The position numbers and the translations under genes are program-made. DNA of 64,000 nucleotides from Thermoplasmata archaeon (GTDB lineage: Archaea > Thermoplasmatota > Thermoplasmata > Thermoplasmatales > ARK-15). A model generated the notes under the pieces. That model saw only the letters and a list, made by a program, of their open reading frames with translations. It was not told where the DNA came from and made no database searches. Below, piece by piece: positions 1 through 64,000 of this stretch. Position 1 is the first letter of the stretch. Each line of letters begins with the position of its first letter. The stretch lies in NCBI GenBank assembly GCA_039794005.1, contig JBAMMA010000020.1, positions 1-64,000 of the forward strand, read 5' to 3'.

Positions 1-47
1 ATTAAGAGAACCAAACCAACCATTGCCACCTTCATTATTCTCATCAT
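1..47 (-). CDS. 5' end of a gene running off the left edge, probably exported or membrane protein (MMRIMKVAMVGLVLL...)
   Basis: ATG at 47 preceded by GGTGA; basic then hydrophobic N-terminus; frame open to window edge. Confidence 0.55.
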   Translation of the reverse strand, partial: MMRIMKVAMVGLVLL

Positions 48-137
48 ATTTCACCCAGGTTCTAGAATAATCAAAAATATTTAAATTTTTCTTGGAATTA
101 TTGGAATTGTTTTAAAAATTTTCCAAAATGATTGAAA

Positions 138-698
138 TTATAGAAAATTATTTTCCTGTAAGAATCGTATTAAATTTTTAAAGGCCTTCATTCTATGCGA
201 ATACATATTTTTCTCTTCTATTTCCATCTCTGCGAATGTTTTATTTTGTTCTTTTGGTATAAATATGGGGTCGTAACCGAAACCTTTATTGCCTGAAATT
301 TTTGATGAAATTATTCCCTCCGTTTTTCCCTTGAACAAATAATTTTCCCCATTAATCCTTAGACCTATAATTGCGATAAATTCAGCATCCCTATTTTTTT
401 TACCTTCCATTAATTTTAATATTCCCTCATTTCCAATCGTTTTGTTCACATAAGAAGAATATGGTCCAGGAAAACCGTTTAAGGATTCAATAAACAAACC
501 GCTATCCTCCATTATGTATGGTTCTTCAACATTATCTTTCAAAATGTTCAATGAATATAAGGCTATATTTTCAATATCATTGTCTTGAATTTCCACATAT
601 TCCATATTAATCCATTCCGTTTCAACATTTTCATTTTCGAATAACAGTTTATATTCATCATACTTATGTTTATTATGGGTAACAACTCTTATTTTCAT
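138..698 (-). CDS. rdgB: Non-canonical purine NTP pyrophosphatase (RdgB/HAM1 family)
   Basis: THNKHK, EDSGL..L.GFPGPYS, GFGYDPIF and SHR motifs. Confidence 0.95.
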   Translation of the reverse strand: MKIRVVTHNKHKYDEYKLLFENENVETEWINMEYVEIQDNDIENIALYSLNILKDNVEEPYIMEDSGLFIESLNGFPGPYSSYVNKTIGNEGILKLMEGKKNRDAEFIAIIGLRINGENYLFKGKTEGIISSKISGNKGFGYDPIFIPKEQNKTFAEMEIEEKNMYSHRMKAFKNLIRFLQENNFL

Positions 699-2305
699 GA
701 ATATCTCCTCCTCATTTCTATTTTTTTAAGATTTTCCAAAACGGCGTAGGAATCCTTAAAATTCTTTTTATATTCCTCTATTATTAAATCGAAATTTTTA
801 AAATATTCTGGATGTGAACTTTTCATTGATTCCTTCAATAGATGTAAGTCTTCAGAAAGTTCTTCAATTTCAGCATTTAAATTCCCCATAGAAAAGTCAA
901 TCAAATATAGATTATTGTTTTTATATATTATATTGCTGGTTGTCATATCCCCATGAGATATTTTACCGGAATGCAGTTTTGAAAGCATAATACCAATATT
1001 TTTCGCAATCTTTTCTCTCTCACCATCATCAAGATCCTTGTAAATTTCTCTGAGATTCTTTCCGTCTATAAATTCCATCTCTAGGATACCGTTATCTAAA
1101 TCGATGTCAAATATGTGTGGAACATATTCATAATATTTCTTTGCCTCATGTATTAATTTTGCCTCCCTCTTAATTCTTTCTTTTCTTAATCTTTCATCAA
1201 TTTCTTTTATTCTATATTTCCTTTCCAATCTGATTTTTCTAACGGATTTTAAGCCCAAAAATTCGGAATATTGTATCCTTGCTTCTGCACCTGGCATGTC
1301 TTCGTAATTTTTATAATGTCTTTTTTCCTTAACCCAAACTGCGTCTATTGAATCTGCCCTGAACTTTTGGTCTACTTCAGTATCACTTATGTCCATTCTT
1401 ATACCGCTTTCATACATAATTTTACCTAGGTATGCAATCATCGCGCCGTTATCTACGCAAAGATCTGGAGGTGGAACAAATAAATTTATATTTCTCTCCT
1501 CAGCCAAAATTTTGAATATTTCCTGTAATCTCTTGTTTCTAGCAACTCCTCCAGCAAGCAAAATTTCATCCTTTTTGAGATGTGTTAACGCCCTCTCCGT
1601 TACTTCAGCCATCATTGAAAAAACATTTTCCTGAATAGAATATGATATATCTTCTATCCTCTCTCCCCTTTTTAAATATGACAGGGATGCTGTTAATATT
1701 CCTGAAAAAGCAACATCCATTCCCTTCACAGTATAAGGTAGTGAAAGATATTTCTCCCCACTTTTTGCCAAAATTTCTATTTTAGGGCCCCCGGGAAAAG
1801 GTATTCCAGCCTCTCTTGCAAATTTATCCAACATATTTCCAATGCCAATGTCCAAAGTTTCTCCGAAGACCCTGTACCTGCCGTTCGAAAATGATATTAT
1901 TTGTGTATTTCCTCCTGAAAGATACGTCATGACCGGATCTTCAGCTTTTGTTGTAAATTTTCCTATCTCAAGATGAGCAATCGAATGGTTTACTCCTATG
2001 ATTGGAATATTCAATTTCAATGATATTGCCCTTGCAGCCGTAGCCACAGTTCTAAGGCAAGGGCCCAATCCAGGGCCCTTTGAAAATGCTACCAAATCTA
2101 TGTCCTTAATTGAAATATTTGAAATTTTTAAAGCCTCTTTTAATGCAGGTATGAAATTTTCATAATGATGAATTGCCGCATCCCTTGGTTGTATTCCTCC
2201 CTTTTCAGGCCTGTACATCTTTATAACGTTAGCTTTTATCTTGTCATCTTCCAATATCCCTATGCCTAGGGTATGAGCAGTACCCTCAATTCCCAGGACT
2301 ATCAT
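695..2305 (-). CDS. kae1: Bifunctional Kae1-Bud32 t6A tRNA modification protein (KEOPS)
   Basis: GIEGTAHT, HSIAHLE, SGGNTQ, VDNGAMIA; C-terminal kinase with GAEA, HGDMTTSN, IDFS, RRRY. Confidence 0.96.
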   Translation of the reverse strand: MIVLGIEGTAHTLGIGILEDDKIKANVIKMYRPEKGGIQPRDAAIHHYENFIPALKEALKISNISIKDIDLVAFSKGPGLGPCLRTVATAARAISLKLNIPIIGVNHSIAHLEIGKFTTKAEDPVMTYLSGGNTQIISFSNGRYRVFGETLDIGIGNMLDKFAREAGIPFPGGPKIEILAKSGEKYLSLPYTVKGMDVAFSGILTASLSYLKRGERIEDISYSIQENVFSMMAEVTERALTHLKKDEILLAGGVARNKRLQEIFKILAEERNINLFVPPPDLCVDNGAMIAYLGKIMYESGIRMDISDTEVDQKFRADSIDAVWVKEKRHYKNYEDMPGAEARIQYSEFLGLKSVRKIRLERKYRIKEIDERLRKERIKREAKLIHEAKKYYEYVPHIFDIDLDNGILEMEFIDGKNLREIYKDLDDGEREKIAKNIGIMLSKLHSGKISHGDMTTSNIIYKNNNLYLIDFSMGNLNAEIEELSEDLHLLKESMKSSHPEYFKNFDLIIEEYKKNFKDSYAVLENLKKIEMRRRYS

Positions 2306-3273
2306 TTGTTTACACCATCCACCTCTATGATTACATCCATGAAATATTTAGAGGGCAATTTATCCATTAAAACGTATGCTCCCTCAACAGCGGTTAAAAC
2401 TATTTTTTCAAAATTTTCTTGATCATCAATTGATATCCTGGGGCAGGCCGTATTTATAAAACAGTCAAATGGAAGGTTTTTTAATTTATAATTATTGATT
2501 TCATCCATAATAATTATCTCAGAATATTTTTTGTTGGAATCCGCCAAATACTTAAGCTTTCTTGCAACAAAGATCCTAGATTGTCCTACCTTTTTCGATA
2601 CCAATATTCCAAAAGCTTTACAATTCAATGCCTTTTCCATCATTAAATATCTTTTTTTTATAAACATTTCATTATTTATTTTTTTGAGTTCACCATCAAT
2701 TGGATTTAATTGAAATGTTTTTTTATTTGAATACAAAGATAATCCGAGGGGATGAAAAATTCCGTCTGTTAAAACAATATTGCAATCTACAGACCTGATG
2801 ATATCGTATGATGAAAAATTACAACCCAGGATTTGACCCTTATGTTTTAACCTTTTATCACCAGTACCTATGAATGCATTAATTCCATTGGATTCTAAAT
2901 AATCTTTTACTTTTTCCAATTCTTTAACATATTGAACAGATGCAAATAGTCCTACATTCTTGCAATTTTCATTTCTCATTATATCTAAATTTGGATATTT
3001 TTCTATTCTCTTAAAGTATTCAACAAAATATGTATTCTTTTTCAAGGGCATGTTTGGTATTTCTGAATGACCGATGTGAATTATTGAATCCACGTCGCAA
3101 TCCTGACATGAATCGCATGCTCCGTATATATTTTCGCCTGAAAACAGGATGTCGAAATCTCTTAAATATGATCTTATCTCCGGTATCAGGTATTTCAAAC
3201 CTTCGGGTAATTCTATTAAAATTCTATTATCCTTTCTAAGATTTTCCTTTATTTTTTCTAGATATTCAATCAT
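2302..3273 (-). CDS. dph2: Diphthamide biosynthesis enzyme Dph2
   Basis: LPEGLK, three Fe-S cysteines in YGACD, QILGC and TACPRI; HIGHS. Confidence 0.92.
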   Translation of the reverse strand: MIEYLEKIKENLRKDNRILIELPEGLKYLIPEIRSYLRDFDILFSGENIYGACDSCQDCDVDSIIHIGHSEIPNMPLKKNTYFVEYFKRIEKYPNLDIMRNENCKNVGLFASVQYVKELEKVKDYLESNGINAFIGTGDKRLKHKGQILGCNFSSYDIIRSVDCNIVLTDGIFHPLGLSLYSNKKTFQLNPIDGELKKINNEMFIKKRYLMMEKALNCKAFGILVSKKVGQSRIFVARKLKYLADSNKKYSEIIIMDEINNYKLKNLPFDCFINTACPRISIDDQENFEKIVLTAVEGAYVLMDKLPSKYFMDVIIEVDGVNK

Positions 3274-4385
3274 AATTTCATCTGAAAATATTTTAAGTCT
3301 TTAATGAATTTTTCCAATGAATTTTTATTGACATGGGGCATCAATACAATCCTTATTGCAGAATATCTCTCTATGGGAGAGACTATCCATTTCGGATATA
3401 GTTTATTTACGGTTTTTCTAACATTTTTTATTTTTATGTTCACAATATTTAAAACCGGTTCCAGAAGAAGATCAAAACCATTGTCTATTGAAATGTCTCT
3501 TAAGTATTTAGTATTCTCCATGCAGTATTTTACAACTTTTGTATATCCCTCCATTCCCAGATATTTTATGTTTGCAAAGGTGGATGCTATCGAAGCACTA
3601 TTTCTAGTCCCTAAAAGAGTAGAACTTCTCTTTCTTGTTAAATAAGGAGATGGAACTTCAATCTTTTTGTACAACCCCTTTCTGGCCAGTAGTACACTGG
3701 CTGGTGTTGTTGATAGACCCATTTTGTGAGGATCGATGGAGACTGTTTTAACTTGATCAAATATGAAATCATAATCGGGTAGATTGTAATTCAATCTTTT
3801 TAAAAATGGGATTACATATCCACCAAAGGCGGCATCAACGTGTAAAAATGCACCACTTTTTTTGGATATTAAATTCAATTCTCCTATATTATCAATTGTT
3901 CCAAATTCCGTTGAACCTGCAACACCAACTAATATATCATTCTCGGTGGCTTCAATCCTAGAATAATCAATTGTAAAATCCTCCCTTAAAGGTATTATTT
4001 TTACATTTAAATTCATTAATGATGCTGCCTTTAAAAATGAAAAATGTGCACTTTCACCTACGATTAAATTTCTTTTTCCCATCATTTTTGCCATCCAAAG
4101 TGAAGTTATATTTGACTCTGTACCTCCACTCAACATCTTTCCTTCAACATCTTTACCATGGTGCAATTTTGAGAGCCATTTTACTACATATTTTTCCATT
4201 TCCAGGGTCCCAGGAAAAAGCTTTGGATTACCCAGATTTGAATCTATGAACAAATTGTGAGCCCAAATTGAAATGGGTAATGGATGTGTTGTCATATAAC
4301 CAATTATATTTCCATCCTCATAATGATAATCCTTTAAATAATATTTCAAAAGAATATTTTTAACCCTATTCTCGTTGTTTGACAT
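3270..4385 (-). CDS. mfnA: PLP-dependent group II decarboxylase (MfnA; tyrosine/aspartate decarboxylase)
   Basis: NLGNPKLFPGT, SGGTESN, AHFS, HVDAAFGG, DPHKMG (PLP lysine), LGTR. Confidence 0.88.
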   Translation of the reverse strand: MSNNENRVKNILLKYYLKDYHYEDGNIIGYMTTHPLPISIWAHNLFIDSNLGNPKLFPGTLEMEKYVVKWLSKLHHGKDVEGKMLSGGTESNITSLWMAKMMGKRNLIVGESAHFSFLKAASLMNLNVKIIPLREDFTIDYSRIEATENDILVGVAGSTEFGTIDNIGELNLISKKSGAFLHVDAAFGGYVIPFLKRLNYNLPDYDFIFDQVKTVSIDPHKMGLSTTPASVLLARKGLYKKIEVPSPYLTRKRSSTLLGTRNSASIASTFANIKYLGMEGYTKVVKYCMENTKYLRDISIDNGFDLLLEPVLNIVNIKIKNVRKTVNKLYPKWIVSPIERYSAIRIVLMPHVNKNSLEKFIKDLKYFQMKL

Positions 4386-4417
4386 TAATAAAGAATAATT
4401 AATTTAATTAAATAAGT

Positions 4418-5275
4418 TTATTCAAAGGTATTTATCTCTGGGATATAGTATTCTGTAAATGTTGATTTAATATCTTTTTCCTCATAAGTTTTTGATGATA
4501 TTTTTAGAGTATAAAATGCCTCTTCCCATGTTTTAACAATATCCTCAATCTTTTTAATCAATTCCTTCGCTATGTTATCGTTAATTTTATCTAGATATTC
4601 TTTGAATTTCATGTCTGGATTGAAGTCCCTGCATACATTATCATTTGAAATAATTCTAATGTGATCCCCAGGAACGTTCAGATCATTTTCAAATATCTTG
4701 ATATATTTATTTAAATCGTAATAAATATTCTCCTGATTAAATGGCTTTATTGCAAAGACATAAATCTGTGGCCTGTTAAAATGAAGATTCGCTTTAAGGA
4801 ATTTTTTTTCTTTAATATTTTGTATCTTGTTAAATAAATCTATTATTTTAACTGAAAATGATGTTCCAAATCCTCCACCGTGACCGTATACAACTATTAA
4901 ACTATCTGCTTTTTCAAAAGACCTGAATAAATCAATATAAGCCTGGTATTTATTTATGATGGATTGGAATAATGTATTACCAATCTCTACCTCTCTGTTT
5001 GTATCGATATTCCCATTCAATATTTCATCCCTAATTATATATGAATTCAATGGAATTCCCAATGATTTGTCAATTGCAGTAGTATTTATGTAAATGGGCA
5101 ATACACCTTTAAACTTGATGTCATTGTTATATTTTTTATAGTAGTTGGCAAATGAATATAGAATATTTTTACCAGCACCACCCAAAAATATTACTGGTAA
5201 ATTGATTGGAAATTGATTTATAAAACCTTCAAAAATTTTATCAAATTTATTGTTTAATGTAAAATCATTCATCAT
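4418..5275 (-). CDS. Divergent, C-terminally truncated FtsZ/tubulin-family GTPase-domain protein
   Basis: GGAGKNI (T1), INT (T2), GHGGGFGTS (T4-like), KPFNQE (T5), IISND (T6); no T7 NxDFAD. Start moved to ATG 5275 because GAGGTGA overlaps the track's GTG at 5284. Confidence 0.75.
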   Translation of the reverse strand: MMNDFTLNNKFDKIFEGFINQFPINLPVIFLGGAGKNILYSFANYYKKYNNDIKFKGVLPIYINTTAIDKSLGIPLNSYIIRDEILNGNIDTNREVEIGNTLFQSIINKYQAYIDLFRSFEKADSLIVVYGHGGGFGTSFSVKIIDLFNKIQNIKEKKFLKANLHFNRPQIYVFAIKPFNQENIYYDLNKYIKIFENDLNVPGDHIRIISNDNVCRDFNPDMKFKEYLDKINDNIAKELIKKIEDIVKTWEEAFYTLKISSKTYEEKDIKSTFTEYYIPEINTFE

Positions 5276-5804
5276 CAATCTCACCTCTTTTCACAAAGGT
5301 TCTGTTCTTAATATTCCCCCTAGATTTCAAATATTCCCTCAGGGTATCTATATTGCGGATATTCTCCGTAACCATATTTATGCGTTCTGAAATAAATTCA
5401 TTAAAAATCTTTTTATCTGTGATGTAATGAAGGAGAGATTGATACGCATTTTCTATATCTGAAAAAATACCTACTTCTACCAATTCACTGAGCTGTGTAT
5501 ACAAAATATCCTTAGGTATCTTTATGTTTACGTAATTTTCATCCTCAATTGTATCCTCAACATTATCTTGTGATAGAGATTCACCATTTTTGTTGTACTT
5601 TTTTATCGGTATCTTGTTTTCATTGTCTATTATCTCTTTGTATTTTAAGGCAGCGATCCTGATATATTCTGATCTGTTCCTAAACTCCGGGTGCCTTGAT
5701 ATAAAATCATCTATATCTTCCAATTCTGTTGTTGAGATCCTCACTGATATTCTTGAATCACTTTTCATAACATTCACCTTTGAGGGGGGACTCAATTGAA
5801 ACAT
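5265..5804 (-). CDS. Ribbon-helix-helix (CopG/Arc) DNA-binding protein, probably with a second degenerate RHH
   Basis: RISVRISTTELEDIDDFI...FRNRSEYIRIAA; second unit YVNIKIPKD...LSELVEVGIFSDIENA. Confidence 0.8.
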   Translation of the reverse strand: MFQLSPPSKVNVMKSDSRISVRISTTELEDIDDFISRHPEFRNRSEYIRIAALKYKEIIDNENKIPIKKYNKNGESLSQDNVEDTIEDENYVNIKIPKDILYTQLSELVEVGIFSDIENAYQSLLHYITDKKIFNEFISERINMVTENIRNIDTLREYLKSRGNIKNRTFVKRGEIDDE

Positions 5805-5937
5805 AGGTATTAGTGTATAAAAATTTATCCTGAAAATTACCCTTTTTAATTTTTATTCTAAACATTATTTTAATTAAATTTTATAATTTCTGATTTCTTT
5901 GTATAAAACAATCTAAAATTTATAAAATTAATTGAAT

Positions 5938-5967
5938 ATGTCATATCATGGCATATCATGTCATACG
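5938..5967. repeat. Three tandem 10-bp imperfect repeats (ATGTCATATC, ATGGCATATC, ATGTCATACG)
   Basis: Read directly; lies in the divergent intergenic region upstream of the RHH gene. Confidence 0.7.
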
Positions 5968-6009
5968 ATCCTGGAATACAATGTATTAACAAAAGTCAAA
6001 ATTAATATG

Positions 6010-6060
6010 TACAAAATTTACACATGGACATACAAATTTATATTGTCGAATTACAAATTA
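6010..6060. repeat. Three TACAAA(A)TT(T)A motifs at exact 21-bp spacing
   Basis: Copies start at 6010, 6031 and 6052. Confidence 0.55.
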
Positions 6061-6066
6061 TATGAT

Positions 6067-6519
6067 GTGAAATTCATAGTCGATTCGATGCTTGGTTCAC
6101 TTGCAAAATATTTAAGGTTCATGGGTTATGATACATATTATGTTAAAAGTAATGTAAAAGATGATGAAATATTGGAAATATGTAAAAGGGAAAATAGAAT
6201 TTTAATTACTAGGGATTATGAATTATCTAAAAAGTGTGATAATTCAATATACATTGATGATATTAAATTAGATAAACAGATAAAATTTTTAATCAAGAAA
6301 TTAAACTTGAATTTTGATAATGCACTTTCAAGGTGTTCTTTATGCAATACCGAACTAATAAAAATTGATAAGGAGAATGTGAAAGATTTAGTTCCTATTA
6401 ATGTTTACAACAGTATTAATGAATTCTATTATTGCACAAATTGCAAAAAAGTATATTGGTTTGGTTCACATACAAAGAATATAATTAAAAGACTGGAGGA
6501 AATTAAAAATGATTGTTGA
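6067..6519 (+). CDS. Mut7-C RNase (PIN-like, DUF82) domain protein with Zn ribbon
   Basis: KFIVDSMLGSLAKYLRFMGYDT, RILITRD, SRCSLCN, CTNCKKVYWFGSH; start re-called at GTG 6067. Confidence 0.88.
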   Translation: MKFIVDSMLGSLAKYLRFMGYDTYYVKSNVKDDEILEICKRENRILITRDYELSKKCDNSIYIDDIKLDKQIKFLIKKLNLNFDNALSRCSLCNTELIKIDKENVKDLVPINVYNSINEFYYCTNCKKVYWFGSHTKNIIKRLEEIKNDC

Positions 6520-7534
6520 AAATTTCGAGGAAAAAGAAAATTATCTTAAAATAAGAATTACAAATCCTGATGATCTATGGTTTTTATTCAATTTTTTAGA
6601 GAAGGGTGACAGGGTGAAGGGTTATATCTTTAGAAAGGAAGATAAACAGGAAGATTCTGTTAGGGCCAAAAAACAAGAAAAGATCAAATATCATGTAACA
6701 ATAGAATATGAAGACTCTGAGTTTCAGGAATTACAGTTAAGGTTAAGGATAAGGGGCATTATAATTTCCGGACCAGAAGAATTGCTTAATTCACACCAAA
6801 CTATCAATGTAACAATAAACGATGAAATTGAAATCATTAAGAAAAATCTGGACAAATTCATGTTGGATGAATTAAAAAAATATGATGATTCAGAAAAAAG
6901 AGATGCATTTTTTATTTCCGTAGATGACGAATACGCAACAATAGGTCAAATTTCTACCAATAGAATAAAAACCCTTGGAGAGATCAGATTAAATAAAATA
7001 TCAAAGGACCTTGATAATAAGGAGAAAGAGAATTTCGGTGAAGTTATTTCATTTTTCAAAAAAATTGATGATGGAAAATCTCCGATAATTATTTTGGGTC
7101 CAGGGTTCTGGAAGGAAGAGCTTTATAATCAAATGGATGATGAAATGAAAAAAAGGGTCATTTTAATCGATACTTCATATGCTGGTGAAATTGGTGTAAA
7201 CGAGGCTTTGAGATCTGGGATGTTGAAAAAATTATTGACAAAGTTTAGGGTAGAAATGGAAACTCTATTGGTAGAGGAATTTTTAAAGGAAATAGGTAAG
7301 AATGGAAATTATGCCTATGGAATGAATGAAATAAAAAAGGGATTGGATTATGGTGCAATAAAAATATTGTTAGTACTTGATAAATTATTGAAAGATGAAA
7401 ATATAAGGAATATTATGAAAATGGCTGAAAATTCTGGTTCAGAAATACATATAATAAATTCCAAGAGTGATGCAGGAAAAATTTTGAACAATTTAGGAGG
7501 GATTGGTGCTATTTTGAGATTTAAGATAGATTAA
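6509..7534 (+). CDS. pelA: Pelota (Dom34) mRNA surveillance protein
   Basis: DDLWFL...GD, LRIRG.I, H.T, GPGFWK, LGGIGAILRF. Confidence 0.92.
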   Translation: MIVENFEEKENYLKIRITNPDDLWFLFNFLEKGDRVKGYIFRKEDKQEDSVRAKKQEKIKYHVTIEYEDSEFQELQLRLRIRGIIISGPEELLNSHQTINVTINDEIEIIKKNLDKFMLDELKKYDDSEKRDAFFISVDDEYATIGQISTNRIKTLGEIRLNKISKDLDNKEKENFGEVISFFKKIDDGKSPIIILGPGFWKEELYNQMDDEMKKRVILIDTSYAGEIGVNEALRSGMLKKLLTKFRVEMETLLVEEFLKEIGKNGNYAYGMNEIKKGLDYGAIKILLVLDKLLKDENIRNIMKMAENSGSEIHIINSKSDAGKILNNLGGIGAILRFKID

Positions 7535-7536
7535 TT

Positions 7537-8499
7537 TTATCCGTCCCTTACCCCATCTTCTGTAATTTGTATTACAACTTCACCTTCAGGATATGCCGGG
7601 GAATCAATTAACCTTGCAATTCTCTTTTCACCCTTGCTCCTCCTGAGAGAAATTCTAAACGTAGCAGTATGTCCGACAATATTCCCGCCTATCGGTTGAT
7701 TAGGATCTCCAAAGAACGCATCCGGTCTTGCTGATACCTGGTTAGTAACGGCAACCACAGCATTATAAACATCTGCAAACCTCAATAAATCGTGCATATG
7801 CCTGTTAAGCATCTGTTGTCTCTCAGCTAGAGCAGATCTGCCAGAATATTCCACTCTGAAATGGGCAGTCAAGGAATCTACAGCTATCAATCTGATTGGA
7901 TGTTCTTTTGCAATTTCAAAAGCTTTCTCGACCAATAACATCTGATGGCTAGAATTATAAGCCCTAGCAACATGTATCTTTTTAAGGACCTCATCAGGAT
8001 TTAAATCCAAGGCCTTTGCCATTGAGGAAATTCTCTCCGGCCTGAACGTATTCTCAGTATCAATTAAAATACCCTCTCCATTTAATCCCCCTTTTTCCTC
8101 TTGAAGCGTCACATTCACCAATAATTGATGAATTATCTGTGTTTTACCGGATCCAAATGGTCCAAAAAATTCAGTTATGGCCTGCGTTTCAAGGCCACCA
8201 CCTAAAAGACTGTCAAGGGCTTGAGATCCCGTAGTCAATTTATTTATATGTTTTCTTTTCTCTAAAATTTGATCTCCTTGAACGAAATTCCCTATATCTG
8301 CATATTTTCTGGCTGCCTCAAGTATTTTTCTTGCCTGCGATTCAGATATTTCAGCTATTGCCATTAAATCTCCCAATGGCATTACTGCTAATTCGATAAT
8401 ATCTGTAATTCCAGCGTCCCTTAATTTTTGGGCCGTAGCCTCCCCGATTCCGGGGAGATCTTCCAAGGTTTCAACCTTCCTTTCCTTTGCCACGTTCAA
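7537..8499 (-). CDS. radA: DNA repair and recombination protein RadA
   Basis: N-terminal HhH LEDLPGIG, Walker [27 protein letters not shown]; no intein. Confidence 0.97.
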
Positions 8500-8505
8500 A
8501 CACCA

Positions 8506-9513
8506 TTAAATTCCTTTTGAATATATGTATTCCATCAGGTCTACCAACCTGCAGGAATACCCGTATTCATTATCATACCATGCGATCACTCTTATTAAAT
8601 TTTCTCCTATCACATCTGTTAATTCAGCATCTACTATACTGGAATGTGGATTACCCTTGAAATCTATGGAAACCAATGGTTCATATACAACCTGTAAAAT
8701 GCCTTTCATTCTACCATTCGCCCATTTTTCAAATATTTTATTTACTTCTTCCTTCGTGGTAGATCTTTTAACCAGAGCAACAAAATCCACTATGCTTACT
8801 GTTGCAGTAGGAACTCTCATAGACAATGCGTGGAATTTTCCCTTCATTTCCGGGATAACAACCTCAACGGATTTTGATGCTCCCGTTGTTGTAGGTATAA
8901 TGGATTGTCCAGCTGCTCTCATTCTCCTAAAATCTTTATGAGGTGCATCCTGTAGTCTTTGATCCATTGTTATAGAATGAACAGTATTCATATACGATTT
9001 TTCTATTCCAAATTCATCATTTATTATTTTTACTAATGGTGTAATACAATTTGTTGTACATGACCCATTTGAAATTATTCTATGCTTTGAAGGATCGTAT
9101 TTATCCTCATTTACACCCATCACAATGGTGATATCCTCGTTTTTAGCAGGAGCCGATATAATTACCTTCTTTGCACCCGCCTGTAAATGTGCAGAAGCCT
9201 TTGTTCCATCGGTGAATACGCCTGTGGATTCTATAACTACATCTATGTTTAAATCTTTCCAAGGCAATTTTGATGGATCTTTTTCTGTAAATGTTAATAT
9301 TTTTTTTCCATTCACTAGTATATAATTATCGCCAGCAACCACTTCAGCATTTAAAATTCCATAATTGCTATCATATTTTAACAAATGTGCAAGCTGTTTT
9401 GATTCAACCAGATCATTAATGGCAACAATATCAATATTTGGATGGCCCATCGCAATTCTAAAAGTCAACCTTCCAATTCTTCCAAATCCGTTTATTGCAA
9501 CCCTTAAAGCCAT
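8506..9513 (-). CDS. gap: Class I (bacterial/eukaryotic-type) glyceraldehyde-3-phosphate dehydrogenase
   Basis: INGFGRIGR, SNGSCTTNC, IIPTTTGA, RVPT, WYDNEYGY; start at ATG 9513 after GGTGA. Confidence 0.95.
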   Translation of the reverse strand: MALRVAINGFGRIGRLTFRIAMGHPNIDIVAINDLVESKQLAHLLKYDSNYGILNAEVVAGDNYILVNGKKILTFTEKDPSKLPWKDLNIDVVIESTGVFTDGTKASAHLQAGAKKVIISAPAKNEDITIVMGVNEDKYDPSKHRIISNGSCTTNCITPLVKIINDEFGIEKSYMNTVHSITMDQRLQDAPHKDFRRMRAAGQSIIPTTTGASKSVEVVIPEMKGKFHALSMRVPTATVSIVDFVALVKRSTTKEEVNKIFEKWANGRMKGILQVVYEPLVSIDFKGNPHSSIVDAELTDVIGENLIRVIAWYDNEYGYSCRLVDLMEYIYSKGI

Positions 9514-9626
9514 AATATTATCACCAAACAATAAATTGATTGATAAATATTAATTTTTTTTATTGTTTTAATATATAAAAATAAAATTTGAGATTATGTT
9601 TTTAATTTAAATTACAATTTACCATC

Positions 9627-10263
9627 ATGGATAATCGTAAAAAAAGATTTTATTTAAGTTTAATTTCGTTTTTTTATATTATCCCTTTTACCATCATTTT
9701 TATTCTATAACAAAATTGAAAAGGAGGAGTCAATAGCAATTAAGGCTGAACTCTTTCTATTTTCAATAATTATAGGTGAAATAATTGCATTTGTTACATT
9801 TTATACAATAAATAGAGAGGATATTAATATTAAAAGTATAAATTTTAAACCCACAAAAAATCCAATACCTTATATTTTTGGGTTGGTATTTGTTTTAATA
9901 TATTCATTGATACAAATTCAAATTCCACTGTTAAGAGAGTATTCATTTACTTTTAATACATTAAAATTATTTTCAATATTTGCAGCAATTGTTGCAGGAA
10001 TTATTGAAGAAACTATATTTAGAGGATACATAATTAATTATTTCAAATCTAAAGGTTCTTATTCAATAATAATATCTTCTCTAATATTTTCAGTATTTCA
10101 CATTACATGGAATGTCTTTGGAATGTTGGGTACATTTATTATCGGTCTGATTTTTGGATATATTTATTTTAAATGGAATTCATTTCTTCCAGACATAATA
10201 TCACATGCATTATTAGATTCAATAATTGAACCTGGAATGATAATCTCATTCTTTTTAATTTAA
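9627..10263 (+). pseudogene. CPBP (CAAX/Abi-family) intramembrane protease, apparently frameshifted near the 5' end
   Basis: EETIFRG, FSVFH and HALLD motifs in 9883-10263; that frame is open back to 9664; ATG 9627 frame stops at 9708-9710; a +1 shift in a T-run joins them. Confidence 0.6.
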
Positions 10264-10301
10264 ATAATCTTTATAATATACAATTTTTATAGTTAAATGT
10301 T

Positions 10302-10886
10302 ATGAGTGATTATATTTTAATAAAGAAAAATGAAATTATCATTAATGGAATCAAGAGTGACGTAATCGAGAAATCTTACAAAAAGATCAACATTAAAGGA
10401 AATCATTATATAAAAATTGAATATATAAAAAATAACAAATGGAAAATTGTTTTTTCAAATTTATCTGAAGGTATATTGGAAAATGATATTTTAACCATAA
10501 ATGATAAAAAGTACTATATAAAATTAATAAATAGGGACAGAAAACAAATTTTAATGGAAATAAGAGATAAAAGTGATAATTTATGTTCAAAAATCTTTAT
10601 AAATAAATGGGAAATCGCAATAGAAAATTACAATTGTGATGAAATTTCTATAGCATTGGGAGTTTTGTCGGTGGCTATTTATATTAATATTGTAAAAGGA
10701 TATGTTAAAATGCCTAGGAATGTTAAAATAATGTTTATAATATTAACAGTTGTTTTAACGGCATTAATATCTTTCCTAACATACCAATCTTATAATTATA
10801 ATAATTTAATAATATTATTATTCATTTATAATAGTATGATATACACCTTTTATATTTTATTTCTAGCGCTGAGAAAAAAAATCTAA
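10302..10886 (+). CDS. Hypothetical protein with C-terminal transmembrane helices
   Basis: 194-aa ORF, soluble N-terminal region and 2-3 hydrophobic segments; no recognised motif. Confidence 0.6.
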   Translation: MSDYILIKKNEIIINGIKSDVIEKSYKKINIKGNHYIKIEYIKNNKWKIVFSNLSEGILENDILTINDKKYYIKLINRDRKQILMEIRDKSDNLCSKIFINKWEIAIENYNCDEISIALGVLSVAIYINIVKGYVKMPRNVKIMFIILTVVLTALISFLTYQSYNYNNLIILLFIYNSMIYTFYILFLALRKKI

Positions 10887-10930
10887 AAAGTGAAAAATAA
10901 AACTTAATATCCAAATTTCAATATCAAATT

Positions 10931-11437
10931 ATGGATACTGAAACATTGGAAGAATTAATTAATTATATAGAAACACCAATTGAATACGATTTATTTTTAA
11001 AATACCTTGAAGAATCTTATTCCAATGAAGAAATAAATGTTGATGAGTATAACGATTTAAAAAGAAAAATAAAAGAAAAGGAATATATTAAAAATCAAAG
11101 ATATGCAAAACCTGGAGATATAAAGGAAATAGTTTGTTACAAGGGTTATTTTGATAAAAAAGAAAAAGTGAACGTTGATTATACAAACAGAATTCCAGAA
11201 TTTTATAGGGAAGCTCTAAAAAGAAATCAAACCTTGTATGAATACATGAATGAAACAATAGGAATCCCTTCAAAGATGCATTTTAGATTTATATTAAAAG
11301 ATGAAGAAAAGAAGAAAATTGACATGACAAAGAATACATCAGAGATTGAAAATATTAAAAGAAAAATTGATAATTTAGAGGAAGAATTGAAAAAATTAAA
11401 GGAAGAATTAGAAAAATTAGTAAATAAAAATAAATAA
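10931..11437 (+). CDS. Hypothetical protein with C-terminal coiled coil
   Basis: 168-aa ORF ending in heptad pattern IENIKRKIDNLEEELKKLKEELEKL. Confidence 0.65.
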   Translation: MDTETLEELINYIETPIEYDLFLKYLEESYSNEEINVDEYNDLKRKIKEKEYIKNQRYAKPGDIKEIVCYKGYFDKKEKVNVDYTNRIPEFYREALKRNQTLYEYMNETIGIPSKMHFRFILKDEEKKKIDMTKNTSEIENIKRKIDNLEEELKKLKEELEKLVNKNK

Positions 11438-11485
11438 AATGTAATTTTTATCTATGTAAATACAATATACCTATCTGGTGATTTC

Positions 11486-12817
11486 ATGACTGAAGAAGAT
11501 GAAATGATGAACTTTTTGGGCATAAATAATATAGAGGAGCTTTTTGCAGATATCCCAGAAAATGTAAAAATAAAGGGAATAGATTTACCGGATGGATTGG
11601 ATGAAAATTCACTGAGATTGGAATTCAGAAGAATTCTGTCAAAGAATAGGTCATTTTATGAAATGCCTATATTCATGGGTGCTGGAGTTTATTTCCATTA
11701 TATTCCTTCAACTGTGTTTTCAATAATTTCCAGGTCTGAATTTTATACCGCATATACACCATATCAACCGGAAATATCACAGGGTATGTTACAGACATTA
11801 TTTGAATACCAGAGTTACATAGCAGAATTAACAGGTCTACCGGCTGTAAATGCATCAATGTATGATGCTCCAACATCATTAGGCGAGGCTGCAAGGATGT
11901 CATATTACATTAATGGTAAAAGGGAGGTGTTAATACCAAAAAATATCCAATGGGAGAAAAAGAGTGTTTTGTGGAATTATATAAAGGGATTGGAAATGAA
12001 AATCGTTGAATATGATTATGATAAAAAAACCGGAGGCATAGATCTTGAATCATTGAAATCTAAAATTAATGAAAATACTTCCATGGTATACGCTGAAATT
12101 CCAAATTTCTTTGGTATTATTGATGAAAATATTACGAAAATCAGAGAATTCGGAGATTTCATATTTACTGTAGGTGTAAACCCTATTTCACTTGGAATTT
12201 TAAAACCACCTGCAGATTATGGAGCAGATATAGTAATTGGAGAGGGGCAAATATTGGGAAATCCAGTTAATTTTGGAGGGCCATTGTTGGGTATATTTTC
12301 TACAAAAATGGAATATATAAGAAAAATGCCTGGAAGAATTATCGGTATGTCCAAAGATAATCATGGTAAAAGAGCATTTGTCATGACTTTACAGACAAGG
12401 GAACAACATATTAGAAGAGCGAAGGCAACCAGCAATATATGTTCCAATGAGGCATTGGTTGCAGTGGCATCTGCAGTTTATTTATCCACACTTGGTAAAT
12501 CAGGGTTAAAGAAATTGGCGGAAATCAATATGTCCAGGGCAAATTACGTCTTAGAAAATATAAAGAAAATATATGGATATAGCTCACCTCATTCTGGGCT
12601 TCATTTTAACGAATTCGTGATAACTTTACCGGATAAAGAAATAAATGTGCATAAAAAACTGCTTTCAAAAGGAATACATGGTGGATATTTGATAAATACA
12701 ATGACAAACAACTATTATCCAGAACTTGGAGAAAGCATGTTATTGAACGTTACAGAAGTACATACTGATAATGATATTAACAAGTTGTTGGATGCTCTGA
12801 GGGAGGTGGTTTCATGA
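11486..12817 (+). CDS. gcvPA: Glycine dehydrogenase (decarboxylating) subunit 1
   Basis: YTAYTPYQPEISQG, NASMYD, LQTREQHIRR.KATSNICSN. Confidence 0.96.
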   Translation: MTEEDEMMNFLGINNIEELFADIPENVKIKGIDLPDGLDENSLRLEFRRILSKNRSFYEMPIFMGAGVYFHYIPSTVFSIISRSEFYTAYTPYQPEISQGMLQTLFEYQSYIAELTGLPAVNASMYDAPTSLGEAARMSYYINGKREVLIPKNIQWEKKSVLWNYIKGLEMKIVEYDYDKKTGGIDLESLKSKINENTSMVYAEIPNFFGIIDENITKIREFGDFIFTVGVNPISLGILKPPADYGADIVIGEGQILGNPVNFGGPLLGIFSTKMEYIRKMPGRIIGMSKDNHGKRAFVMTLQTREQHIRRAKATSNICSNEALVAVASAVYLSTLGKSGLKKLAEINMSRANYVLENIKKIYGYSSPHSGLHFNEFVITLPDKEINVHKKLLSKGIHGGYLINTMTNNYYPELGESMLLNVTEVHTDNDINKLLDALREVVS

Positions 12818-14274
12818 CCTTTCATCAGGCAGTATGGGATGAACCTTTAATATTTGAAAAAAATGGGAAAAGAACCATTAAATTACCCAATGAAGAGAGT
12901 GAATTTAATATAAATATTCCAGAATCTTTGAAAAGGGATAATTTAAACATTCCGGATAATGAAGAATATGAAGTTTTGAGACATTATGTAAGATTATCGC
13001 AGATGAACTATGGCGTGGATTTGAATACATATCCACTAGGATCATGTACCATGAAGTTTAATCCAAAGATAGCCGATGAAATTTCATCAATGGATCAAGT
13101 TAGATATATACATCCTTATCAGGACATAGATACAATACAGGGCGCCCTGCAAATAATGTATGAATTACAAGAATCTTTAAAGAAAATTACCTACATGGAT
13201 GCTTTTACCCTTCAACCCATTGCCGGAGCTGACGGTGAATTTACGGGATTGCTCATCGTAAAAGCATATCATGAAGATAGGAAGGATTTTAAGAGAAAAG
13301 AAATTATAGTTCCAGATTCTGCACATGGAACCAATCCAGCAAGCTCTACAATGGCAGGATTTAACACTATAGAAATACCTAGCAATGATCAGGGGATGGT
13401 GGATTTAAAAGCACTTGAAGAGGCATTGTCTGATAGAACAGCCGCATTTATGATAACAAATCCAAACACACTCGGTATATTTGAAGAAAATATTGAAAAG
13501 ATTGCAGAATTGGTACACTCACATGGAGCATTATTATATTATGATGGTGCCAATCTAAATGGAATAATGGGAAAGACAGCTCCGGGTAAAATGGGTTTTG
13601 ACATTGTACATGTAAATCTCCATAAGACATTTGCAACACCACACGGAGGAGGAGGCCCGGGTGCAGGTCCAGTTGGTGTTAAACATCATCTACTGGATTA
13701 TCTACCAGTTCCAATAGTTTCATTCGATGGCAATAAATATTATTTAGATTACAATGTAAAGAAATCGATAGGTAAAGTTGCAATGTTTTATGGAAATTTT
13801 GGCGTTCTTGTAAGGGCATGGGCATACATTAAATTGATGGGTGGAGATGGTTTGAAGAAAGCTACAGAAAGGGCTGTTTTAAATACAAACTATCTGAGAA
13901 AAAAATTGAAAGGGTACTATGATCTACCGTATAAAGAATTGAGGAAACATGAGGTTGTATTCAGTGGTAAAAACCTAAAACAATATGGAATTAGAACGTT
14001 GGATGTTGCAAAGAGAATGTTGGACTATGGAATCCATGCACCAACCATATACTTCCCATTAATAGTGGAGGAGGCCTTGATGATAGAGCCTACAGAAACG
14101 GAGAGCAAAGAATCCCTGGATAAGCTTGCTGAAATAATGATAAAAATAGCAGAAGAGGCAAAGACAAATCCAGAGTTATTGAAGACCGCACCTCATAATA
14201 CGGCAGTGGGTAGAATAGATGAAGTTGAGGCCAACAGAAATCCAATAGTATCATACAGAATGATAAAAAGATGA
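12814..14274 (+). CDS. gcvPB: Glycine dehydrogenase (decarboxylating) subunit 2
   Basis: PLGSCTMK, SAHGTNPAS, NLHKTF.TPHGGGGPG, MIEPTETES. Confidence 0.96.
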   Translation: MTFHQAVWDEPLIFEKNGKRTIKLPNEESEFNINIPESLKRDNLNIPDNEEYEVLRHYVRLSQMNYGVDLNTYPLGSCTMKFNPKIADEISSMDQVRYIHPYQDIDTIQGALQIMYELQESLKKITYMDAFTLQPIAGADGEFTGLLIVKAYHEDRKDFKRKEIIVPDSAHGTNPASSTMAGFNTIEIPSNDQGMVDLKALEEALSDRTAAFMITNPNTLGIFEENIEKIAELVHSHGALLYYDGANLNGIMGKTAPGKMGFDIVHVNLHKTFATPHGGGGPGAGPVGVKHHLLDYLPVPIVSFDGNKYYLDYNVKKSIGKVAMFYGNFGVLVRAWAYIKLMGGDGLKKATERAVLNTNYLRKKLKGYYDLPYKELRKHEVVFSGKNLKQYGIRTLDVAKRMLDYGIHAPTIYFPLIVEEALMIEPTETESKESLDKLAEIMIKIAEEAKTNPELLKTAPHNTAVGRIDEVEANRNPIVSYRMIKR

Positions 14275-15161
14275 AAATCGTAATATACGGTGCTGGAGCA
14301 GTGGGTAGTCTATTCGGGGCATATTTATCAAAGTACCACGAGGTAACATTGATTGCGCGTAAAGAACATGTTGAAAAGATAAAAAACAATGGATTAATAA
14401 TAAAAGGGAAGACAAACGATGTCTTTAAATTGAACGCATCTGAAAATTATGATGGAGGGGCGGATGTAATATTTTTAACTGTAAAATCTTATGATACAGA
14501 AAATGCGATGATTAAATTAAAAGATATTCTGAAAGATGAAATTATCATATCATTGCAAAACGGTCTTGATAATATTGACATAATCAGAAAATATTATAAA
14601 AAAAGGATTGCTGCAGGAATAACAACAGAAGGCATAACATTTGAAAAACCAGGAGAGATCATTCATACAGGCAATGGAATTACTAAACTTGGAAACGTTG
14701 AAAATGTTGATAAAAATATAATATTGGAAATAGTGGAATCTCTGAACAAATCAGGATTAAAAAGTGAATATTCTTTTGATATTGTTAAAGAAATATGGAT
14801 TAAGGGATTCATAAATGCCTGTATAAATCCTCTTACCGCAATATTAAGAGCAAAGAATGGCAATCTGACAAGACCACCATTATTGAATATATTCAATGAT
14901 CTGTGCAAAGAAATAGAAATTTTGGCTAAATTGATTGGAATAAATGAAAATATTTATAATTTGAGCTATGAAGTTGCCAGAAATACATATGATAATTATT
15001 CCAGCATGCTTCAGGACATATTGAAAAATAAAAGGACTGAAATAGATCATATCACCGGAATTATACTAAAATTGGCAGGAGAATATAATCTGAGAATGCC
15101 AATAAACGAAACTTTATATAATATGGTAAAATATATCGAAGAAAATTATGGAAAACAATAA
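14271..15161 (+). CDS. panE: 2-dehydropantoate 2-reductase (ketopantoate reductase)
   Basis: GAGAVG, VKSYD, LQNG, W.K..IN..INP, SSMLQD...TEID. Confidence 0.92.
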   Translation: MKIVIYGAGAVGSLFGAYLSKYHEVTLIARKEHVEKIKNNGLIIKGKTNDVFKLNASENYDGGADVIFLTVKSYDTENAMIKLKDILKDEIIISLQNGLDNIDIIRKYYKKRIAAGITTEGITFEKPGEIIHTGNGITKLGNVENVDKNIILEIVESLNKSGLKSEYSFDIVKEIWIKGFINACINPLTAILRAKNGNLTRPPLLNIFNDLCKEIEILAKLIGINENIYNLSYEVARNTYDNYSSMLQDILKNKRTEIDHITGIILKLAGEYNLRMPINETLYNMVKYIEENYGKQ

Positions 15162-17331
15162 GGTTGAAATATCATTTAAAAGAGACCTTAAATTCATTGA
15201 TTTAATAAATGTAGGAGTAGGGGCCATGACCGGCGCAACAATATATATGATGGCCGGTCAAGCCGTTGCATATTCTGGAACGGCAATATTTTTAGCTCTC
15301 ATTTTCAATTATTTCATAACAATCTTAACTGCTATGACATATGCAGAATTATCAACAATATATCCGGAGGCGGGAGGTGGCTATCTATTTGTTGAGGAGG
15401 CTTTGCCAAAACCATTTGGTTTTATGGGAGGATGGATGTCATGGTTTTCACATTCAATTGCGGATTCATTTTACTCGGTAACTTTTGCGACGGGTATTGT
15501 CTGGTTAATGGAATTGTATTCAATCCCAATCTGGAATCCAAATTTATTAATTAAATTACTGGCAGTTTTAATAATAGGGATTATTGTTTTTATAAATTAT
15601 TGGGGAACAAAATCTACAGGAATTAGCCAGACGACAATAAACATGATCCAAATATTATTGATATTTGTAATTGGAGGTATTGGGATTTATGGTATTTTGA
15701 CCAGACACATAAATCCGATAAATAATATATTTCCAATTTCGGGATCTCCATTCGGAACATTGTTAGCCATGGGTTTACTGTTTGTTGGATTTGAAGGTTA
15801 TGAAATAATTGCACAAAGTGCAGAAGAGATTGAAAATCCAAAGAAAAATCTTCCGAGGGCCATCATACTATCTGTTACAATCGTAACATTGCTTTATCTA
15901 TTTTTATTTTTTGTAATGATTGGTTCAATAGGGCCAATTAAATTTGCATCATGGGGAAATTCAGCAGTTTTTAATTTTGGACAATATTTTATGGGTTCTA
16001 TTGGTGGCTCCATAGTAATACTCGCCTTGATATTCGGAGCTGTTTCAACATTAAATGCAACGGTTTATTCCGCGATAAGGGTATCATTTGCAATGGGGAG
16101 GAATGGTTCATTACCTAGATTTTTTGCAAGAATGCATACAAAAAGGAGAACCCCACATGTTGCCACAGTTATATCTGGTGCTATCATAGCGGTAATGGCT
16201 GTGGCATTTCCACTCGATACAATAGTTGCTGCAGCATCAATTATGTTTTTGCTTCTATTTACATTAGTCAACATTGCAGTTATAGTAAATAGATACAAAA
16301 ATCCAAATATTAAAGCCGAATGGAAAATGCCATTATTCCCATTGATTCCCGTATTGGCAATATTTACTAAACTTCTGGTTGCTTTTACTTTATGGTTATT
16401 TTCACCTACTGCATGGTATGTCGCTATCTTATGGATTGAAATTGGTCTAATAATATACTATTTCTGGGTAGGTAAAAGGGAAATAGAGGAGGGGGAAATT
16501 ATCAAACCTTCGCATGCTGTAGAGGAATTGAGAAAAAATAATATAATGGTTGCCGTGGCGGATGAAGATTATGATAGTGTAAGGCTTGCTGCACAATTAT
16601 CCAAAAATACAGGTGGTAATTTATACATATACCATGTTTATGAGGTCCCTCCCACTATAAATCCATATGCCATGAGGTATAACGATGTAAGCTTAGAGAT
16701 TAAAATGATTGATAGACTTGAAAAGCATGCAAAAAAGTATAAGAGGTCCGTCACACCAATTTTACAGGTAAGTCATGATATATACAATTCAATACAGAAT
16801 GCGATAAAAGAAAAAAATATTAAGATTCTATTCTTGAAATACAGGAAAAGGTTAATCGGTTCTAAGATTGAAAGACTTTACAAGAACCAAAGGGCGGATT
16901 TAATAATTTTTAAAGATCATATTCCAGAGGAGATTAAAAATGTTAATATTATTATATCAAAGAAAAGGAGTCATAAATTCGCGTTGGACGTAGGAATAAA
17001 ACTTGCAAATGAAAATAATTCAAGAATAACAATATATTCATTTTCAACCGATAAAAGTTTTATAGAAAAAATTGAAAATTACTTAAATGAAATGCACATT
17101 GATTTTGAAATGAAAATATTAAATAAGGAAAATGAAATAGAAAATATTAAAGAAATAATAAGTAAAGGCGATTTAACAGTTCTTGTACCACCTTCAGAAA
17201 TATTTGAAAGGAACATTTCAATTTCATATGAAATTTCTATAATATCCAAATTAGATGGGCCATTCATAATTGCAAAGAAAATGGAAACAGGATATGATGA
17301 TAATTATTATTCACTTGTTCATCATGCATAA
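15148..17331 (+). CDS. APC-family amino acid permease with C-terminal USP-like domains
   Basis: YAEL...PEAGG.Y, GFE.IAQSAEEIENPKKNLPRAI, about 12 TM helices; soluble C-terminus NIMVAVAD...LYIYHVYEVP. Confidence 0.88.
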   Translation: MENNKVEISFKRDLKFIDLINVGVGAMTGATIYMMAGQAVAYSGTAIFLALIFNYFITILTAMTYAELSTIYPEAGGGYLFVEEALPKPFGFMGGWMSWFSHSIADSFYSVTFATGIVWLMELYSIPIWNPNLLIKLLAVLIIGIIVFINYWGTKSTGISQTTINMIQILLIFVIGGIGIYGILTRHINPINNIFPISGSPFGTLLAMGLLFVGFEGYEIIAQSAEEIENPKKNLPRAIILSVTIVTLLYLFLFFVMIGSIGPIKFASWGNSAVFNFGQYFMGSIGGSIVILALIFGAVSTLNATVYSAIRVSFAMGRNGSLPRFFARMHTKRRTPHVATVISGAIIAVMAVAFPLDTIVAAASIMFLLLFTLVNIAVIVNRYKNPNIKAEWKMPLFPLIPVLAIFTKLLVAFTLWLFSPTAWYVAILWIEIGLIIYYFWVGKREIEEGEIIKPSHAVEELRKNNIMVAVADEDYDSVRLAAQLSKNTGGNLYIYHVYEVPPTINPYAMRYNDVSLEIKMIDRLEKHAKKYKRSVTPILQVSHDIYNSIQNAIKEKNIKILFLKYRKRLIGSKIERLYKNQRADLIIFKDHIPEEIKNVNIIISKKRSHKFALDVGIKLANENNSRITIYSFSTDKSFIEKIENYLNEMHIDFEMKILNKENEIENIKEIISKGDLTVLVPPSEIFERNISISYEISIISKLDGPFIIAKKMETGYDDNYYSLVHHA

Positions 17332-18600
17332 ATATAATTTTTCCAGGATGTCCGTTTTGACATCATCTATTTTGCCAATATCATCTATGTAAACCAATAT
17401 TTCATAAATTTTTTTGTTGTTTTCAATCTTTTGCAAATAAACCTTTGGTTTATTATTATAAATGATATGATCATTGATCTTCTCCTTCAGGATGCACTCT
17501 TCAATAAAGTCTTTATCAACATTTTTTTCTGTCAATAATTCAATCTTAACAGGTATTATCTTTTCATATATCCCAATATTTGTTACAGAATAATTCATCA
17601 TTTTTGAATTTGGTACATATATTATATTGCCTCTATGATCTCTTAGAACTGTATTCATAATTTTAATGTCTATAATTTCTCCGATAAAATTGATGTCATC
17701 AATTTTTATATAATTTCCAATAACGAATGTTTCAGATATTAAAATTGAAAGACCTGCCAGAGCATTTATTAAAGGAGGTGTAAAAATTATTGAGAATGAA
17801 AATATTAAAAATATTATAAATACAATAAATACAAAAACATCTGCATATGTAAAACCTATCATTGATAGAAATACCAAAATTATGCCTACGATAATGATGG
17901 ATGAAATAAAGTGTTTCAGTATTCCGGATATGTATAATAATAATTTATCTTTATTCGCCCTGGATTTTAATTTTATATCCTTTAAATACGCATTGATGAA
18001 TAGATAAGTCAAAATGCCGCCCAATAAAAGGATAAACATTGTTATGAATCCGTCTATGTTTTTTGACGAAAATGAATATATCCCTTCAACGGTATTTTTT
18101 AATATGCCAAAACTGGAGAGAATGACAATTAATATAAAAATGGTCGTTAACGAGTATATTAAATATTTTATAAATAATTCCATATATGAACTCAACTTGT
18201 AACTCCAAATATTTTTTGGTTTAATATGCAATTCCCCTCTTAAATATCTAAATAATCTGCTGTTGATGGTTAAAAACAAAAATGAAAATAGAAAGATCAT
18301 CATAATCAAAAAGAACATGTTGAAATACGGGAAAATAATTTTAGTTGTATACTGGGCCAATAAATTCATTGAGAATGCATATGATAAAATTATTATTATG
18401 AACAGAAAGGAAAATAATGTATATAAAAATATTATTTCTAATATACTGAATGCCTCATCACCCAAAATTGGACTTTCTTTAATTTTAAGATATTTTATTA
18501 ATCTTGTTAAATATGAAACCAAATATAATCCAATAACAATTATACCAATTGTTACAATTATAGGGATCAAGAGATCATTTAATAATTCAAATAAATTCAT
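17311..18600 (-). CDS. Mechanosensitive channel MscS family protein with extra TM helices
   Basis: NALAGLSIL...F.IG.YIKI...GEIIDI....T.LR......YVPNS. Confidence 0.85.
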   Translation of the reverse strand: MNLFELLNDLLIPIIVTIGIIVIGLYLVSYLTRLIKYLKIKESPILGDEAFSILEIIFLYTLFSFLFIIIILSYAFSMNLLAQYTTKIIFPYFNMFFLIMMIFLFSFLFLTINSRLFRYLRGELHIKPKNIWSYKLSSYMELFIKYLIYSLTTIFILIVILSSFGILKNTVEGIYSFSSKNIDGFITMFILLLGGILTYLFINAYLKDIKLKSRANKDKLLLYISGILKHFISSIIIVGIILVFLSMIGFTYADVFVFIVFIIFLIFSFSIIFTPPLINALAGLSILISETFVIGNYIKIDDINFIGEIIDIKIMNTVLRDHRGNIIYVPNSKMMNYSVTNIGIYEKIIPVKIELLTEKNVDKDFIEECILKEKINDHIIYNNKPKVYLQKIENNKKIYEILVYIDDIGKIDDVKTDILEKLYLCMMNK

Positions 18601-18634
18601 TAAAAGTTAATATAATCAGAATTATTTAAAATTT

Positions 18635-19309
18635 TCATATTAAATTCAATTCCTTCAATATTTCTATCACTCCATATCCATATTTTCTCCTGCTAATATA
18701 TTTTGATACCCTTTTTAGTTCCTCTATTGCATTCCCAACGGATGCTCCAACGCCACAATTTTTAACCATATCAATATCATTTTCACTATCTCCAATGGCC
18801 AGAATTTCTGAACAGTCAATGTTTAACATTTCTGAGGCCTTTTTAACGCCAAAATATTTATTCTGTTCCATATGTGAAATATGTATGCCAAAGCCTGTAT
18901 ATTCAACCCTATAACCTCTCGGTATAAAATAATCCTTTACTTTTTTTACATTATAATCCGGAACTATTGCAATAGATGTTTCCCTCCATCTATCTGTATA
19001 AATCCTCTTAACGTCCGGATTTAATTTTTTAAAATTTTCAAATTCCTTTTCTATATCATCCCTATCAAAATATCTGTATATATTATTATTATAAAAAATA
19101 ATACCTCCATTTTCACCTATCACTGGCCCTGAAAGCCCTATAAGAATTTTCATACCTAAAGCGACAGGTAAAGTATTACCGCTTACCAACATCACCTTTA
19201 TGCCCTCATTCTCCAGTTTTCTGAGTGCTGATATTACCTTTACTGGTATTATTCTCTTATCATTTGTCAAGGTGCCATCAATATCCGTAGCCACAGCCTT
19301 AATGTTCAT
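18635..19309 (-). CDS. HAD-superfamily phosphoglycolate phosphatase (archaeal Cof-like type)
   Basis: DIDGTLT, SGN, ENGG, NK..G, GDSEND. Confidence 0.9.
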   Translation of the reverse strand: MNIKAVATDIDGTLTNDKRIIPVKVISALRKLENEGIKVMLVSGNTLPVALGMKILIGLSGPVIGENGGIIFYNNNIYRYFDRDDIEKEFENFKKLNPDVKRIYTDRWRETSIAIVPDYNVKKVKDYFIPRGYRVEYTGFGIHISHMEQNKYFGVKKASEMLNIDCSEILAIGDSENDIDMVKNCGVGASVGNAIEELKRVSKYISRRKYGYGVIEILKELNLI

Positions 19310-19359
19310 TGCAATTAAAAATATAAAGTAGATTAAAATACCTTTTCATAGGTGCAAAT

Positions 19360-19662
19360 ATGGTTCATCCCCAGGCTAAAATAAACGCATCAAAATGGAT
19401 AAAAAATTTACTGAGCCTAGCTAAGGAGATGGAGTTAAAGAATGATCTAGAATTGGAAAAAAGATACATTTTTCTGGCATTGGAAATATCAAAACATTAT
19501 AAAGTGAAGTTTGATAAAAGGTACATATGCAAAAATTGTTATTCTTATTTAATTCCAGGAAAAAATGCAACGATAAGAATCAGAAAGGGAAGGATAATTT
19601 TAAAATGCTTAAAATGCGGAAATATTAAAAGATTTATAATAAGAAAAAATCAGACTTCGTAA
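19360..19662 (+). CDS. rnp4: RNase P protein component 4 (Rpp21/Rpr2)
   Basis: RY..LA..IS; KRYICKNCYSYLIPG; CLKCGNIKRF zinc ribbon. Confidence 0.88.
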   Translation: MVHPQAKINASKWIKNLLSLAKEMELKNDLELEKRYIFLALEISKHYKVKFDKRYICKNCYSYLIPGKNATIRIRKGRIILKCLKCGNIKRFIIRKNQTS

Positions 19663-19916
19663 TCTTTTTCTTGTTCCTCTGTTTCTCCAACAGTTTCTAT
19701 CTGAAAATAAACATTCATCCCCTTCAAGGTTTCATGAATTCTATCAGCAAACCATATTGCATCTTCTATTGTGGCATGATCTCCCCATTCATATACAAAA
19801 TCGTACCAGCCGGTCATGGGCCTGAATCCAATGGCTTCCAAAGCATTTACAATATCTGAAGGCTTGGATCCTTCGCTATTAAATGTTATTTTCAAATATG
19901 TCTTCATAATACTCAT
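19650..19916 (-). CDS. Small hypothetical protein (possible ferredoxin-like/ACT fold)
   Basis: 88 aa with beta-alpha-beta pattern TYLKITFNSEG..PSDIV..L..IGF....G.YDFVY.W. Confidence 0.7.
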   Translation of the reverse strand: MSIMKTYLKITFNSEGSKPSDIVNALEAIGFRPMTGWYDFVYEWGDHATIEDAIWFADRIHETLKGMNVYFQIETVGETEEQEKDYEV

Positions 19917-19946
19917 ATCCTGAATCCACTAACTTATTAAAAAATT

Positions 19947-20657
19947 TTACTTTTCTTTATTAAAATATCTTAAAAATAATAAATAATTATTTTCCAATCC
20001 CAGCTCTTTTATGAATGAAATGCCCTTTTTTACATTCAACATATCCTCCAAATAAAAATGCATGTCCGATCCAACTGATATTGCGATATTTCTACCTTTT
20101 ATCGATTCAAAGAATGGTCTTGAAAGTTCATAATATTGCTGTGAAAACATAGAATAAAGTGGATTTGTATTTATTTCAACGAATATGCCTGTGGTCTCTA
20201 ATGTATCGAGAAAATTTTCAAAATCTACGTTTTTGAAATTTTTATCAATGTTATTGTGGGCCAGTCCTATCGGTATATCAATTTTATCATATATTTCAAG
20301 TAACTCCCAAAATGGTTTTCCATTCCAAACTGTATCTTGCACATATTCGAACAGTGCATAATCCAACTGATTCAAAACGTTATAATTCATATTTTCAAAG
20401 TCCGTTCTATTTGAAAAATCTATTTCCACACCGATTTTAATGGGAAAATCATATTTTTCAGATATCATCCTTATTCCTTCAATGTAATTATTTAAATATT
20501 TTGATTTTATTGATTTTGTCTTTACCGTTTCATAATGGTCTGAAATTCCTATCATATCAAAATGGTTCTTTTTTGCAAATTTTATAATTTCATCAACACT
20601 CAGGGATCCATCGGATAAATTCGTGTGTATATGAAAATCTGTAATTGGTAAATCCAT
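19947..20657 (-). CDS. PHP-domain metallophosphoesterase
   Basis: DFHIHT..SDG, ISDH, GVE, LAH, GSDMH. Confidence 0.85.
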   Translation of the reverse strand: MDLPITDFHIHTNLSDGSLSVDEIIKFAKKNHFDMIGISDHYETVKTKSIKSKYLNNYIEGIRMISEKYDFPIKIGVEIDFSNRTDFENMNYNVLNQLDYALFEYVQDTVWNGKPFWELLEIYDKIDIPIGLAHNNIDKNFKNVDFENFLDTLETTGIFVEINTNPLYSMFSQQYYELSRPFFESIKGRNIAISVGSDMHFYLEDMLNVKKGISFIKELGLENNYLLFLRYFNKEK

Positions 20658-21947
20658 TCACCCCACCTTTTCCCATTCTTCCAGTTTTGAAACCTTTGAT
20701 AGTGTTGACCCTCTTTTAATTTCCTCCCTCAATCTATTTTCCCTTTCCAAAACATCCAACGCTCTGTTTGCAATTTCTACTACATTTTCCTTTGGTATAA
20801 CAACCAGTCCGGATTCATCCCCGACAATCCAGTCACCCGTTCTAATTTTTTGCCCTCCAAATTCCAATTCCACTCCAATCTCCCCATACCCTTTAGGCTC
20901 ACCTGCATTTGGTACAATATATTTTGCAAATACTGGGAAATTTATTTCCTTTATGAAATCAATGTCCCTTACAGCACCATTTATTACCACTCCAGATATT
21001 CCTTTCACCTTTGCACTCCAAGAAGCTAATTCACCCCATACTGCCGTTTCACCACCAGCAACATCAATAACTATTACCTGTCCGGGTTCAGCCTTATCAA
21101 TGGCCTCTACCGGCTTGGCCCAATCACCGTCAATTGTCCTAACAGTGAGTGCAGGCCCTACCATTTTTCCTCCCTTAGGCAGAATTGGATTTAATCCATG
21201 TATTGCACCCTTTCTATGCATTGCATCACTAATGTTAGGTGTTGAAACCTTTATCAACGCATCCCTGACATTTTCTAAAGTATATTTTTTAAATAAATCG
21301 GTTTTAATTTTTTCCATTTTTGTTATGCTTTCCTTTATTCTTTTAGCTGCTTCTGTAACATTTTCAGCCTTTATTATTGCGCCGCCAACTATTATAATAT
21401 AGGCACCATTCTCAACCATCAATGGTGCGGTTTCGGAATTTATTCCTCCTGCAACTGCTACCGGAATGTTAACGGTCTTTGATACCTTTTTTAATATATC
21501 TATTGGATCCATTCCCTTCATTTGTTGATCCACACCTACATGAACGCACACATAGGATGCACCCAATTTTTCCACTTCCTGTGCCCTTTTAACCGGATCT
21601 ATAGTATTGATTAAATCAACCATTATTTTTGAACCATATTTGTTGGCTGCATTTACAGCCTCCTTAATTGTTTCATCATCCGATACTCCTAAAATTATTA
21701 TTACATCTGCACCGCTTTTTGCAGCTATTTCTGCCTCAACTCCACCCACATCCATTGTTTTCATATCAGCAACTATCACTTTATCCTTAAACATCTTCTT
21801 AATTGTTCTAACTGCATTCATTCCTTCACTTTTTATTAATGGTGTACCTACCTCAATCCAGTCAACTCCTCCTTCAACCGCTTCCTTAGCTATTTGGATT
21901 GCCCTTTCTAAAATTGTTAAGTCTAAGGCCAATTGTAAAAATACCAT
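20658..21947 (-). CDS. hxlA: 3-hexulose-6-phosphate synthase fused to an RraA/MenG-like domain
   Basis: LQLALD, EVGTPLIK, ADMKTMD, H.GVD.Q, AGGI; C-terminal STPNISDA, AVWGEL, GAVRD, GDWIVGDESG. Confidence 0.88.
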   Translation of the reverse strand: MVFLQLALDLTILERAIQIAKEAVEGGVDWIEVGTPLIKSEGMNAVRTIKKMFKDKVIVADMKTMDVGGVEAEIAAKSGADVIIILGVSDDETIKEAVNAANKYGSKIMVDLINTIDPVKRAQEVEKLGASYVCVHVGVDQQMKGMDPIDILKKVSKTVNIPVAVAGGINSETAPLMVENGAYIIIVGGAIIKAENVTEAAKRIKESITKMEKIKTDLFKKYTLENVRDALIKVSTPNISDAMHRKGAIHGLNPILPKGGKMVGPALTVRTIDGDWAKPVEAIDKAEPGQVIVIDVAGGETAVWGELASWSAKVKGISGVVINGAVRDIDFIKEINFPVFAKYIVPNAGEPKGYGEIGVELEFGGQKIRTGDWIVGDESGLVVIPKENVVEIANRALDVLERENRLREEIKRGSTLSKVSKLEEWEKVG

Positions 21948-22192
21948 GATAAAAGATATTTAATCAAACATAAAAATTTTTATCATGAAAATAAGGTAGA
22001 TAAAAATTCCAAATGTAATTAAATATATTAATTTAAATTAAAATCATTTAATTTATGAAATTTTTATATTATCATTTCAGAGTTTAATTTAAGTAATTAC
22101 TATCCTGCAATTTAATCAAATTAAAATTCTTATTTAATCAGTAATTTTTCATGATTAAAAAAATTTTTATCTATGATGAAATTAAAAATTAC

Positions 22193-22858
22193 ATGGATTA
22201 TCTTGGATCATCAGGATTAAAAGTAACATTGATTGCATATTCCAAATTAAATTATGAATACCATGGTAACACTACAGATGTTGATAGACTAATTGCTCAA
22301 TGTGGATCCATATCACATTCAAAAAATTTTAAAGAGCTTGATGATGCAAAAGTTGAACATCTTATAAATTTGCTTAAAAAACTTGGCCATGAATCAGTAT
22401 TTGAGCATGCATCATTTACATTTTTGATTGAAGGAATATCTAGGGTTTGTTCTCATCAACTGGTAAGACACAGGATTGCATCATATACACAACAAAGTCA
22501 AAGATATGTACCTCTAGACCCACAGTTTATAATTCCTGAAAGCATTAAAAATTCGGAATTTTACAACGATTTTGTAAATATTTTAAATCAATCTAGAGAA
22601 TTATATAAAAGGATGATACAGAACAAAATAAATAAGGAGGATGCCAGGTTTATACTTCCTCAGGCCGTTGAAACCAAAATCATTGTGACAATGAATGGAA
22701 GGGAATTGAGACATTTTATTTCATTGAGAGCTGAAAAGGATGCACAGTGGGAAATTAGGAATCTGGCCCGCGAAATGTTAAAACAGGCTTATAAGGTAGC
22801 TCCTATTCTATTTGAAGATCTTTATAAAAATTATATAGAAAATGAGGGAAAAGAATAA
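22193..22858 (+). CDS. thyX: FAD-dependent thymidylate synthase
   Basis: GHESVFEH, SRVCSHQLVRHRIASYTQQSQRY, EDAR..LP, AQWEIR; start at ATG 22193 preferred (track 22151). Confidence 0.94.
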   Translation: MDYLGSSGLKVTLIAYSKLNYEYHGNTTDVDRLIAQCGSISHSKNFKELDDAKVEHLINLLKKLGHESVFEHASFTFLIEGISRVCSHQLVRHRIASYTQQSQRYVPLDPQFIIPESIKNSEFYNDFVNILNQSRELYKRMIQNKINKEDARFILPQAVETKIIVTMNGRELRHFISLRAEKDAQWEIRNLAREMLKQAYKVAPILFEDLYKNYIENEGKE

Positions 22859-22884
22859 TAATATTATTAATAATTTACAAAATT

Positions 22885-23907
22885 ATGGTTCTTAATGAAT
22901 ATTTAAATAAATATCCAAAGTTGGTTGAAAATTATTTAAGAGAATTTTTTGAGGAAAAGAAGAAAAGGCTCGAAGATCCATATATTGTTGAGGTTTTTGA
23001 TGCAATATATGAATATACTATGAGGGGAGGAAAAAGGCTTAGACCCCTTTTAATGATCGTTGGATATAAATTATACGGTGGAGAGGATGAAGAGGAGATT
23101 ATAAAGGCATCTGCAAGCATTGAGATTGTACAATCATTCTTATTGATTCATGATGATATCATGGATAATTCTGATTTAAGGAGAGGAAAACCAACAATAC
23201 ATAAAATATTTGAAAATAAATATAACAATAAAAAGTTAGGTGAAAATCTAGCAATAATCGCTGGTGACCTTGCAAGCATGTATTCGTACGAAATTTTTGA
23301 AAATCTTAATTTTCCCGAGGAAAGGAAAATAAAGGCAATGTTAAAAATGACGAAAATAATTGAAGATACCGGATATGGACAGATCCTTGATGTTTTATCA
23401 TTTTTCAGGGAAGATTTCAATGAAAAAGATTTATTAAAAATACATGAATACAAAACCGCAAAATATACCATAGAAGGGCCAATGATAATGGGAGCCATTC
23501 TTGCAGGATCAGATAATTTTGATGTGATCACAAATTATGCAATACCTGTTGGAATAGCATTCCAATTACAGGATGATATACTGGGGCTATTCGGTGACGA
23601 AAAAGAGATAGGTAAACCGGTCACATCCGATTTAGAAGAAGGTAAGAAAACACTTTTAATCATAAAGGCAATGGAAAATGAAAAGTTCAAGGATACTATA
23701 ATGAAATATCTGGGTAAAAAGGGAATAACAATAGATGAATTGAATGAAGTCAGGAATGCTGTAAAAGAAAGCGGATCCTTGGAATACTCCTATATGAAAT
23801 TGGAAGAGCTGGTAAAAATTGCACAGGAATCCATAAAGCCCATAGATAATGAGGTGAAGAGGTTTTTGTACGAATTCGCTGAATACGTAGTTAAAAGAAA
23901 ATATTGA
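22885..23907 (+). CDS. Short-chain polyprenyl (geranylgeranyl) diphosphate synthase
   Basis: GGKRLRP, HDDIMD..DLRRG, GQ.LD, KTA.Y, FQLQDD. Confidence 0.92.
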   Translation: MVLNEYLNKYPKLVENYLREFFEEKKKRLEDPYIVEVFDAIYEYTMRGGKRLRPLLMIVGYKLYGGEDEEEIIKASASIEIVQSFLLIHDDIMDNSDLRRGKPTIHKIFENKYNNKKLGENLAIIAGDLASMYSYEIFENLNFPEERKIKAMLKMTKIIEDTGYGQILDVLSFFREDFNEKDLLKIHEYKTAKYTIEGPMIMGAILAGSDNFDVITNYAIPVGIAFQLQDDILGLFGDEKEIGKPVTSDLEEGKKTLLIIKAMENEKFKDTIMKYLGKKGITIDELNEVRNAVKESGSLEYSYMKLEELVKIAQESIKPIDNEVKRFLYEFAEYVVKRKY

Positions 23908-23908
23908 A

Positions 23909-25747
23909 TCATGTGAATTTCACTCTCTTTGATAAGTATTGGCTCTCATTTAAATCCCTGTATGGGTAATCTGAAATTTTTTCTTTGATTGTTTTTATAA
24001 ATTCTTCCAAGGAAATCTCATAATTACCATTTTTATTTCTTTCCCTGATTGTCAAAATATTGGATGATATTTCCTTATCGCCGATAACAGCTATATATGG
24101 AATCCAATCCATTTCAGCTTCCCTTATCTTCTTTGATAATGAAATTTCTCTGTCATCAAAGTCTGCCCTTATTTTATTTTTCCTGAGTTCATTCAGAATG
24201 ACTTCAGAATATTCGTAGTGTTTTTTATCAACAGGGATGATTCTGACAATAGTAGGGCTTAACCAAACAGGAAACATTGGCTTCACATTGTTCCTTTTAT
24301 CTTTTTCAGCTTTTTCTAACATTGCATAAATAACCCTTTCAACTGCACCACTCGGTGAACAGTGCAAAATCAGTGGATAAATCCTTTCATTCCTTTCGTT
24401 GATATAGGTAATGTTAAATCTTCTTGAATTGTCAACATCAATTTGAACTGTGCTTAATGCAGCCGCTTTATTTGTATTGTCTACAAAGTTAAATTCGAAT
24501 TTTAGAATAAAATAGAAAAACTTTTCCTCCCATATTTGTATTAAAACAGGTTTATTTATCCTTCTCTGAAGTTCATATATAAAATCTTTGTTGTTTTCAT
24601 AAAATTCCCTTGTAAATCTGATTGCAACTTCATAGTCTTTTGTATCAAGTCCAAAGGCTTTTAAAACATCAATTGAAAGCATGTATTGCTTCATAAATTC
24701 CTCTTTTGCATTATCTAAATCTGCTACAAAGGTATGCATATCAGGCATAGTGAATGCCCTTAATCTCCTTAATCCCACCAATTCACCATGCTTCTCTCTT
24801 CTAAATGAATATCTCGTTAATTCATACAATCTTAAAGGTAATTGTTTATACGATATTGTTGCATCTTTTGCTATTAAAAACTGACCAAAACATGCCGAAA
24901 ATCTTAAAAAGAATTTGTCCTCTCCGGATAATACAGTATATTGTCTGGCTGGAAATCTCTCCAAATAGCTTTTTAGTGCAGGATGGTTGTAATCGTACAT
25001 GATAGGGGTTTCTACCTCCTGAGCTCCGTAATTTAAAACTCTTTCGGTTACATAATTTTCAATCAAAGATTTAATTAATTTCCCCTTTGGGAAATACCTC
25101 AAATTCCCTGCATCACTACCTTCTTCATATCCAGCTATTTCAAGTGTTTTCATGTATTTCACATGTGGTGGCATTTCATGCACAGCCCTTGTCCCACTTA
25201 TTTCATATTCAACAAATGTTTTTAAATTTTCATAACCCGTATAATCGAATTTATCCACATCTATTAATATACCGTCATTTAAAATATACCATGATGTTTT
25301 TAATTTATTTTCATTCTTCAATGCCTCAGGTTCTTCATATTCTGAAATGGTTTTTGAGAGTTCGGATAGTGGATGGCCTTTACACGATATCTTAAAACTC
25401 TTATACCATCCGAATGGTGATGTATGCATTTCATAACCCATGTCTTTAATATTTTCCCTTAATTTGTTTAATATATTTATAGCAGTTTCTGGACTTGCTA
25501 AATCGGAACTCAGATGTGCATATGGATATATGAAAATTCTCTTCACATTTATTTGTTTTGCAACTCCATCAATCTCAATAGCCGCATTATCGGCAGTATT
25601 AATCTTGTCATTTCTTTCCACAGAAACAAACACTACCAATACCTCTTCAACCCTATCATGATCCTTTTCATATTCTTCTGCAATTTTTGTGGCCTTTTCC
25701 CTTACATTATATTCTATATAATCTGAATGAATAAAAAGTAATTTCAT
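23909..25747 (-). CDS. thrS: Threonine--tRNA ligase (archaeal type, DTD-like editing domain)
   Basis: MKLLFIHSDY, YPYAHLSS, PFGWYK.F...CKGHPLSELS, LRRLRAFTMPDMH, LHCSPSG; start re-called at 25747. Confidence 0.96.
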   Translation of the reverse strand: MKLLFIHSDYIEYNVREKATKIAEEYEKDHDRVEEVLVVFVSVERNDKINTADNAAIEIDGVAKQINVKRIFIYPYAHLSSDLASPETAINILNKLRENIKDMGYEMHTSPFGWYKSFKISCKGHPLSELSKTISEYEEPEALKNENKLKTSWYILNDGILIDVDKFDYTGYENLKTFVEYEISGTRAVHEMPPHVKYMKTLEIAGYEEGSDAGNLRYFPKGKLIKSLIENYVTERVLNYGAQEVETPIMYDYNHPALKSYLERFPARQYTVLSGEDKFFLRFSACFGQFLIAKDATISYKQLPLRLYELTRYSFRREKHGELVGLRRLRAFTMPDMHTFVADLDNAKEEFMKQYMLSIDVLKAFGLDTKDYEVAIRFTREFYENNKDFIYELQRRINKPVLIQIWEEKFFYFILKFEFNFVDNTNKAAALSTVQIDVDNSRRFNITYINERNERIYPLILHCSPSGAVERVIYAMLEKAEKDKRNNVKPMFPVWLSPTIVRIIPVDKKHYEYSEVILNELRKNKIRADFDDREISLSKKIREAEMDWIPYIAVIGDKEISSNILTIRERNKNGNYEISLEEFIKTIKEKISDYPYRDLNESQYLSKRVKFT

Positions 25748-25845
25748 AAAGAAAATTATTATAATTAATGATAAAAACTTATTGATTTTTCTCAAACTAA
25801 AATGAAAATATTTTTAAATTCCAATATAATATATTTCTGATTTTC

Positions 25846-28800
25846 ATGTCAAAGATCACATTCAATCCTAAAAAAAATTTAGCAGAAATAGAGAAGGAAG
25901 TTTTAGAATATTGGAAAGAAAATAACATTTACAAAAAAAGAAGAGAATTGAATAAAAACGGGAAGGTTTTCACATTTTTAGAAGGCCCCCCAACAGCAAA
26001 TGGACAACCCCACCTTGGTCATGCTTTAACAAGGGCAGTTAAGGACGTTGTTTTAAGATATCATATGATGAAAGGTGAAAATATATATCCGGGTATTGCT
26101 GGATGGGATTGTCATGGCCTTCCAGTTGAATTGGAAGTTGAAAAACAGCTGAAAATCAATTCGAAAAAAGAGATCGAGAAGTTTGGAATCAGAGAATTTA
26201 ACATGCTTTGCAAGGAATCCGTTTTCAAATATAAAAAGGAATGGGAGGAAATGTCTGAAAGAATCGGATTTTGGATAGATTTTCAAAATGCATATAAAAC
26301 CATGGACGATTCTTATATTGAAAGTGTATGGTGGGCGTTATCAAAACTTTGGAAAATGAACATGCTTGAAAAAAGTTTTAAAATTGTTCCATACTGTCCC
26401 AGATGTGGGACTCCATTATCCAGTCATGAGGTGGCCCAGGGATATAAAAATACAGAGGATCCATCAATTTATGTAAAATTCAAAGTAAAGGATGAAGATG
26501 CATATTTTCTTGTTTGGACCACTACACCCTGGACATTACCTAGCAACATGTTTTTGGCTGTAAACAGAAATGTAATTTACAATTTAATTGAATATCAGGG
26601 GGAAAAGTATTATATAGCCAAAGATAGGATAAAAGGTTTAATAGAAAATCCAAAAGTATTGAAGGAATTAAAAGGTGAAGAATTATTAAATAAAAGGTAT
26701 GAAAGGCCTATAGATACCATTAAAATTGATCAAGATGTATTTTTTGTTGTACATGGAGATTTTGTTACTACAGAAGATGGTACAGGAATTGTTCATATTG
26801 CTCCCGCCTTCGGAGCCGATGACTTTGAAATTGGAAAAAAATACAACGTAAAAATTGTAAATCCGATAGATAGAGAGGGGAAGTTCATTGAAGGTCTTTG
26901 GGCTGGAAAATTTGTAAAGGATGCAGATAAAGAGATCATAAAATATCTTAAAGAGAAAAAACTGTTATTCAAGAATGAAAGAATAAAACACACATACCCA
27001 TTCTGCTGGAGATGTGGTACACCATTACTTTATTATCCACTTGATACATGGTACATTAAGGTATCAAAAATAAGAGAAAAATTAAAAGAAAATAATGAAA
27101 AAATAAATTGGATACCTGAAAATATAAAATATGGTAGATTTGGAAATTTTTTGGATGAAGCAAAAGACTGGGCATTGAGCAGGGATAGATATTGGGGAAC
27201 GCCATTAAATATATGGAAATGTAAAAATGATCATTATTTTGTTCCTTCTTCATTTGATGAATTATTTAAGAATTCAGATTATGTACCTGATAATTTTGAA
27301 CCACATAGACCATGGGTTGATGAAATAGAGGTAAAATGTCCAATATGCAATGAAAAGATGATTAGAGAACCGTATCTCATAGATGTATGGTTTGATTCTG
27401 GAAGCGCAACATTTGCTCAATTCCACTATCCATATCAGAATGAAAATTTAATTGAATATTATATTCCGGTTGATTTCATCAGCGAAGCAATGGATCAGAC
27501 AAGAGGATGGTTTTATACATTACACACGGTCAATAGTTTATTATTTAACAAAAATGCATTTAAAAATGTAATCACTTTGGGTTTCGTTTTGAATGAAAAA
27601 GGAGAAAAAATGAGTAAGAGTAAGGGGGATGCGGTAGACCCCATCCCTTACATGGATGAGGTCGGTGCAGATTCACTGAGGCTATACTTTTACAGCGTGC
27701 CTCCATGGAAAGATAGAAGAGTCTCAATAAATCTTATTAAGGAATACAAATCAAAGACCATTGATACCCTTTTCAATTCATACATATTTTATAGGAACAA
27801 TGCAATGATAGACAAATTTAAATTTGATGAATTAAAAATTAAAAACGAAATAGATTTCTGGATAATTTCCAGATTGAATTCAACAATAAAATCAATTAAG
27901 GAAAACATGGAAAATTATCAGATTCATAAATCTACAGAATATATTGAAAAATTCATATGGGATTTGAGCAACTGGTATATAAGAAGATCTAGAAGGAGAT
28001 TTTGGTCTGAAAAAATGGATGAAGATAAATTAAGTGCATATAGAACAATGTATTATGTATTTGAACGATTTACAAGATCCATAGCACCATTTGTTCCATT
28101 CATTTCAGATTATATATACATGGATTTGACTGGTTCTGAAAGTGTACATTTAACTGAATTTCCAGAATATGATGAAAAATTAATAAAAAAAGATTTAGAG
28201 AATGAGATGGAAATAGTTATTAATATTGTTGAAGCCGGAAGAAGGGCAAGGCAGGAGATGAATATAAAAACAAGGCAACCTTTAGAAAAATTGATCCTGA
28301 TAATTTATAACAACGATATAATAAATATAATCAAAAAATATGAAGATATTATTATGGACGAATTAAATGTTAAAAAAGTTGAAATTGGAATGGATGCAAA
28401 TAATTATATAAAGACGGAAATTAAATTAAATCATACCGTTGCTGGCCCTATATTGAAATCTGATATGAAGAGGATTAATGAAATTTTAAACAATTATAGG
28501 GATATTATTATTGAAAATATTTTGAACAATAGATCAACCAAAATTGAAAATTATGATTTACCGCCAGAGGCATTTATTGTTTCAAAAATTCCATTGGATG
28601 ATTATCATTTAATAGAGGAGAAGAATTTTGATCTTTTAATGAGTAAAAAGATAAATAGGGATTTATTGTTAGAAGGTTTAGCCAGAGATTTGATAAGGAG
28701 AATACAATTGATGAGAAAGGAACTTGATCTTGATTATGATGAAAAAATCGTGTTGAATATAAAAACCGATGATAAGGATATCATAGAATCCATAGAAAAA

Positions 28801-28935
28801 ATGAAAGGTTATATTGAAAATGAAACACTTTCTAAAATACTTGAAATCAATGAGGGATATATAAAAGATTGGGAAATAGATGGAAAAAATGTAAGAATAA
28901 TAATCAAAAGAGTGATTAAAAATGGACAAGATTGA
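25846..28935 (+). CDS. ileS: Isoleucine--tRNA ligase (IleRS2, archaeal/eukaryote-like)
   Basis: EGPPTANG.PHLGH, GWDCHGLP, WTTTPWTLP, DQTRGWF, KMSKS. Confidence 0.97.
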   Translation: MSKITFNPKKNLAEIEKEVLEYWKENNIYKKRRELNKNGKVFTFLEGPPTANGQPHLGHALTRAVKDVVLRYHMMKGENIYPGIAGWDCHGLPVELEVEKQLKINSKKEIEKFGIREFNMLCKESVFKYKKEWEEMSERIGFWIDFQNAYKTMDDSYIESVWWALSKLWKMNMLEKSFKIVPYCPRCGTPLSSHEVAQGYKNTEDPSIYVKFKVKDEDAYFLVWTTTPWTLPSNMFLAVNRNVIYNLIEYQGEKYYIAKDRIKGLIENPKVLKELKGEELLNKRYERPIDTIKIDQDVFFVVHGDFVTTEDGTGIVHIAPAFGADDFEIGKKYNVKIVNPIDREGKFIEGLWAGKFVKDADKEIIKYLKEKKLLFKNERIKHTYPFCWRCGTPLLYYPLDTWYIKVSKIREKLKENNEKINWIPENIKYGRFGNFLDEAKDWALSRDRYWGTPLNIWKCKNDHYFVPSSFDELFKNSDYVPDNFEPHRPWVDEIEVKCPICNEKMIREPYLIDVWFDSGSATFAQFHYPYQNENLIEYYIPVDFISEAMDQTRGWFYTLHTVNSLLFNKNAFKNVITLGFVLNEKGEKMSKSKGDAVDPIPYMDEVGADSLRLYFYSVPPWKDRRVSINLIKEYKSKTIDTLFNSYIFYRNNAMIDKFKFDELKIKNEIDFWIISRLNSTIKSIKENMENYQIHKSTEYIEKFIWDLSNWYIRRSRRRFWSEKMDEDKLSAYRTMYYVFERFTRSIAPFVPFISDYIYMDLTGSESVHLTEFPEYDEKLIKKDLENEMEIVINIVEAGRRARQEMNIKTRQPLEKLILIIYNNDIINIIKKYEDIIMDELNVKKVEIGMDANNYIKTEIKLNHTVAGPILKSDMKRINEILNNYRDIIIENILNNRSTKIENYDLPPEAFIVSKIPLDDYHLIEEKNFDLLMSKKINRDLLLEGLARDLIRRIQLMRKELDLDYDEKIVLNIKTDDKDIIESIEKMKGYIENETLSKILEINEGYIKDWEIDGKNVRIIIKRVIKNGQD

Positions 28936-29674
28936 TATTTCCACAATAATTATAATTTATAGTATATCTTTGATTTTCTTGCTTCTCAGTTATTTTTTGT
29001 TCACAGATATATTTATGATATTTCCATTTATCGCTGTATATGTAATATATAAAAGAAAATATCAGAATTTTAAGAAATGGGTTCTGCTAGGATCAATCGC
29101 TATAATTTTAATGTCTTTAACCGTCTGGGCCTTTCTTCCAATGACCTACAATGAAATACATCAGGATTTATCATCAATAAATTATGTCGGAAATAAAACT
29201 CTGGTAGAAAATTTTTCTTATTCAATAAATAATAATATATATAATATTTATATAAAATCATTAAAAAGTATTGATTATAATATTTCTATAGTTGAGTATT
29301 TAAAAAATGGATCTGAAAAATATATTGTTAATATTTCAGGAAATTCTCATATAAATGGCTCCTATTATTACATAAATATAAATTATAATATTTCAAATCT
29401 CCAGAAAGATATTTATTTGACAAATATAACATTAACAAATGGAACTAACAGATTGAATATATATTTATTTCAACCGAATCTGTACAGCAAAATAGAATAT
29501 CAAAATCTTTTAATGGAATATGCATTTAATATAACATTTTCAATTTTTCTTTACATTTTAATATTTAGTGAATTCATATTTGTATTAATAGGATTTGGAA
29601 TTTACATGCTTTTAAAGGGAAGAAGAGTAATAAAAGATATGACACAGAATCAAGAGAAATCAAATCCTCCTTAA
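28922..29674 (+). CDS. Hypothetical membrane protein with Asn-rich extracellular domain
   Basis: N- and C-terminal TM helices; many N-x-S/T sequons (NKT, NFS, NIS, NGS, NIT, NGT). Confidence 0.7.
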   Translation: MDKIDISTIIIIYSISLIFLLLSYFLFTDIFMIFPFIAVYVIYKRKYQNFKKWVLLGSIAIILMSLTVWAFLPMTYNEIHQDLSSINYVGNKTLVENFSYSINNNIYNIYIKSLKSIDYNISIVEYLKNGSEKYIVNISGNSHINGSYYYININYNISNLQKDIYLTNITLTNGTNRLNIYLFQPNLYSKIEYQNLLMEYAFNITFSIFLYILIFSEFIFVLIGFGIYMLLKGRRVIKDMTQNQEKSNPP

Positions 29675-31192
29675 TTCATCTTTAATATATTTCAGCATAT
29701 CTCTTATGTTAAAGGAATCTATAATGTATTTTATATCATTTTTATTAATTCCTTTTAATAGGTAAGATATTATAATGAAAATTAAATATGTTAATATGAA
29801 ATATGATATAAGATAATACCAATTTTTTGAAGGTAATTTGAAAAAGATTATTGAATACATTATAAAACCCGTTAAAATGCCTGAAATGATTTGCTTTATT
29901 ACCACATTATTAACGTAACTTTTTATATATCTTGATACATAAGTTCTGAATAAAAGGGAGTTTGCTGTAGTCGAAATAAATATAGATAATGCCAGACCCG
30001 TAGCTCCAAGGCCAAGCATTTTTATTCCAAATATGCTTTTGGGTATTGTTATAATATCCAGAAAGATTAAGAATAGGCTTGAAAATATCTGAATATACAT
30101 TGAATTCTTCGGTTTATCAATTGCATTGAAATGTGTAGAATATGGTATATTTATTGCGTTAACATATGCATTAATTCCCAAAATTACCAATACCATACTA
30201 AATGGAATTAAAGATGATGTCCATAAATTCAATATTTGATCTGAAAATATGATGAAAAATATTACAAATGGCAGGATCGTTATGGACAAAAATTTTTCAA
30301 ATTCTTGCATCAACCATGAATACTTATTTATATCGTTATTTTTATAAGATGATGATAAATTTGGCAGAATAAATGAAGATAGTGAAATCGTTATAGAATT
30401 AATGAACATGATTATATTGGTAATCGATATATATGCTCCCAGAAAAATCGGACCCCAGTAATATTGCAAAATCAAATTTGATGAATATGTGGCAATAATG
30501 TAAAAAATTGATGTAATCGAGACAGGTATTGCAAATCTAATATATGTTTTAAAATCTTCCTTTTCCGGTCTTACAAACTTCCAATCTCTTGCATAAATGG
30601 AATACAATAATACATATAATATATAACTCAATACTAATATAAATGCCAATGTCATTGAAAATTCTTCTTTATTCACAAGGGTTCTGGCAATAAAATAGCT
30701 AGTTAATATATATAAAACATTCCTAAATGTTGCCTCAATAATCCTTGGAATTGAAATTATGGCAGCCTTGGATAAGGCATTGAATGTTGCCTGATAAAAT
30801 AAAACTAAAGATTGCATTATATAATAAAATAGGATTAAAATTATTGTATAATATTCATATGGTGATGATAAATTCCTGCCAGTTATCATTTTTACAAAAA
30901 TAAGAGATGATAATGATACTGTTGTGAATATAATAATCAATATTAATTTGACAATAAAATAGACCGAAATACCTTTCCATGGATCGAATCCCTCTGATAT
31001 TTTCTTTATATGTGCAGTTGAAAATCCAAAATCCAGGATAAATGAAAACAATCCCAGATAGGATAATGAGAATTGTAAAATTCCATATGTCTCAAGGCCA
31101 GAATATCTCAATATAAAAAATAGTCCTATATATCCAATTATTCCGGTCAATATATTCTGAGCAACCATCAACAGAGATTTCCGACCTAACAT
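29660..31192 (-). CDS. Oligosaccharide flippase (Wzx/MOP superfamily)
   Basis: About 14 TM helices, YG.......Y...F....DFGF, GLGATG.A; 510 aa. Confidence 0.82.
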   Translation of the reverse strand: MLGRKSLLMVAQNILTGIIGYIGLFFILRYSGLETYGILQFSLSYLGLFSFILDFGFSTAHIKKISEGFDPWKGISVYFIVKLILIIIFTTVSLSSLIFVKMITGRNLSSPYEYYTIILILFYYIMQSLVLFYQATFNALSKAAIISIPRIIEATFRNVLYILTSYFIARTLVNKEEFSMTLAFILVLSYILYVLLYSIYARDWKFVRPEKEDFKTYIRFAIPVSITSIFYIIATYSSNLILQYYWGPIFLGAYISITNIIMFINSITISLSSFILPNLSSSYKNNDINKYSWLMQEFEKFLSITILPFVIFFIIFSDQILNLWTSSLIPFSMVLVILGINAYVNAINIPYSTHFNAIDKPKNSMYIQIFSSLFLIFLDIITIPKSIFGIKMLGLGATGLALSIFISTTANSLLFRTYVSRYIKSYVNNVVIKQIISGILTGFIMYSIIFFKLPSKNWYYLISYFILTYLIFIIISYLLKGINKNDIKYIIDSFNIRDMLKYIKDELRRI

Positions 31193-31308
31193 TATTTTTG
31201 CACCTTTTTAAATAATTGTTTTGAGATATTAATAATCTATTATATCTCTTCATTTTATTTAAATCAAATTAGAAAATATAATATATTGACATATTTATAA
31301 TCCTATAA

Positions 31309-31746
31309 ATGTTAAATTATAGAAAATTCACATTGAATGACTTAAGAATTGTCGCAGAAGTAGCTCGAAAGAATTTAACCGAAAGATATTCAGATGAGAT
31401 CTTTATATCAATTTATAGAAGATGGCCTGAAGGATTCATAGTAGCCGAAGATTTAGGAAATATTGTTGGTTTCATATGCGGTTCAATTGAAAATCCATGG
31501 ACAGCAAGGATTTTGATGCTAGCGGTAGATGAGGGATATAGAAATACCGGTATTGGATCTAAATTATTAGAACTTTTTGAAAATGAAGCCAGAAAGAAAA
31601 ATGTCACAAACATAAGATTAGAGGTAAGAATAGATAACAATAATGCAATAAGGTTTTACCAGAAAAGGAAATATATAATTTCAGACATTCTACCTAGGTA
31701 TTATTCAACAGGCGATGATGCCTACGTTATGATAAAAATTTTATAA
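31309..31746 (+). CDS. GNAT N-acetyltransferase (Ard1/RimI-like)
   Basis: LAVDEGYRNTGIGSKL, LEVR.DN..AI.FY, YY..G.DA..M. Confidence 0.9.
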   Translation: MLNYRKFTLNDLRIVAEVARKNLTERYSDEIFISIYRRWPEGFIVAEDLGNIVGFICGSIENPWTARILMLAVDEGYRNTGIGSKLLELFENEARKKNVTNIRLEVRIDNNNAIRFYQKRKYIISDILPRYYSTGDDAYVMIKIL

Positions 31747-31750
31747 AAAT

Positions 31751-32959
31751 TTAGAAAACATTTATTTTATCTTCCAAAATTTCATCTTGTAATTTTGTTA
31801 TTGAGGCTAGATTCCTGTCAGCAATTTCCTTAAATGCCCTTTCGTATTTTCTTATATCGACGCCCTCAGCTGGTATTACTTGAATGTTTGCAACATGCGG
31901 ATCATCAATCCTTCTTCCTATCTGACTCACTATCCTCACATGAACTTCTTTTATGTCATTTCCAGCCTCTTTGTATATTTCATCAGCAATTTTAAAGGCC
32001 AAAATGTTGTACAATTTCCCTACATGAGTAACAGGATTTTTGCCAGCGGCGGCCTCCATACTCATTGGTCTATATGGGGTTATCAATCCATTTACCCTGT
32101 TTCCCCTTCCAACAGAACCATCATCCCCATTTTCGAATGATAATCCTGTTACAGTTAAATAGAAGACATTATGCTCAGGAATATCTGCAGTATTTATATG
32201 AATGTTAACCTCTTTATCTGTAAACTTTCTTGAAAAATCCAGTAGCTTTTCTTTTAATTCTTCTTTTACATTCAAGTAATGTGCTTTGTCTGGAACGTAT
32301 TTATCCACGAATGCCTGTGCTATCGTTAAATTTATAGTATTTTCCTGCCTCATTCCCATTACCTTTACATCTTCACCTATTTCCTTGTATCTATCCCTCA
32401 AATAACCATTGATGTATCTTTCGGTTTCATATACCAATTTTTCTGTTTCTGAAAATGGTGCAAAGCCGACGCCAAATGATGTATCATTAGCTAATAATTT
32501 TGATGGATCATATACAGCCCTTAAATCTTGAGATCCCTGCCCTATTTTAACATCTATAACTACATCTTCTTCTATATTTAAATTTCTAAAATTCTTTTTC
32601 AGGTATTCTTTAGCTGCAGAAAGGGCAATAGTCCTGTATGGTATTCTTTCTTCATTTCCGTTGATATTGACTTTTGTAGTCGCTCTTCCTACTAATAGAA
32701 TATAAATTGGTTCAAGTATATTCCCTCCTCCAAATTTAGGTGAAGCCTGACCTCCTACAACCTGAGTTTCATCCGTGTTATGGTGCAATATCATCCCATA
32801 GTGTGATTTATAATATCTGCTCAAGGCTCTACTCACCGATTCAGCAAGACCATCAGCCACACTATCCGGATGACCAATTCCTTTCCTCTCCACGATCTCT
32901 ACTTTTCTATCCATTACTGCTAGTGATTGTAAATCTTCAACAACAATATTCCTCTGCAT
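31751..32959 (-). CDS. mat: S-adenosylmethionine synthetase (archaeal type)
   Basis: [48 protein letters not shown]; start MQRNIVVE at 32959 after GGTGA. Confidence 0.96.
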
Positions 32960-33009
32960 ATTTTTCACCCGGGTAATGTATAACATATTAATATTAAATA
33001 TTTTGTAAT

Positions 33010-33034
33010 ATAATATTACCAGTGGTAATATTAT
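33010..33034. promoter_or_regulatory. Perfect palindrome ATAATATTACCA-G-TGGTAATATTAT; candidate operator
   Basis: 12-bp arms with 1-bp spacer between divergent mat and the double-RHH gene. Confidence 0.6.
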
Positions 33035-33092
33035 TTTTAATTTATTTTGATTATTAAACAAAAAATATAAATAGAAATGATACATATATAAG

Positions 33093-33103
33093 TTGTCAGA
33101 CAA
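33093..33103. promoter_or_regulatory. Palindrome TTGTC-A-GACAA just upstream of the double-RHH gene; candidate autoregulatory site
   Basis: Read directly; directly follows a TATATAA box-like element. Confidence 0.4.
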
Positions 33104-33124
33104 AATAGAAAAAAGGTGTTATAA

Positions 33125-33442
33125 ATGTCTGATAATGAAAAGGATGAATACAGAATAACGGTAAGACTGGATAAAGATCTTTACATGGCTTTAAATAAAT
33201 TGGTCTCAGAAGGAGGGGTAAAAAGTATATCTGAATTAGTGAGAAATGCTTTGATAGAATACATTGAAGAACATTTAAAAACAGAAAATAAAAATTACAT
33301 TATTAAAAAAATAAGGCTAACAAAAATTGAATTAGAAAAAATCAAAGAAATTGTTGAATCTGGTGAGTTTATAGATGAACAAGAAGTAATCAGGAATGCA
33401 ATCAGAAAATATCTTGAATCTTTAGATGAAAATAAAAAGTAG
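33125..33442 (+). CDS. Tandem (double) ribbon-helix-helix protein
   Basis: RITVRL...L...L..LV..G...SISELVRNAL and KIRL....LE.I..IVESGEF.DEQEVIRNAIRKYL. Confidence 0.85.
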   Translation: MSDNEKDEYRITVRLDKDLYMALNKLVSEGGVKSISELVRNALIEYIEEHLKTENKNYIIKKIRLTKIELEKIKEIVESGEFIDEQEVIRNAIRKYLESLDENKK

Positions 33443-33448
33443 TTTGAA

Positions 33449-34501
33449 ATGAACGTTGGAGTTATTGGTGGTGGTTTTTCCGGTTTATATTATGGAAATT
33501 TGGATAAAGATTCAATAATTTATGAAGAACACCCATATGTGTATTTCAATGAGCATTGTACTGGCTTAGTAACCAAAAATGTTGTTGAAAGATTGAATCC
33601 ACAAATTTTAAATGAAATTTATGGAGCCAAGATTTACATAAAAGATATCAATTTAACAATAGAAAAAAAACATCCGGCGGCATTTGTAATAGATAGAAAA
33701 AAACTGGAAAATGATTTATATTTAAAAATAAAAGATAATGTTCTCTTGAACAATAGAATAAAGGAAATAAAGAAAAATAATGGAAAATTTATATTAAAAA
33801 CGGAAAATAATGAATATGTTCATGATAGAATTATAATTTCTGATGGGCCAAATTCAACGTTTAGGAAAATGGTTTATGGCTATAAATTTAAATTAATTAA
33901 TGCGATTCAGGCAGAAATTGATTATAATTATGTTGAAAAGGAATATGTATCAATATTTTTGGATAGTAAATATTCTCAGGGTTTTTTTGCATGGGCAGTT
34001 CCAAGGAAATATGATATGCTGGTGGGATTAGCAACATATGATAAAAATGTGAAAAACAAATTATTTAAATTAATAAATGACAGATTTGAAAATTCCAAAA
34101 TTATAAAAATATTTGGAGGATTAATACCCATTGGATATCCTAAGTTGGTGGAAAAGGATCATATATATTTAATTGGAGATGCTGGATATTTCAACAAGGC
34201 TACTTCAGGCGGGGGTCTTTATTATGGAATCCTATCAGCCGAAATGGCATATTTAAGTATCAAGAATAATAAAAATTATAACAAATTGATAGATATCTAT
34301 AAAAAAGAATTATTTTATGATTATTTAATACATAAATGGTATTCAAAATTAGACGATCAATATAAATATAAGTTTATAAAGAAGATTAATAAAAAGGATA
34401 TTATCCAATATATAAATAAAATTGGAGATATTGATAGACCATTTCTGCTTATTAAAAATTTAATTTTCAATCCAAAGGTTTTAACATATTTTATTTTTTA
34501 A
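33449..34501 (+). CDS. Geranylgeranyl reductase-family FAD oxidoreductase
   Basis: GGGFSG, HCTGLV, DG..S, FFAWAVP, IGDAG...KATSGGG. Confidence 0.82.
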   Translation: MNVGVIGGGFSGLYYGNLDKDSIIYEEHPYVYFNEHCTGLVTKNVVERLNPQILNEIYGAKIYIKDINLTIEKKHPAAFVIDRKKLENDLYLKIKDNVLLNNRIKEIKKNNGKFILKTENNEYVHDRIIISDGPNSTFRKMVYGYKFKLINAIQAEIDYNYVEKEYVSIFLDSKYSQGFFAWAVPRKYDMLVGLATYDKNVKNKLFKLINDRFENSKIIKIFGGLIPIGYPKLVEKDHIYLIGDAGYFNKATSGGGLYYGILSAEMAYLSIKNNKNYNKLIDIYKKELFYDYLIHKWYSKLDDQYKYKFIKKINKKDIIQYINKIGDIDRPFLLIKNLIFNPKVLTYFIF

Positions 34502-34552
34502 TTTAAAATACATATGATACAAGAGAAAAATTTAAATATGCGTTTAAATCTA

Positions 34553-34567
34553 TTAACATTTAGTTAA
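34553..34567 (+). promoter_or_regulatory. Heat-shock repressor operator TTAAC-N5-GTTAA (HSR1/Phr-like)
   Basis: Inverted repeat downstream of TTTAAATA box (34531-34538) and upstream of hsp20; resembles the Archaeoglobus HSR1 site CTAAC-N5-GTTAG. Confidence 0.65.
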
Positions 34568-34581
34568 AGGGAGGGATAGAG

Positions 34582-35118
34582 ATGGTCTTTAGAAAAAGGA
34601 AGGATAAAGATGATGATTATGATTACTTTGATGACTTTTTCTTCGAGGATTTTGACGAAGAGTTTAGGAAACTGAATGAAAGGATAATGAGGATATTTAA
34701 TGAACTTTCAAAACAAGGTACCAATATAGAAGGTCCTTTTGTATATGGATTTTCAATGAGGATCGGTCCAGATGGTAAACCGATGATTAATGAATTCGGT
34801 AATCTGCCAGGATTAAAAACAAAGGAATTGGAAAATATTAGGGAACCCTTGGTAGATATCAATGAAGATGAAAATTACTATTATATCACTGCTGAAATAC
34901 CCGGTGTTGAAAAAGATCAGATAAATCTTGAAGTTAATGATAATTCAATGATAATTTCCGTGGACGTGCCAGAAAGAAAATATTATAAAGAGCTGGAGTT
35001 CCCAACACCTGTAAAACCAGACACCGCAAAAGCAACATATCATAACGGAATACTGGATATAAAAATAGAGAAGAAAGAACCAACGAAGAAGAAAGGTAAA
35101 AAAATAAACATTGAATAA
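34582..35118 (+). CDS. hsp20: Archaeal small heat shock protein Hsp20
   Basis: GPFVYGFSMRIGPDGKP..EFGN, REPLVD, AEIPGV.K, ATYHNGILD, I-x-I tail. Confidence 0.94.
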   Translation: MVFRKRKDKDDDYDYFDDFFFEDFDEEFRKLNERIMRIFNELSKQGTNIEGPFVYGFSMRIGPDGKPMINEFGNLPGLKTKELENIREPLVDINEDENYYYITAEIPGVEKDQINLEVNDNSMIISVDVPERKYYKELEFPTPVKPDTAKATYHNGILDIKIEKKEPTKKKGKKINIE

Positions 35119-35677
35119 GGCAATGAAATTCGGTAAATTAATCAACACACCAGTTAAAGAGAAAATACTTAGGGAGATAATTTTACAAAACAATGGAGTA
35201 TCATCGATATCCAGAAAAGTCGGTGTTTCTGCACCTGCTGTATTCAAAAATCTAAAATTATTTCAAAATTTAAAAGTTATTAAAGAGGTGAAAAGTGATA
35301 ACAATTTAAAATCAATTTATAAGATAAATATTCCTTTGTTTGGGATATTTTATTTAAATGATTATTCTTTATATATTAGAGAATTTGATAATTTTAATTA
35401 TGATTCTGGAGAAAAAAATATTTCTTTGAATGATTTAGATAAAATGATATCCAAGGAAATAGAAAATCTATTGTTTTTGCTAAATTTAAGAAATATTAAG
35501 GTCCATAAATTGATGAAAGAAATAAATGAAAAAAATTTAAGTGAATTTGAAAAAAGGATAATACAATTATATTTGTCAGGTGAAGATCTGGAAAGGATCT
35601 CTAAGGAAATGAAAATTGATATAAATTTTATAAAAGAGTCCGTTGAAAAATTTTTGAAAGATGTTAATGAATTATAA
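35111..35677 (+). CDS. Winged-HTH (ArsR-like) transcription regulator, putative HSR1/Phr-type heat-shock repressor
   Basis: KEKIL......GVSSISRKVGVSAPAVFKNLK.F....VI; overlaps the hsp20 stop. Confidence 0.65.
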   Translation: MNKAMKFGKLINTPVKEKILREIILQNNGVSSISRKVGVSAPAVFKNLKLFQNLKVIKEVKSDNNLKSIYKINIPLFGIFYLNDYSLYIREFDNFNYDSGEKNISLNDLDKMISKEIENLLFLLNLRNIKVHKLMKEINEKNLSEFEKRIIQLYLSGEDLERISKEMKIDINFIKESVEKFLKDVNEL

Positions 35678-35936
35678 GCATTTTAACTCCCAATCTGCTC
35701 AACAAATTTTCAATATTCAATGCTTTCATATTCATTGAAATTATGGAATTGCTTCTCAAGACAATTATATCAAAATTTTTTAATTGATTTTCATCATTTA
35801 TTGAAATGCAGTTAAATTCAGAATTAAATTTATCGCAATTATTTGATATGATAATAATGTCTTTACTTATTTCTAATGCATAATTTAATAAAGGTATATC
35901 GAATGATTCAGGCATATATATAGCTATTTTATACAT
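35664..35936 (-). CDS. Small hypothetical protein, possibly a minimal USP-like domain
   Basis: YKIAIY...S...LNYALE, FDIIVL and ENLLSRLGVKMLIIH resemble USP secondary-structure motifs. Confidence 0.55.
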   Translation of the reverse strand: MYKIAIYMPESFDIPLLNYALEISKDIIIISNNCDKFNSEFNCISINDENQLKNFDIIVLRSNSIISMNMKALNIENLLSRLGVKMLIIH

Positions 35937-35997
35937 GCCACTCAGCCCGCCCGTCTTTAATCATTTTTCATTCTAGATATTTATCATCATCGTGGCA
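35936..35997 (-). ncRNA. Box C/D guide sRNA, predicted target 16S rRNA C1402 (E. coli numbering)
   Basis: TGCCAC-G-ATGATGA (C)-12 nt-ATGA (D')-AAA-ATGATTA (C')-AAGACGGGCGGG-CTGA (D)-GTGGCA; 6-bp terminal stem; GC-rich guide in an AT-rich context. Confidence 0.85.
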
Positions 35998-36079
35998 ATT
36001 GATATATTTGTTTTTATTATTTAATCTTTAATTTTTAAAATAAAAACATTTTTAAACTTTTTCACCATTATTGAAAAAA

Positions 36080-36153
36080 GGGCTCGTAGCTTAGCTAGGT
36101 AGAGCGTTCGGCTCTTAACCGAATGGTCAGGGGTTCAAATCCCCTCGAGCCCG
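36080..36153 (+). tRNA. tRNA-Lys (anticodon CTT), no intron, CCA not encoded
   Basis: GGGCTCG/CGAGCCC acceptor stem, TTCGG-CTCTTAA-CCGAA anticodon arm, GGTTCAAATCC T-loop. Confidence 0.96.
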
Positions 36154-36234
36154 TGCATGTAAATTGAATATTTTAATAAAAAATATTGATTATTTTAATT
36201 TAAAAAATTTTTAAAGATTATATTTTTCATTTAT

Positions 36235-37020
36235 TCATATTTCGTCCAACCTTTTAATGTCTTCATTTTCTAGAGAAAAATCTAAAGATCCTAAAATTTC
36301 TGACATATGCTCCTTATTTTCAGCTTTAGGGATTGGAAATGTTAATTCCTTGTTAATTAAATAGTTAAGACTTATCTGAATCATCGTTTTATCATATTTT
36401 TTCGCAATTTCATTCAATACATTTATTTCTTTTACCATCCCTCTTTCAATCGGTGTGTATGCCAATATCGATATTTTATTTGATTTTAATATTTCATCTG
36501 TATCGTAATAAAAATCTTTATCTATAACGCTGAATTTTATTTCATCGGCTTGTATATCATAATTTGAAATTTTGATAGCCTTTTCTAAATCCTTTTTATT
36601 GAAATTACTAACACCTATATATCTTGTATAACCTTTTTTTATAACGATTTCGAAATTTTTTATTTGTTCTTCAATTGAAATTTCCCTATTTGGCCAATGT
36701 ATAAGCATTAAATCAACGTAATTCACATTCATTCTTTTTAAAGAATTTAATGCTGCCTTTTCCACTTTTTCCTGTGTATATAATTTATCAGGCCAAATTT
36801 TCGTAACAATAAACAATCTATTTCTTCCTACCTTTTCAATCAATAATTTCACGAAATCTTCAGTTCCATAAATTTCAGCGGTATCAATAATTTCAACACC
36901 TGCCTCTATTGCTAATTGAAATGATTCCAATGCCCTTTGATAATTTTTTATATTATATGTGCCAAGACCAAGGGGAAATAAAAATTCACCTGTATGGCCA
37001 ATTTCCTTTTTGTTTATCAT
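36235..37020 (-). CDS. Aldo/keto reductase
   Basis: LGLGT, IDTAEIYG.E, FIVTK, DL..IHWP, IGVSNF, AYTP, PIPK. Confidence 0.92.
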   Translation of the reverse strand: MINKKEIGHTGEFLFPLGLGTYNIKNYQRALESFQLAIEAGVEIIDTAEIYGTEDFVKLLIEKVGRNRLFIVTKIWPDKLYTQEKVEKAALNSLKRMNVNYVDLMLIHWPNREISIEEQIKNFEIVIKKGYTRYIGVSNFNKKDLEKAIKISNYDIQADEIKFSVIDKDFYYDTDEILKSNKISILAYTPIERGMVKEINVLNEIAKKYDKTMIQISLNYLINKELTFPIPKAENKEHMSEILGSLDFSLENEDIKRLDEI

Positions 37021-37105
37021 ATTTAAAATAATGAAACATCCAGATTAATAATTTTATTTATTTAAACATGAACATTATTATATTTCTTGTTAATAATCGT
37101 TTTAA

Positions 37106-38626
37106 ATGGATATAACTACAGAAAACACTGGTGAAGGCCTACTATACCAATACTTAGCAAACATTATAATTACCATTTCGGGAATGTTTTTTTACCTCTA
37201 CACGATTCATTATTTTAACACAGATGTTGTTGGTCTTTTTTCCTTATTACTTGCTATTGCATCCCTCTTTAACATTCTATTTTCATTGGGTTTTCCTGCT
37301 GCCATTTCTCATTTTATTTCTTATAGCATTGGTCGAAGGTATTCTGGTGATATTAAAAAAATTATAAAATATGGAATTTTAATAGGATTATCCATTTCCT
37401 TAATTTCATTTTTATTTGTCTTCTCATTTTCTGAATACATTTCTAATTTGTTTTTTCACAATGAATATGACCTGTATCTGAAGTTACTATCTTTTGATAT
37501 ATTTTTAATGGTTTTAAACAATTTTCTAGTCTCAATACTATTTGGACTGCAAAAATTCAAATATGTTTCCATAGTACAATCATCAGGCAATTTAATTTCA
37601 TATTTTTCTGGGTTTATAATTTATCAATTTATTCATATATTATATATAATAATTATTGGATGGATTTTAGGCAATTTCATAATAACCATTTTTTCAATAA
37701 TATTAATAATCATTTATGATAAAAACATCAAAGTTGATAATCAAAACGAATTTAATATAAAAAAGATGTTTGCATATTCAATTCCAATTTATGCATCAAA
37801 CATATTAGGATATGGAGCGACATACGTAGACAGATTTGTTGTCTCTTATTTTTTGAATTTAAGTGATTTTGGTATTTATTCTTTAGCTATTTTAATGGTC
37901 ACAGCGTTAGGGTTTTTGCAGGGACCATTAAATAATGTTTTGCTACCAAAATTTTCAAAATTTTTTGGTGAAAATGATTTATACTCTTTAAAATTATATT
38001 CCTCAAAAGCCTTTATCTATATTCTTATAATAAATGTATCATTAACGTTTATATTGGCTGGTTTATCACCCTGGATTATAATTTTTATTTCGAATGAAAA
38101 TTACTTACAAGCGGCAATACCTTTCACCATAATTTCAATAATTATATCCATTTCCTTATCAGGGGGTGTATTATCTGTAGAAATACAAAGTGTTAGAAGA
38201 AATTGGATATTTGTAATATCATCATTAGTTGCAATATTAACAAATGTAACATTATGTTTTGCACTCATTCCTAATTATAAATTGATAGGTGCAGGCATCG
38301 CATTTTCAATTTCTACATTAATATATACGATAATCCTTTTGTTTTATACCTTAAAATTAAATATTTTTAAACTGGATATTACAAATATTATAAAAATTTA
38401 TATTTCAGGATTAATTGTATTTTTAATATTAATTTTTATACAAAAATTTTTATTCTATTCAACAATAAAATTATTTTTGTTAATAATTTTTGGTTATTCA
38501 ATTTACATCCTTTTAATAAGAAGTTTCAGAATTTTGAAAGAGGAAGATTTGGAAATAATAAAATCAATTACACCTAAAAAATTTTATAAGATTGTTGAAT
38601 TTTTTGAAATATTATTGTTTAGCTGA
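37106..38626 (+). CDS. Oligosaccharide flippase (Wzx/MOP superfamily)
   Basis: About 14 TM helices; YSIP......G...VDR.VV......FGIYSLA; LIP.Y.LIGAGIA. Confidence 0.82.
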   Translation: MDITTENTGEGLLYQYLANIIITISGMFFYLYTIHYFNTDVVGLFSLLLAIASLFNILFSLGFPAAISHFISYSIGRRYSGDIKKIIKYGILIGLSISLISFLFVFSFSEYISNLFFHNEYDLYLKLLSFDIFLMVLNNFLVSILFGLQKFKYVSIVQSSGNLISYFSGFIIYQFIHILYIIIIGWILGNFIITIFSIILIIIYDKNIKVDNQNEFNIKKMFAYSIPIYASNILGYGATYVDRFVVSYFLNLSDFGIYSLAILMVTALGFLQGPLNNVLLPKFSKFFGENDLYSLKLYSSKAFIYILIINVSLTFILAGLSPWIIIFISNENYLQAAIPFTIISIIISISLSGGVLSVEIQSVRRNWIFVISSLVAILTNVTLCFALIPNYKLIGAGIAFSISTLIYTIILLFYTLKLNIFKLDITNIIKIYISGLIVFLILIFIQKFLFYSTIKLFLLIIFGYSIYILLIRSFRILKEEDLEIIKSITPKKFYKIVEFFEILLFS

Positions 38627-39250
38627 TTCATTATTTTTATTATCCTTCTTTGGAAGTTTGTAAATTTTATTTCCAATAAGCGTGTTATTTGGAATTAAAA
38701 CGATTGTGTTGTCATCCTTGGTAATTTCTGTGAACAAAATTCCTATATCTGTCACTATTCCAGTATCGCCTGTCAATGTAACTAGTTCACCATGCTTCAA
38801 TGCCTTTGAAAACATTAAAAACAATCCTGCAACGGCTTGGCCAAGGGTATGTTGCGTAGCATAGCCTATGACAATACCTAAAAATCCGCCAACCGAAACT
38901 CCAGCTAGACCTCCACCAACTTCACCAGCAATAACAGTCAAAAGTGCACCCACACCTATTATTAAAAACACATTTCTTATGGGCTTTGCAACATCATCTG
39001 AATATCTTTTATTCATAAATGCATACATAATATTTGCAAAGCTACTTATTAGAAAATATCCAAAAATCAGGGTTAATGTTACATTTATGTATATTAAATA
39101 GATCTGAAGATCAATGTTGAATCTTGGAAGAAATACATCTACTAACCATACAACCAATGCGGATATGATTATGAAGGCAGAAATCCAAACTATGAAATCC
39201 ACAATTGCACCCGTAATGGTTAATCTCTTCAATTTATTTTCATGTGTCAT
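38612..39250 (-). CDS. Small MscS-family mechanosensitive channel
   Basis: GIVIGYATQHTLGQAVAGLFL, GE.V...G..G.V.DIG...T........V.IPN; lacks the C-terminal vestibule domain. Confidence 0.82.
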   Translation of the reverse strand: MTHENKLKRLTITGAIVDFIVWISAFIIISALVVWLVDVFLPRFNIDLQIYLIYINVTLTLIFGYFLISSFANIMYAFMNKRYSDDVAKPIRNVFLIIGVGALLTVIAGEVGGGLAGVSVGGFLGIVIGYATQHTLGQAVAGLFLMFSKALKHGELVTLTGDTGIVTDIGILFTEITKDDNTIVLIPNNTLIGNKIYKLPKKDNKNNESAKQ

Positions 39251-39352
39251 AATATTAAATTTTAATTTATTTATTTAAATTTTCTTAAATTTAAAAACAA
39301 TTCAAAAAATTAATAAATTTCACATTATTATACATTTTGTAGGGTGGTTTAA

Positions 39353-40486
39353 TTGATTTTGAATGAAGATTATGAACTCGTTAGAAAACTTGCTAAAGAT
39401 TTTTCGGAGAAAGTAATTCAACCAAAAAATAAAATTATAGAAAGTCAAACTATACCGAGGGAAATATATGATGAATTGGCTAAAATAGGTTTTACGGGTG
39501 TCATAATACCTCATGAATACGGAGGCGCCGGATTTGACACTTTAAGCTATGTAATAATTTTGGAAGAATTAGCAAGAGTATCCCCATCTGTTTCAGTTGC
39601 AATGGATGTCCAAAACGGTCTCGTTGAATATCCAATATTGACATGGGGTTCAGATTATTTGAAGAATAAATATTTACCAAAATTGGCTAAGGGGGAATGG
39701 ATAGGCGCATATGCATTAACAGAACCTCAAGCAGGAAGTGATGCTGCAAATGTTCAACTAAAGGCTGAGAAAAAAGGTTCTGAATATATATTAAATGGAA
39801 ATAAATTTTTCATAACAAATGCAAATCATGCAAATCTTTTCATTGTATTTGGAAGAACGGGATATGGTCAAAAGAGGCATGAAGGTATTACTGCATTTAT
39901 AGTTGAAAGAAATTTTGATGGATTTGAGATAGGTGAAGATTATAAAAAATTGGGTGTCAGAGGTTCAAGTACAGCCGAATTAATATTTAATAATGTGCAT
40001 GTTCCAGAGGAAAATGTTCTGGGTGAAATTGGAAAAGGATTCTACATTGCTATGAATACACTAAACATGGGTAGAATAGGCATAGGTGCACAAGCCCTGG
40101 GAATTGCGCAAGCATCTTTAGAAAAGAGCATCGAATATATGAAACAAAGGGAGGCATTTAATAAAAAGTTAGCTGAATTTGAAGGATTACAATTCCAATT
40201 GGCTGAAATTGCAACAGACGTAGAAGCTGCAAGGTTGTTGGTATATGATGCAGCAATGCGTGCCGATAAAAATTTGCCATTCATAAAAGAGGCAAGTATG
40301 GCTAAATACTTTTCCAGCAAAGTTGCAATGGAGGCATCAAGATTTGCAGTACAAGTACATGGTGGTTATGGATTTATTGAGGATTTTGATGTAGAAAGGT
40401 ATTATAGAGATGCAAAAATTACTGAAATATATGAGGGTACAACAGAAATTCAAAAATTGGTCATTGCAAGAGAATTGCTGAAGTGA
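39353..40486 (+). CDS. Short/branched-chain acyl-CoA dehydrogenase
   Basis: [46 protein letters not shown]. Confidence 0.94.
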
Positions 40487-40893
40487 TTGAAATGAGGAAA
40501 ATAAGGATTTTAATAGCAAAACCCGGTTTAGATGGACATGACAGAGGGGCAAAGGTATTAGCAAGAGCTTTAATGGAGGAAGGTTTTGAAGTCATATACA
40601 CAGGAATTCATCAAACCGCTGAAGACATAGTTAGAACAGCAATTGAAGAAGATGTTGATGTAATCGGGCTAAGCATTTTGTCTGGGGCACATATGTACCA
40701 CTTTACTAGGGTTTTGGAGTTGATGAAAAATAATAATTTAAATGATGTTTTGCTTATAGGAGGGGGCATTGTGCCCACAGATGACAAAGAAAAATTAAAA
40801 AGCATGGGAGTTGCAGAGATATTCATGCCCGGAACTCCAATAAAGGAAATTTCAGAATTTATTAGAAAAAATATAAAGAGGCCTCTAGAATGA
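40483..40893 (+). CDS. Acyl-CoA mutase small, cobalamin-binding subunit
   Basis: [13 protein letters not shown] (DxHxxG), [18 protein letters not shown]. Confidence 0.94.
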
Positions 40894-41807
40894 TAAACAT
40901 TGTAAATAACAAGATGGAGATATCAAAATTGATAACTAAAATTGAAAATCATGATGATGAATTATCAACATGGGCAATAAAAAATATAAAAGGTGCTCAG
41001 ATAATAGGTATAACCGGTGTTTTTGGTAGTGGGAAATCAACAATAATATCGAAATTGGCTTTAAGATATTTGGCAGAAAATAAAAAAGTAGCAATATTAG
41101 GGATCGATCCAAGCAGTCCATTTTCAGGAGGGGCTGTTTTAGGTGATAGAATTAGAATGAAAGAATTGAATAAATATGATAATGTATACATAAGATCATT
41201 ATCCTCTAAAGGTAAAATTGGAGGTCTAAGTTATTTTACAGCTGATGTTGTAAATTTATTTGATGCACTTGGATATGAAATAATAATTATAGAAACAGTT
41301 GGTTCTGGCCAGGATGAGGTAGATATATACAATATAGCACATACAGTTGTAGTCATTCATGTTCCAACTTTAGGCGATGAAGTACAAGTTATAAAGGCAG
41401 GCCAGATGGAAATAGGAGATATCTTTGTTGTCAACAAGGCCGATCAAGGTCCTGCCGATGAAAAGGTAAGGGAAATTGAAACACTCATTACGCCAAAAAA
41501 CAATGGATGGTCACCTAAAATAGTAAAAACTGTAGCGGTTAGAAATCAAAATATAGATGAATTAAAAAATTTAATTGATGAACATTATAAATTTTTAAAG
41601 GAAAACAATCTTTTAAAAGAAAAATTGATTTTAAGGTTAAAATATTTAATAAAACAGCACTTAAATTATAAAATAGATAATATTATGAATTCAACACTCT
41701 CTGATCAAATTGCAGAAACATTATTAAAGGATAAGGATGTAAAGAGTTCAGTAAATGAATTGCTGAAAATACTGGGTGATAATTATGGAAAGGGAGGAAA
41801 TATTTAA
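40890..41807 (+). CDS. meaB: MeaB/ArgK G-protein chaperone for B12 mutase
   Basis: [39 protein letters not shown]. Confidence 0.92.
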
Positions 41808-43446
41808 AGAAAAAATGGAAGAATGGAAAAAGGTATACGAAAAATCTGTCTCTATAATGCCTGAGAGGGAAAATATAAAAACGTTGTCTGGAATTTATCT
41901 TAAAACTTTTTATTCACCCTTGGATTTAGGAGATTTTGATTATTTTGAAAAATTGGGATATCCAGGGATTTATCCATTCACAAGGGGTATACATCCAACA
42001 ATGTATAGATCTCGCTATTGGACATTCAGAGAATTCTCCGGTTTTGGAGATGCCATAGAGACCAATAAAAGATTAAAATTTTTGATAGAACATGGTGAAA
42101 CTGGGTTGAGCATAGCTTTTGATTATCCAACATTATTGGGATTGGATGCTGATAATCCATTGACAAAAGGGGAATTTGGAAAGGCTGGGGTAGCCATAAA
42201 CACATTGGAGGATATGCAACTCATGTTTGATGGAATTTCAATGAAAGATATATCTACTTCAATGACGATAAATGGACCAGCTGCAATAATCTGGGGATTT
42301 TACATTGTAGCGGCCGAAACACAGGGGGCCAAAAGATCTGAATTGAGGGGAACAATTCAAAATGATATTTTGAAAGAATATATGGCTCAAAAATCTTTTA
42401 TATTTCCACCGGAACCTTCATTAAAATTGGTTATAGATACAATAGAATTTGGAAGTAAAGAATTGCCATTGTGGAATCCAATAAGCATAAGTGGATATCA
42501 CATTAGGGAAGCTGGAGCTACCGCTGTTCAGGAAGCCGCATTTACGCTGGCAAATGGTCTTACATACGTTGAGGAAGCCATTAAAAGGGGATTGGATGTA
42601 GATGATTTTGCATATAGACTAAGCTTTTTCTTTGATTCACATATAGACTTTTTCGAAGAAATAGCAAAGTTTAGGGCAATAAGAAGAGTTTGGGCAAAAG
42701 AAATGAAGAGAAGGTTTAATCCTAAAAAGGAGAGATCATTATGGATGAGATTCCATACTCAGACCGCAGGAGTAAGTCTTACCGCTCAGCAACCGGAAAA
42801 TAATATAATAAGAACTACATTAGAAGCATTGGCTGCAGTTTTAGGGGGTACACAAAGTTTGCATACAAATAGTATGGATGAGGCCTGGGCATTACCATCA
42901 GAAAAAGCTGTTATGATCGCATTGAGAACTCAGCAAATTATAGCAGAAGAGTCAGGAGTTGCAAATGTTGTTGATCCTTTAGGGGGATCCTATTACATTG
43001 AATGGTTAACCGATAAAATTGAAGAAGAGATTTACAGATATTTTGATAAAATAGAACAGGTGGGTGGAGTAATTGCCGGAATTAAAAAAGGATTCTTCCA
43101 GAGGGAGATAGCCAAATCAGCCTATGAATTCCAAAAGGATATTGAAGAAAAAAGAAGAATTTTGGTCGGTGTAAACAAATATAGAATTGATGAAAAGCTT
43201 GAAATTCCAATATTAAAGGTACCTGATGAATTGGAAGAGAGGCATTTGGCTAGACTAAAGAAATTCAAAGAGAATAGGGATTTCTCTAAGACGCAAGAAG
43301 CATTAAATAGAATAAAAAAGTATGCGGATGAACAAAATTTAATGCCTTACATAATCGATGCAATAAAATCAAAGGCAACACTTGGTGAAATAGTGAATGC
43401 ACTCAAAGAGGTTTGGGGGGAGTACATAGAACCGGTGATCTGGTAA
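41785..43446 (+). CDS. Acyl-CoA mutase large subunit with isobutyryl-CoA mutase-type residues
   Basis: PG.YPFTRG, WTFREFSGF, QNDILKEYMAQ, SISGYHIREAG, LGGTQSLHTN; start at ATG 41785 after GGTGA. Confidence 0.92.
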   Translation: MEREEIFKEKMEEWKKVYEKSVSIMPERENIKTLSGIYLKTFYSPLDLGDFDYFEKLGYPGIYPFTRGIHPTMYRSRYWTFREFSGFGDAIETNKRLKFLIEHGETGLSIAFDYPTLLGLDADNPLTKGEFGKAGVAINTLEDMQLMFDGISMKDISTSMTINGPAAIIWGFYIVAAETQGAKRSELRGTIQNDILKEYMAQKSFIFPPEPSLKLVIDTIEFGSKELPLWNPISISGYHIREAGATAVQEAAFTLANGLTYVEEAIKRGLDVDDFAYRLSFFFDSHIDFFEEIAKFRAIRRVWAKEMKRRFNPKKERSLWMRFHTQTAGVSLTAQQPENNIIRTTLEALAAVLGGTQSLHTNSMDEAWALPSEKAVMIALRTQQIIAEESGVANVVDPLGGSYYIEWLTDKIEEEIYRYFDKIEQVGGVIAGIKKGFFQREIAKSAYEFQKDIEEKRRILVGVNKYRIDEKLEIPILKVPDELEERHLARLKKFKENRDFSKTQEALNRIKKYADEQNLMPYIIDAIKSKATLGEIVNALKEVWGEYIEPVIW

Positions 43447-44019
43447 ATGTCATTTAAAAAAGGTCTCATTGAAGTCTACACGGGAAATGGAAAAGGCAAG
43501 ACAACGGCATCCATTGGCTTAGCTATTAGAGCAGCCGGGTACGGAAATAAGATTTTAATAGTTCATTTTATGAAATCAAAAAAATATGGTGAATCAAATA
43601 TAATCAATGAAATAAAAAATATTGATGAAATATATCTTGGAAAGCCATATTTTGTTACTAAAAATCCGGAAATAAAGAAATTATTTCCGGATGTTGTACT
43701 ATTTGAACCTGGAAATCCTCCCAGAGAATACGTTGAATTAATTGAGAATGGCCTGAAAGATACAGAAAATAAAATGATTTCTGGTGAATATGACATGATA
43801 ATTTTGGATGAATTAATAACTGCAATACATTTTGAATTAATAGATATAAAAAAAGTTCTAGAATTTTTGGATAAAAAACCTGAAAATGTAGAAGTAGTTT
43901 TGACCGGTAGATATGCCCCAAAAGAGATCATAGATAAAGCAGATCTTGTTACGGAAATGGTCGAAGTAAAACATCCTTATCAAAAGGGCATTGAAGCAAG
44001 GGAAGGTATAGAATATTAA
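43447..44019 (+). CDS. Cob(I)alamin adenosyltransferase (CobA/BtuR/CobO type)
   Basis: YTGNGKGKTTA..GLA.RA.G, ILDE, LTGR, ADLVTEM..VKHP. Confidence 0.92.
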   Translation: MSFKKGLIEVYTGNGKGKTTASIGLAIRAAGYGNKILIVHFMKSKKYGESNIINEIKNIDEIYLGKPYFVTKNPEIKKLFPDVVLFEPGNPPREYVELIENGLKDTENKMISGEYDMIILDELITAIHFELIDIKKVLEFLDKKPENVEVVLTGRYAPKEIIDKADLVTEMVEVKHPYQKGIEAREGIEY

Positions 44020-44089
44020 AATTATTAGAAAAATTTACTACAAAATATTAAATATTCTAATTTTGATATAAAAAATAGGTGAAATCCAT

Positions 44090-44596
44090 ATGAGAAAGAT
44101 GACAGAAAAAAATCTTTTAGAAGCTTTTTCAGGTGAAAGCCAGGCTCACATGAGATACTTGATATTTGCTGATGTAGCCGAGAAGGAAGGGTATAAAAAT
44201 GTAGCTAGATTATTCAGGGCAATAGCTTATGCAGAACAAATACACGCAACGAATCACTACAAAATTGCTTTAGGTCTTGTAAAGGATACAGAGAGCAATT
44301 TACAAACAGCGATAGACGGAGAAACCTACGAAATAGAAGAAATGTATCCAGTTTTTAATGAAGTAGCAAAGTTCCAGGGCGAAAAAAATGCCGAAGTGAC
44401 AACACATAGTGCACTGGAAGCAGAAAAGATACATGCAGATTTATATAAGAAGGCCAAGGAATCCGTAAAATCCAAAAAGGATTATGATGTTGGAGACATT
44501 TACATTTGCAGTGTATGCGGATATACCACAGTAGGTAAGGCCCCCGAAAAATGTCCAGTATGTGGTGCACCACAGAGTGCATTTAAAAAGTTCTGA
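44090..44596 (+). CDS. rbr: Rubrerythrin
   Basis: AFSGESQA..RY, AEQIHA, GE.YE...MYP, AE..H, C-terminal CSVCG...CPVCG. Confidence 0.95.
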   Translation: MRKMTEKNLLEAFSGESQAHMRYLIFADVAEKEGYKNVARLFRAIAYAEQIHATNHYKIALGLVKDTESNLQTAIDGETYEIEEMYPVFNEVAKFQGEKNAEVTTHSALEAEKIHADLYKKAKESVKSKKDYDVGDIYICSVCGYTTVGKAPEKCPVCGAPQSAFKKF

Positions 44597-44602
44597 TCAG
44601 CT

Positions 44603-45079
44603 ATGGGAACCAAAGGTAGAGAGATTATTGAAATCAGCCTAAATGAATTGATATCAGATCTTTCAAAAGCCTACGCCGATCAGTGGATGGAAATTTATCT
44701 TTCATGGTATATAAAACATAATTACTTTGGGGATCAGGCCATTTATCTCATAGACACGATGGAAAATATCTATGCCCAGGCAATTAAAAGAGCTGAAAAA
44801 TTAACACAGAGGATCAGATCGTTAGGGGGAAACACTATTTATAATCCCACTGAAATTCTAAGACTTGGAAATTGCAGATATCCTGAAACATTAAATATCA
44901 ATGATTTACACTCTGTCTTAGAATCTCTTTTACTGTTGAAGAGATGCATAATTGAGGTTTACAATAGAATACTAAAGAAAACTTTTGGAAAGGATCCAAT
45001 AACATACCATATAATAGAATCCATGTTGGAAGAAGAGGTTGAAGAAGAAGATAAATTGGAAATTTTAAGAAAGAGGTAA
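44603..45079 (+). CDS. DPS-like (DPSL)/ferritin-like protein with degenerate di-iron site
   Basis: MGTKGREII, L.KAYADQW, RI..LGG, C.YP, RC.I.VY, T.GKDPITY, L.EEVEEE. Confidence 0.75.
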   Translation: MGTKGREIIEISLNELISDLSKAYADQWMEIYLSWYIKHNYFGDQAIYLIDTMENIYAQAIKRAEKLTQRIRSLGGNTIYNPTEILRLGNCRYPETLNINDLHSVLESLLLLKRCIIEVYNRILKKTFGKDPITYHIIESMLEEEVEEEDKLEILRKR

Positions 45080-45083
45080 AAAT

Positions 45084-45449
45084 ATGAAGAGGTTTGGTGA
45101 AAATTTATATCTGCCCGAGAAAGAGGGAAAGGAAAAGCATGCTCCTATAATTGAGGCCCCATCCAGTGTAAAGGCAAACGAGTGGTTTGAAATAAAAATA
45201 ACCGTCGGAAAGGATGTGCCACATCCAAATCTTGTAGAACACCACATAAAGTGGATTCAGGTATACGCCACAATTGATGGAAGGGCATTTAATCCCGTAC
45301 ATGTGGCAACATTCGACTTTGGTCCTACTTATGCAGATCCAAGGGTAACATTCAGGATGAAATTGGAAAAGAGTGCGACAATATATGCATTGGCCTATTG
45401 TAACTTACATGGAGTTTGGGAGAATTCTGTGGAAATAAAAGTTGAATAA
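45084..45449 (+). CDS. Superoxide reductase-like protein (neelaredoxin/class II SORL)
   Basis: EKH.P, VPHP...HHI.WI, YCNLHGVW. Confidence 0.9.
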   Translation: MKRFGENLYLPEKEGKEKHAPIIEAPSSVKANEWFEIKITVGKDVPHPNLVEHHIKWIQVYATIDGRAFNPVHVATFDFGPTYADPRVTFRMKLEKSATIYALAYCNLHGVWENSVEIKVE

Positions 45450-45472
45450 ATTTTTTCCTTTATTTTTTTGAG

Positions 45473-45922
45473 GTGATAATATTGGATTTAAAAGAATTAT
45501 TTGATACAGCCGTAAAAACAGAGGAAGAAGCATATGAATTTTACATAAATTTATCAAAAAAAGTTAAAAATCAATCATCCAAGAAATTGTTAGAGGATTT
45601 GGCGAATGAAGAACTTAACCACAAAAATATAATAATAAAATATTTCTTTGGTACATACAAAGTAATGGATAATATACCTTTGCTTAATTTATTGGACCAT
45701 CTTCCAAAGAAAGAGATTATAGATGAAAATTCTGACTTGAGAGAAATATTATCCCATGCAATACTAAGGGAAGAAAAAGAATACAATTTTTACAATGAAT
45801 TGGAAAAGTATATTGAAGATAAAAAAATCTTAGAAATATTGGAATTTTTAAAAAACCAGGAATTAAACCACAAGGCGAAATTAGAACATCTATACGATGA
45901 TATTGTATACAGTGAATTCTAA
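45473..45922 (+). CDS. Ferritin-like/rubrerythrin-family di-iron protein
   Basis: Two repeats of A...E......FY..L......L..EE..H; true start may be TTG 45482. Confidence 0.85.
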   Translation: MIILDLKELFDTAVKTEEEAYEFYINLSKKVKNQSSKKLLEDLANEELNHKNIIIKYFFGTYKVMDNIPLLNLLDHLPKKEIIDENSDLREILSHAILREEKEYNFYNELEKYIEDKKILEILEFLKNQELNHKAKLEHLYDDIVYSEF

Positions 45923-46428
45923 TGATTGAAGAAATATTGAAAAGAAAAAGCTATCGAAATTTCTCCGACAGGGAGGTAGATGAAAGGATAATCCTTGACA
46001 TTATAGAGGCTGGGAGACTTGCACCATCATGTTACAATAATCAACCTTGGCACTATGTACTTTTAAAAGGTAAAGAAAAATCGATAATAAATGATCATAT
46101 AAATCGGGGAAATTCTTGGGCAAAGAATGCCTATGCTTACATTGTGATGGTGTGCAACCCAAATGTAGACTGCAACATAAATGGTATTAATTATTCTTTA
46201 TTTGACTGTGGATTATCGGTGGAAAACATGTTATTGGAAGCATTTCATAATGGATTAATTGCACACAGCATAGCAGGATTCAACTCTGAAGGTTTAAAAA
46301 AGGCATTAAAAATTCCTGAAAATTTTTTAATCCCTGCCATTATTATTTTGGGATATCCCAATGGTAATGAAGAAAGGGCAAGGGAGAGAAAAGGCATAGA
46401 TGAAATATTGCACATGGGAGGGTGGTAA
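45922..46428 (+). CDS. Nitroreductase family protein
   Basis: RKSYR.F, LAPS..N.QPW, D.G....N..L.A...GL, LGYP. Confidence 0.9.
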   Translation: MIEEILKRKSYRNFSDREVDERIILDIIEAGRLAPSCYNNQPWHYVLLKGKEKSIINDHINRGNSWAKNAYAYIVMVCNPNVDCNINGINYSLFDCGLSVENMLLEAFHNGLIAHSIAGFNSEGLKKALKIPENFLIPAIIILGYPNGNEERARERKGIDEILHMGGW

Positions 46429-46429
46429 T

Positions 46430-46849
46430 ATGTTGAATGAAAATGATGATGTGTCCTTTATAGATGATTATTTTCCGGATAAAAAGAATAAATGGATAGT
46501 TCTATACTTTTATCCAAAGGATTTTACGTCCGGATGTACCAGGGAAGCAGAATCATTTAGGGACAATTTTGAAAAATTCAAGGAAATGAATGTAGAAGTA
46601 ATTGGAGTAAGCGTAGATGACAATGAAACACATAAAAAGTTCAAAGAAAAATTGAATATTCCTTTTGATTTATATAGCGATATAAATAAAGAATTGATAA
46701 AAAGATTTGGAGTGGAAAATCTGGGAAGGGCAAGAAGAACAACGTTCATTATAAGTCCGGATAGAAAAATTGTTAAAAAATGGGGGAGGGTGAGCGTTGA
46801 TAAACATGTTGAAGAGGTAATAAATGCATTAAAAGAGGTGATAAAATGA
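46430..46849 (+). CDS. bcp: Peroxiredoxin (BCP/PrxQ, single Cys)
   Basis: [29 protein letters not shown]; start at ATG 46430. Confidence 0.9.
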
Positions 46850-47013
46850 AGGTTTTGTATCAATGCCAGGTTTGTGGTTATATATATGATCCCGATGAAG
46901 GAGATGATACTCAGGGTATTCCTCCTGGAACATTATTTGAAGATCTGCCAGATACATGGACATGCCCAGTTTGTGGTGCTCCTAAAGATATGTTTACGGC
47001 GGTGGTAACATGA
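46846..47013 (+). CDS. Rubredoxin (55 aa; not in the ORF track)
   Basis: [20 protein letters not shown]...[26 protein letters not shown]; GAGGTGA RBS; overlaps both neighbours by ATGA. Confidence 0.95.
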
Positions 47014-48728
47014 AAATCAATGATTTTACTGTAAGAATAGGTGGACAGGCAGGAGACGGTTCCCTGGCCACGGGTGAATTGTTATCCAGATATTTAAGAA
47101 GAGCCGGATATTACGTGGCAACTGATAAGGATTTTCCTTCCAGAATAAGGGGAGGTCATACAAGTTATGCTATCAGAGGATCAGAGAAAAAGATTTATTC
47201 GATTCATGACAAGATAGATGCGCTTCTTGCATTCGATGACGATTCTTTAAAATTACATTTAAATGAAATAGAAACCGGAGGGGCTTTAATATATGATTCA
47301 TCAAGAGCGAAAATTAGTATCGACAGAAAAGATATAAGGATTATAGGACTCCCATTCACAATAAAAGCCAAAAATGAACTAGGTAACGAGATAATAAAAA
47401 ATACGATGTCTCTAGGTATACTGACAAAAATTTTTGGATTAGATATTGAATTAATGAAAGAAACAATTTCTGATACATATAAAAAGAGAGGGGAAAAAAT
47501 ATTAAAGGACAATTTAAGAGCGTATGAAATAGGCTTAGAACTTTCTAAAGATGAGAATAGATTAGAAAATTATTCGATAGAGAAATTGAAAAGGGATGAA
47601 AATAAACTTTTAATGATGGGTAATGAGGCCATCGCCCTGGGGGCAATGGCTGCCGGTTGCAAGTTTATAGCAGCATACCCAATAACTCCGGCCAGCGATG
47701 TCTTAGAATTTATGTCCAAATATCTACCTAAAAATGGCGGTGTTGCAATTCAGGCGGAATCAGAAATATCTGCTATTAATATGGCAATTGGTGCAGCATA
47801 TGCCGGTATAAGGTCCATGGTAGCTACCTCAGGCCCTGGATTTGATTTAAAGACAGAAGCTATTGGTTTAGCATCAATGATTGAACAGCCTGTTGTAATA
47901 CTGGATGCCATGAGGGCTGGGCCTTCAACCGGTATGCCAACAAAAACAGAACAATCCGATATAAATCACGCTGTATACGGTGGTCATGGTGACAAACCCA
48001 AGGTTGTCATAGTTCCAGGAAATGTTGAAGAGGCCTTTTATATGACATTTGAGGCTTTTAATATAGCCGAAGTATTTCAGGGACCAGTAATTATTTTAAC
48101 CGATGAATTGATAAGCTGGAACAAACAGGTTGTTAATAAATTCAATATTGATTCTTTGAAAATAAACAGGGGTAAATTGTTATTAAATATTGAATCGAAT
48201 GAAAGAGAATTTAAGAGATATGAATTCTCTGAAGACGGAATATCGAGGAGAACAATTCCCGGGGTAAAAAATGGAGTTCATCTGGAAACTGGGGATGAAC
48301 ATGATGAATATGGACACATAACTGAAAATCCGGAGATAAGAAATAAAATGATGGAAAAGAGAAATAAAAAGATGGAATATATAAAAAATATGTTATTTAA
48401 ATCTGAGATAATTGGTGATGGAGAAAATGTAATAGTAAGCATTGGGAGCACATTGGGGCCGATCCTGGAGGCAATGGAGATGCTTAAAAAAGATGGCATA
48501 GAAACAACGTTTGTTAGAATCAGGACGTTATTACCATTTTTAGAAGATCCGATTGAAACGATAGATAATGCAAAAAGAGTCTTTGTTGTAGAGAATAACA
48601 TAACCGGTCAGCTTGAAAACCTTTTGAAGATATATGTGAATAGAAAGGATTTCATTCCAATAAGGAAATATGATGGAAGATCATTCAGACCAGGGTTTAT
48701 TTATAATAAAATTAAAGAGGTGTTTTAA
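47010..48728 (+). CDS. 2-oxoacid:ferredoxin oxidoreductase alpha subunit (gamma-alpha fused)
   Basis: [42 protein letters not shown]. Confidence 0.94.
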
Positions 48729-49586
48729 ATGGTAGAAATAAAAATTGATACCAGAATTTATGATAAAGAAACTCCAACGTGGTGCCCTGGATGCGGAGAC
48801 TATGGTGTGCTATTAGCACTAAAGAGGGCAGCCGCCATTTTAAATCTGGACCCCAATAAAACCGTATTGGTAACAGGTATAGGATGTTCTTCAAAAATAA
48901 ATAGTTATTTTTATTCATATGGGATACATACAATACATGGTAGGGCTGCCAGTGTAGCCCAGGGCATTAAATTGGCCAATCCTGACCTTGAAGTTATAGT
49001 TGCTGGTGGAGATGGAGATGCATTTGCAATAGGTACCGAACATTTGGTTCACATTGCAAGAAGAAATCCGGATATAACATACATAGTAATGGATAATCAA
49101 ATATATGGATTGACAAAAGGCCAAGTAAGTCCAACGAGTGAAGAGGGTTTTGTTAGCATAACTACACCATATGGTTCTTTTGAAAAACCCGTTAATGGCC
49201 CATTGTTGGCACTTGCCTCAGGAGCCACATTTATAGCAAGAGGTTTTGCGGGGGATCCTATATTTTTAACAGATTTAATTGTTGAGGGTATCAAACATAA
49301 GGGATTTGCATTGATAGATGTTTTCAGTCCATGTGTAACGTGGAATAAGGTCAACACATATGATTGGTATAAACAGCACACCTACAAATTGGAAAACCAT
49401 GATCCGGCTGACATAAAAAAGGCGTTTGAAATTTTGCAGGATGAAGAAAAGTTTGGCCTGGGAATAATTTATAAAGCGGAAAAACCGACACTGGAGGAAA
49501 AACTACCAAGGAAAACATCATTTAAACCATTCGATAAATTGGATGTTGAGAGAAGCATTGAAGAATTATACGAGGAATTTTTATAG
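48729..49586 (+). CDS. 2-oxoacid:ferredoxin oxidoreductase beta subunit
   Basis: TWCPGCG, GIGCS, HGR, GGDGD (TPP), NQIYGLTKGQ.SPT, SPCVT. Confidence 0.94.
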   Translation: MVEIKIDTRIYDKETPTWCPGCGDYGVLLALKRAAAILNLDPNKTVLVTGIGCSSKINSYFYSYGIHTIHGRAASVAQGIKLANPDLEVIVAGGDGDAFAIGTEHLVHIARRNPDITYIVMDNQIYGLTKGQVSPTSEEGFVSITTPYGSFEKPVNGPLLALASGATFIARGFAGDPIFLTDLIVEGIKHKGFALIDVFSPCVTWNKVNTYDWYKQHTYKLENHDPADIKKAFEILQDEEKFGLGIIYKAEKPTLEEKLPRKTSFKPFDKLDVERSIEELYEEFL

Positions 49587-49594
49587 GTGGTATA

Positions 49595-50446
49595 ATGATA
49601 ATAGGGGGCCACATGTCTATTTCAGGAGGATTTGCACCAGTTCCAGCTAGAGCAAATAAAATAGGTTTAAATGCAATACAGATATTTTCAAAAAATCAAA
49701 GACAATGGATAGCGAAGTCTATTGATATGGATGATGCAAAAAGTTTCAGAGAAAATTTGAATAAATATGGGATTATAGAATCCGTTGTTCATGCTTCATA
49801 TCTCGTTAACATTGCAACTGAAAATTCTGAAATATTTAAAAAATCAATAGATTCATTGATTCATGAGGCTGAGAGATGTTCAATTTTGGGGATAAAATAT
49901 CTTGTATTTCATCCTGGTGCACACCTGGGTAAAGGGGAGGAATATGGGTTAAAGAGAATTGTTGAAGGAATCGATAAAATCATAGGAAAATTGCCCGATA
50001 ATGTTTATTTAACTGTTGAGACTACAGCTGGTCAGGGCACGAATCTGGGTTATAAATTCGAGCATATTTCCAAAATATTATCAAACGTTTCAGATAGTTC
50101 CAGATTAAGGGTCTGCATCGATACATGTCATATTTTTGCGGCGGGATATGAACTCAGATCCAAAGAAGGATATGAAAAAACAATGGAATTATTTGACAAC
50201 TTAGTTGGATTTAAATATTTATCTGTGATTCATTTAAATGACAGTGAAAAACAATTTGGTAGCAGGATAGATAGACATGCACAGATTGGAAAGGGATACA
50301 TTGGTGAAAAGGGATTTAAAAACATTTTAAAAGATGGTAGGTTTAAAAACATACCTTTAATTTTAGAAACTCCCGGAGGAGAAGATTTATACCCAGAGGA
50401 CTTAAAGGTAATAAATAAAATTCTGGAGGATGATCATGATGATTGA
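49595..50446 (+). CDS. nfo: Endonuclease IV (AP endonuclease)
   Basis: G.HMSI.GG, HASYL.N, FHPG, ETTAGQG, CIDTCH, HLNDS, DRH, ILETP. Confidence 0.95.
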   Translation: MIIGGHMSISGGFAPVPARANKIGLNAIQIFSKNQRQWIAKSIDMDDAKSFRENLNKYGIIESVVHASYLVNIATENSEIFKKSIDSLIHEAERCSILGIKYLVFHPGAHLGKGEEYGLKRIVEGIDKIIGKLPDNVYLTVETTAGQGTNLGYKFEHISKILSNVSDSSRLRVCIDTCHIFAAGYELRSKEGYEKTMELFDNLVGFKYLSVIHLNDSEKQFGSRIDRHAQIGKGYIGEKGFKNILKDGRFKNIPLILETPGGEDLYPEDLKVINKILEDDHDD

Positions 50447-51638
50447 GATCAAACCAAATATATATTTTGTTGGAGTAAAAAATCCTGAAATGAGAATTTT
50501 TGACGTATTCTTCAAAACGGAAAGGGGGACAACATATAACTCATATCTCATCGTAGGAAAGGAGAAGGTGGCATTGATAGATACGGTTAAGGAGCCATTC
50601 AAGGATGAATTTATCAAAAATATTGAAGAGATAATCCCTCTGGAAAAAATAAATTATGTAATTACTTTACACCATGAACCAGATCATTCTGGAGCCTTGA
50701 AATACATACTGGAAAAGTCAAATGCCAAGGTAGTGATTTCGAAGACTGCCGGTCTATTTTTAAAACAGATCCTACATAAAGATGTTAATCCTATGCTAGT
50801 TGGAGATAATGATAAAATTAATTTGGGCGATTTGACTATAGAGTTTATACAGGCACCATTTTTACACTGGCCAGACACAATGTTTGCTTATGTACCCGAG
50901 AGAAACATTCTATTTACATGCGATTTCCTTGGAGCTCATTTCAGCGATAATTCGATATATAATGATGAATCTATCGATTTTTCACATGCATTTGAACATT
51001 ATTATAAAATCATAATGAGGCCTTTTAAGGACTATGTTCTACAGGCAATCAGAAAGATTGAAAATAAAAGAATTGATATGATTGCACCCAGTCATGGAAT
51101 GATTTTAAGAAAAGATCCATGGAAATATGTGGAATTGTATAAAACATGGTCAACACCAAAACCACGTGAATTTAAGAGGGCACTGATATTTTATGCATCA
51201 CCCTACGGTGGTACTGGTAGGTTAGCCAACAGTATAGCAGCGGGATTGGTTGAATCTGGAGTTCATGTTGAGTTATTTGACTTAGCAGGGACCGTTATAG
51301 ATGACAGTCTATTAGAATTAATAGAAAATTCAGATGCATTGATAGTGGGATCTGCAACATTAAACGGAGATGCCATAAAACCTGTATGGGATCTATTATC
51401 AAGTTTAACCACAATTAATTTGAGAAACAAAATAGGCTTTGCATTTGGTACATTTGCCTGGAGCGGAGAGGCACCTAAATTGATTGAAAATAGGTTAAAA
51501 GATCTAAAGTTAAAGGTTCCTGAAACATTCATAAGGGCTGGAATTATACCGACGGAAGATGATCTTAGAATTGCCAAAGAAGCAGGTAAAAAATTGGCTC
51601 AGTATATTATTGGATCTTCTTCTTCAGCTCAAGCCTGA
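50430..51638 (+). CDS. fprA: Flavodiiron protein FprA (metallo-beta-lactamase + flavodoxin domains)
   Basis: GTTYNSY, HHEPDHSG, HWPD, CDF.G.H, PSHG, YASPYGGT, WSGEA; start may be 50436 or 50439. Confidence 0.93.
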   Translation: MIMMIEIKPNIYFVGVKNPEMRIFDVFFKTERGTTYNSYLIVGKEKVALIDTVKEPFKDEFIKNIEEIIPLEKINYVITLHHEPDHSGALKYILEKSNAKVVISKTAGLFLKQILHKDVNPMLVGDNDKINLGDLTIEFIQAPFLHWPDTMFAYVPERNILFTCDFLGAHFSDNSIYNDESIDFSHAFEHYYKIIMRPFKDYVLQAIRKIENKRIDMIAPSHGMILRKDPWKYVELYKTWSTPKPREFKRALIFYASPYGGTGRLANSIAAGLVESGVHVELFDLAGTVIDDSLLELIENSDALIVGSATLNGDAIKPVWDLLSSLTTINLRNKIGFAFGTFAWSGEAPKLIENRLKDLKLKVPETFIRAGIIPTEDDLRIAKEAGKKLAQYIIGSSSSAQA

Positions 51639-52089
51639 TTTTCTTTCTTTCCTCAGCCTCCTTAAATCTCTTGATTTCTTCTTCTGTTTCCAATTTCAAT
51701 CTTGGTACAGGAACCGGTCTATTGTTTTCATCTATTGCAACATATGTTAAATATGCCCTTGAGGCCAAGGCCATTTTACCCGTGGATATTTTCTCGGCAT
51801 AAACATCTACCTGAACTTCCATGGATGTTGTACCAACATAATTTATCCAGGCTTTCAATATAACTATATCCCCAAGTTTTATGGGTTCAAGAAAACTCAT
51901 ATTATCTATATTTGCCGTTACAACATTTTTTCTTGCATGTCTTCCTGCAACAATGGATCCGGTCCGATCAATCCATTCTACAAGCTTTCCTCCAAATAGA
52001 TTTCCATAAATATTTGTATCTTCTGGCAAAACTGTGAAAACAGTATCAACTCTAGAATCTGAGACTCGTTTTTCCTCTAAGTTATTCAT
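51607..52089 (-). CDS. Acyl-CoA thioesterase (hotdog fold, YciA-like)
   Basis: P.DTN..G.LFGG.L..W.D, VTA..D...F..P...G, G.TSMEV.V. Confidence 0.9.
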   Translation of the reverse strand: MNNLEEKRVSDSRVDTVFTVLPEDTNIYGNLFGGKLVEWIDRTGSIVAGRHARKNVVTANIDNMSFLEPIKLGDIVILKAWINYVGTTSMEVQVDVYAEKISTGKMALASRAYLTYVAIDENNRPVPVPRLKLETEEEIKRFKEAEERKKIRLELKKKIQ

Positions 52090-52164
52090 AACGATGATAA
52101 GGCATATAAAATATTAATTTTTCAGGGAAATATTAATTATCCATGAATGATTATTTAACATAAA

Positions 52165-53373
52165 ATGAATAAAATAAAGGTTACATTCATCCTGGAAACG
52201 GCAATAGAATACGGAGGAGGAACTGAAAAAACCATATTGCAATACGGAAAATATTTGGACAAGGAAAAGTTTGATGTTTACATTATTCATTCAAATATTA
52301 TTGATAAAGGGAGGTTGGATCAGGAATACATAAAATCTGAATGTAAAGGATGCAATTTGATTAGAATAAATTATCCAACAATATTGAACAACTTATTAAT
52401 AAATAAGAAGTATGGTTTATCCGTTCAAAAGCGTAGCATAAAAAAGGATTTATTTTTAATTTATAATATTTTGGTAAGATTTTTAACATTAAATTCATTT
52501 AATAGGAAAATAAAAAAAATAATATTCAATTCTGATATAGTATACATTGTTTCAGATTATCAGGCATTTTATATTTTTCTACCCAATATGATTTTTAAAA
52601 GGAGAATGCCAATCATTATATTAGGGACACATAATTATTTACCCATTGAGAGGAGGAAAATTAATAGAATTGAAAATAAAATACTTGGTAGCATATTAAC
52701 AACAGTTCATTATACATCAAACAAAATAAAATCGTTATCAAAGATAAACGGTTTTGTGGTAAGCAGTGGAGTGGATGTAAATAAATATAGAGTTTCAGAA
52801 AAGGTAAATCCAATTCCTAAATATCTCTTCGTTGGAAGACTGGTTGAGTATAAGGGATTATATGAATTGATTAAGGCCTGGGAAATTTTTATAAGGGAAA
52901 ATAATGGTGAATTACACATAGTTGGAACTGGCGAACTTGAAAATTTTGTAATACAAAAATCTAAGGAATTAAAGAATATAATTTATCATGGGTTTGTGAG
53001 CGATGATGATCTGATAGATATATATTATAATTCCGATGTTTTGGTTTTTCCGACATATGGTCCAAAACATGATGAATATTTTGGTTTAGTTGTAATTGAA
53101 TCATTGGCTTCTGGATTATTCGTTATTCTGAGCAATGAAATGAAGGGAATATTTGATGAATTTGAAAAATCAGGTTCATTAATGTATGTTAAATTAGATC
53201 CTTATGCCATATATGAATCTATGGTTTATGCATCAAGGAATTTGAATGTTCTTAAAATGAATGCCAGAAATATGAGAAGATATATTGAAGAAAATTATGA
53301 TTGGAAAAAGATAGCTGAAAAATTAGGTGAAAATTTTTATAGAATTGTTAATGAAAAGGATAATGCTGGTTAA
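52165..53373 (+). CDS. Glycosyltransferase family 4
   Basis: GGTEK, FVGRL..YKG, IVGTG, EYFGLVVIESLASG. Confidence 0.88.
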   Translation: MNKIKVTFILETAIEYGGGTEKTILQYGKYLDKEKFDVYIIHSNIIDKGRLDQEYIKSECKGCNLIRINYPTILNNLLINKKYGLSVQKRSIKKDLFLIYNILVRFLTLNSFNRKIKKIIFNSDIVYIVSDYQAFYIFLPNMIFKRRMPIIILGTHNYLPIERRKINRIENKILGSILTTVHYTSNKIKSLSKINGFVVSSGVDVNKYRVSEKVNPIPKYLFVGRLVEYKGLYELIKAWEIFIRENNGELHIVGTGELENFVIQKSKELKNIIYHGFVSDDDLIDIYYNSDVLVFPTYGPKHDEYFGLVVIESLASGLFVILSNEMKGIFDEFEKSGSLMYVKLDPYAIYESMVYASRNLNVLKMNARNMRRYIEENYDWKKIAEKLGENFYRIVNEKDNAG

Positions 53374-53667
53374 AAGCATAATTGATCCCGTCAATAATGA
53401 ATAAAATAATAATAGAATAATGCATGGTAAATTGGAAATGGAGCTCAATGTAAATAAAAATCTATTTAGCAAATCCAATGGATATAATAAATAAAGAGAT
53501 AAGGGAGTTAAAAAACCTATCAAAAATGATATCAGGAATAAGATTTTACCTCTTATTGGATACAAGATAATAGCTGCTAAAATGAATAAAAATGGATATC
53601 CAATCAATAATACCAGATATGATATGATTATTGAAAATATTATTGGTAATATAATTTTAAGGTTCAT
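53323..53667 (-). CDS. Small integral membrane protein coupled to the acylase gene
   Basis: 114 aa, 3-4 TM helices; start overlaps the acylase stop. Confidence 0.65.
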   Translation of the reverse strand: MNLKIILPIIFSIIISYLVLLIGYPFLFILAAIILYPIRGKILFLISFLIGFLTPLSLYLLYPLDLLNRFLFTLSSISNLPCIILLLFYSLLTGSIMLLTSIILFINNSIKIFT

Positions 53668-56116
53668 AATTATAAATTACCTCCTCTTTCCATCCATATC
53701 CATAATTTACATATTCATGGTTATACCATAAATTCATTTGATTCATGTAATAATAACTGAGAAAATTCTCACTTGGACCACCGGGAAATATTCCTAAGTA
53801 TATGTTTAAGCCTGGGATATCAATTTTCCTCAAAGATGAAGATAATGTTACATATGGTAATGGAAATTTTATTATGAATTCAGTCGGGCCAACTGAAACA
53901 GTGTGGTCATCCCCATAAAATGGAATGGGACCATAAGATAAAGCCAATAGACCGGTAATGCTCGAAATTAATAATTTATGTACCTTACCCCAATACCAAT
54001 TGTAAAAATTGTTGCCCAGATTATTTATTAATTCTGAAATAGTTTCCTTGAAAGATATTTGCAAAATTTTTGTAGAATTGTTATCAAACCAGAATGAAGA
54101 TGGATAATTTTTCAGTAAATATATGAGAGAAGTTTCGAATGGAGGATATAAAAATGATATATTATATAATTTTTCATAATAAAAGAATGTGTTGTTATAA
54201 ATGTTAGAAACATAATACCAATAAATGGTCATACCAATAGAATTTATATCGGCTGAACAATTCCAATTTTCCAATATTTTAAATGCTTCTTTTTCTGTCT
54301 CATTCATAGTCATATTTGAAATATATTTTATCAATATTGGCTTTAGCATTTCAGCCCATGAATCTGTCAGATTGGACTGTAATTCTTCCATATCAGTTAA
54401 ATTTATTTCATCATGGTTTTTCAAATAATTATATATGCTTAATGCCCTACCTCCAGATGCCCAAAATCCACCTATAAAAGGATATGGATAATTCATGCCT
54501 ACTGGTGGTTGATTGGGTGCAAAGGCAAATCCTCTTTCAGGATCCATTACCTGAGGCAAATATTTAAATGGAACATATCCACAATATGAATATCTTGGAT
54601 CAGAGCCATTTAATAAACTCCTGGACCCAATTACATATACAGTCTTATTGTTTGGCAGTACCTCTTTTATGAGAGGGTAATAACCTGCAGTAACATAACC
54701 CGCATGATGTAATGATATCAAGGCAAAGTTTTGCGGTGGGTAACCCCAATATCTCAGTGCATTTACCATATCCGTATAATTGTTGCTCATATCCAATTTT
54801 AATTCTGCAATAAAAATATAGGATATTTTAGAAGCAGTCCAGTCAACAGATATTCCAAAATTTTTGTATCTACCTATTATAGGACCATGATTTGTATAAT
54901 ATAAAGTGTACTTTTTATTTAAAACGGTAAAATTATATTCAACAAGTTTATGCCATGTGTTATTATATAAATAATAATCCCCGTTCAATATTTCTAAATA
55001 ATCATTGGCACTGTTTCCCTCGGCGGATGTAATTCCCCAGGATGTATTTTTAGTATGTCCAATCAAAATTCCGGGAATACCCACAAGTGCCCAACCAGTA
55101 ACATTCATGTTAGGATCTACCAATTGCAAAGGAATCCACAATGAGGGCAAAATTAAATTTAGATGCGGGTCATTTGCAATCATTGGATATCCATAACTGG
55201 AATAGTTAGAAGTAATTATCCAGCTATTACTACCTACACCGAAATGACTATATTCGATAAATGGATCCGAAATGTTTTCATATGAAATTCTCAAAAGATA
55301 TGTTAGATTTTTTATGATATTTGGATCTATTCCAGTAGCCCATTCTGAAAACCAATTTAAATGCCAAAAGTATGTAGTGTTAATGCCCTGGTCCGTTAAA
55401 TTATACCCATTTATGGTACCATCTCCAGGAACAATGGTAATATTTTGTGTGTAATAGGGATAAAATGGCCAGACAGACATAGTATTATTATATCCAAAAT
55501 ATGAATAAAATAAATCCATTTCGATAGGTTCATATATACCTGTTGTCAAAAATAATGTCATATATTCTTCCCAAACAATTGTATCAAAAGGTGACCAGTA
55601 AAATGGTTTTACATTTAATATTTTAAATTCGAATGACAGTTGGCTTTGATTTATAAAATCATTAACACCCTGTGAAAATGACAATAAATAATCGTAATAT
55701 GTCTTTTCATTCTCTTTGTATGCTATCATTAAATTATATGCATTTTCTGGCAGACCCAGATAATGCATGGCAATATCTGATCTATACTCTGATTTTATCC
55801 ATTTACTCAAATTACCAGATGCAAGAAGGGCCTCTATCTCCATCTGAAATAATCTGTTTTGAGCCATGTAATATCCTTCCGCTAAAAAGAGATCTTTATT
55901 GTCTTTAGCGTATATATGTGCAATACCATTTGAATCTATGTAAATTTTAACAGGGTATTCAATACCCTTTAAATAAATTGTTTGAGATGTGTAATTTGAA
56001 TAGTTAATTTCTGTGAAAATACCGTTGTAAGGATCCAAATATGTAAATTGGATAGAAAATATGGAAATCATAATTAAGATTACAATGAGTATGGATTCAA
56101 TTAAAACATATTTCAT
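53657..56116 (-). CDS. Penicillin acylase-family Ntn hydrolase (peptidase S45), membrane-anchored or secreted
   Basis: N-terminal signal anchor, D..GIAHIYA, A..RLFQM, GSNSW (Ser nucleophile), ANDPHL, T.HGP, PGG.S; many sequons. Confidence 0.9.
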   Translation of the reverse strand: MKYVLIESILIVILIMISIFSIQFTYLDPYNGIFTEINYSNYTSQTIYLKGIEYPVKIYIDSNGIAHIYAKDNKDLFLAEGYYMAQNRLFQMEIEALLASGNLSKWIKSEYRSDIAMHYLGLPENAYNLMIAYKENEKTYYDYLLSFSQGVNDFINQSQLSFEFKILNVKPFYWSPFDTIVWEEYMTLFLTTGIYEPIEMDLFYSYFGYNNTMSVWPFYPYYTQNITIVPGDGTINGYNLTDQGINTTYFWHLNWFSEWATGIDPNIIKNLTYLLRISYENISDPFIEYSHFGVGSNSWIITSNYSSYGYPMIANDPHLNLILPSLWIPLQLVDPNMNVTGWALVGIPGILIGHTKNTSWGITSAEGNSANDYLEILNGDYYLYNNTWHKLVEYNFTVLNKKYTLYYTNHGPIIGRYKNFGISVDWTASKISYIFIAELKLDMSNNYTDMVNALRYWGYPPQNFALISLHHAGYVTAGYYPLIKEVLPNNKTVYVIGSRSLLNGSDPRYSYCGYVPFKYLPQVMDPERGFAFAPNQPPVGMNYPYPFIGGFWASGGRALSIYNYLKNHDEINLTDMEELQSNLTDSWAEMLKPILIKYISNMTMNETEKEAFKILENWNCSADINSIGMTIYWYYVSNIYNNTFFYYEKLYNISFLYPPFETSLIYLLKNYPSSFWFDNNSTKILQISFKETISELINNLGNNFYNWYWGKVHKLLISSITGLLALSYGPIPFYGDDHTVSVGPTEFIIKFPLPYVTLSSSLRKIDIPGLNIYLGIFPGGPSENFLSYYYMNQMNLWYNHEYVNYGYGWKEEVIYNYEP

Positions 56117-56254
56117 AAATGTTATAATTGCAATATAATAAAATAATTTTACGATTTATAAATTAATTTATTAATATTTATTTAAATATATTTTAAAAAT
56201 GAAAAATTAATATCATTGATAAAAATTATATATAAATTTAAAATGGAGATAAAC

Positions 56255-57064
56255 ATGCAAAACAATAGGCGAGTTGAAGGTGGACTTAGCTTAAATGCAA
56301 AGGAAGAGATTGCCAAGATTGTCATAAAGGATGCGCTTGAAAGGTATAAAAGACCTTTTGTTGTATGGTCAGCGGGTAAAGACAGCATGGTTGTTTTACA
56401 TTTAGTCAAAACGTATGTTGAAAAAAATAACCTAGAAATGCCACCTGCATTGTTTATTGACCACGGCCAACACTATGATGAAACATTGGAAATGATTGAT
56501 AAAATCAGTAAAGAATGGAACTTCAAAGTAATTTTTGCAAGAAATGAAGATGCTCTGGGAAAAATAAAAGATGGGAAAATATACGTAAAAGATTTAAATG
56601 AAGAAAATCAGATGGAGGTAAGAAAAATAGGCTTTTTAGGTGATTATTTCGAATATTCTCTCGAAACTGATGTTGGAAATCATATTTTGAAAACTGTTGC
56701 TATGAATGATGCAATAAGAAGGTACAGGATAGATGCACTATTTACAGGTATTAGATGGGATGAGAACGAAGCAAGATCATGGGAAGTATTTATTTCGCCA
56801 AGGGAAGATCCCCCACATGTCAGGGTTCATCCAATATTGCCTTTTACTGAAAGAAATATTTGGGAATATACGTTTAAATACAATTTGCCAATTCATCCAC
56901 TTTACAAACAGGGATATAGGTCAATAGATGGAAAATACGATTCGAAAAAAACAGATGATAGACCTGCATGGGAACAAGACTTAGAGCATACTTATGAGAG
57001 GGCAGGAAGATCTCAAGATAAAGAAGGAATGATGGAAAAACTTAGAAGATTTGGCTACATGTGA
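56255..57064 (+). CDS. CysD-like adenylyltransferase (PAPS reductase superfamily), no cysteines
   Basis: WSAGKDSMVVLHL, H.LKT, G.RWDE..AR, RVHPIL.FTE..IW.Y, ERAGR.QDKE..M..LRR.GY; start at ATG 56255. Confidence 0.8.
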   Translation: MQNNRRVEGGLSLNAKEEIAKIVIKDALERYKRPFVVWSAGKDSMVVLHLVKTYVEKNNLEMPPALFIDHGQHYDETLEMIDKISKEWNFKVIFARNEDALGKIKDGKIYVKDLNEENQMEVRKIGFLGDYFEYSLETDVGNHILKTVAMNDAIRRYRIDALFTGIRWDENEARSWEVFISPREDPPHVRVHPILPFTERNIWEYTFKYNLPIHPLYKQGYRSIDGKYDSKKTDDRPAWEQDLEHTYERAGRSQDKEGMMEKLRRFGYM

Positions 57065-58431
57065 ATATGGATACAAATATTTTTTTAATTATCTTAGATA
57101 CGTTAAGAAAGGATGTGATGTCTTTATATGGAGGGGATACAGATACTCCTTTTATAAACGAGATAGCAAGAGACGGCATAATATTTGAAAATGCCATTTC
57201 ACCAGGTAACTGGACACCAACTTCTCACATGTCGATATTTTCAGGACTTTATCCCAGGGAACATGGTGTACATGAAAATTATGATGAGGGTGATGAAATA
57301 ATATTTAAAAAACTGTTAGAATATAATGGGGATAACATTTTAGAATATCTATATAAAAAAGGTTACAATAATATAGGATATTCCACAAATCCATGGCTAT
57401 CACCGGGATCAAGATTTGACAATTACTATTCATCATTCACATTTTATTCATCTGAATATTTATCTGAGAGGGAAATGGAAGATGTAATGGAATATAAAAA
57501 ATATGGAAAAAATAGGATAGAGGCAACAAAATATTTAATTTCACATGGAAAATTTGATGAATTTTTGCATTATTATCACACGTTCAAATGGATGTTGAAA
57601 AAGAAGAAAGAATACGATTATCCTTTTTACAAAGCCTCAGATGTGATTGTTGATCATATAATAAACAGCAGTTTTAATGAACCCTTATTTATGTTTATAA
57701 ATTTCATGGAGGTTCATGAACCAAGTTCAAGATGGGAATTGGATGTAGACGATAGAAAGATAAAGTATAATGATCTTTTTGGATTTGATATTATAAATGA
57801 AAAAAAGATCAATGAAGTTAAAGAGGGATATAAAAAATCCTTGAAAAATGTTGATTATGAAATCGGAAGATTAATAAATTTTTTGAAAAAGAAAAAGATC
57901 TATGATGATTCTTTAATCATAATCACTTCAGATCATGGTCAAGCATTTAAAGAAAAAAGAAAAATACAATTTTACGGACATGGTAATTTCTTATACGATG
58001 AAATTATAAATATTCCCCTAATAGTTAAATTTCCTAAAAATTATAAGATAAAAAGAAAATCCGGTTATCAAACATTAGTCAATATCAAAAAATTGATTGA
58101 AATGGTAATAGAAAATAACTACGAGGATAGTTTGACCGAGGAGGTAGTATTCTCAGAAATGTTTGGCCCAGTACATAATTTAAAGAGGCTGATGAATGAA
58201 GGGATTATTAAAAAAGTTGATAATATTGATCATAAAATAAGGGAATACTTCCCCAAAAGGAAGGCAGTATTCAAGAATGGTTTTAAATTGGTAATAAATG
58301 GTGAAAATGGACAAATTGAAGAATTCACCTTCCATGGAAAAAATGCGGATGTATCTGAACATCCAAATGTTATTAAAGATTTAAAGGAAGAATTGTCAAT
58401 TTTTAAAGGGAATGAAAAATTTATAATTTAA
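57061..58431 (+). CDS. Sulfatase-like hydrolase/transferase (alkaline phosphatase superfamily), Thr-type
   Basis: ILDTLR.D, SPGNWTPTSH...SGLYP..HG, FINFME.H.P, TSDHG, HG..LYDE..IPL; no signal peptide. Confidence 0.85.
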   Translation: MNMDTNIFLIILDTLRKDVMSLYGGDTDTPFINEIARDGIIFENAISPGNWTPTSHMSIFSGLYPREHGVHENYDEGDEIIFKKLLEYNGDNILEYLYKKGYNNIGYSTNPWLSPGSRFDNYYSSFTFYSSEYLSEREMEDVMEYKKYGKNRIEATKYLISHGKFDEFLHYYHTFKWMLKKKKEYDYPFYKASDVIVDHIINSSFNEPLFMFINFMEVHEPSSRWELDVDDRKIKYNDLFGFDIINEKKINEVKEGYKKSLKNVDYEIGRLINFLKKKKIYDDSLIIITSDHGQAFKEKRKIQFYGHGNFLYDEIINIPLIVKFPKNYKIKRKSGYQTLVNIKKLIEMVIENNYEDSLTEEVVFSEMFGPVHNLKRLMNEGIIKKVDNIDHKIREYFPKRKAVFKNGFKLVINGENGQIEEFTFHGKNADVSEHPNVIKDLKEELSIFKGNEKFII

Positions 58432-58452
58432 TTATAAATTAATAAAATTGTC

Positions 58453-59547
58453 ATGAAAATATTACAATTAGCACATGGTTTAATAATACCTGAATACATT
58501 TCTGCATATAGTTTGAGAGTACATTCATTAATAAAAAATAATAATAGAACAATAATTTCCATTGGTGGCCCAACAATAAAAAATATAATTCAAGATAATG
58601 TAATTCAATACAGGGCTATTTTATTGATGATTTATTCATTTGTTAAAAAAAATAGGGGGTTTGAAATATATTTGTCTGAAGGTAAATTTATTTCTAAAAA
58701 AATAATAAAAAATATAAGAGAGAATATTAAAAATTCTGATATCATTATTTATGAAGGTCCATGGTTATTTCCATTGACAGAGGATTTCATTGAAAATAAA
58801 TTTGTAGTTTACGACGCACACAATGTTGAATATGAATTAAGAAAAAATAATAAATTCAGGGATAAGGCATATGAGATTGAAAAGTCATTGGTAAAAAGAT
58901 CAAATTTAATTTTATCCTTTTCGGAAAATGATACAAAATTATTAAAAGAATTATACAAAAATGAAAATGTAATTACGGTAAAACACGTTTTAAATTTACC
59001 TGATTATAAATGGAATGGATTAAATAATAAAGATATAATATTCATCGGTTCTATATACGATGAAAACATAAAAGCATTAAACAATATTTCAAGATTTGCA
59101 GAAATATTAAAGGATTTCAAATTTCATATAATTGGAAATTTAAAAGATTATCCCGGTAGGCCAAAAAGGAAGAATATAATTTATCATGGATTGTTAAATG
59201 AAAAGGAAAAAGATTATGTTATGAATAATTCATTCTTGGCAATAAACCCAGTTGAAGGGGGTTCTGGTAGAAACCTGAAGATGGTAGATTACATTTTTCA
59301 TGGAATACCAGTTTTAACCACAGAAATCGGTGCAAGAGGCTTTGATGATGATACAAAATCACTCTTCTATATAGAAAAAATAGAAAATTTTCCAGATAAA
59401 ATTGTTGAATTAGATAGAAAGAGGGATGAATTAAAAAACATTTCAATCAAATTATATGAACAAGCCAAAAAGATTTATGAAAAAGAATATACAAATGTTG
59501 AAAAGATATTAGAAAATTATTATTTAAAAAATAAAGAATTTCGTTAA
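58453..59547 (+). CDS. Glycosyltransferase family 4-like (GT-B)
   Basis: VYDAHNVE, FIGS....N, NPV..GSG..LK..DY...G.PV.TT..GARG. Confidence 0.85.
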   Translation: MKILQLAHGLIIPEYISAYSLRVHSLIKNNNRTIISIGGPTIKNIIQDNVIQYRAILLMIYSFVKKNRGFEIYLSEGKFISKKIIKNIRENIKNSDIIIYEGPWLFPLTEDFIENKFVVYDAHNVEYELRKNNKFRDKAYEIEKSLVKRSNLILSFSENDTKLLKELYKNENVITVKHVLNLPDYKWNGLNNKDIIFIGSIYDENIKALNNISRFAEILKDFKFHIIGNLKDYPGRPKRKNIIYHGLLNEKEKDYVMNNSFLAINPVEGGSGRNLKMVDYIFHGIPVLTTEIGARGFDDDTKSLFYIEKIENFPDKIVELDRKRDELKNISIKLYEQAKKIYEKEYTNVEKILENYYLKNKEFR

Positions 59548-59590
59548 TTTTAAATTTTATTATACAATATACAGGATTTATAAATTAAAG

Positions 59591-59944
59591 GTGGTAAAGA
59601 TGGCTAAGATTCTAACTATAGTTATTACCGGAAAGGAAAATATAAATAGGGTAAATGTTGCTTTTAATTTTAGCATTAATGCCAGAAAGAATAACAATTA
59701 TGTTGAAATACTCTTTATTGGTCCGGGAGTTCAGATTATAAATAAAAGGCATGCCTTTTCTCAAACCTTTATCAATAATATAAAAAATTTACAGGAATCA
59801 GGTATTAAAATCAAAGCATGCATTAACAGTATAAACAGCGAAGGTCTTTCAAAAGATGATATATTTGAGGGTATTGAATTTGTGGGAGGAGCAATTGAAG
59901 CCGCAGAGAGAATTTCCGAAGGATATATACCGGTGACATTCTGA
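59591..59944 (+). CDS. DsrE/F-like family protein
   Basis: VEILFIGPGV, GIKIKACINS (single Cys), G....TF C-terminus; start may be ATG 59600. Confidence 0.75.
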   Translation: MVKMAKILTIVITGKENINRVNVAFNFSINARKNNNYVEILFIGPGVQIINKRHAFSQTFINNIKNLQESGIKIKACINSINSEGLSKDDIFEGIEFVGGAIEAAERISEGYIPVTF

Positions 59945-60727
59945 ATGTTCGATCTTTCATTAATACAAATCATACTTTCCATAATTTCCGGTTTAATAGT
60001 TGGATTTTCGCTTGGATTAATCGGCGGTGGAGGATCAATACTGGCAATACCGTTGTTGATTTATTTGGTTGGTTATAATCATCCACACACAGTTATTGGT
60101 ACAACTGCTCTCGCAGTTGGAATAAATGCATATCTTAATCTAATTCCACATGCAAGAAAAAATAATGTGAAATTCAAACCGGGAATAATATTTAGCATCT
60201 TTGGAGTTTTTGGAGTATTATTGGGAGCACAACTGGGTCTTATAACTCCAGGAAAAAAGTTGTTATTTTTATTTGCAATTGTGATGATTATTATAGCTAT
60301 TAACATGTACAGAAAAAAATGCCCCAGCAACGTTAATGAAAAAATAAACAAAAAACCTAATTACTATTTGTTGATTTTATATGCTTTTTTGGTCGGATTT
60401 GCATCTGGATATTTTGGGATTGGTGGCGGATTTATGATTGTGCCGAGCTTAATGTATGGGGCTGGATTAAATATATTAAATGCAATTGGCACATCACTTT
60501 TAAGTGTCGGAACCTTCGGAATTACAACTGCAATAAGATATTCATTAAGCGGTAAAATAAATATATTTATTACAATTTTATATATTTCAGGAGGAATATT
60601 TGGTGGATGGATCGGTGCACATTTTGCTCATAGAGTACCGAGGATGTTGTTGACAAAGATATTTGCAATCATAATTATAATTGTGGCCATATACATGATT
60701 TATGAAAATGTAACAGCATTCCCCTAA
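59945..60727 (+). CDS. TauE/SafE (TSUP) sulfite/sulfur-compound transporter
   Basis: Two repeats G..GL.GGGG....P and G..SG.FGIGGG...VP....AIGTSL; about 8 TM helices. Confidence 0.9.
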   Translation: MFDLSLIQIILSIISGLIVGFSLGLIGGGGSILAIPLLIYLVGYNHPHTVIGTTALAVGINAYLNLIPHARKNNVKFKPGIIFSIFGVFGVLLGAQLGLITPGKKLLFLFAIVMIIIAINMYRKKCPSNVNEKINKKPNYYLLILYAFLVGFASGYFGIGGGFMIVPSLMYGAGLNILNAIGTSLLSVGTFGITTAIRYSLSGKINIFITILYISGGIFGGWIGAHFAHRVPRMLLTKIFAIIIIIVAIYMIYENVTAFP

Positions 60728-60771
60728 ATTTACCAAAATGTTTTTATCTATTTAATCCTTAAAAGAAATCG

Positions 60772-60969
60772 ATGTTTAAAAATACACTCTTGGGAATGTT
60801 TTCATTGATGTTGATTACTCTAGCATTAATGTTCTATGTAGGTTGGGGTTTATATTATAATGCATGGACAGATGTTGGATTATTTTCATTTGTTTCTGTG
60901 ATCATAGTCTTTGGAATATTGGGGCTTTTACTGTCAAGATTAAATGAAAAGGAAATGAGTATTCAGTAG
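60772..60969 (+). CDS. Small two-TM membrane protein
   Basis: 65 aa, TM-YNAWTDVG-TM. Confidence 0.6.
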   Translation: MFKNTLLGMFSLMLITLALMFYVGWGLYYNAWTDVGLFSFVSVIIVFGILGLLLSRLNEKEMSIQ

Positions 60970-62366
60970 GGTTTTCCAATATAGCACAAATTATCAGTTT
61001 CCTTTCCACAGATTAGACATTTTCCATTCTTCTTTTCAATGTTTAATGGTATTCCCAATACCTTTTTGCCAGATTCTTGATCAATGATATCTGCGCACGC
61101 CTTTGAACCACACCAGTGAATTAAATTAACATCTTCATCAGACTTTATATCATCAATCGATTTAGCCTCTTTTATTTTTGAATACATGTTTTTGTATGCT
61201 CTTTCCCTTAGATTTCTCTGTATATCATTTAATATTTCTTTTAATCTTGGTAACATTTCACTTCTTTGTATCGTGATCCTTTCAAAGGTATCCCTTCTGG
61301 CCACGGTGATGACATTGTTTTTAATATCCCTGGGTCCTAATTCTATTCTTAACGGAACACCCTTCAATTCCCAGTCATAAAATTTGTATCCTGGGGTATA
61401 ATCATCCCTGTCATCGAGTTTTACCCTAAATTCATTTTTAACTTCATCATATAATTTTCTTGATTCATTAATTATCATTTCTTTATCCCCGGAGATTATG
61501 GGTACAATTACAATTTGATATGGCGCTATCTCTGGTGGCAATATTAAACCCCTGTCATCTCCATGTATGCCAACAATTGCACCTATTATCCTTTCGCTAA
61601 TTCCAAAGGTTGTCTGATAAACATAATCTCTTGAACCGTCTTCTTTTGTAAACATAATTTCATATGCCCTGGAAAAATTTTGACCATAGCTGTGCATTGT
61701 TCCGATTTGTAATGGTCTTCCTGAGGGCATAATGGTATCGGCTGCAATGGTATAATCCGCACCGGCAAATTTGTCCCAGTCAGGTCTTTTATTCAAAATG
61801 TATGGTAATGCCATTTTTTGACAGAATTTTTCCCAAATATTAATATCTTCATTTATCTGCTTTTCTGAATCCTCCTGACTTTCATGGCATGTGTGAGCTT
61901 CGAAAAAGTGAATCTCCCTAACCCTTAAAAATGCTCTGGTTTGTTTGGTCTCATACCTAAAAACATTTACAATTTGGAATACCTTCAGTGGCAGATCTCC
62001 ATGTGTTCTTATCCACAGTGAAAACATTGGATACATTGATGTCTCGCTCGTTGGCCTTAAAATCAGTGGGATATCCAGCTTTTCATTTCCGCCCCTTTCT
62101 ACCCAAAAGACTTCTCCTCCAAAACCTCTTATATGTTCAGACTCTTTTGCAAATTGATCACTAGGAATCAACAATGGGAAATATACTTCTTCGTGACCTG
62201 TTTCGAACATTAATGTCCTCAAAACTTCATCCATTTTTTTGGCAATAGCCCATCCATAAGGAAGCCATACATTCATTCCCTTTACGGGATATCTCTTATC
62301 AATCAACTTAGCCTCTTCTATTACCTCATTATACCATTCATTAAAATTTTCCTTTTTTTCCTTCAT
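60963..62366 (-). CDS. proS: Proline--tRNA ligase (archaeal/eukaryotic type)
   Basis: F.EWY, YPVKG, LRPTSET, FRYETK.TR..LRVRE, W..KGVP.RIE.GPRD, Zn-binding C-terminus ending in Y. Confidence 0.96.
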   Translation of the reverse strand: MKEKKENFNEWYNEVIEEAKLIDKRYPVKGMNVWLPYGWAIAKKMDEVLRTLMFETGHEEVYFPLLIPSDQFAKESEHIRGFGGEVFWVERGGNEKLDIPLILRPTSETSMYPMFSLWIRTHGDLPLKVFQIVNVFRYETKQTRAFLRVREIHFFEAHTCHESQEDSEKQINEDINIWEKFCQKMALPYILNKRPDWDKFAGADYTIAADTIMPSGRPLQIGTMHSYGQNFSRAYEIMFTKEDGSRDYVYQTTFGISERIIGAIVGIHGDDRGLILPPEIAPYQIVIVPIISGDKEMIINESRKLYDEVKNEFRVKLDDRDDYTPGYKFYDWELKGVPLRIELGPRDIKNNVITVARRDTFERITIQRSEMLPRLKEILNDIQRNLRERAYKNMYSKIKEAKSIDDIKSDEDVNLIHWCGSKACADIIDQESGKKVLGIPLNIEKKNGKCLICGKETDNLCYIGKPY

Positions 62367-62458
62367 ATTAGAGATAAAAAATTATCTAATAATAAATTTA
62401 ATCAAATTAAAAAACATTCAAAAAAATTTATATATCAGGAAGTGGCTTATTTATTATT

Positions 62459-64000
62459 ATGTTGAATAAGGAAAAAGGGATATCATCCATACCGGGGGTA
62501 TTATTAGTTGTTATTATAACAATTGTATTATTTTCAGCCACTTTTATATATGTAGTAAACAATATAAATAATTTTGCCCCTTCTAAACAATCATATTTTT
62601 CGGTTAATATGATATTTCCCTCAGGCACTCAATCCGGGTATTTTAAATTAATCGTTAAAAATGAATATGGAAGCAGTATATCTACAATGAATACTGAATT
62701 TGAAATTCTAATAGTTGAAAAAAATCAGGTAATTTATAAAACACATTTATTATCTGAATTCATACACGATATGTATTGGAATTATGGTCAAAATTTTACT
62801 TATAATTCACAGATGGATTCAATATCCATTCAATTATCAAACAGTACACAGGTATTTGTCGGATTTATAAACCTAAATAATCATAATGTAATATGGTATT
62901 CAAAGATAACAAATGTAATGATTTCTAAACCTCTCTCTCTTTCATCATTTACACCCGTGAATGTTAGTGTAGGAACACCTATTAATTTAATTGCGGATGT
63001 TTATGGTGGGGATCCTCCATATCATTATTATTGGAACGTAACCGGTCCAGGTTACTGGCTTACAGCCCCGTATAATAAATCAACATTGTTGTACCCTTCC
63101 AGCGCTGGAATTTATATTGTAAATTTAACGGTATATGATAGTTTTAATGCAACAAATGTATATGGTCCCACTGGAAACATAATTTATAATTATCAAAATT
63201 ATACACCACCTTCAATACCTCATCCAATACAAAATAATACCACAGTATCAACATATTCAGGTTTCTTTATACCATATCTTTATCCAGATTATGTTGGATA
63301 TCCTGAAGATCTGCAGAAACATGCTAAAATTATTGAAGGATTACAATATGAGGCATTTGGACTCGGCAATGATGGAAGCTTAGTATATTGGGGAGATAGT
63401 GGAGTCACTAAAGTATTAAAAAGCCTTGGAATTCCAGCATACCCAATGATCGTAAATAGTTATAAGATATCAAAAACAATGGCCTTGTTAAATAATCCAA
63501 ATGTTCAGAAACAATTTATAAATTCTGCTATAATGTATGCCCAGCAAAATGGATATGCTGGATATTCAATAGATTTTGAACCACCTAGTAATGGAGATTT
63601 CACAATACAGGATTCACAGAAATTTATAGACTTTTTAAATGAATTTGCAAATGCTTTACATCAATATGGATTAAAACTTATGGTAGCAATTGATCCTGCA
63701 TATAATCGAAATCCAATATCTAATCTTTACTATTATTTCTACCATCCAGATGAAAAAATCATGGTGGATTATGTTGAAATAATGGCTTATGAAGGCCATT
63801 ATTCTGGACCGGCAAGCTTTCAAAGTGCAGTTAATTCTATTGTTTCTGCCACTGGCCAATATCTGTCCTTGAATCAAATAGTTATAATATTATCAACAAC
63901 AAACCCAAACACAAATCGGCCTTTCACAGATCAGGAATTGCAAGAAAGAATTAATTATACAGAGCAGAATAACATTAAAGGTTTATCCGTTTGGTCTTTA
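62459..64000 (+). CDS. Pilin-like protein (class III signal peptide) fused to PKD-like and GH18 chitinase-like domains; truncated by window end; not in the ORF track
   Basis: Frame open from ATG 62459 to 64000: MLNKEKG|ISSIPGVLLVVIITIVLFS; GGDPPYHYYW..G.Y.VNLTV.DS; GYAGYSIDFEP, VDYVEIMAYE, KGLSVWSL. Confidence 0.85.
   Translation, partial: MLNKEKGISSIPGVLLVVIITIVLFSATFIYVVNNINNFAPSKQSYFSVNMIFPSGTQSGYFKLIVKNEYGSSISTMNTEFEILIVEKNQVIYKTHLLSEFIHDMYWNYGQNFTYNSQMDSISIQLSNSTQVFVGFINLNNHNVIWYSKITNVMISKPLSLSSFTPVNVSVGTPINLIADVYGGDPPYHYYWNVTGPGYWLTAPYNKSTLLYPSSAGIYIVNLTVYDSFNATNVYGPTGNIIYNYQNYTPPSIPHPIQNNTTVSTYSGFFIPYLYPDYVGYPEDLQKHAKIIEGLQYEAFGLGNDGSLVYWGDSGVTKVLKSLGIPAYPMIVNSYKISKTMALLNNPNVQKQFINSAIMYAQQNGYAGYSIDFEPPSNGDFTIQDSQKFIDFLNEFANALHQYGLKLMVAIDPAYNRNPISNLYYYFYHPDEKIMVDYVEIMAYEGHYSGPASFQSAVNSIVSATGQYLSLNQIVIILSTTNPNTNRPFTDQELQERINYTEQNNIKGLSVWSL

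Follow-up and report, generated by a model that had tools for sequence, protein, structure and literature searches.

The most likely function of a gene cassette from a small hot-spring archaeon of the Thermoplasmata is the sulfation of cell-surface sugars by a CysD-like enzyme (gene 1), a threonine-type enzyme of the sulfatase fold (gene 2) and sugar transferases. The cassette lies in the window, the whole 64,000-nucleotide stretch of DNA analyzed here, where positions 52165-53373 and 56255-59547 would together form a cytoplasmic glycan-sulfation module that uses no CysN, no APS kinase and no classical sulfotransferase. The features concerned are:

52165..53373, plus strand: GT4 glycosyltransferase (PF00534, 76.2 bits; PF13692, 70.7 bits), first gene of the cassette
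56255..57064, plus strand: gene 1, stand-alone cysteine-free CysD-like PP-loop enzyme, proposed CysN-independent sulfate adenylyltransferase making APS
57061..58431, plus strand: gene 2, predicted cytoplasmic Thr-type sulfatase-fold enzyme of the alkaline-phosphatase (AP) superfamily, proposed glycan sulfotransferase
58453..59547, plus strand: gene 3, GT-B glycosyltransferase (GT4-like; PF13692, 34.1 bits), last gene of the conserved cassette
59591..59944, plus strand: DsrE-like small protein (PF02635, 41.6 bits), doubtful member of the module
59945..60727, plus strand: TauE/SafE-family anion permease (PF01925, 175 bits), directly abutting the DsrE-like gene

The reading frame of gene 1 opens with a TTG at 56216, followed by ATGs at 56243 and 56255, and ends at 57064; the form held in the protein database (P0001, 269 aa) starts at 56255. 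The preliminary description of a cysteine-free PP-loop protein with a CysD-style tail was borne out at these positions, gene 1 having no cysteine, the SAGKDS motif at residue 39 and the tail ERAGRSQDKEGMMEKLRRFGYM, and no cysteine is conserved among 18 family members. Within the tail, the stretch ERAGRSQDKE..MEKLRRFGYM can be aligned to the tails of CysD from three bacteria, whereas CysH ends in ECGLH instead. As initially assigned, gene 1 is thus CysD-like and, having no cysteine, cannot act as a cysteine-dependent reductase. Pfam places gene 1 in the PAPS-reductase family PF01507 (116.9 bits), and among NCBIfam models CysD NF003587 matches best, although every CysD cut-off is missed (101.9 bits for NF003587 against 195; 83.6 against 396.6). 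A sequence search of the PDB likewise returned CysD 1zun as the best match (E 1.7e-12). Gene 1 shares with CysD of the GTP-coupled CysD-CysN (NodP-NodQ) ATP sulfurylase (1ZUN, NF003587, TIGR02039) the PP-loop SxGKDS motif, the PAPS-reductase fold and the C-terminal ERxGR...ME...GY(F/M) tail, but it lacks two insertions present in the CysD alignment, scores under the family cut-offs and has as its partner an AP-fold enzyme in place of CysN, neither a GTPase nor an APS kinase. As with NodPQ, one could conceive of a copy reserved for decorating glycans. CysD is not known to work efficiently in the absence of CysN.

Fold comparison with the predicted structure of gene 1 (pLDDT 87.8) does not discriminate CysD (Z 19.7, rmsd 1.9, 28% identity over 170 residues) from the top match, the PAPS-reductase-like domain of human FAD synthase (8ron; Z 22.0, rmsd 2.3, 191 aligned), or from APS/PAPS reductases (Z 21.5 and 21.2). 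The 8ron match and a weak sequence match to FAD synthase 8rom (E 1.8e-06) would suit a eukaryote-type FMN adenylyltransferase (FAD synthetase) with gene 2 as an incidental neighbor, which we regard as very improbable: gene 1 occurs in only 8 of 401 genomes of a phylum sample, a patchy distribution ill-suited to an essential cofactor enzyme, its tail is of CysD type, 49 of 50 long homologues (472-2000 aa) are fused to an AP-superfamily domain, and the source genome encodes a RibL-like candidate of the cytidylyltransferase family. In haloarchaea, too, the gene 1 family has been kept although Haloferax has RibL (HVO_1015), according to the available text of PMC8305020.

Gene 2 begins with a GTG at 57061, overlapping the stop of gene 1 by four bases, with an ATG at 57067, two bases past that stop, as another possible start. 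It matches PF00884 (122.3 bits) and PF01663 (70 bits) and carries WTPTSH at residue 51 in place of C/S-x-P-x-R. Because the first β-strand, which bears the invariant D13, begins at residue 7, a signal peptide would not fit, and the earlier picture of a cytoplasmic Thr-type sulfatase fold overlapping gene 1 stands. An alignment of 21 family sequences shows D13, R16, W51, T52, H56, N214, E217, H219, S290-D291-H292 and H307 to be invariant, including the metal ligands D13, D291 and H292, and each of the 24 partner AP proteins with a residue in the nucleophile column has T or S there. The nearest solved folds to the model (pLDDT 92.7) are S1 sulfatases (6hr5, Z 33.2; 6hhm, Z 33.0; 5g2t, Z 32.9), and the first non-sulfatase is YejM/PbgA at rank 42 (Z 28.4), classed so because it has no formylglycine chemistry, unlike the sulfatases and phosphonate monoester hydrolases placed higher. 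Gene 2 shares with formylglycine-dependent S1 sulfatases (PF00884; 6HR5, 6HHM, BT1596) the fold (Z about 33, 323-372 residues aligned) and the metal-site Asp/His, while differing in its Thr for the formylglycine Cys/Ser, its His for the motif Arg, the missing signal peptide and its biosynthetic context.

Membership in the Pfam Sulfatase family could also indicate salvage, with gene 2 as a hydrolase freeing intracellular sulfate from sulfated organics, gene 1 re-activating it, and assimilation passing through the genome's other proteins of the PAPS-reductase family. Two further PF01507 genes do lie on contig 17 of the source genome, and Sat is encoded by some relatives, which means that the group does assimilate sulfate. 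We nevertheless give this reading little weight, since the formylglycine motif is missing family-wide, with Thr and His in the positions of Cys/Ser and Arg, gene 2 is cytoplasmic and constantly flanked by glycosyltransferases even where unlinked from gene 1, fusing a hydrolase to an activating enzyme has no obvious logic, and the cassette contains no reductase or sulfite reductase.

The same proteins might instead decorate glycans with phosphate, which we consider unlikely. Gene 1 would then adenylylate a phosphate ester or other oxyanion, as FMN adenylyltransferase does, and gene 2, as a Ser/Thr AP-superfamily transferase like NPP, LtaS or EptA, would cleave the anhydride and place a phospho-substituent or nucleotide on the glycan. 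The PF01663 match of gene 2 fits this view, as do its T-x-x-x-H spacing, which resembles that of the NPP nucleophile motif, the many partners of gene 1 relatives that match PF01663 only and have Ser as the nucleophile residue, and the fold of gene 1, as close to FAD synthase as to CysD. It is opposed by the CysD-type tail, invariant within the gene 1 family and common to bona fide CysD, by the ranking of S1 sulfatases far ahead of YejM/PbgA, and by the PiT-type transporter of a Halopiger cluster and the TauE permease here, which suit an inorganic anion. Genetic precedent for sulfatase-fold sulfotransferases, as given in the available text of PMC11980604, also argues against it.

In that text, Agl30 (VNG1056C) and Agl31 (VNG1057C) of Halobacterium salinarum are described as sulfatase-fold N-glycan sulfotransferases on the basis of deletion and heterologous expression, with 6HHM and 5G2U as their nearest structures; these rank second and fifth in the fold search with gene 2. 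In Haloferax volcanii, sulfation of DolP-hexose requires the cytosolic Agl7 (HVO_2046), whose annotation is that of a sulfatase (PMC3892788, available text). Compared by fold and description, these proteins resemble gene 2 in their AP-superfamily sulfatase fold and their glycosylation gene clusters, and Agl31 and Agl7 are cytosolic, as predicted for gene 2; unlike them, gene 2 is translationally coupled here, and fused elsewhere, to a CysD-like protein. Neither text, as available, names the sulfate donor or activating enzyme, and the words 'PAPS' and 'donor' do not occur in that of PMC11980604. The sulfation reading of the present cassette is made much more plausible, and less new, by this precedent.

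The pairing of genes 1 and 2 exceeds chance and recurs across phyla and as fusions. Conserved linkage, proposed at the outset as a check, was found: an AP-superfamily gene lies near the gene 1 relative in 45 of 80 loci (4 fused, 33 adjacent and 8 within 5 kb). Since 37 of the 80 are adjacent or fused and nearly all long homologues are fusions, of two kinds (PF00884+PF01507 and PF01663+PF01507), the comparison supports a functional coupling of the two genes. In the phylum sample, gene 2 is present in 7 of the 8 gene-1-positive genomes versus 22 of the 393 others, and those 22 genomes, with a gene-2-like protein and no gene 1, show that the partnership is not obligatory. Gene 1 is mostly alone in haloarchaea and Parvarchaeota, and in the phylum of genome G406 an AP-fold gene is adjacent at only 2 of 20 gene 1 loci examined; where gene 1 is unlinked in Parvarchaeota/Nanoarchaeota, a gene-2-family gene occurs elsewhere in 4 of 5 genomes.

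Gene neighborhoods support glycan synthesis as the context of the pair. Gene 3 follows gene 2 after 21 bases, the start at 58453 confirming the initial description, and its label 'GT4' is a family-level guess from PF13692 alone. The order GT4, gene 1, gene 2, glycosyltransferase is intact in related Thermoplasmata. Loci L007, L010, L011, L012 and L014 have a homologue of the GT4 gene (E 1e-123 to 1e-193) immediately before gene 1, while in the source contig two minus-strand genes part the GT4 gene from gene 1, a split layout also found in L004, the nearest relative. Gene 3 homologues occur in seven loci (E 1e-88 to 1e-164), directly after gene 2 in L004, L007, L010 and L011 and after gene 2 fragments in L012; an eighth match, in L077, is weak (E 3e-07). 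The gene-2-family gene of ARMAN-4 lies between two GT4 genes. On the Halopiger plasmid pHALXA01, the gene 1 homologue sits among two 'sulfatase', two 'alkaline phosphatase family' and three GT4 genes and the PiT-type transporter gene, annotated 'inorganic phosphate transporter'; both sulfatases have a Thr aligned with T52 of gene 2.

The preliminary description had also placed the DsrE-like and TauE genes in the module, by a link it called weaker. While the CysD-like gene 1, the Thr-type gene 2, their coupling and the glycan context held, this link lost further support. The five genes might form one sulfur-handling unit in which TauE imports sulfate or exports sulfite and the DsrE-like protein deals with a sulfur intermediate on behalf of genes 1 and 2; all lie on one strand with short gaps (43 bases between gene 3 and the DsrE-like gene, as first described), the last two abut, the same five genes recur in L004, and anion transporters of other families adjoin gene 1 relatives or CysD elsewhere, as with the PiT-type gene in Halopiger. 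However, homologues of both genes accompany gene 1 in just one of 80 loci, that of the nearest relative, as expected from recent common ancestry alone, and we judge such a unit unlikely. By a weak link, the TauE permease could import sulfate for the module.

As first described, the window contains no cysN, cysC or classical sulfotransferase domain, and it has no sat either (63 ORFs against Pfam). The source genome (87% complete) has no APS kinase above the cut-off and no Sulfotransfer_1 or Sulfotransfer_3 domain, and five relatives carrying the gene pair have no real APS kinase; two of the five, single-contig and 99% complete, also have no Sat. The best CysN match in the source genome (293 bits against a cut-off of 336) was rejected and read as the elongation factor aEF-1alpha; some 1.8 kb away is an open frame of 734 aa that has another, weaker match to a GTPase. 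The suggestion that there is no other sulfate activation is unsafe, as the source genome is incomplete and a Sat gene is present in G232, a genome of the same family as the source organism; with Sat encoded by three of the five relatives, gene 1 is not necessarily the sole activator. Compared with the classical PAPS pathway (Sat or CysDN, CysC, and PAPS-dependent NodH or Stf), the end result, a glycan O-sulfated from ATP and sulfate, is presumably the same, but APS kinase is missing in these searches of the source genome and five relatives, as are the Sulfotransfer domains in the former, and gene 2 would be a transferase of another fold.

In the preferred sulfation reading, gene 1, as a minimal CysD-like enzyme, would adenylylate sulfate (ATP + sulfate -> APS + PPi), and gene 2 would move the sulfuryl group from APS to a hydroxyl group on a sugar that the flanking GT4-type transferases have made in lipid-linked or nucleotide-linked form. 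Gene 2 may do so via a sulfo-Thr intermediate formed at the conserved metal site of the enzyme. We know of no biochemical precedent for Thr-based sulfuryl transfer. The two steps may be tightly coupled, as the overlapping genes here and the single polypeptide in other organisms suggest, such that exergonic transfer would pull the very unfavorable synthesis of APS. This specific route, with APS made without CysN and used without APS kinase, has in our judgment about an even chance of being correct; if true, it would supply the so far undescribed sulfate donor of this glycan-sulfation route.

The genes of this part of the genome form a compact arrangement around gene 1, a cysteine-free CysD-like PP-loop protein, and gene 2, a Thr-type sulfatase-fold protein. 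Together with their glycosyltransferase neighbours they constitute a real, conserved module, which comparative evidence suggests is most likely a new form of archaeal glycan sulfation with an activating enzyme and a sulfatase-fold transferase acting as a pair. The features of the window considered here are:

29660-31192 (-), Polysacc_synt-family flippase
37106-38626 (+), Polysacc_synt-family flippase
44090-46849 (+), compact single-strand oxidative-stress cluster of six genes: rubrerythrin, ferritin-like protein, desulfoferrodoxin-type superoxide reductase, second rubrerythrin, nitroreductase, peroxiredoxin
52165-53373 (+), upstream GT4 glycosyltransferase
53323-56116 (-), penicillin-amidase-family (Ntn hydrolase) gene (819 aa, 27 N-x-S/T sequons) and membrane-protein gene (114 aa)
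56255-57064 (+), gene 1
57061-58431 (+), gene 2
58453-59547 (+), gene 3, GT-B glycosyltransferase
59591-59944 (+), DsrE-like protein
59945-60727 (+), TauE
62459-64000 (+), large protein with an N-terminal membrane anchor, running off the end of the window

The tight packing reported in the preliminary description holds in detail: gene 2, if begun at GTG 57061, shares four bases with the end of gene 1 (an alternative ATG at 57067 falls two bases past the gene 1 stop), gene 3 (Pfam Glyco_trans_1_4, 34.1 bits) begins 21 bases downstream of gene 2, and the DsrE-like gene (41.6 bits), which TauE (175 bits) abuts, follows after a gap of 43 bases. The suggested association of these last two genes with gene 1 stands as an arrangement and fails as a recurrent one, since among 80 loci with gene 1 relatives they accompany gene 1 in a single locus (L004). 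Comparison of 63 window ORFs with Pfam likewise bore out the absence of cysN, cysC and any sulfotransferase domain from the window, and sat is missing there too. The remaining genes are ordinary chromosomal ones by Pfam scan, encoding tRNA synthetases, RadA, GAPDH, methylmalonyl-CoA mutase and the oxidative-stress cluster. The genome itself comprises 1.10 Mb in 20 contigs, with about 30% G+C and an estimated completeness of 87%; the loci closest to this one belong to Thermoplasmata MAGs, and the stretch is present, whole or in part, in four DNA runs of hot-spring metagenomes, and no RNA run is listed for it. The window encodes one RHH protein (33125-33442), which lacks a GYM tail; no RHH repressor gene adjoins gene 1. 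A role for the two flippases, whose genes lie 20-27 kb upstream of the module, could be to export the glycan on which it acts. In the protein at the end of the window a GH18 domain scores weakly (36.4 bits), and its 513 residues include 11 N-x-S/T sequons; it is probably a surface glycoprotein, and the glycosylation genes may act on it.

Gene 1 encodes 269 residues with the PP-loop motif SAGKDS at residue 39, in which S-x-G-K-D-S is invariant across 18 family members, and a CysD-style tail, ERAGRSQDKEGMMEKLRRFGYM. As described previously, it contains no cysteine and cannot be a Cys-dependent reductase; because none of the 18 members shares a conserved cysteine, a thiol-dependent reductase is excluded. 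Assignment as an APS/PAPS reductase (CysH) was rejected on the same residue count and on the tail, where GYM aligns with the ECGLH of CysH. Against the Pfam PAPS_reduct profile gene 1 scores 116.9 bits, and its highest scores are obtained with CysD models, yet under every curated cut-off (101.9 bits against 195 for NF003587, 83.6 against 396.6 for TIGR02039 and 79 against 413 for NF009214). An alignment including one CysH showed that the tail ERxGR...ME...GY[FM] is common to the gene 1 family and three annotated CysD proteins, encoded beside cysN or GTP-binding genes; two insertions present in CysD are missing from the family.

The AlphaFold model of gene 1 (pLDDT 87.8) adopts the PAPS-reductase fold, which on modelling appears ambiguous among FAD synthase, APS/PAPS reductases and CysD. 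Using Foldseek and VIA-align, all of these were placed within about 2 Z units, as ties or near ties: FAD synthase 8ron (Z 22.0), APS reductase 4bwv (21.5), PAPS reductase 2oq2 (21.2) and CysD 1zun (19.7), the last having the lowest rmsd (1.9) and the highest identity (28%). Another FAD synthetase of the eukaryote type (FMN adenylyltransferase), 3g6k, scores Z 18.6. An FAD-synthetase role, for which the top structural match speaks, nonetheless fits worst, as gene 1 is patchily distributed and candidates for RibL exist. The family is large and very conserved: 653 database matches with 60-85% identity span Thermoplasmata, Nitrososphaerota, Parvarchaeota and Micrarchaeota, and a further 2196 matches of about 323 aa are haloarchaeal relatives, about 40% identical to gene 1 and about 80% identical from genus to genus.

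Gene 2 scores 122.3 bits against the Pfam Sulfatase profile (PF00884, cut-off 25) and 70 bits against the NPP-type Phosphodiest profile (PF01663, cut-off 23). Its confident model (pLDDT 92.7) finds S1 sulfatases as the nearest solved structures (6hr5, Z 33.2; 6hhm, 33.0; 5g2t, 32.9; 5g2u, 32.7). The replacement of the (C/S)-x-P-x-R formylglycine motif by WTPTSH at residue 51 was verified and extends to the family, which has W-T-x-P-S-H where sulfatases have C/S-x-P-x-R. D13, R16, W51, T52, H56, N214, E217, H219, S290-D291-H292 and H307 are invariant in 21 members. The first β-strand, which carries the invariant Asp13, begins at residue 7 and leaves no room for a signal peptide, in agreement with the earlier reading. 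From the invariant residues, the motif replacement and this strand, it follows that gene 2 is a cytoplasmic protein that retains the metal site and is unable to form formylglycine. A formylglycine-dependent S1 sulfatase, which fold and PF00884 match would fit, was therefore rejected, as the maturation motif is absent. In favour of an NPP-type enzyme are the PF01663 score and the Thr nucleophile T52. As to the two-metal site of NPP and alkaline phosphatase, D13, D291, H292 and H307 are conserved; no NPP structure occurs among the best 50 structural matches to the model.

The linkage of the two genes was examined in 80 loci kept from 295 genomes with a gene 1 relative, by profile searches of all ORFs. 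In 4 loci the gene 1 homologue is fused with an alkaline-phosphatase (AP) superfamily gene; such a gene lies within 300 bases in 33 others and within 5 kb in 8 more, and none was seen in the remaining 35, mostly Parvarchaeota/Nanoarchaeota loci and short contigs. The co-occurrence anticipated for this neighbourhood thus recurs, in 45 of the 80 loci. Two kinds of partner occur: one is of the gene 2 type (PF00884), and the other is a PF01663 protein, about 255 or about 440 aa long, whose nucleophile position holds Ser. Fusions to gene 1 are known with both, and natural fusions are encoded, for instance, in L059 (6585-8786) and L070 (6531-8810). Of 50 database proteins that are 472-2000 aa long and related to gene 1 (E <= 1e-20), 49 contain PF01663 and/or PF00884. 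The protein of about 255 aa, which has the motif W-S-P-S-V-W, is encoded upstream of distant relatives of gene 1 (Archaeoglobales, Aenigmatarchaeota, Hydrothermarchaeota and other MAGs); its gene directly precedes the relative in eight of nine loci (L067-L069, L072, L073, L076, L082 and L083) and lies about 1 kb upstream in the ninth (L078).

Within a 401-genome sample of the window's phylum, gene 1 occurs in eight genomes, all of one order. In seven of these gene 2 is close on the same contig (adjacent in five, about 1.5 kb away in G232 and in two pieces in G090), and the eighth has no more of gene 1 than a fragment at the end of a contig. Proteins like gene 2 also occur in 22 of the 393 genomes lacking gene 1. 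This co-occurrence is descriptive, because related genomes are not independent. Five Parvarchaeota/Nanoarchaeota genomes with gene 1 on its own were compared; four of them retain a gene of the gene 2 family at another site, which is full length in three (E 1e-148 to 1e-153) and truncated by a contig end in the fourth. In ARMAN-4 this unlinked gene lies between two GT4 genes. Counting against the model, a 301-genome sample of the phylum of G406 has gene 1 relatives in 51 genomes, with an AP-fold gene adjacent in only 2 of 20 loci examined. Four genomes of that phylum, G425 (C5:660046-662828), G592, G607 and G612, carry the gene 1 family in tandem duplicate, with 1-2 kb between the copies. In three carriers (L012, 3095-4489; L066, 8999-10202; G090, C1:899244-902103), the cultured Thermocladium modestius among them, the gene 2 homologue adjoining gene 1 is in two or three pieces, which suggests decay of the transferase with gene 1 still whole. 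Another cultured organism with a gene 1 homologue is Oxyplasma meridianum M1 (L046).

The glycan context of the pair is likewise recurrent. The order GT4, gene 1, gene 2, GT is found in five Thermoplasmata loci (L007, L010, L011, L012 and L014), and GT4-type genes flank gene 2 in the window, in L004-L015 and in ARMAN-4. In the window and L004 the first GT4 is split from gene 1 by the opposite-strand penicillin-amidase and small membrane-protein genes; since GT4 directly precedes gene 1 in the five loci named, these two genes look like an insertion into the cassette. Further neighbours at other loci encode GT2, an FkbM methyltransferase, a flippase, a DegT aminotransferase and an epimerase. On plasmid pHALXA01 of Halopiger xanaduensis, the gene 1 homologue lies among two genes annotated as sulfatase, both aligning Thr with T52, two as alkaline phosphatase family, three GT4 and one PiT-type transporter; on pNATPE01 of Natrinema pellirubrum it comes after aglM, aglF and a flippase. 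Three other haloarchaeal plasmids with a homologue have no such glycan or sulfatase context, and across 20 haloarchaeal loci no neighbour occurs in more than five, the most recurrent (aldo/keto reductase, DUF7110 and a PhoU-type regulator) being uninformative on function. Downstream of gene 1 in Parvarchaeota/Nanoarchaeota (L017-L039), 15 loci encode a lineage-specific protein of some 160 aa that has no Pfam match, and 10 loci next encode one of some 100 aa; a Trp/Tyr-tRNA synthetase gene lies nearby. On the conjugative IncF plasmid pKTa005_1 of E. coli (L102), a classical cysD-cysN pair is flanked by genes for a glycosyltransferase, an epimerase and an SLC13 permease; the pair has the appearance of a unit that activates sulfate specifically for a surface polysaccharide.

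The search of the 87% complete genome for cysN, cysC and sat, proposed earlier as a check, returned nothing over cut-off: ATP sulfurylase (PF01747), APS kinase, Sulfotransfer_1 and Sulfotransfer_3 were not found, and the best CysN match (293 bits against 336) is read as aEF-1alpha; a 734-aa open frame about 1.8 kb away gives another GTPase match, a weaker one. Gene 2 is the single PF00884 gene of the genome, and no CysN occurs among the neighbour clusters of the 80 gene 1 loci. Given the incomplete assembly, five relatives carrying the pair were also searched. None has a real APS kinase, only N-terminal P-loop scraps of 21.3 and 19 bits being found; Sat is present in three (G232, G271 and G361) and absent from G090 and G238, both single-contig and 99% complete. 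The missing APS kinase in all six genomes makes it unlikely, as far as gene content can tell, that PAPS is made in this group. By the same kind of evidence, at least two complete genomes have no candidate sulfate activator other than gene 1, which elsewhere is a candidate alongside Sat.

Sulfated N-glycans and glycolipids are prominent in archaea. Sulfatase-fold glycan sulfotransferases are already known, and the sulfate source is not discussed in the accessible text of PMC3892788, PMC11980604 or PMC12624080. Kaminski et al. 2013 found that deletion of HVO_2046 (agl7) of Haloferax volcanii, annotated as N-acetylgalactosamine-4-sulfatase and predicted to be cytosolic, leaves the DolP-bound low-salt tetrasaccharide unsulfated, and that deletion of the adjacent HVO_2047, a 296-aa "hypothetical protein" and a suspected gene 1 homologue, had no detected effect (PMC3892788). 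Zaretsky et al. 2025 established VNG1056C (Agl30) and VNG1057C (Agl31) of Halobacterium salinarum as N-glycan sulfotransferases by deletion and expression in Haloferax; these are AP-superfamily proteins with 5G2U and 6HHM as nearest structures, and that paper contains neither "PAPS" nor "donor" (PMC11980604), PAPS being equally unmentioned in the follow-up (PMC12624080). Agl7, Agl30 and Agl31 have the AP-superfamily sulfatase fold and a glycosylation gene cluster in common with gene 2; for a possible sequence relationship there is a single, indirect link, the nearest solved structures 6HHM and 5G2U shared by Agl30, Agl31 and gene 2. No report of a stand-alone CysD or an APS-using sulfatase-fold transferase was found in the open-access literature.

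From the comparative observations we infer all the chemical steps of the following mechanism: gene 1 would make APS, gene 2, acting on the cytoplasmic side, would pass the sulfuryl group of APS to a hydroxyl of a sugar, and the acceptor would be assembled by the GT4-type enzymes. Making APS is strongly unfavourable and passing on its sulfuryl group strongly favourable, for which reason gene overlap and fusion may take the place of a CysN GTPase or APS kinase. Phospho-decoration chemistry and a salvage role for the pair were also considered. Against APS-dependent sulfation stand the failure of gene 1 to reach the CysD cut-offs, its ambiguous fold, the occurrence of Sat beside the pair in three of five relatives and the gene-2-like proteins without gene 1. 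A broader proposal is tentative and, in our estimate, less likely than not: a third kind of sulfation, by two enzymes or one fused polypeptide, in which a minimal, G-protein-free CysD would make APS and a Thr-nucleophile sulfatase-fold enzyme would use it directly, via a covalent sulfo-threonine, to sulfate glycans, so that neither PAPS nor a transferase of the classical sulfotransferase fold would be needed. In that case the sulfate activator that is missing from haloarchaea and many DPANN archaea would be this same family of stand-alone CysD proteins.

The genetic identification of archaeal glycan-sulfation transferases dates only from 2013 and 2025, and no donor is named in the accessible text of either report (PMC3892788, PMC11980604). 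The conserved, often fused pair of a CysN-less CysD-like protein and a Thr/Ser-type sulfatase-fold protein offers a concrete, testable answer, namely APS made on the spot without a kinase. If true, a PAPS-independent sulfation chemistry would join the alkaline-phosphatase superfamily, many "PAPS reductase" and "sulfatase" annotations of such genes would need correction, and there would be a reason why very small symbiotic archaea retain both genes.
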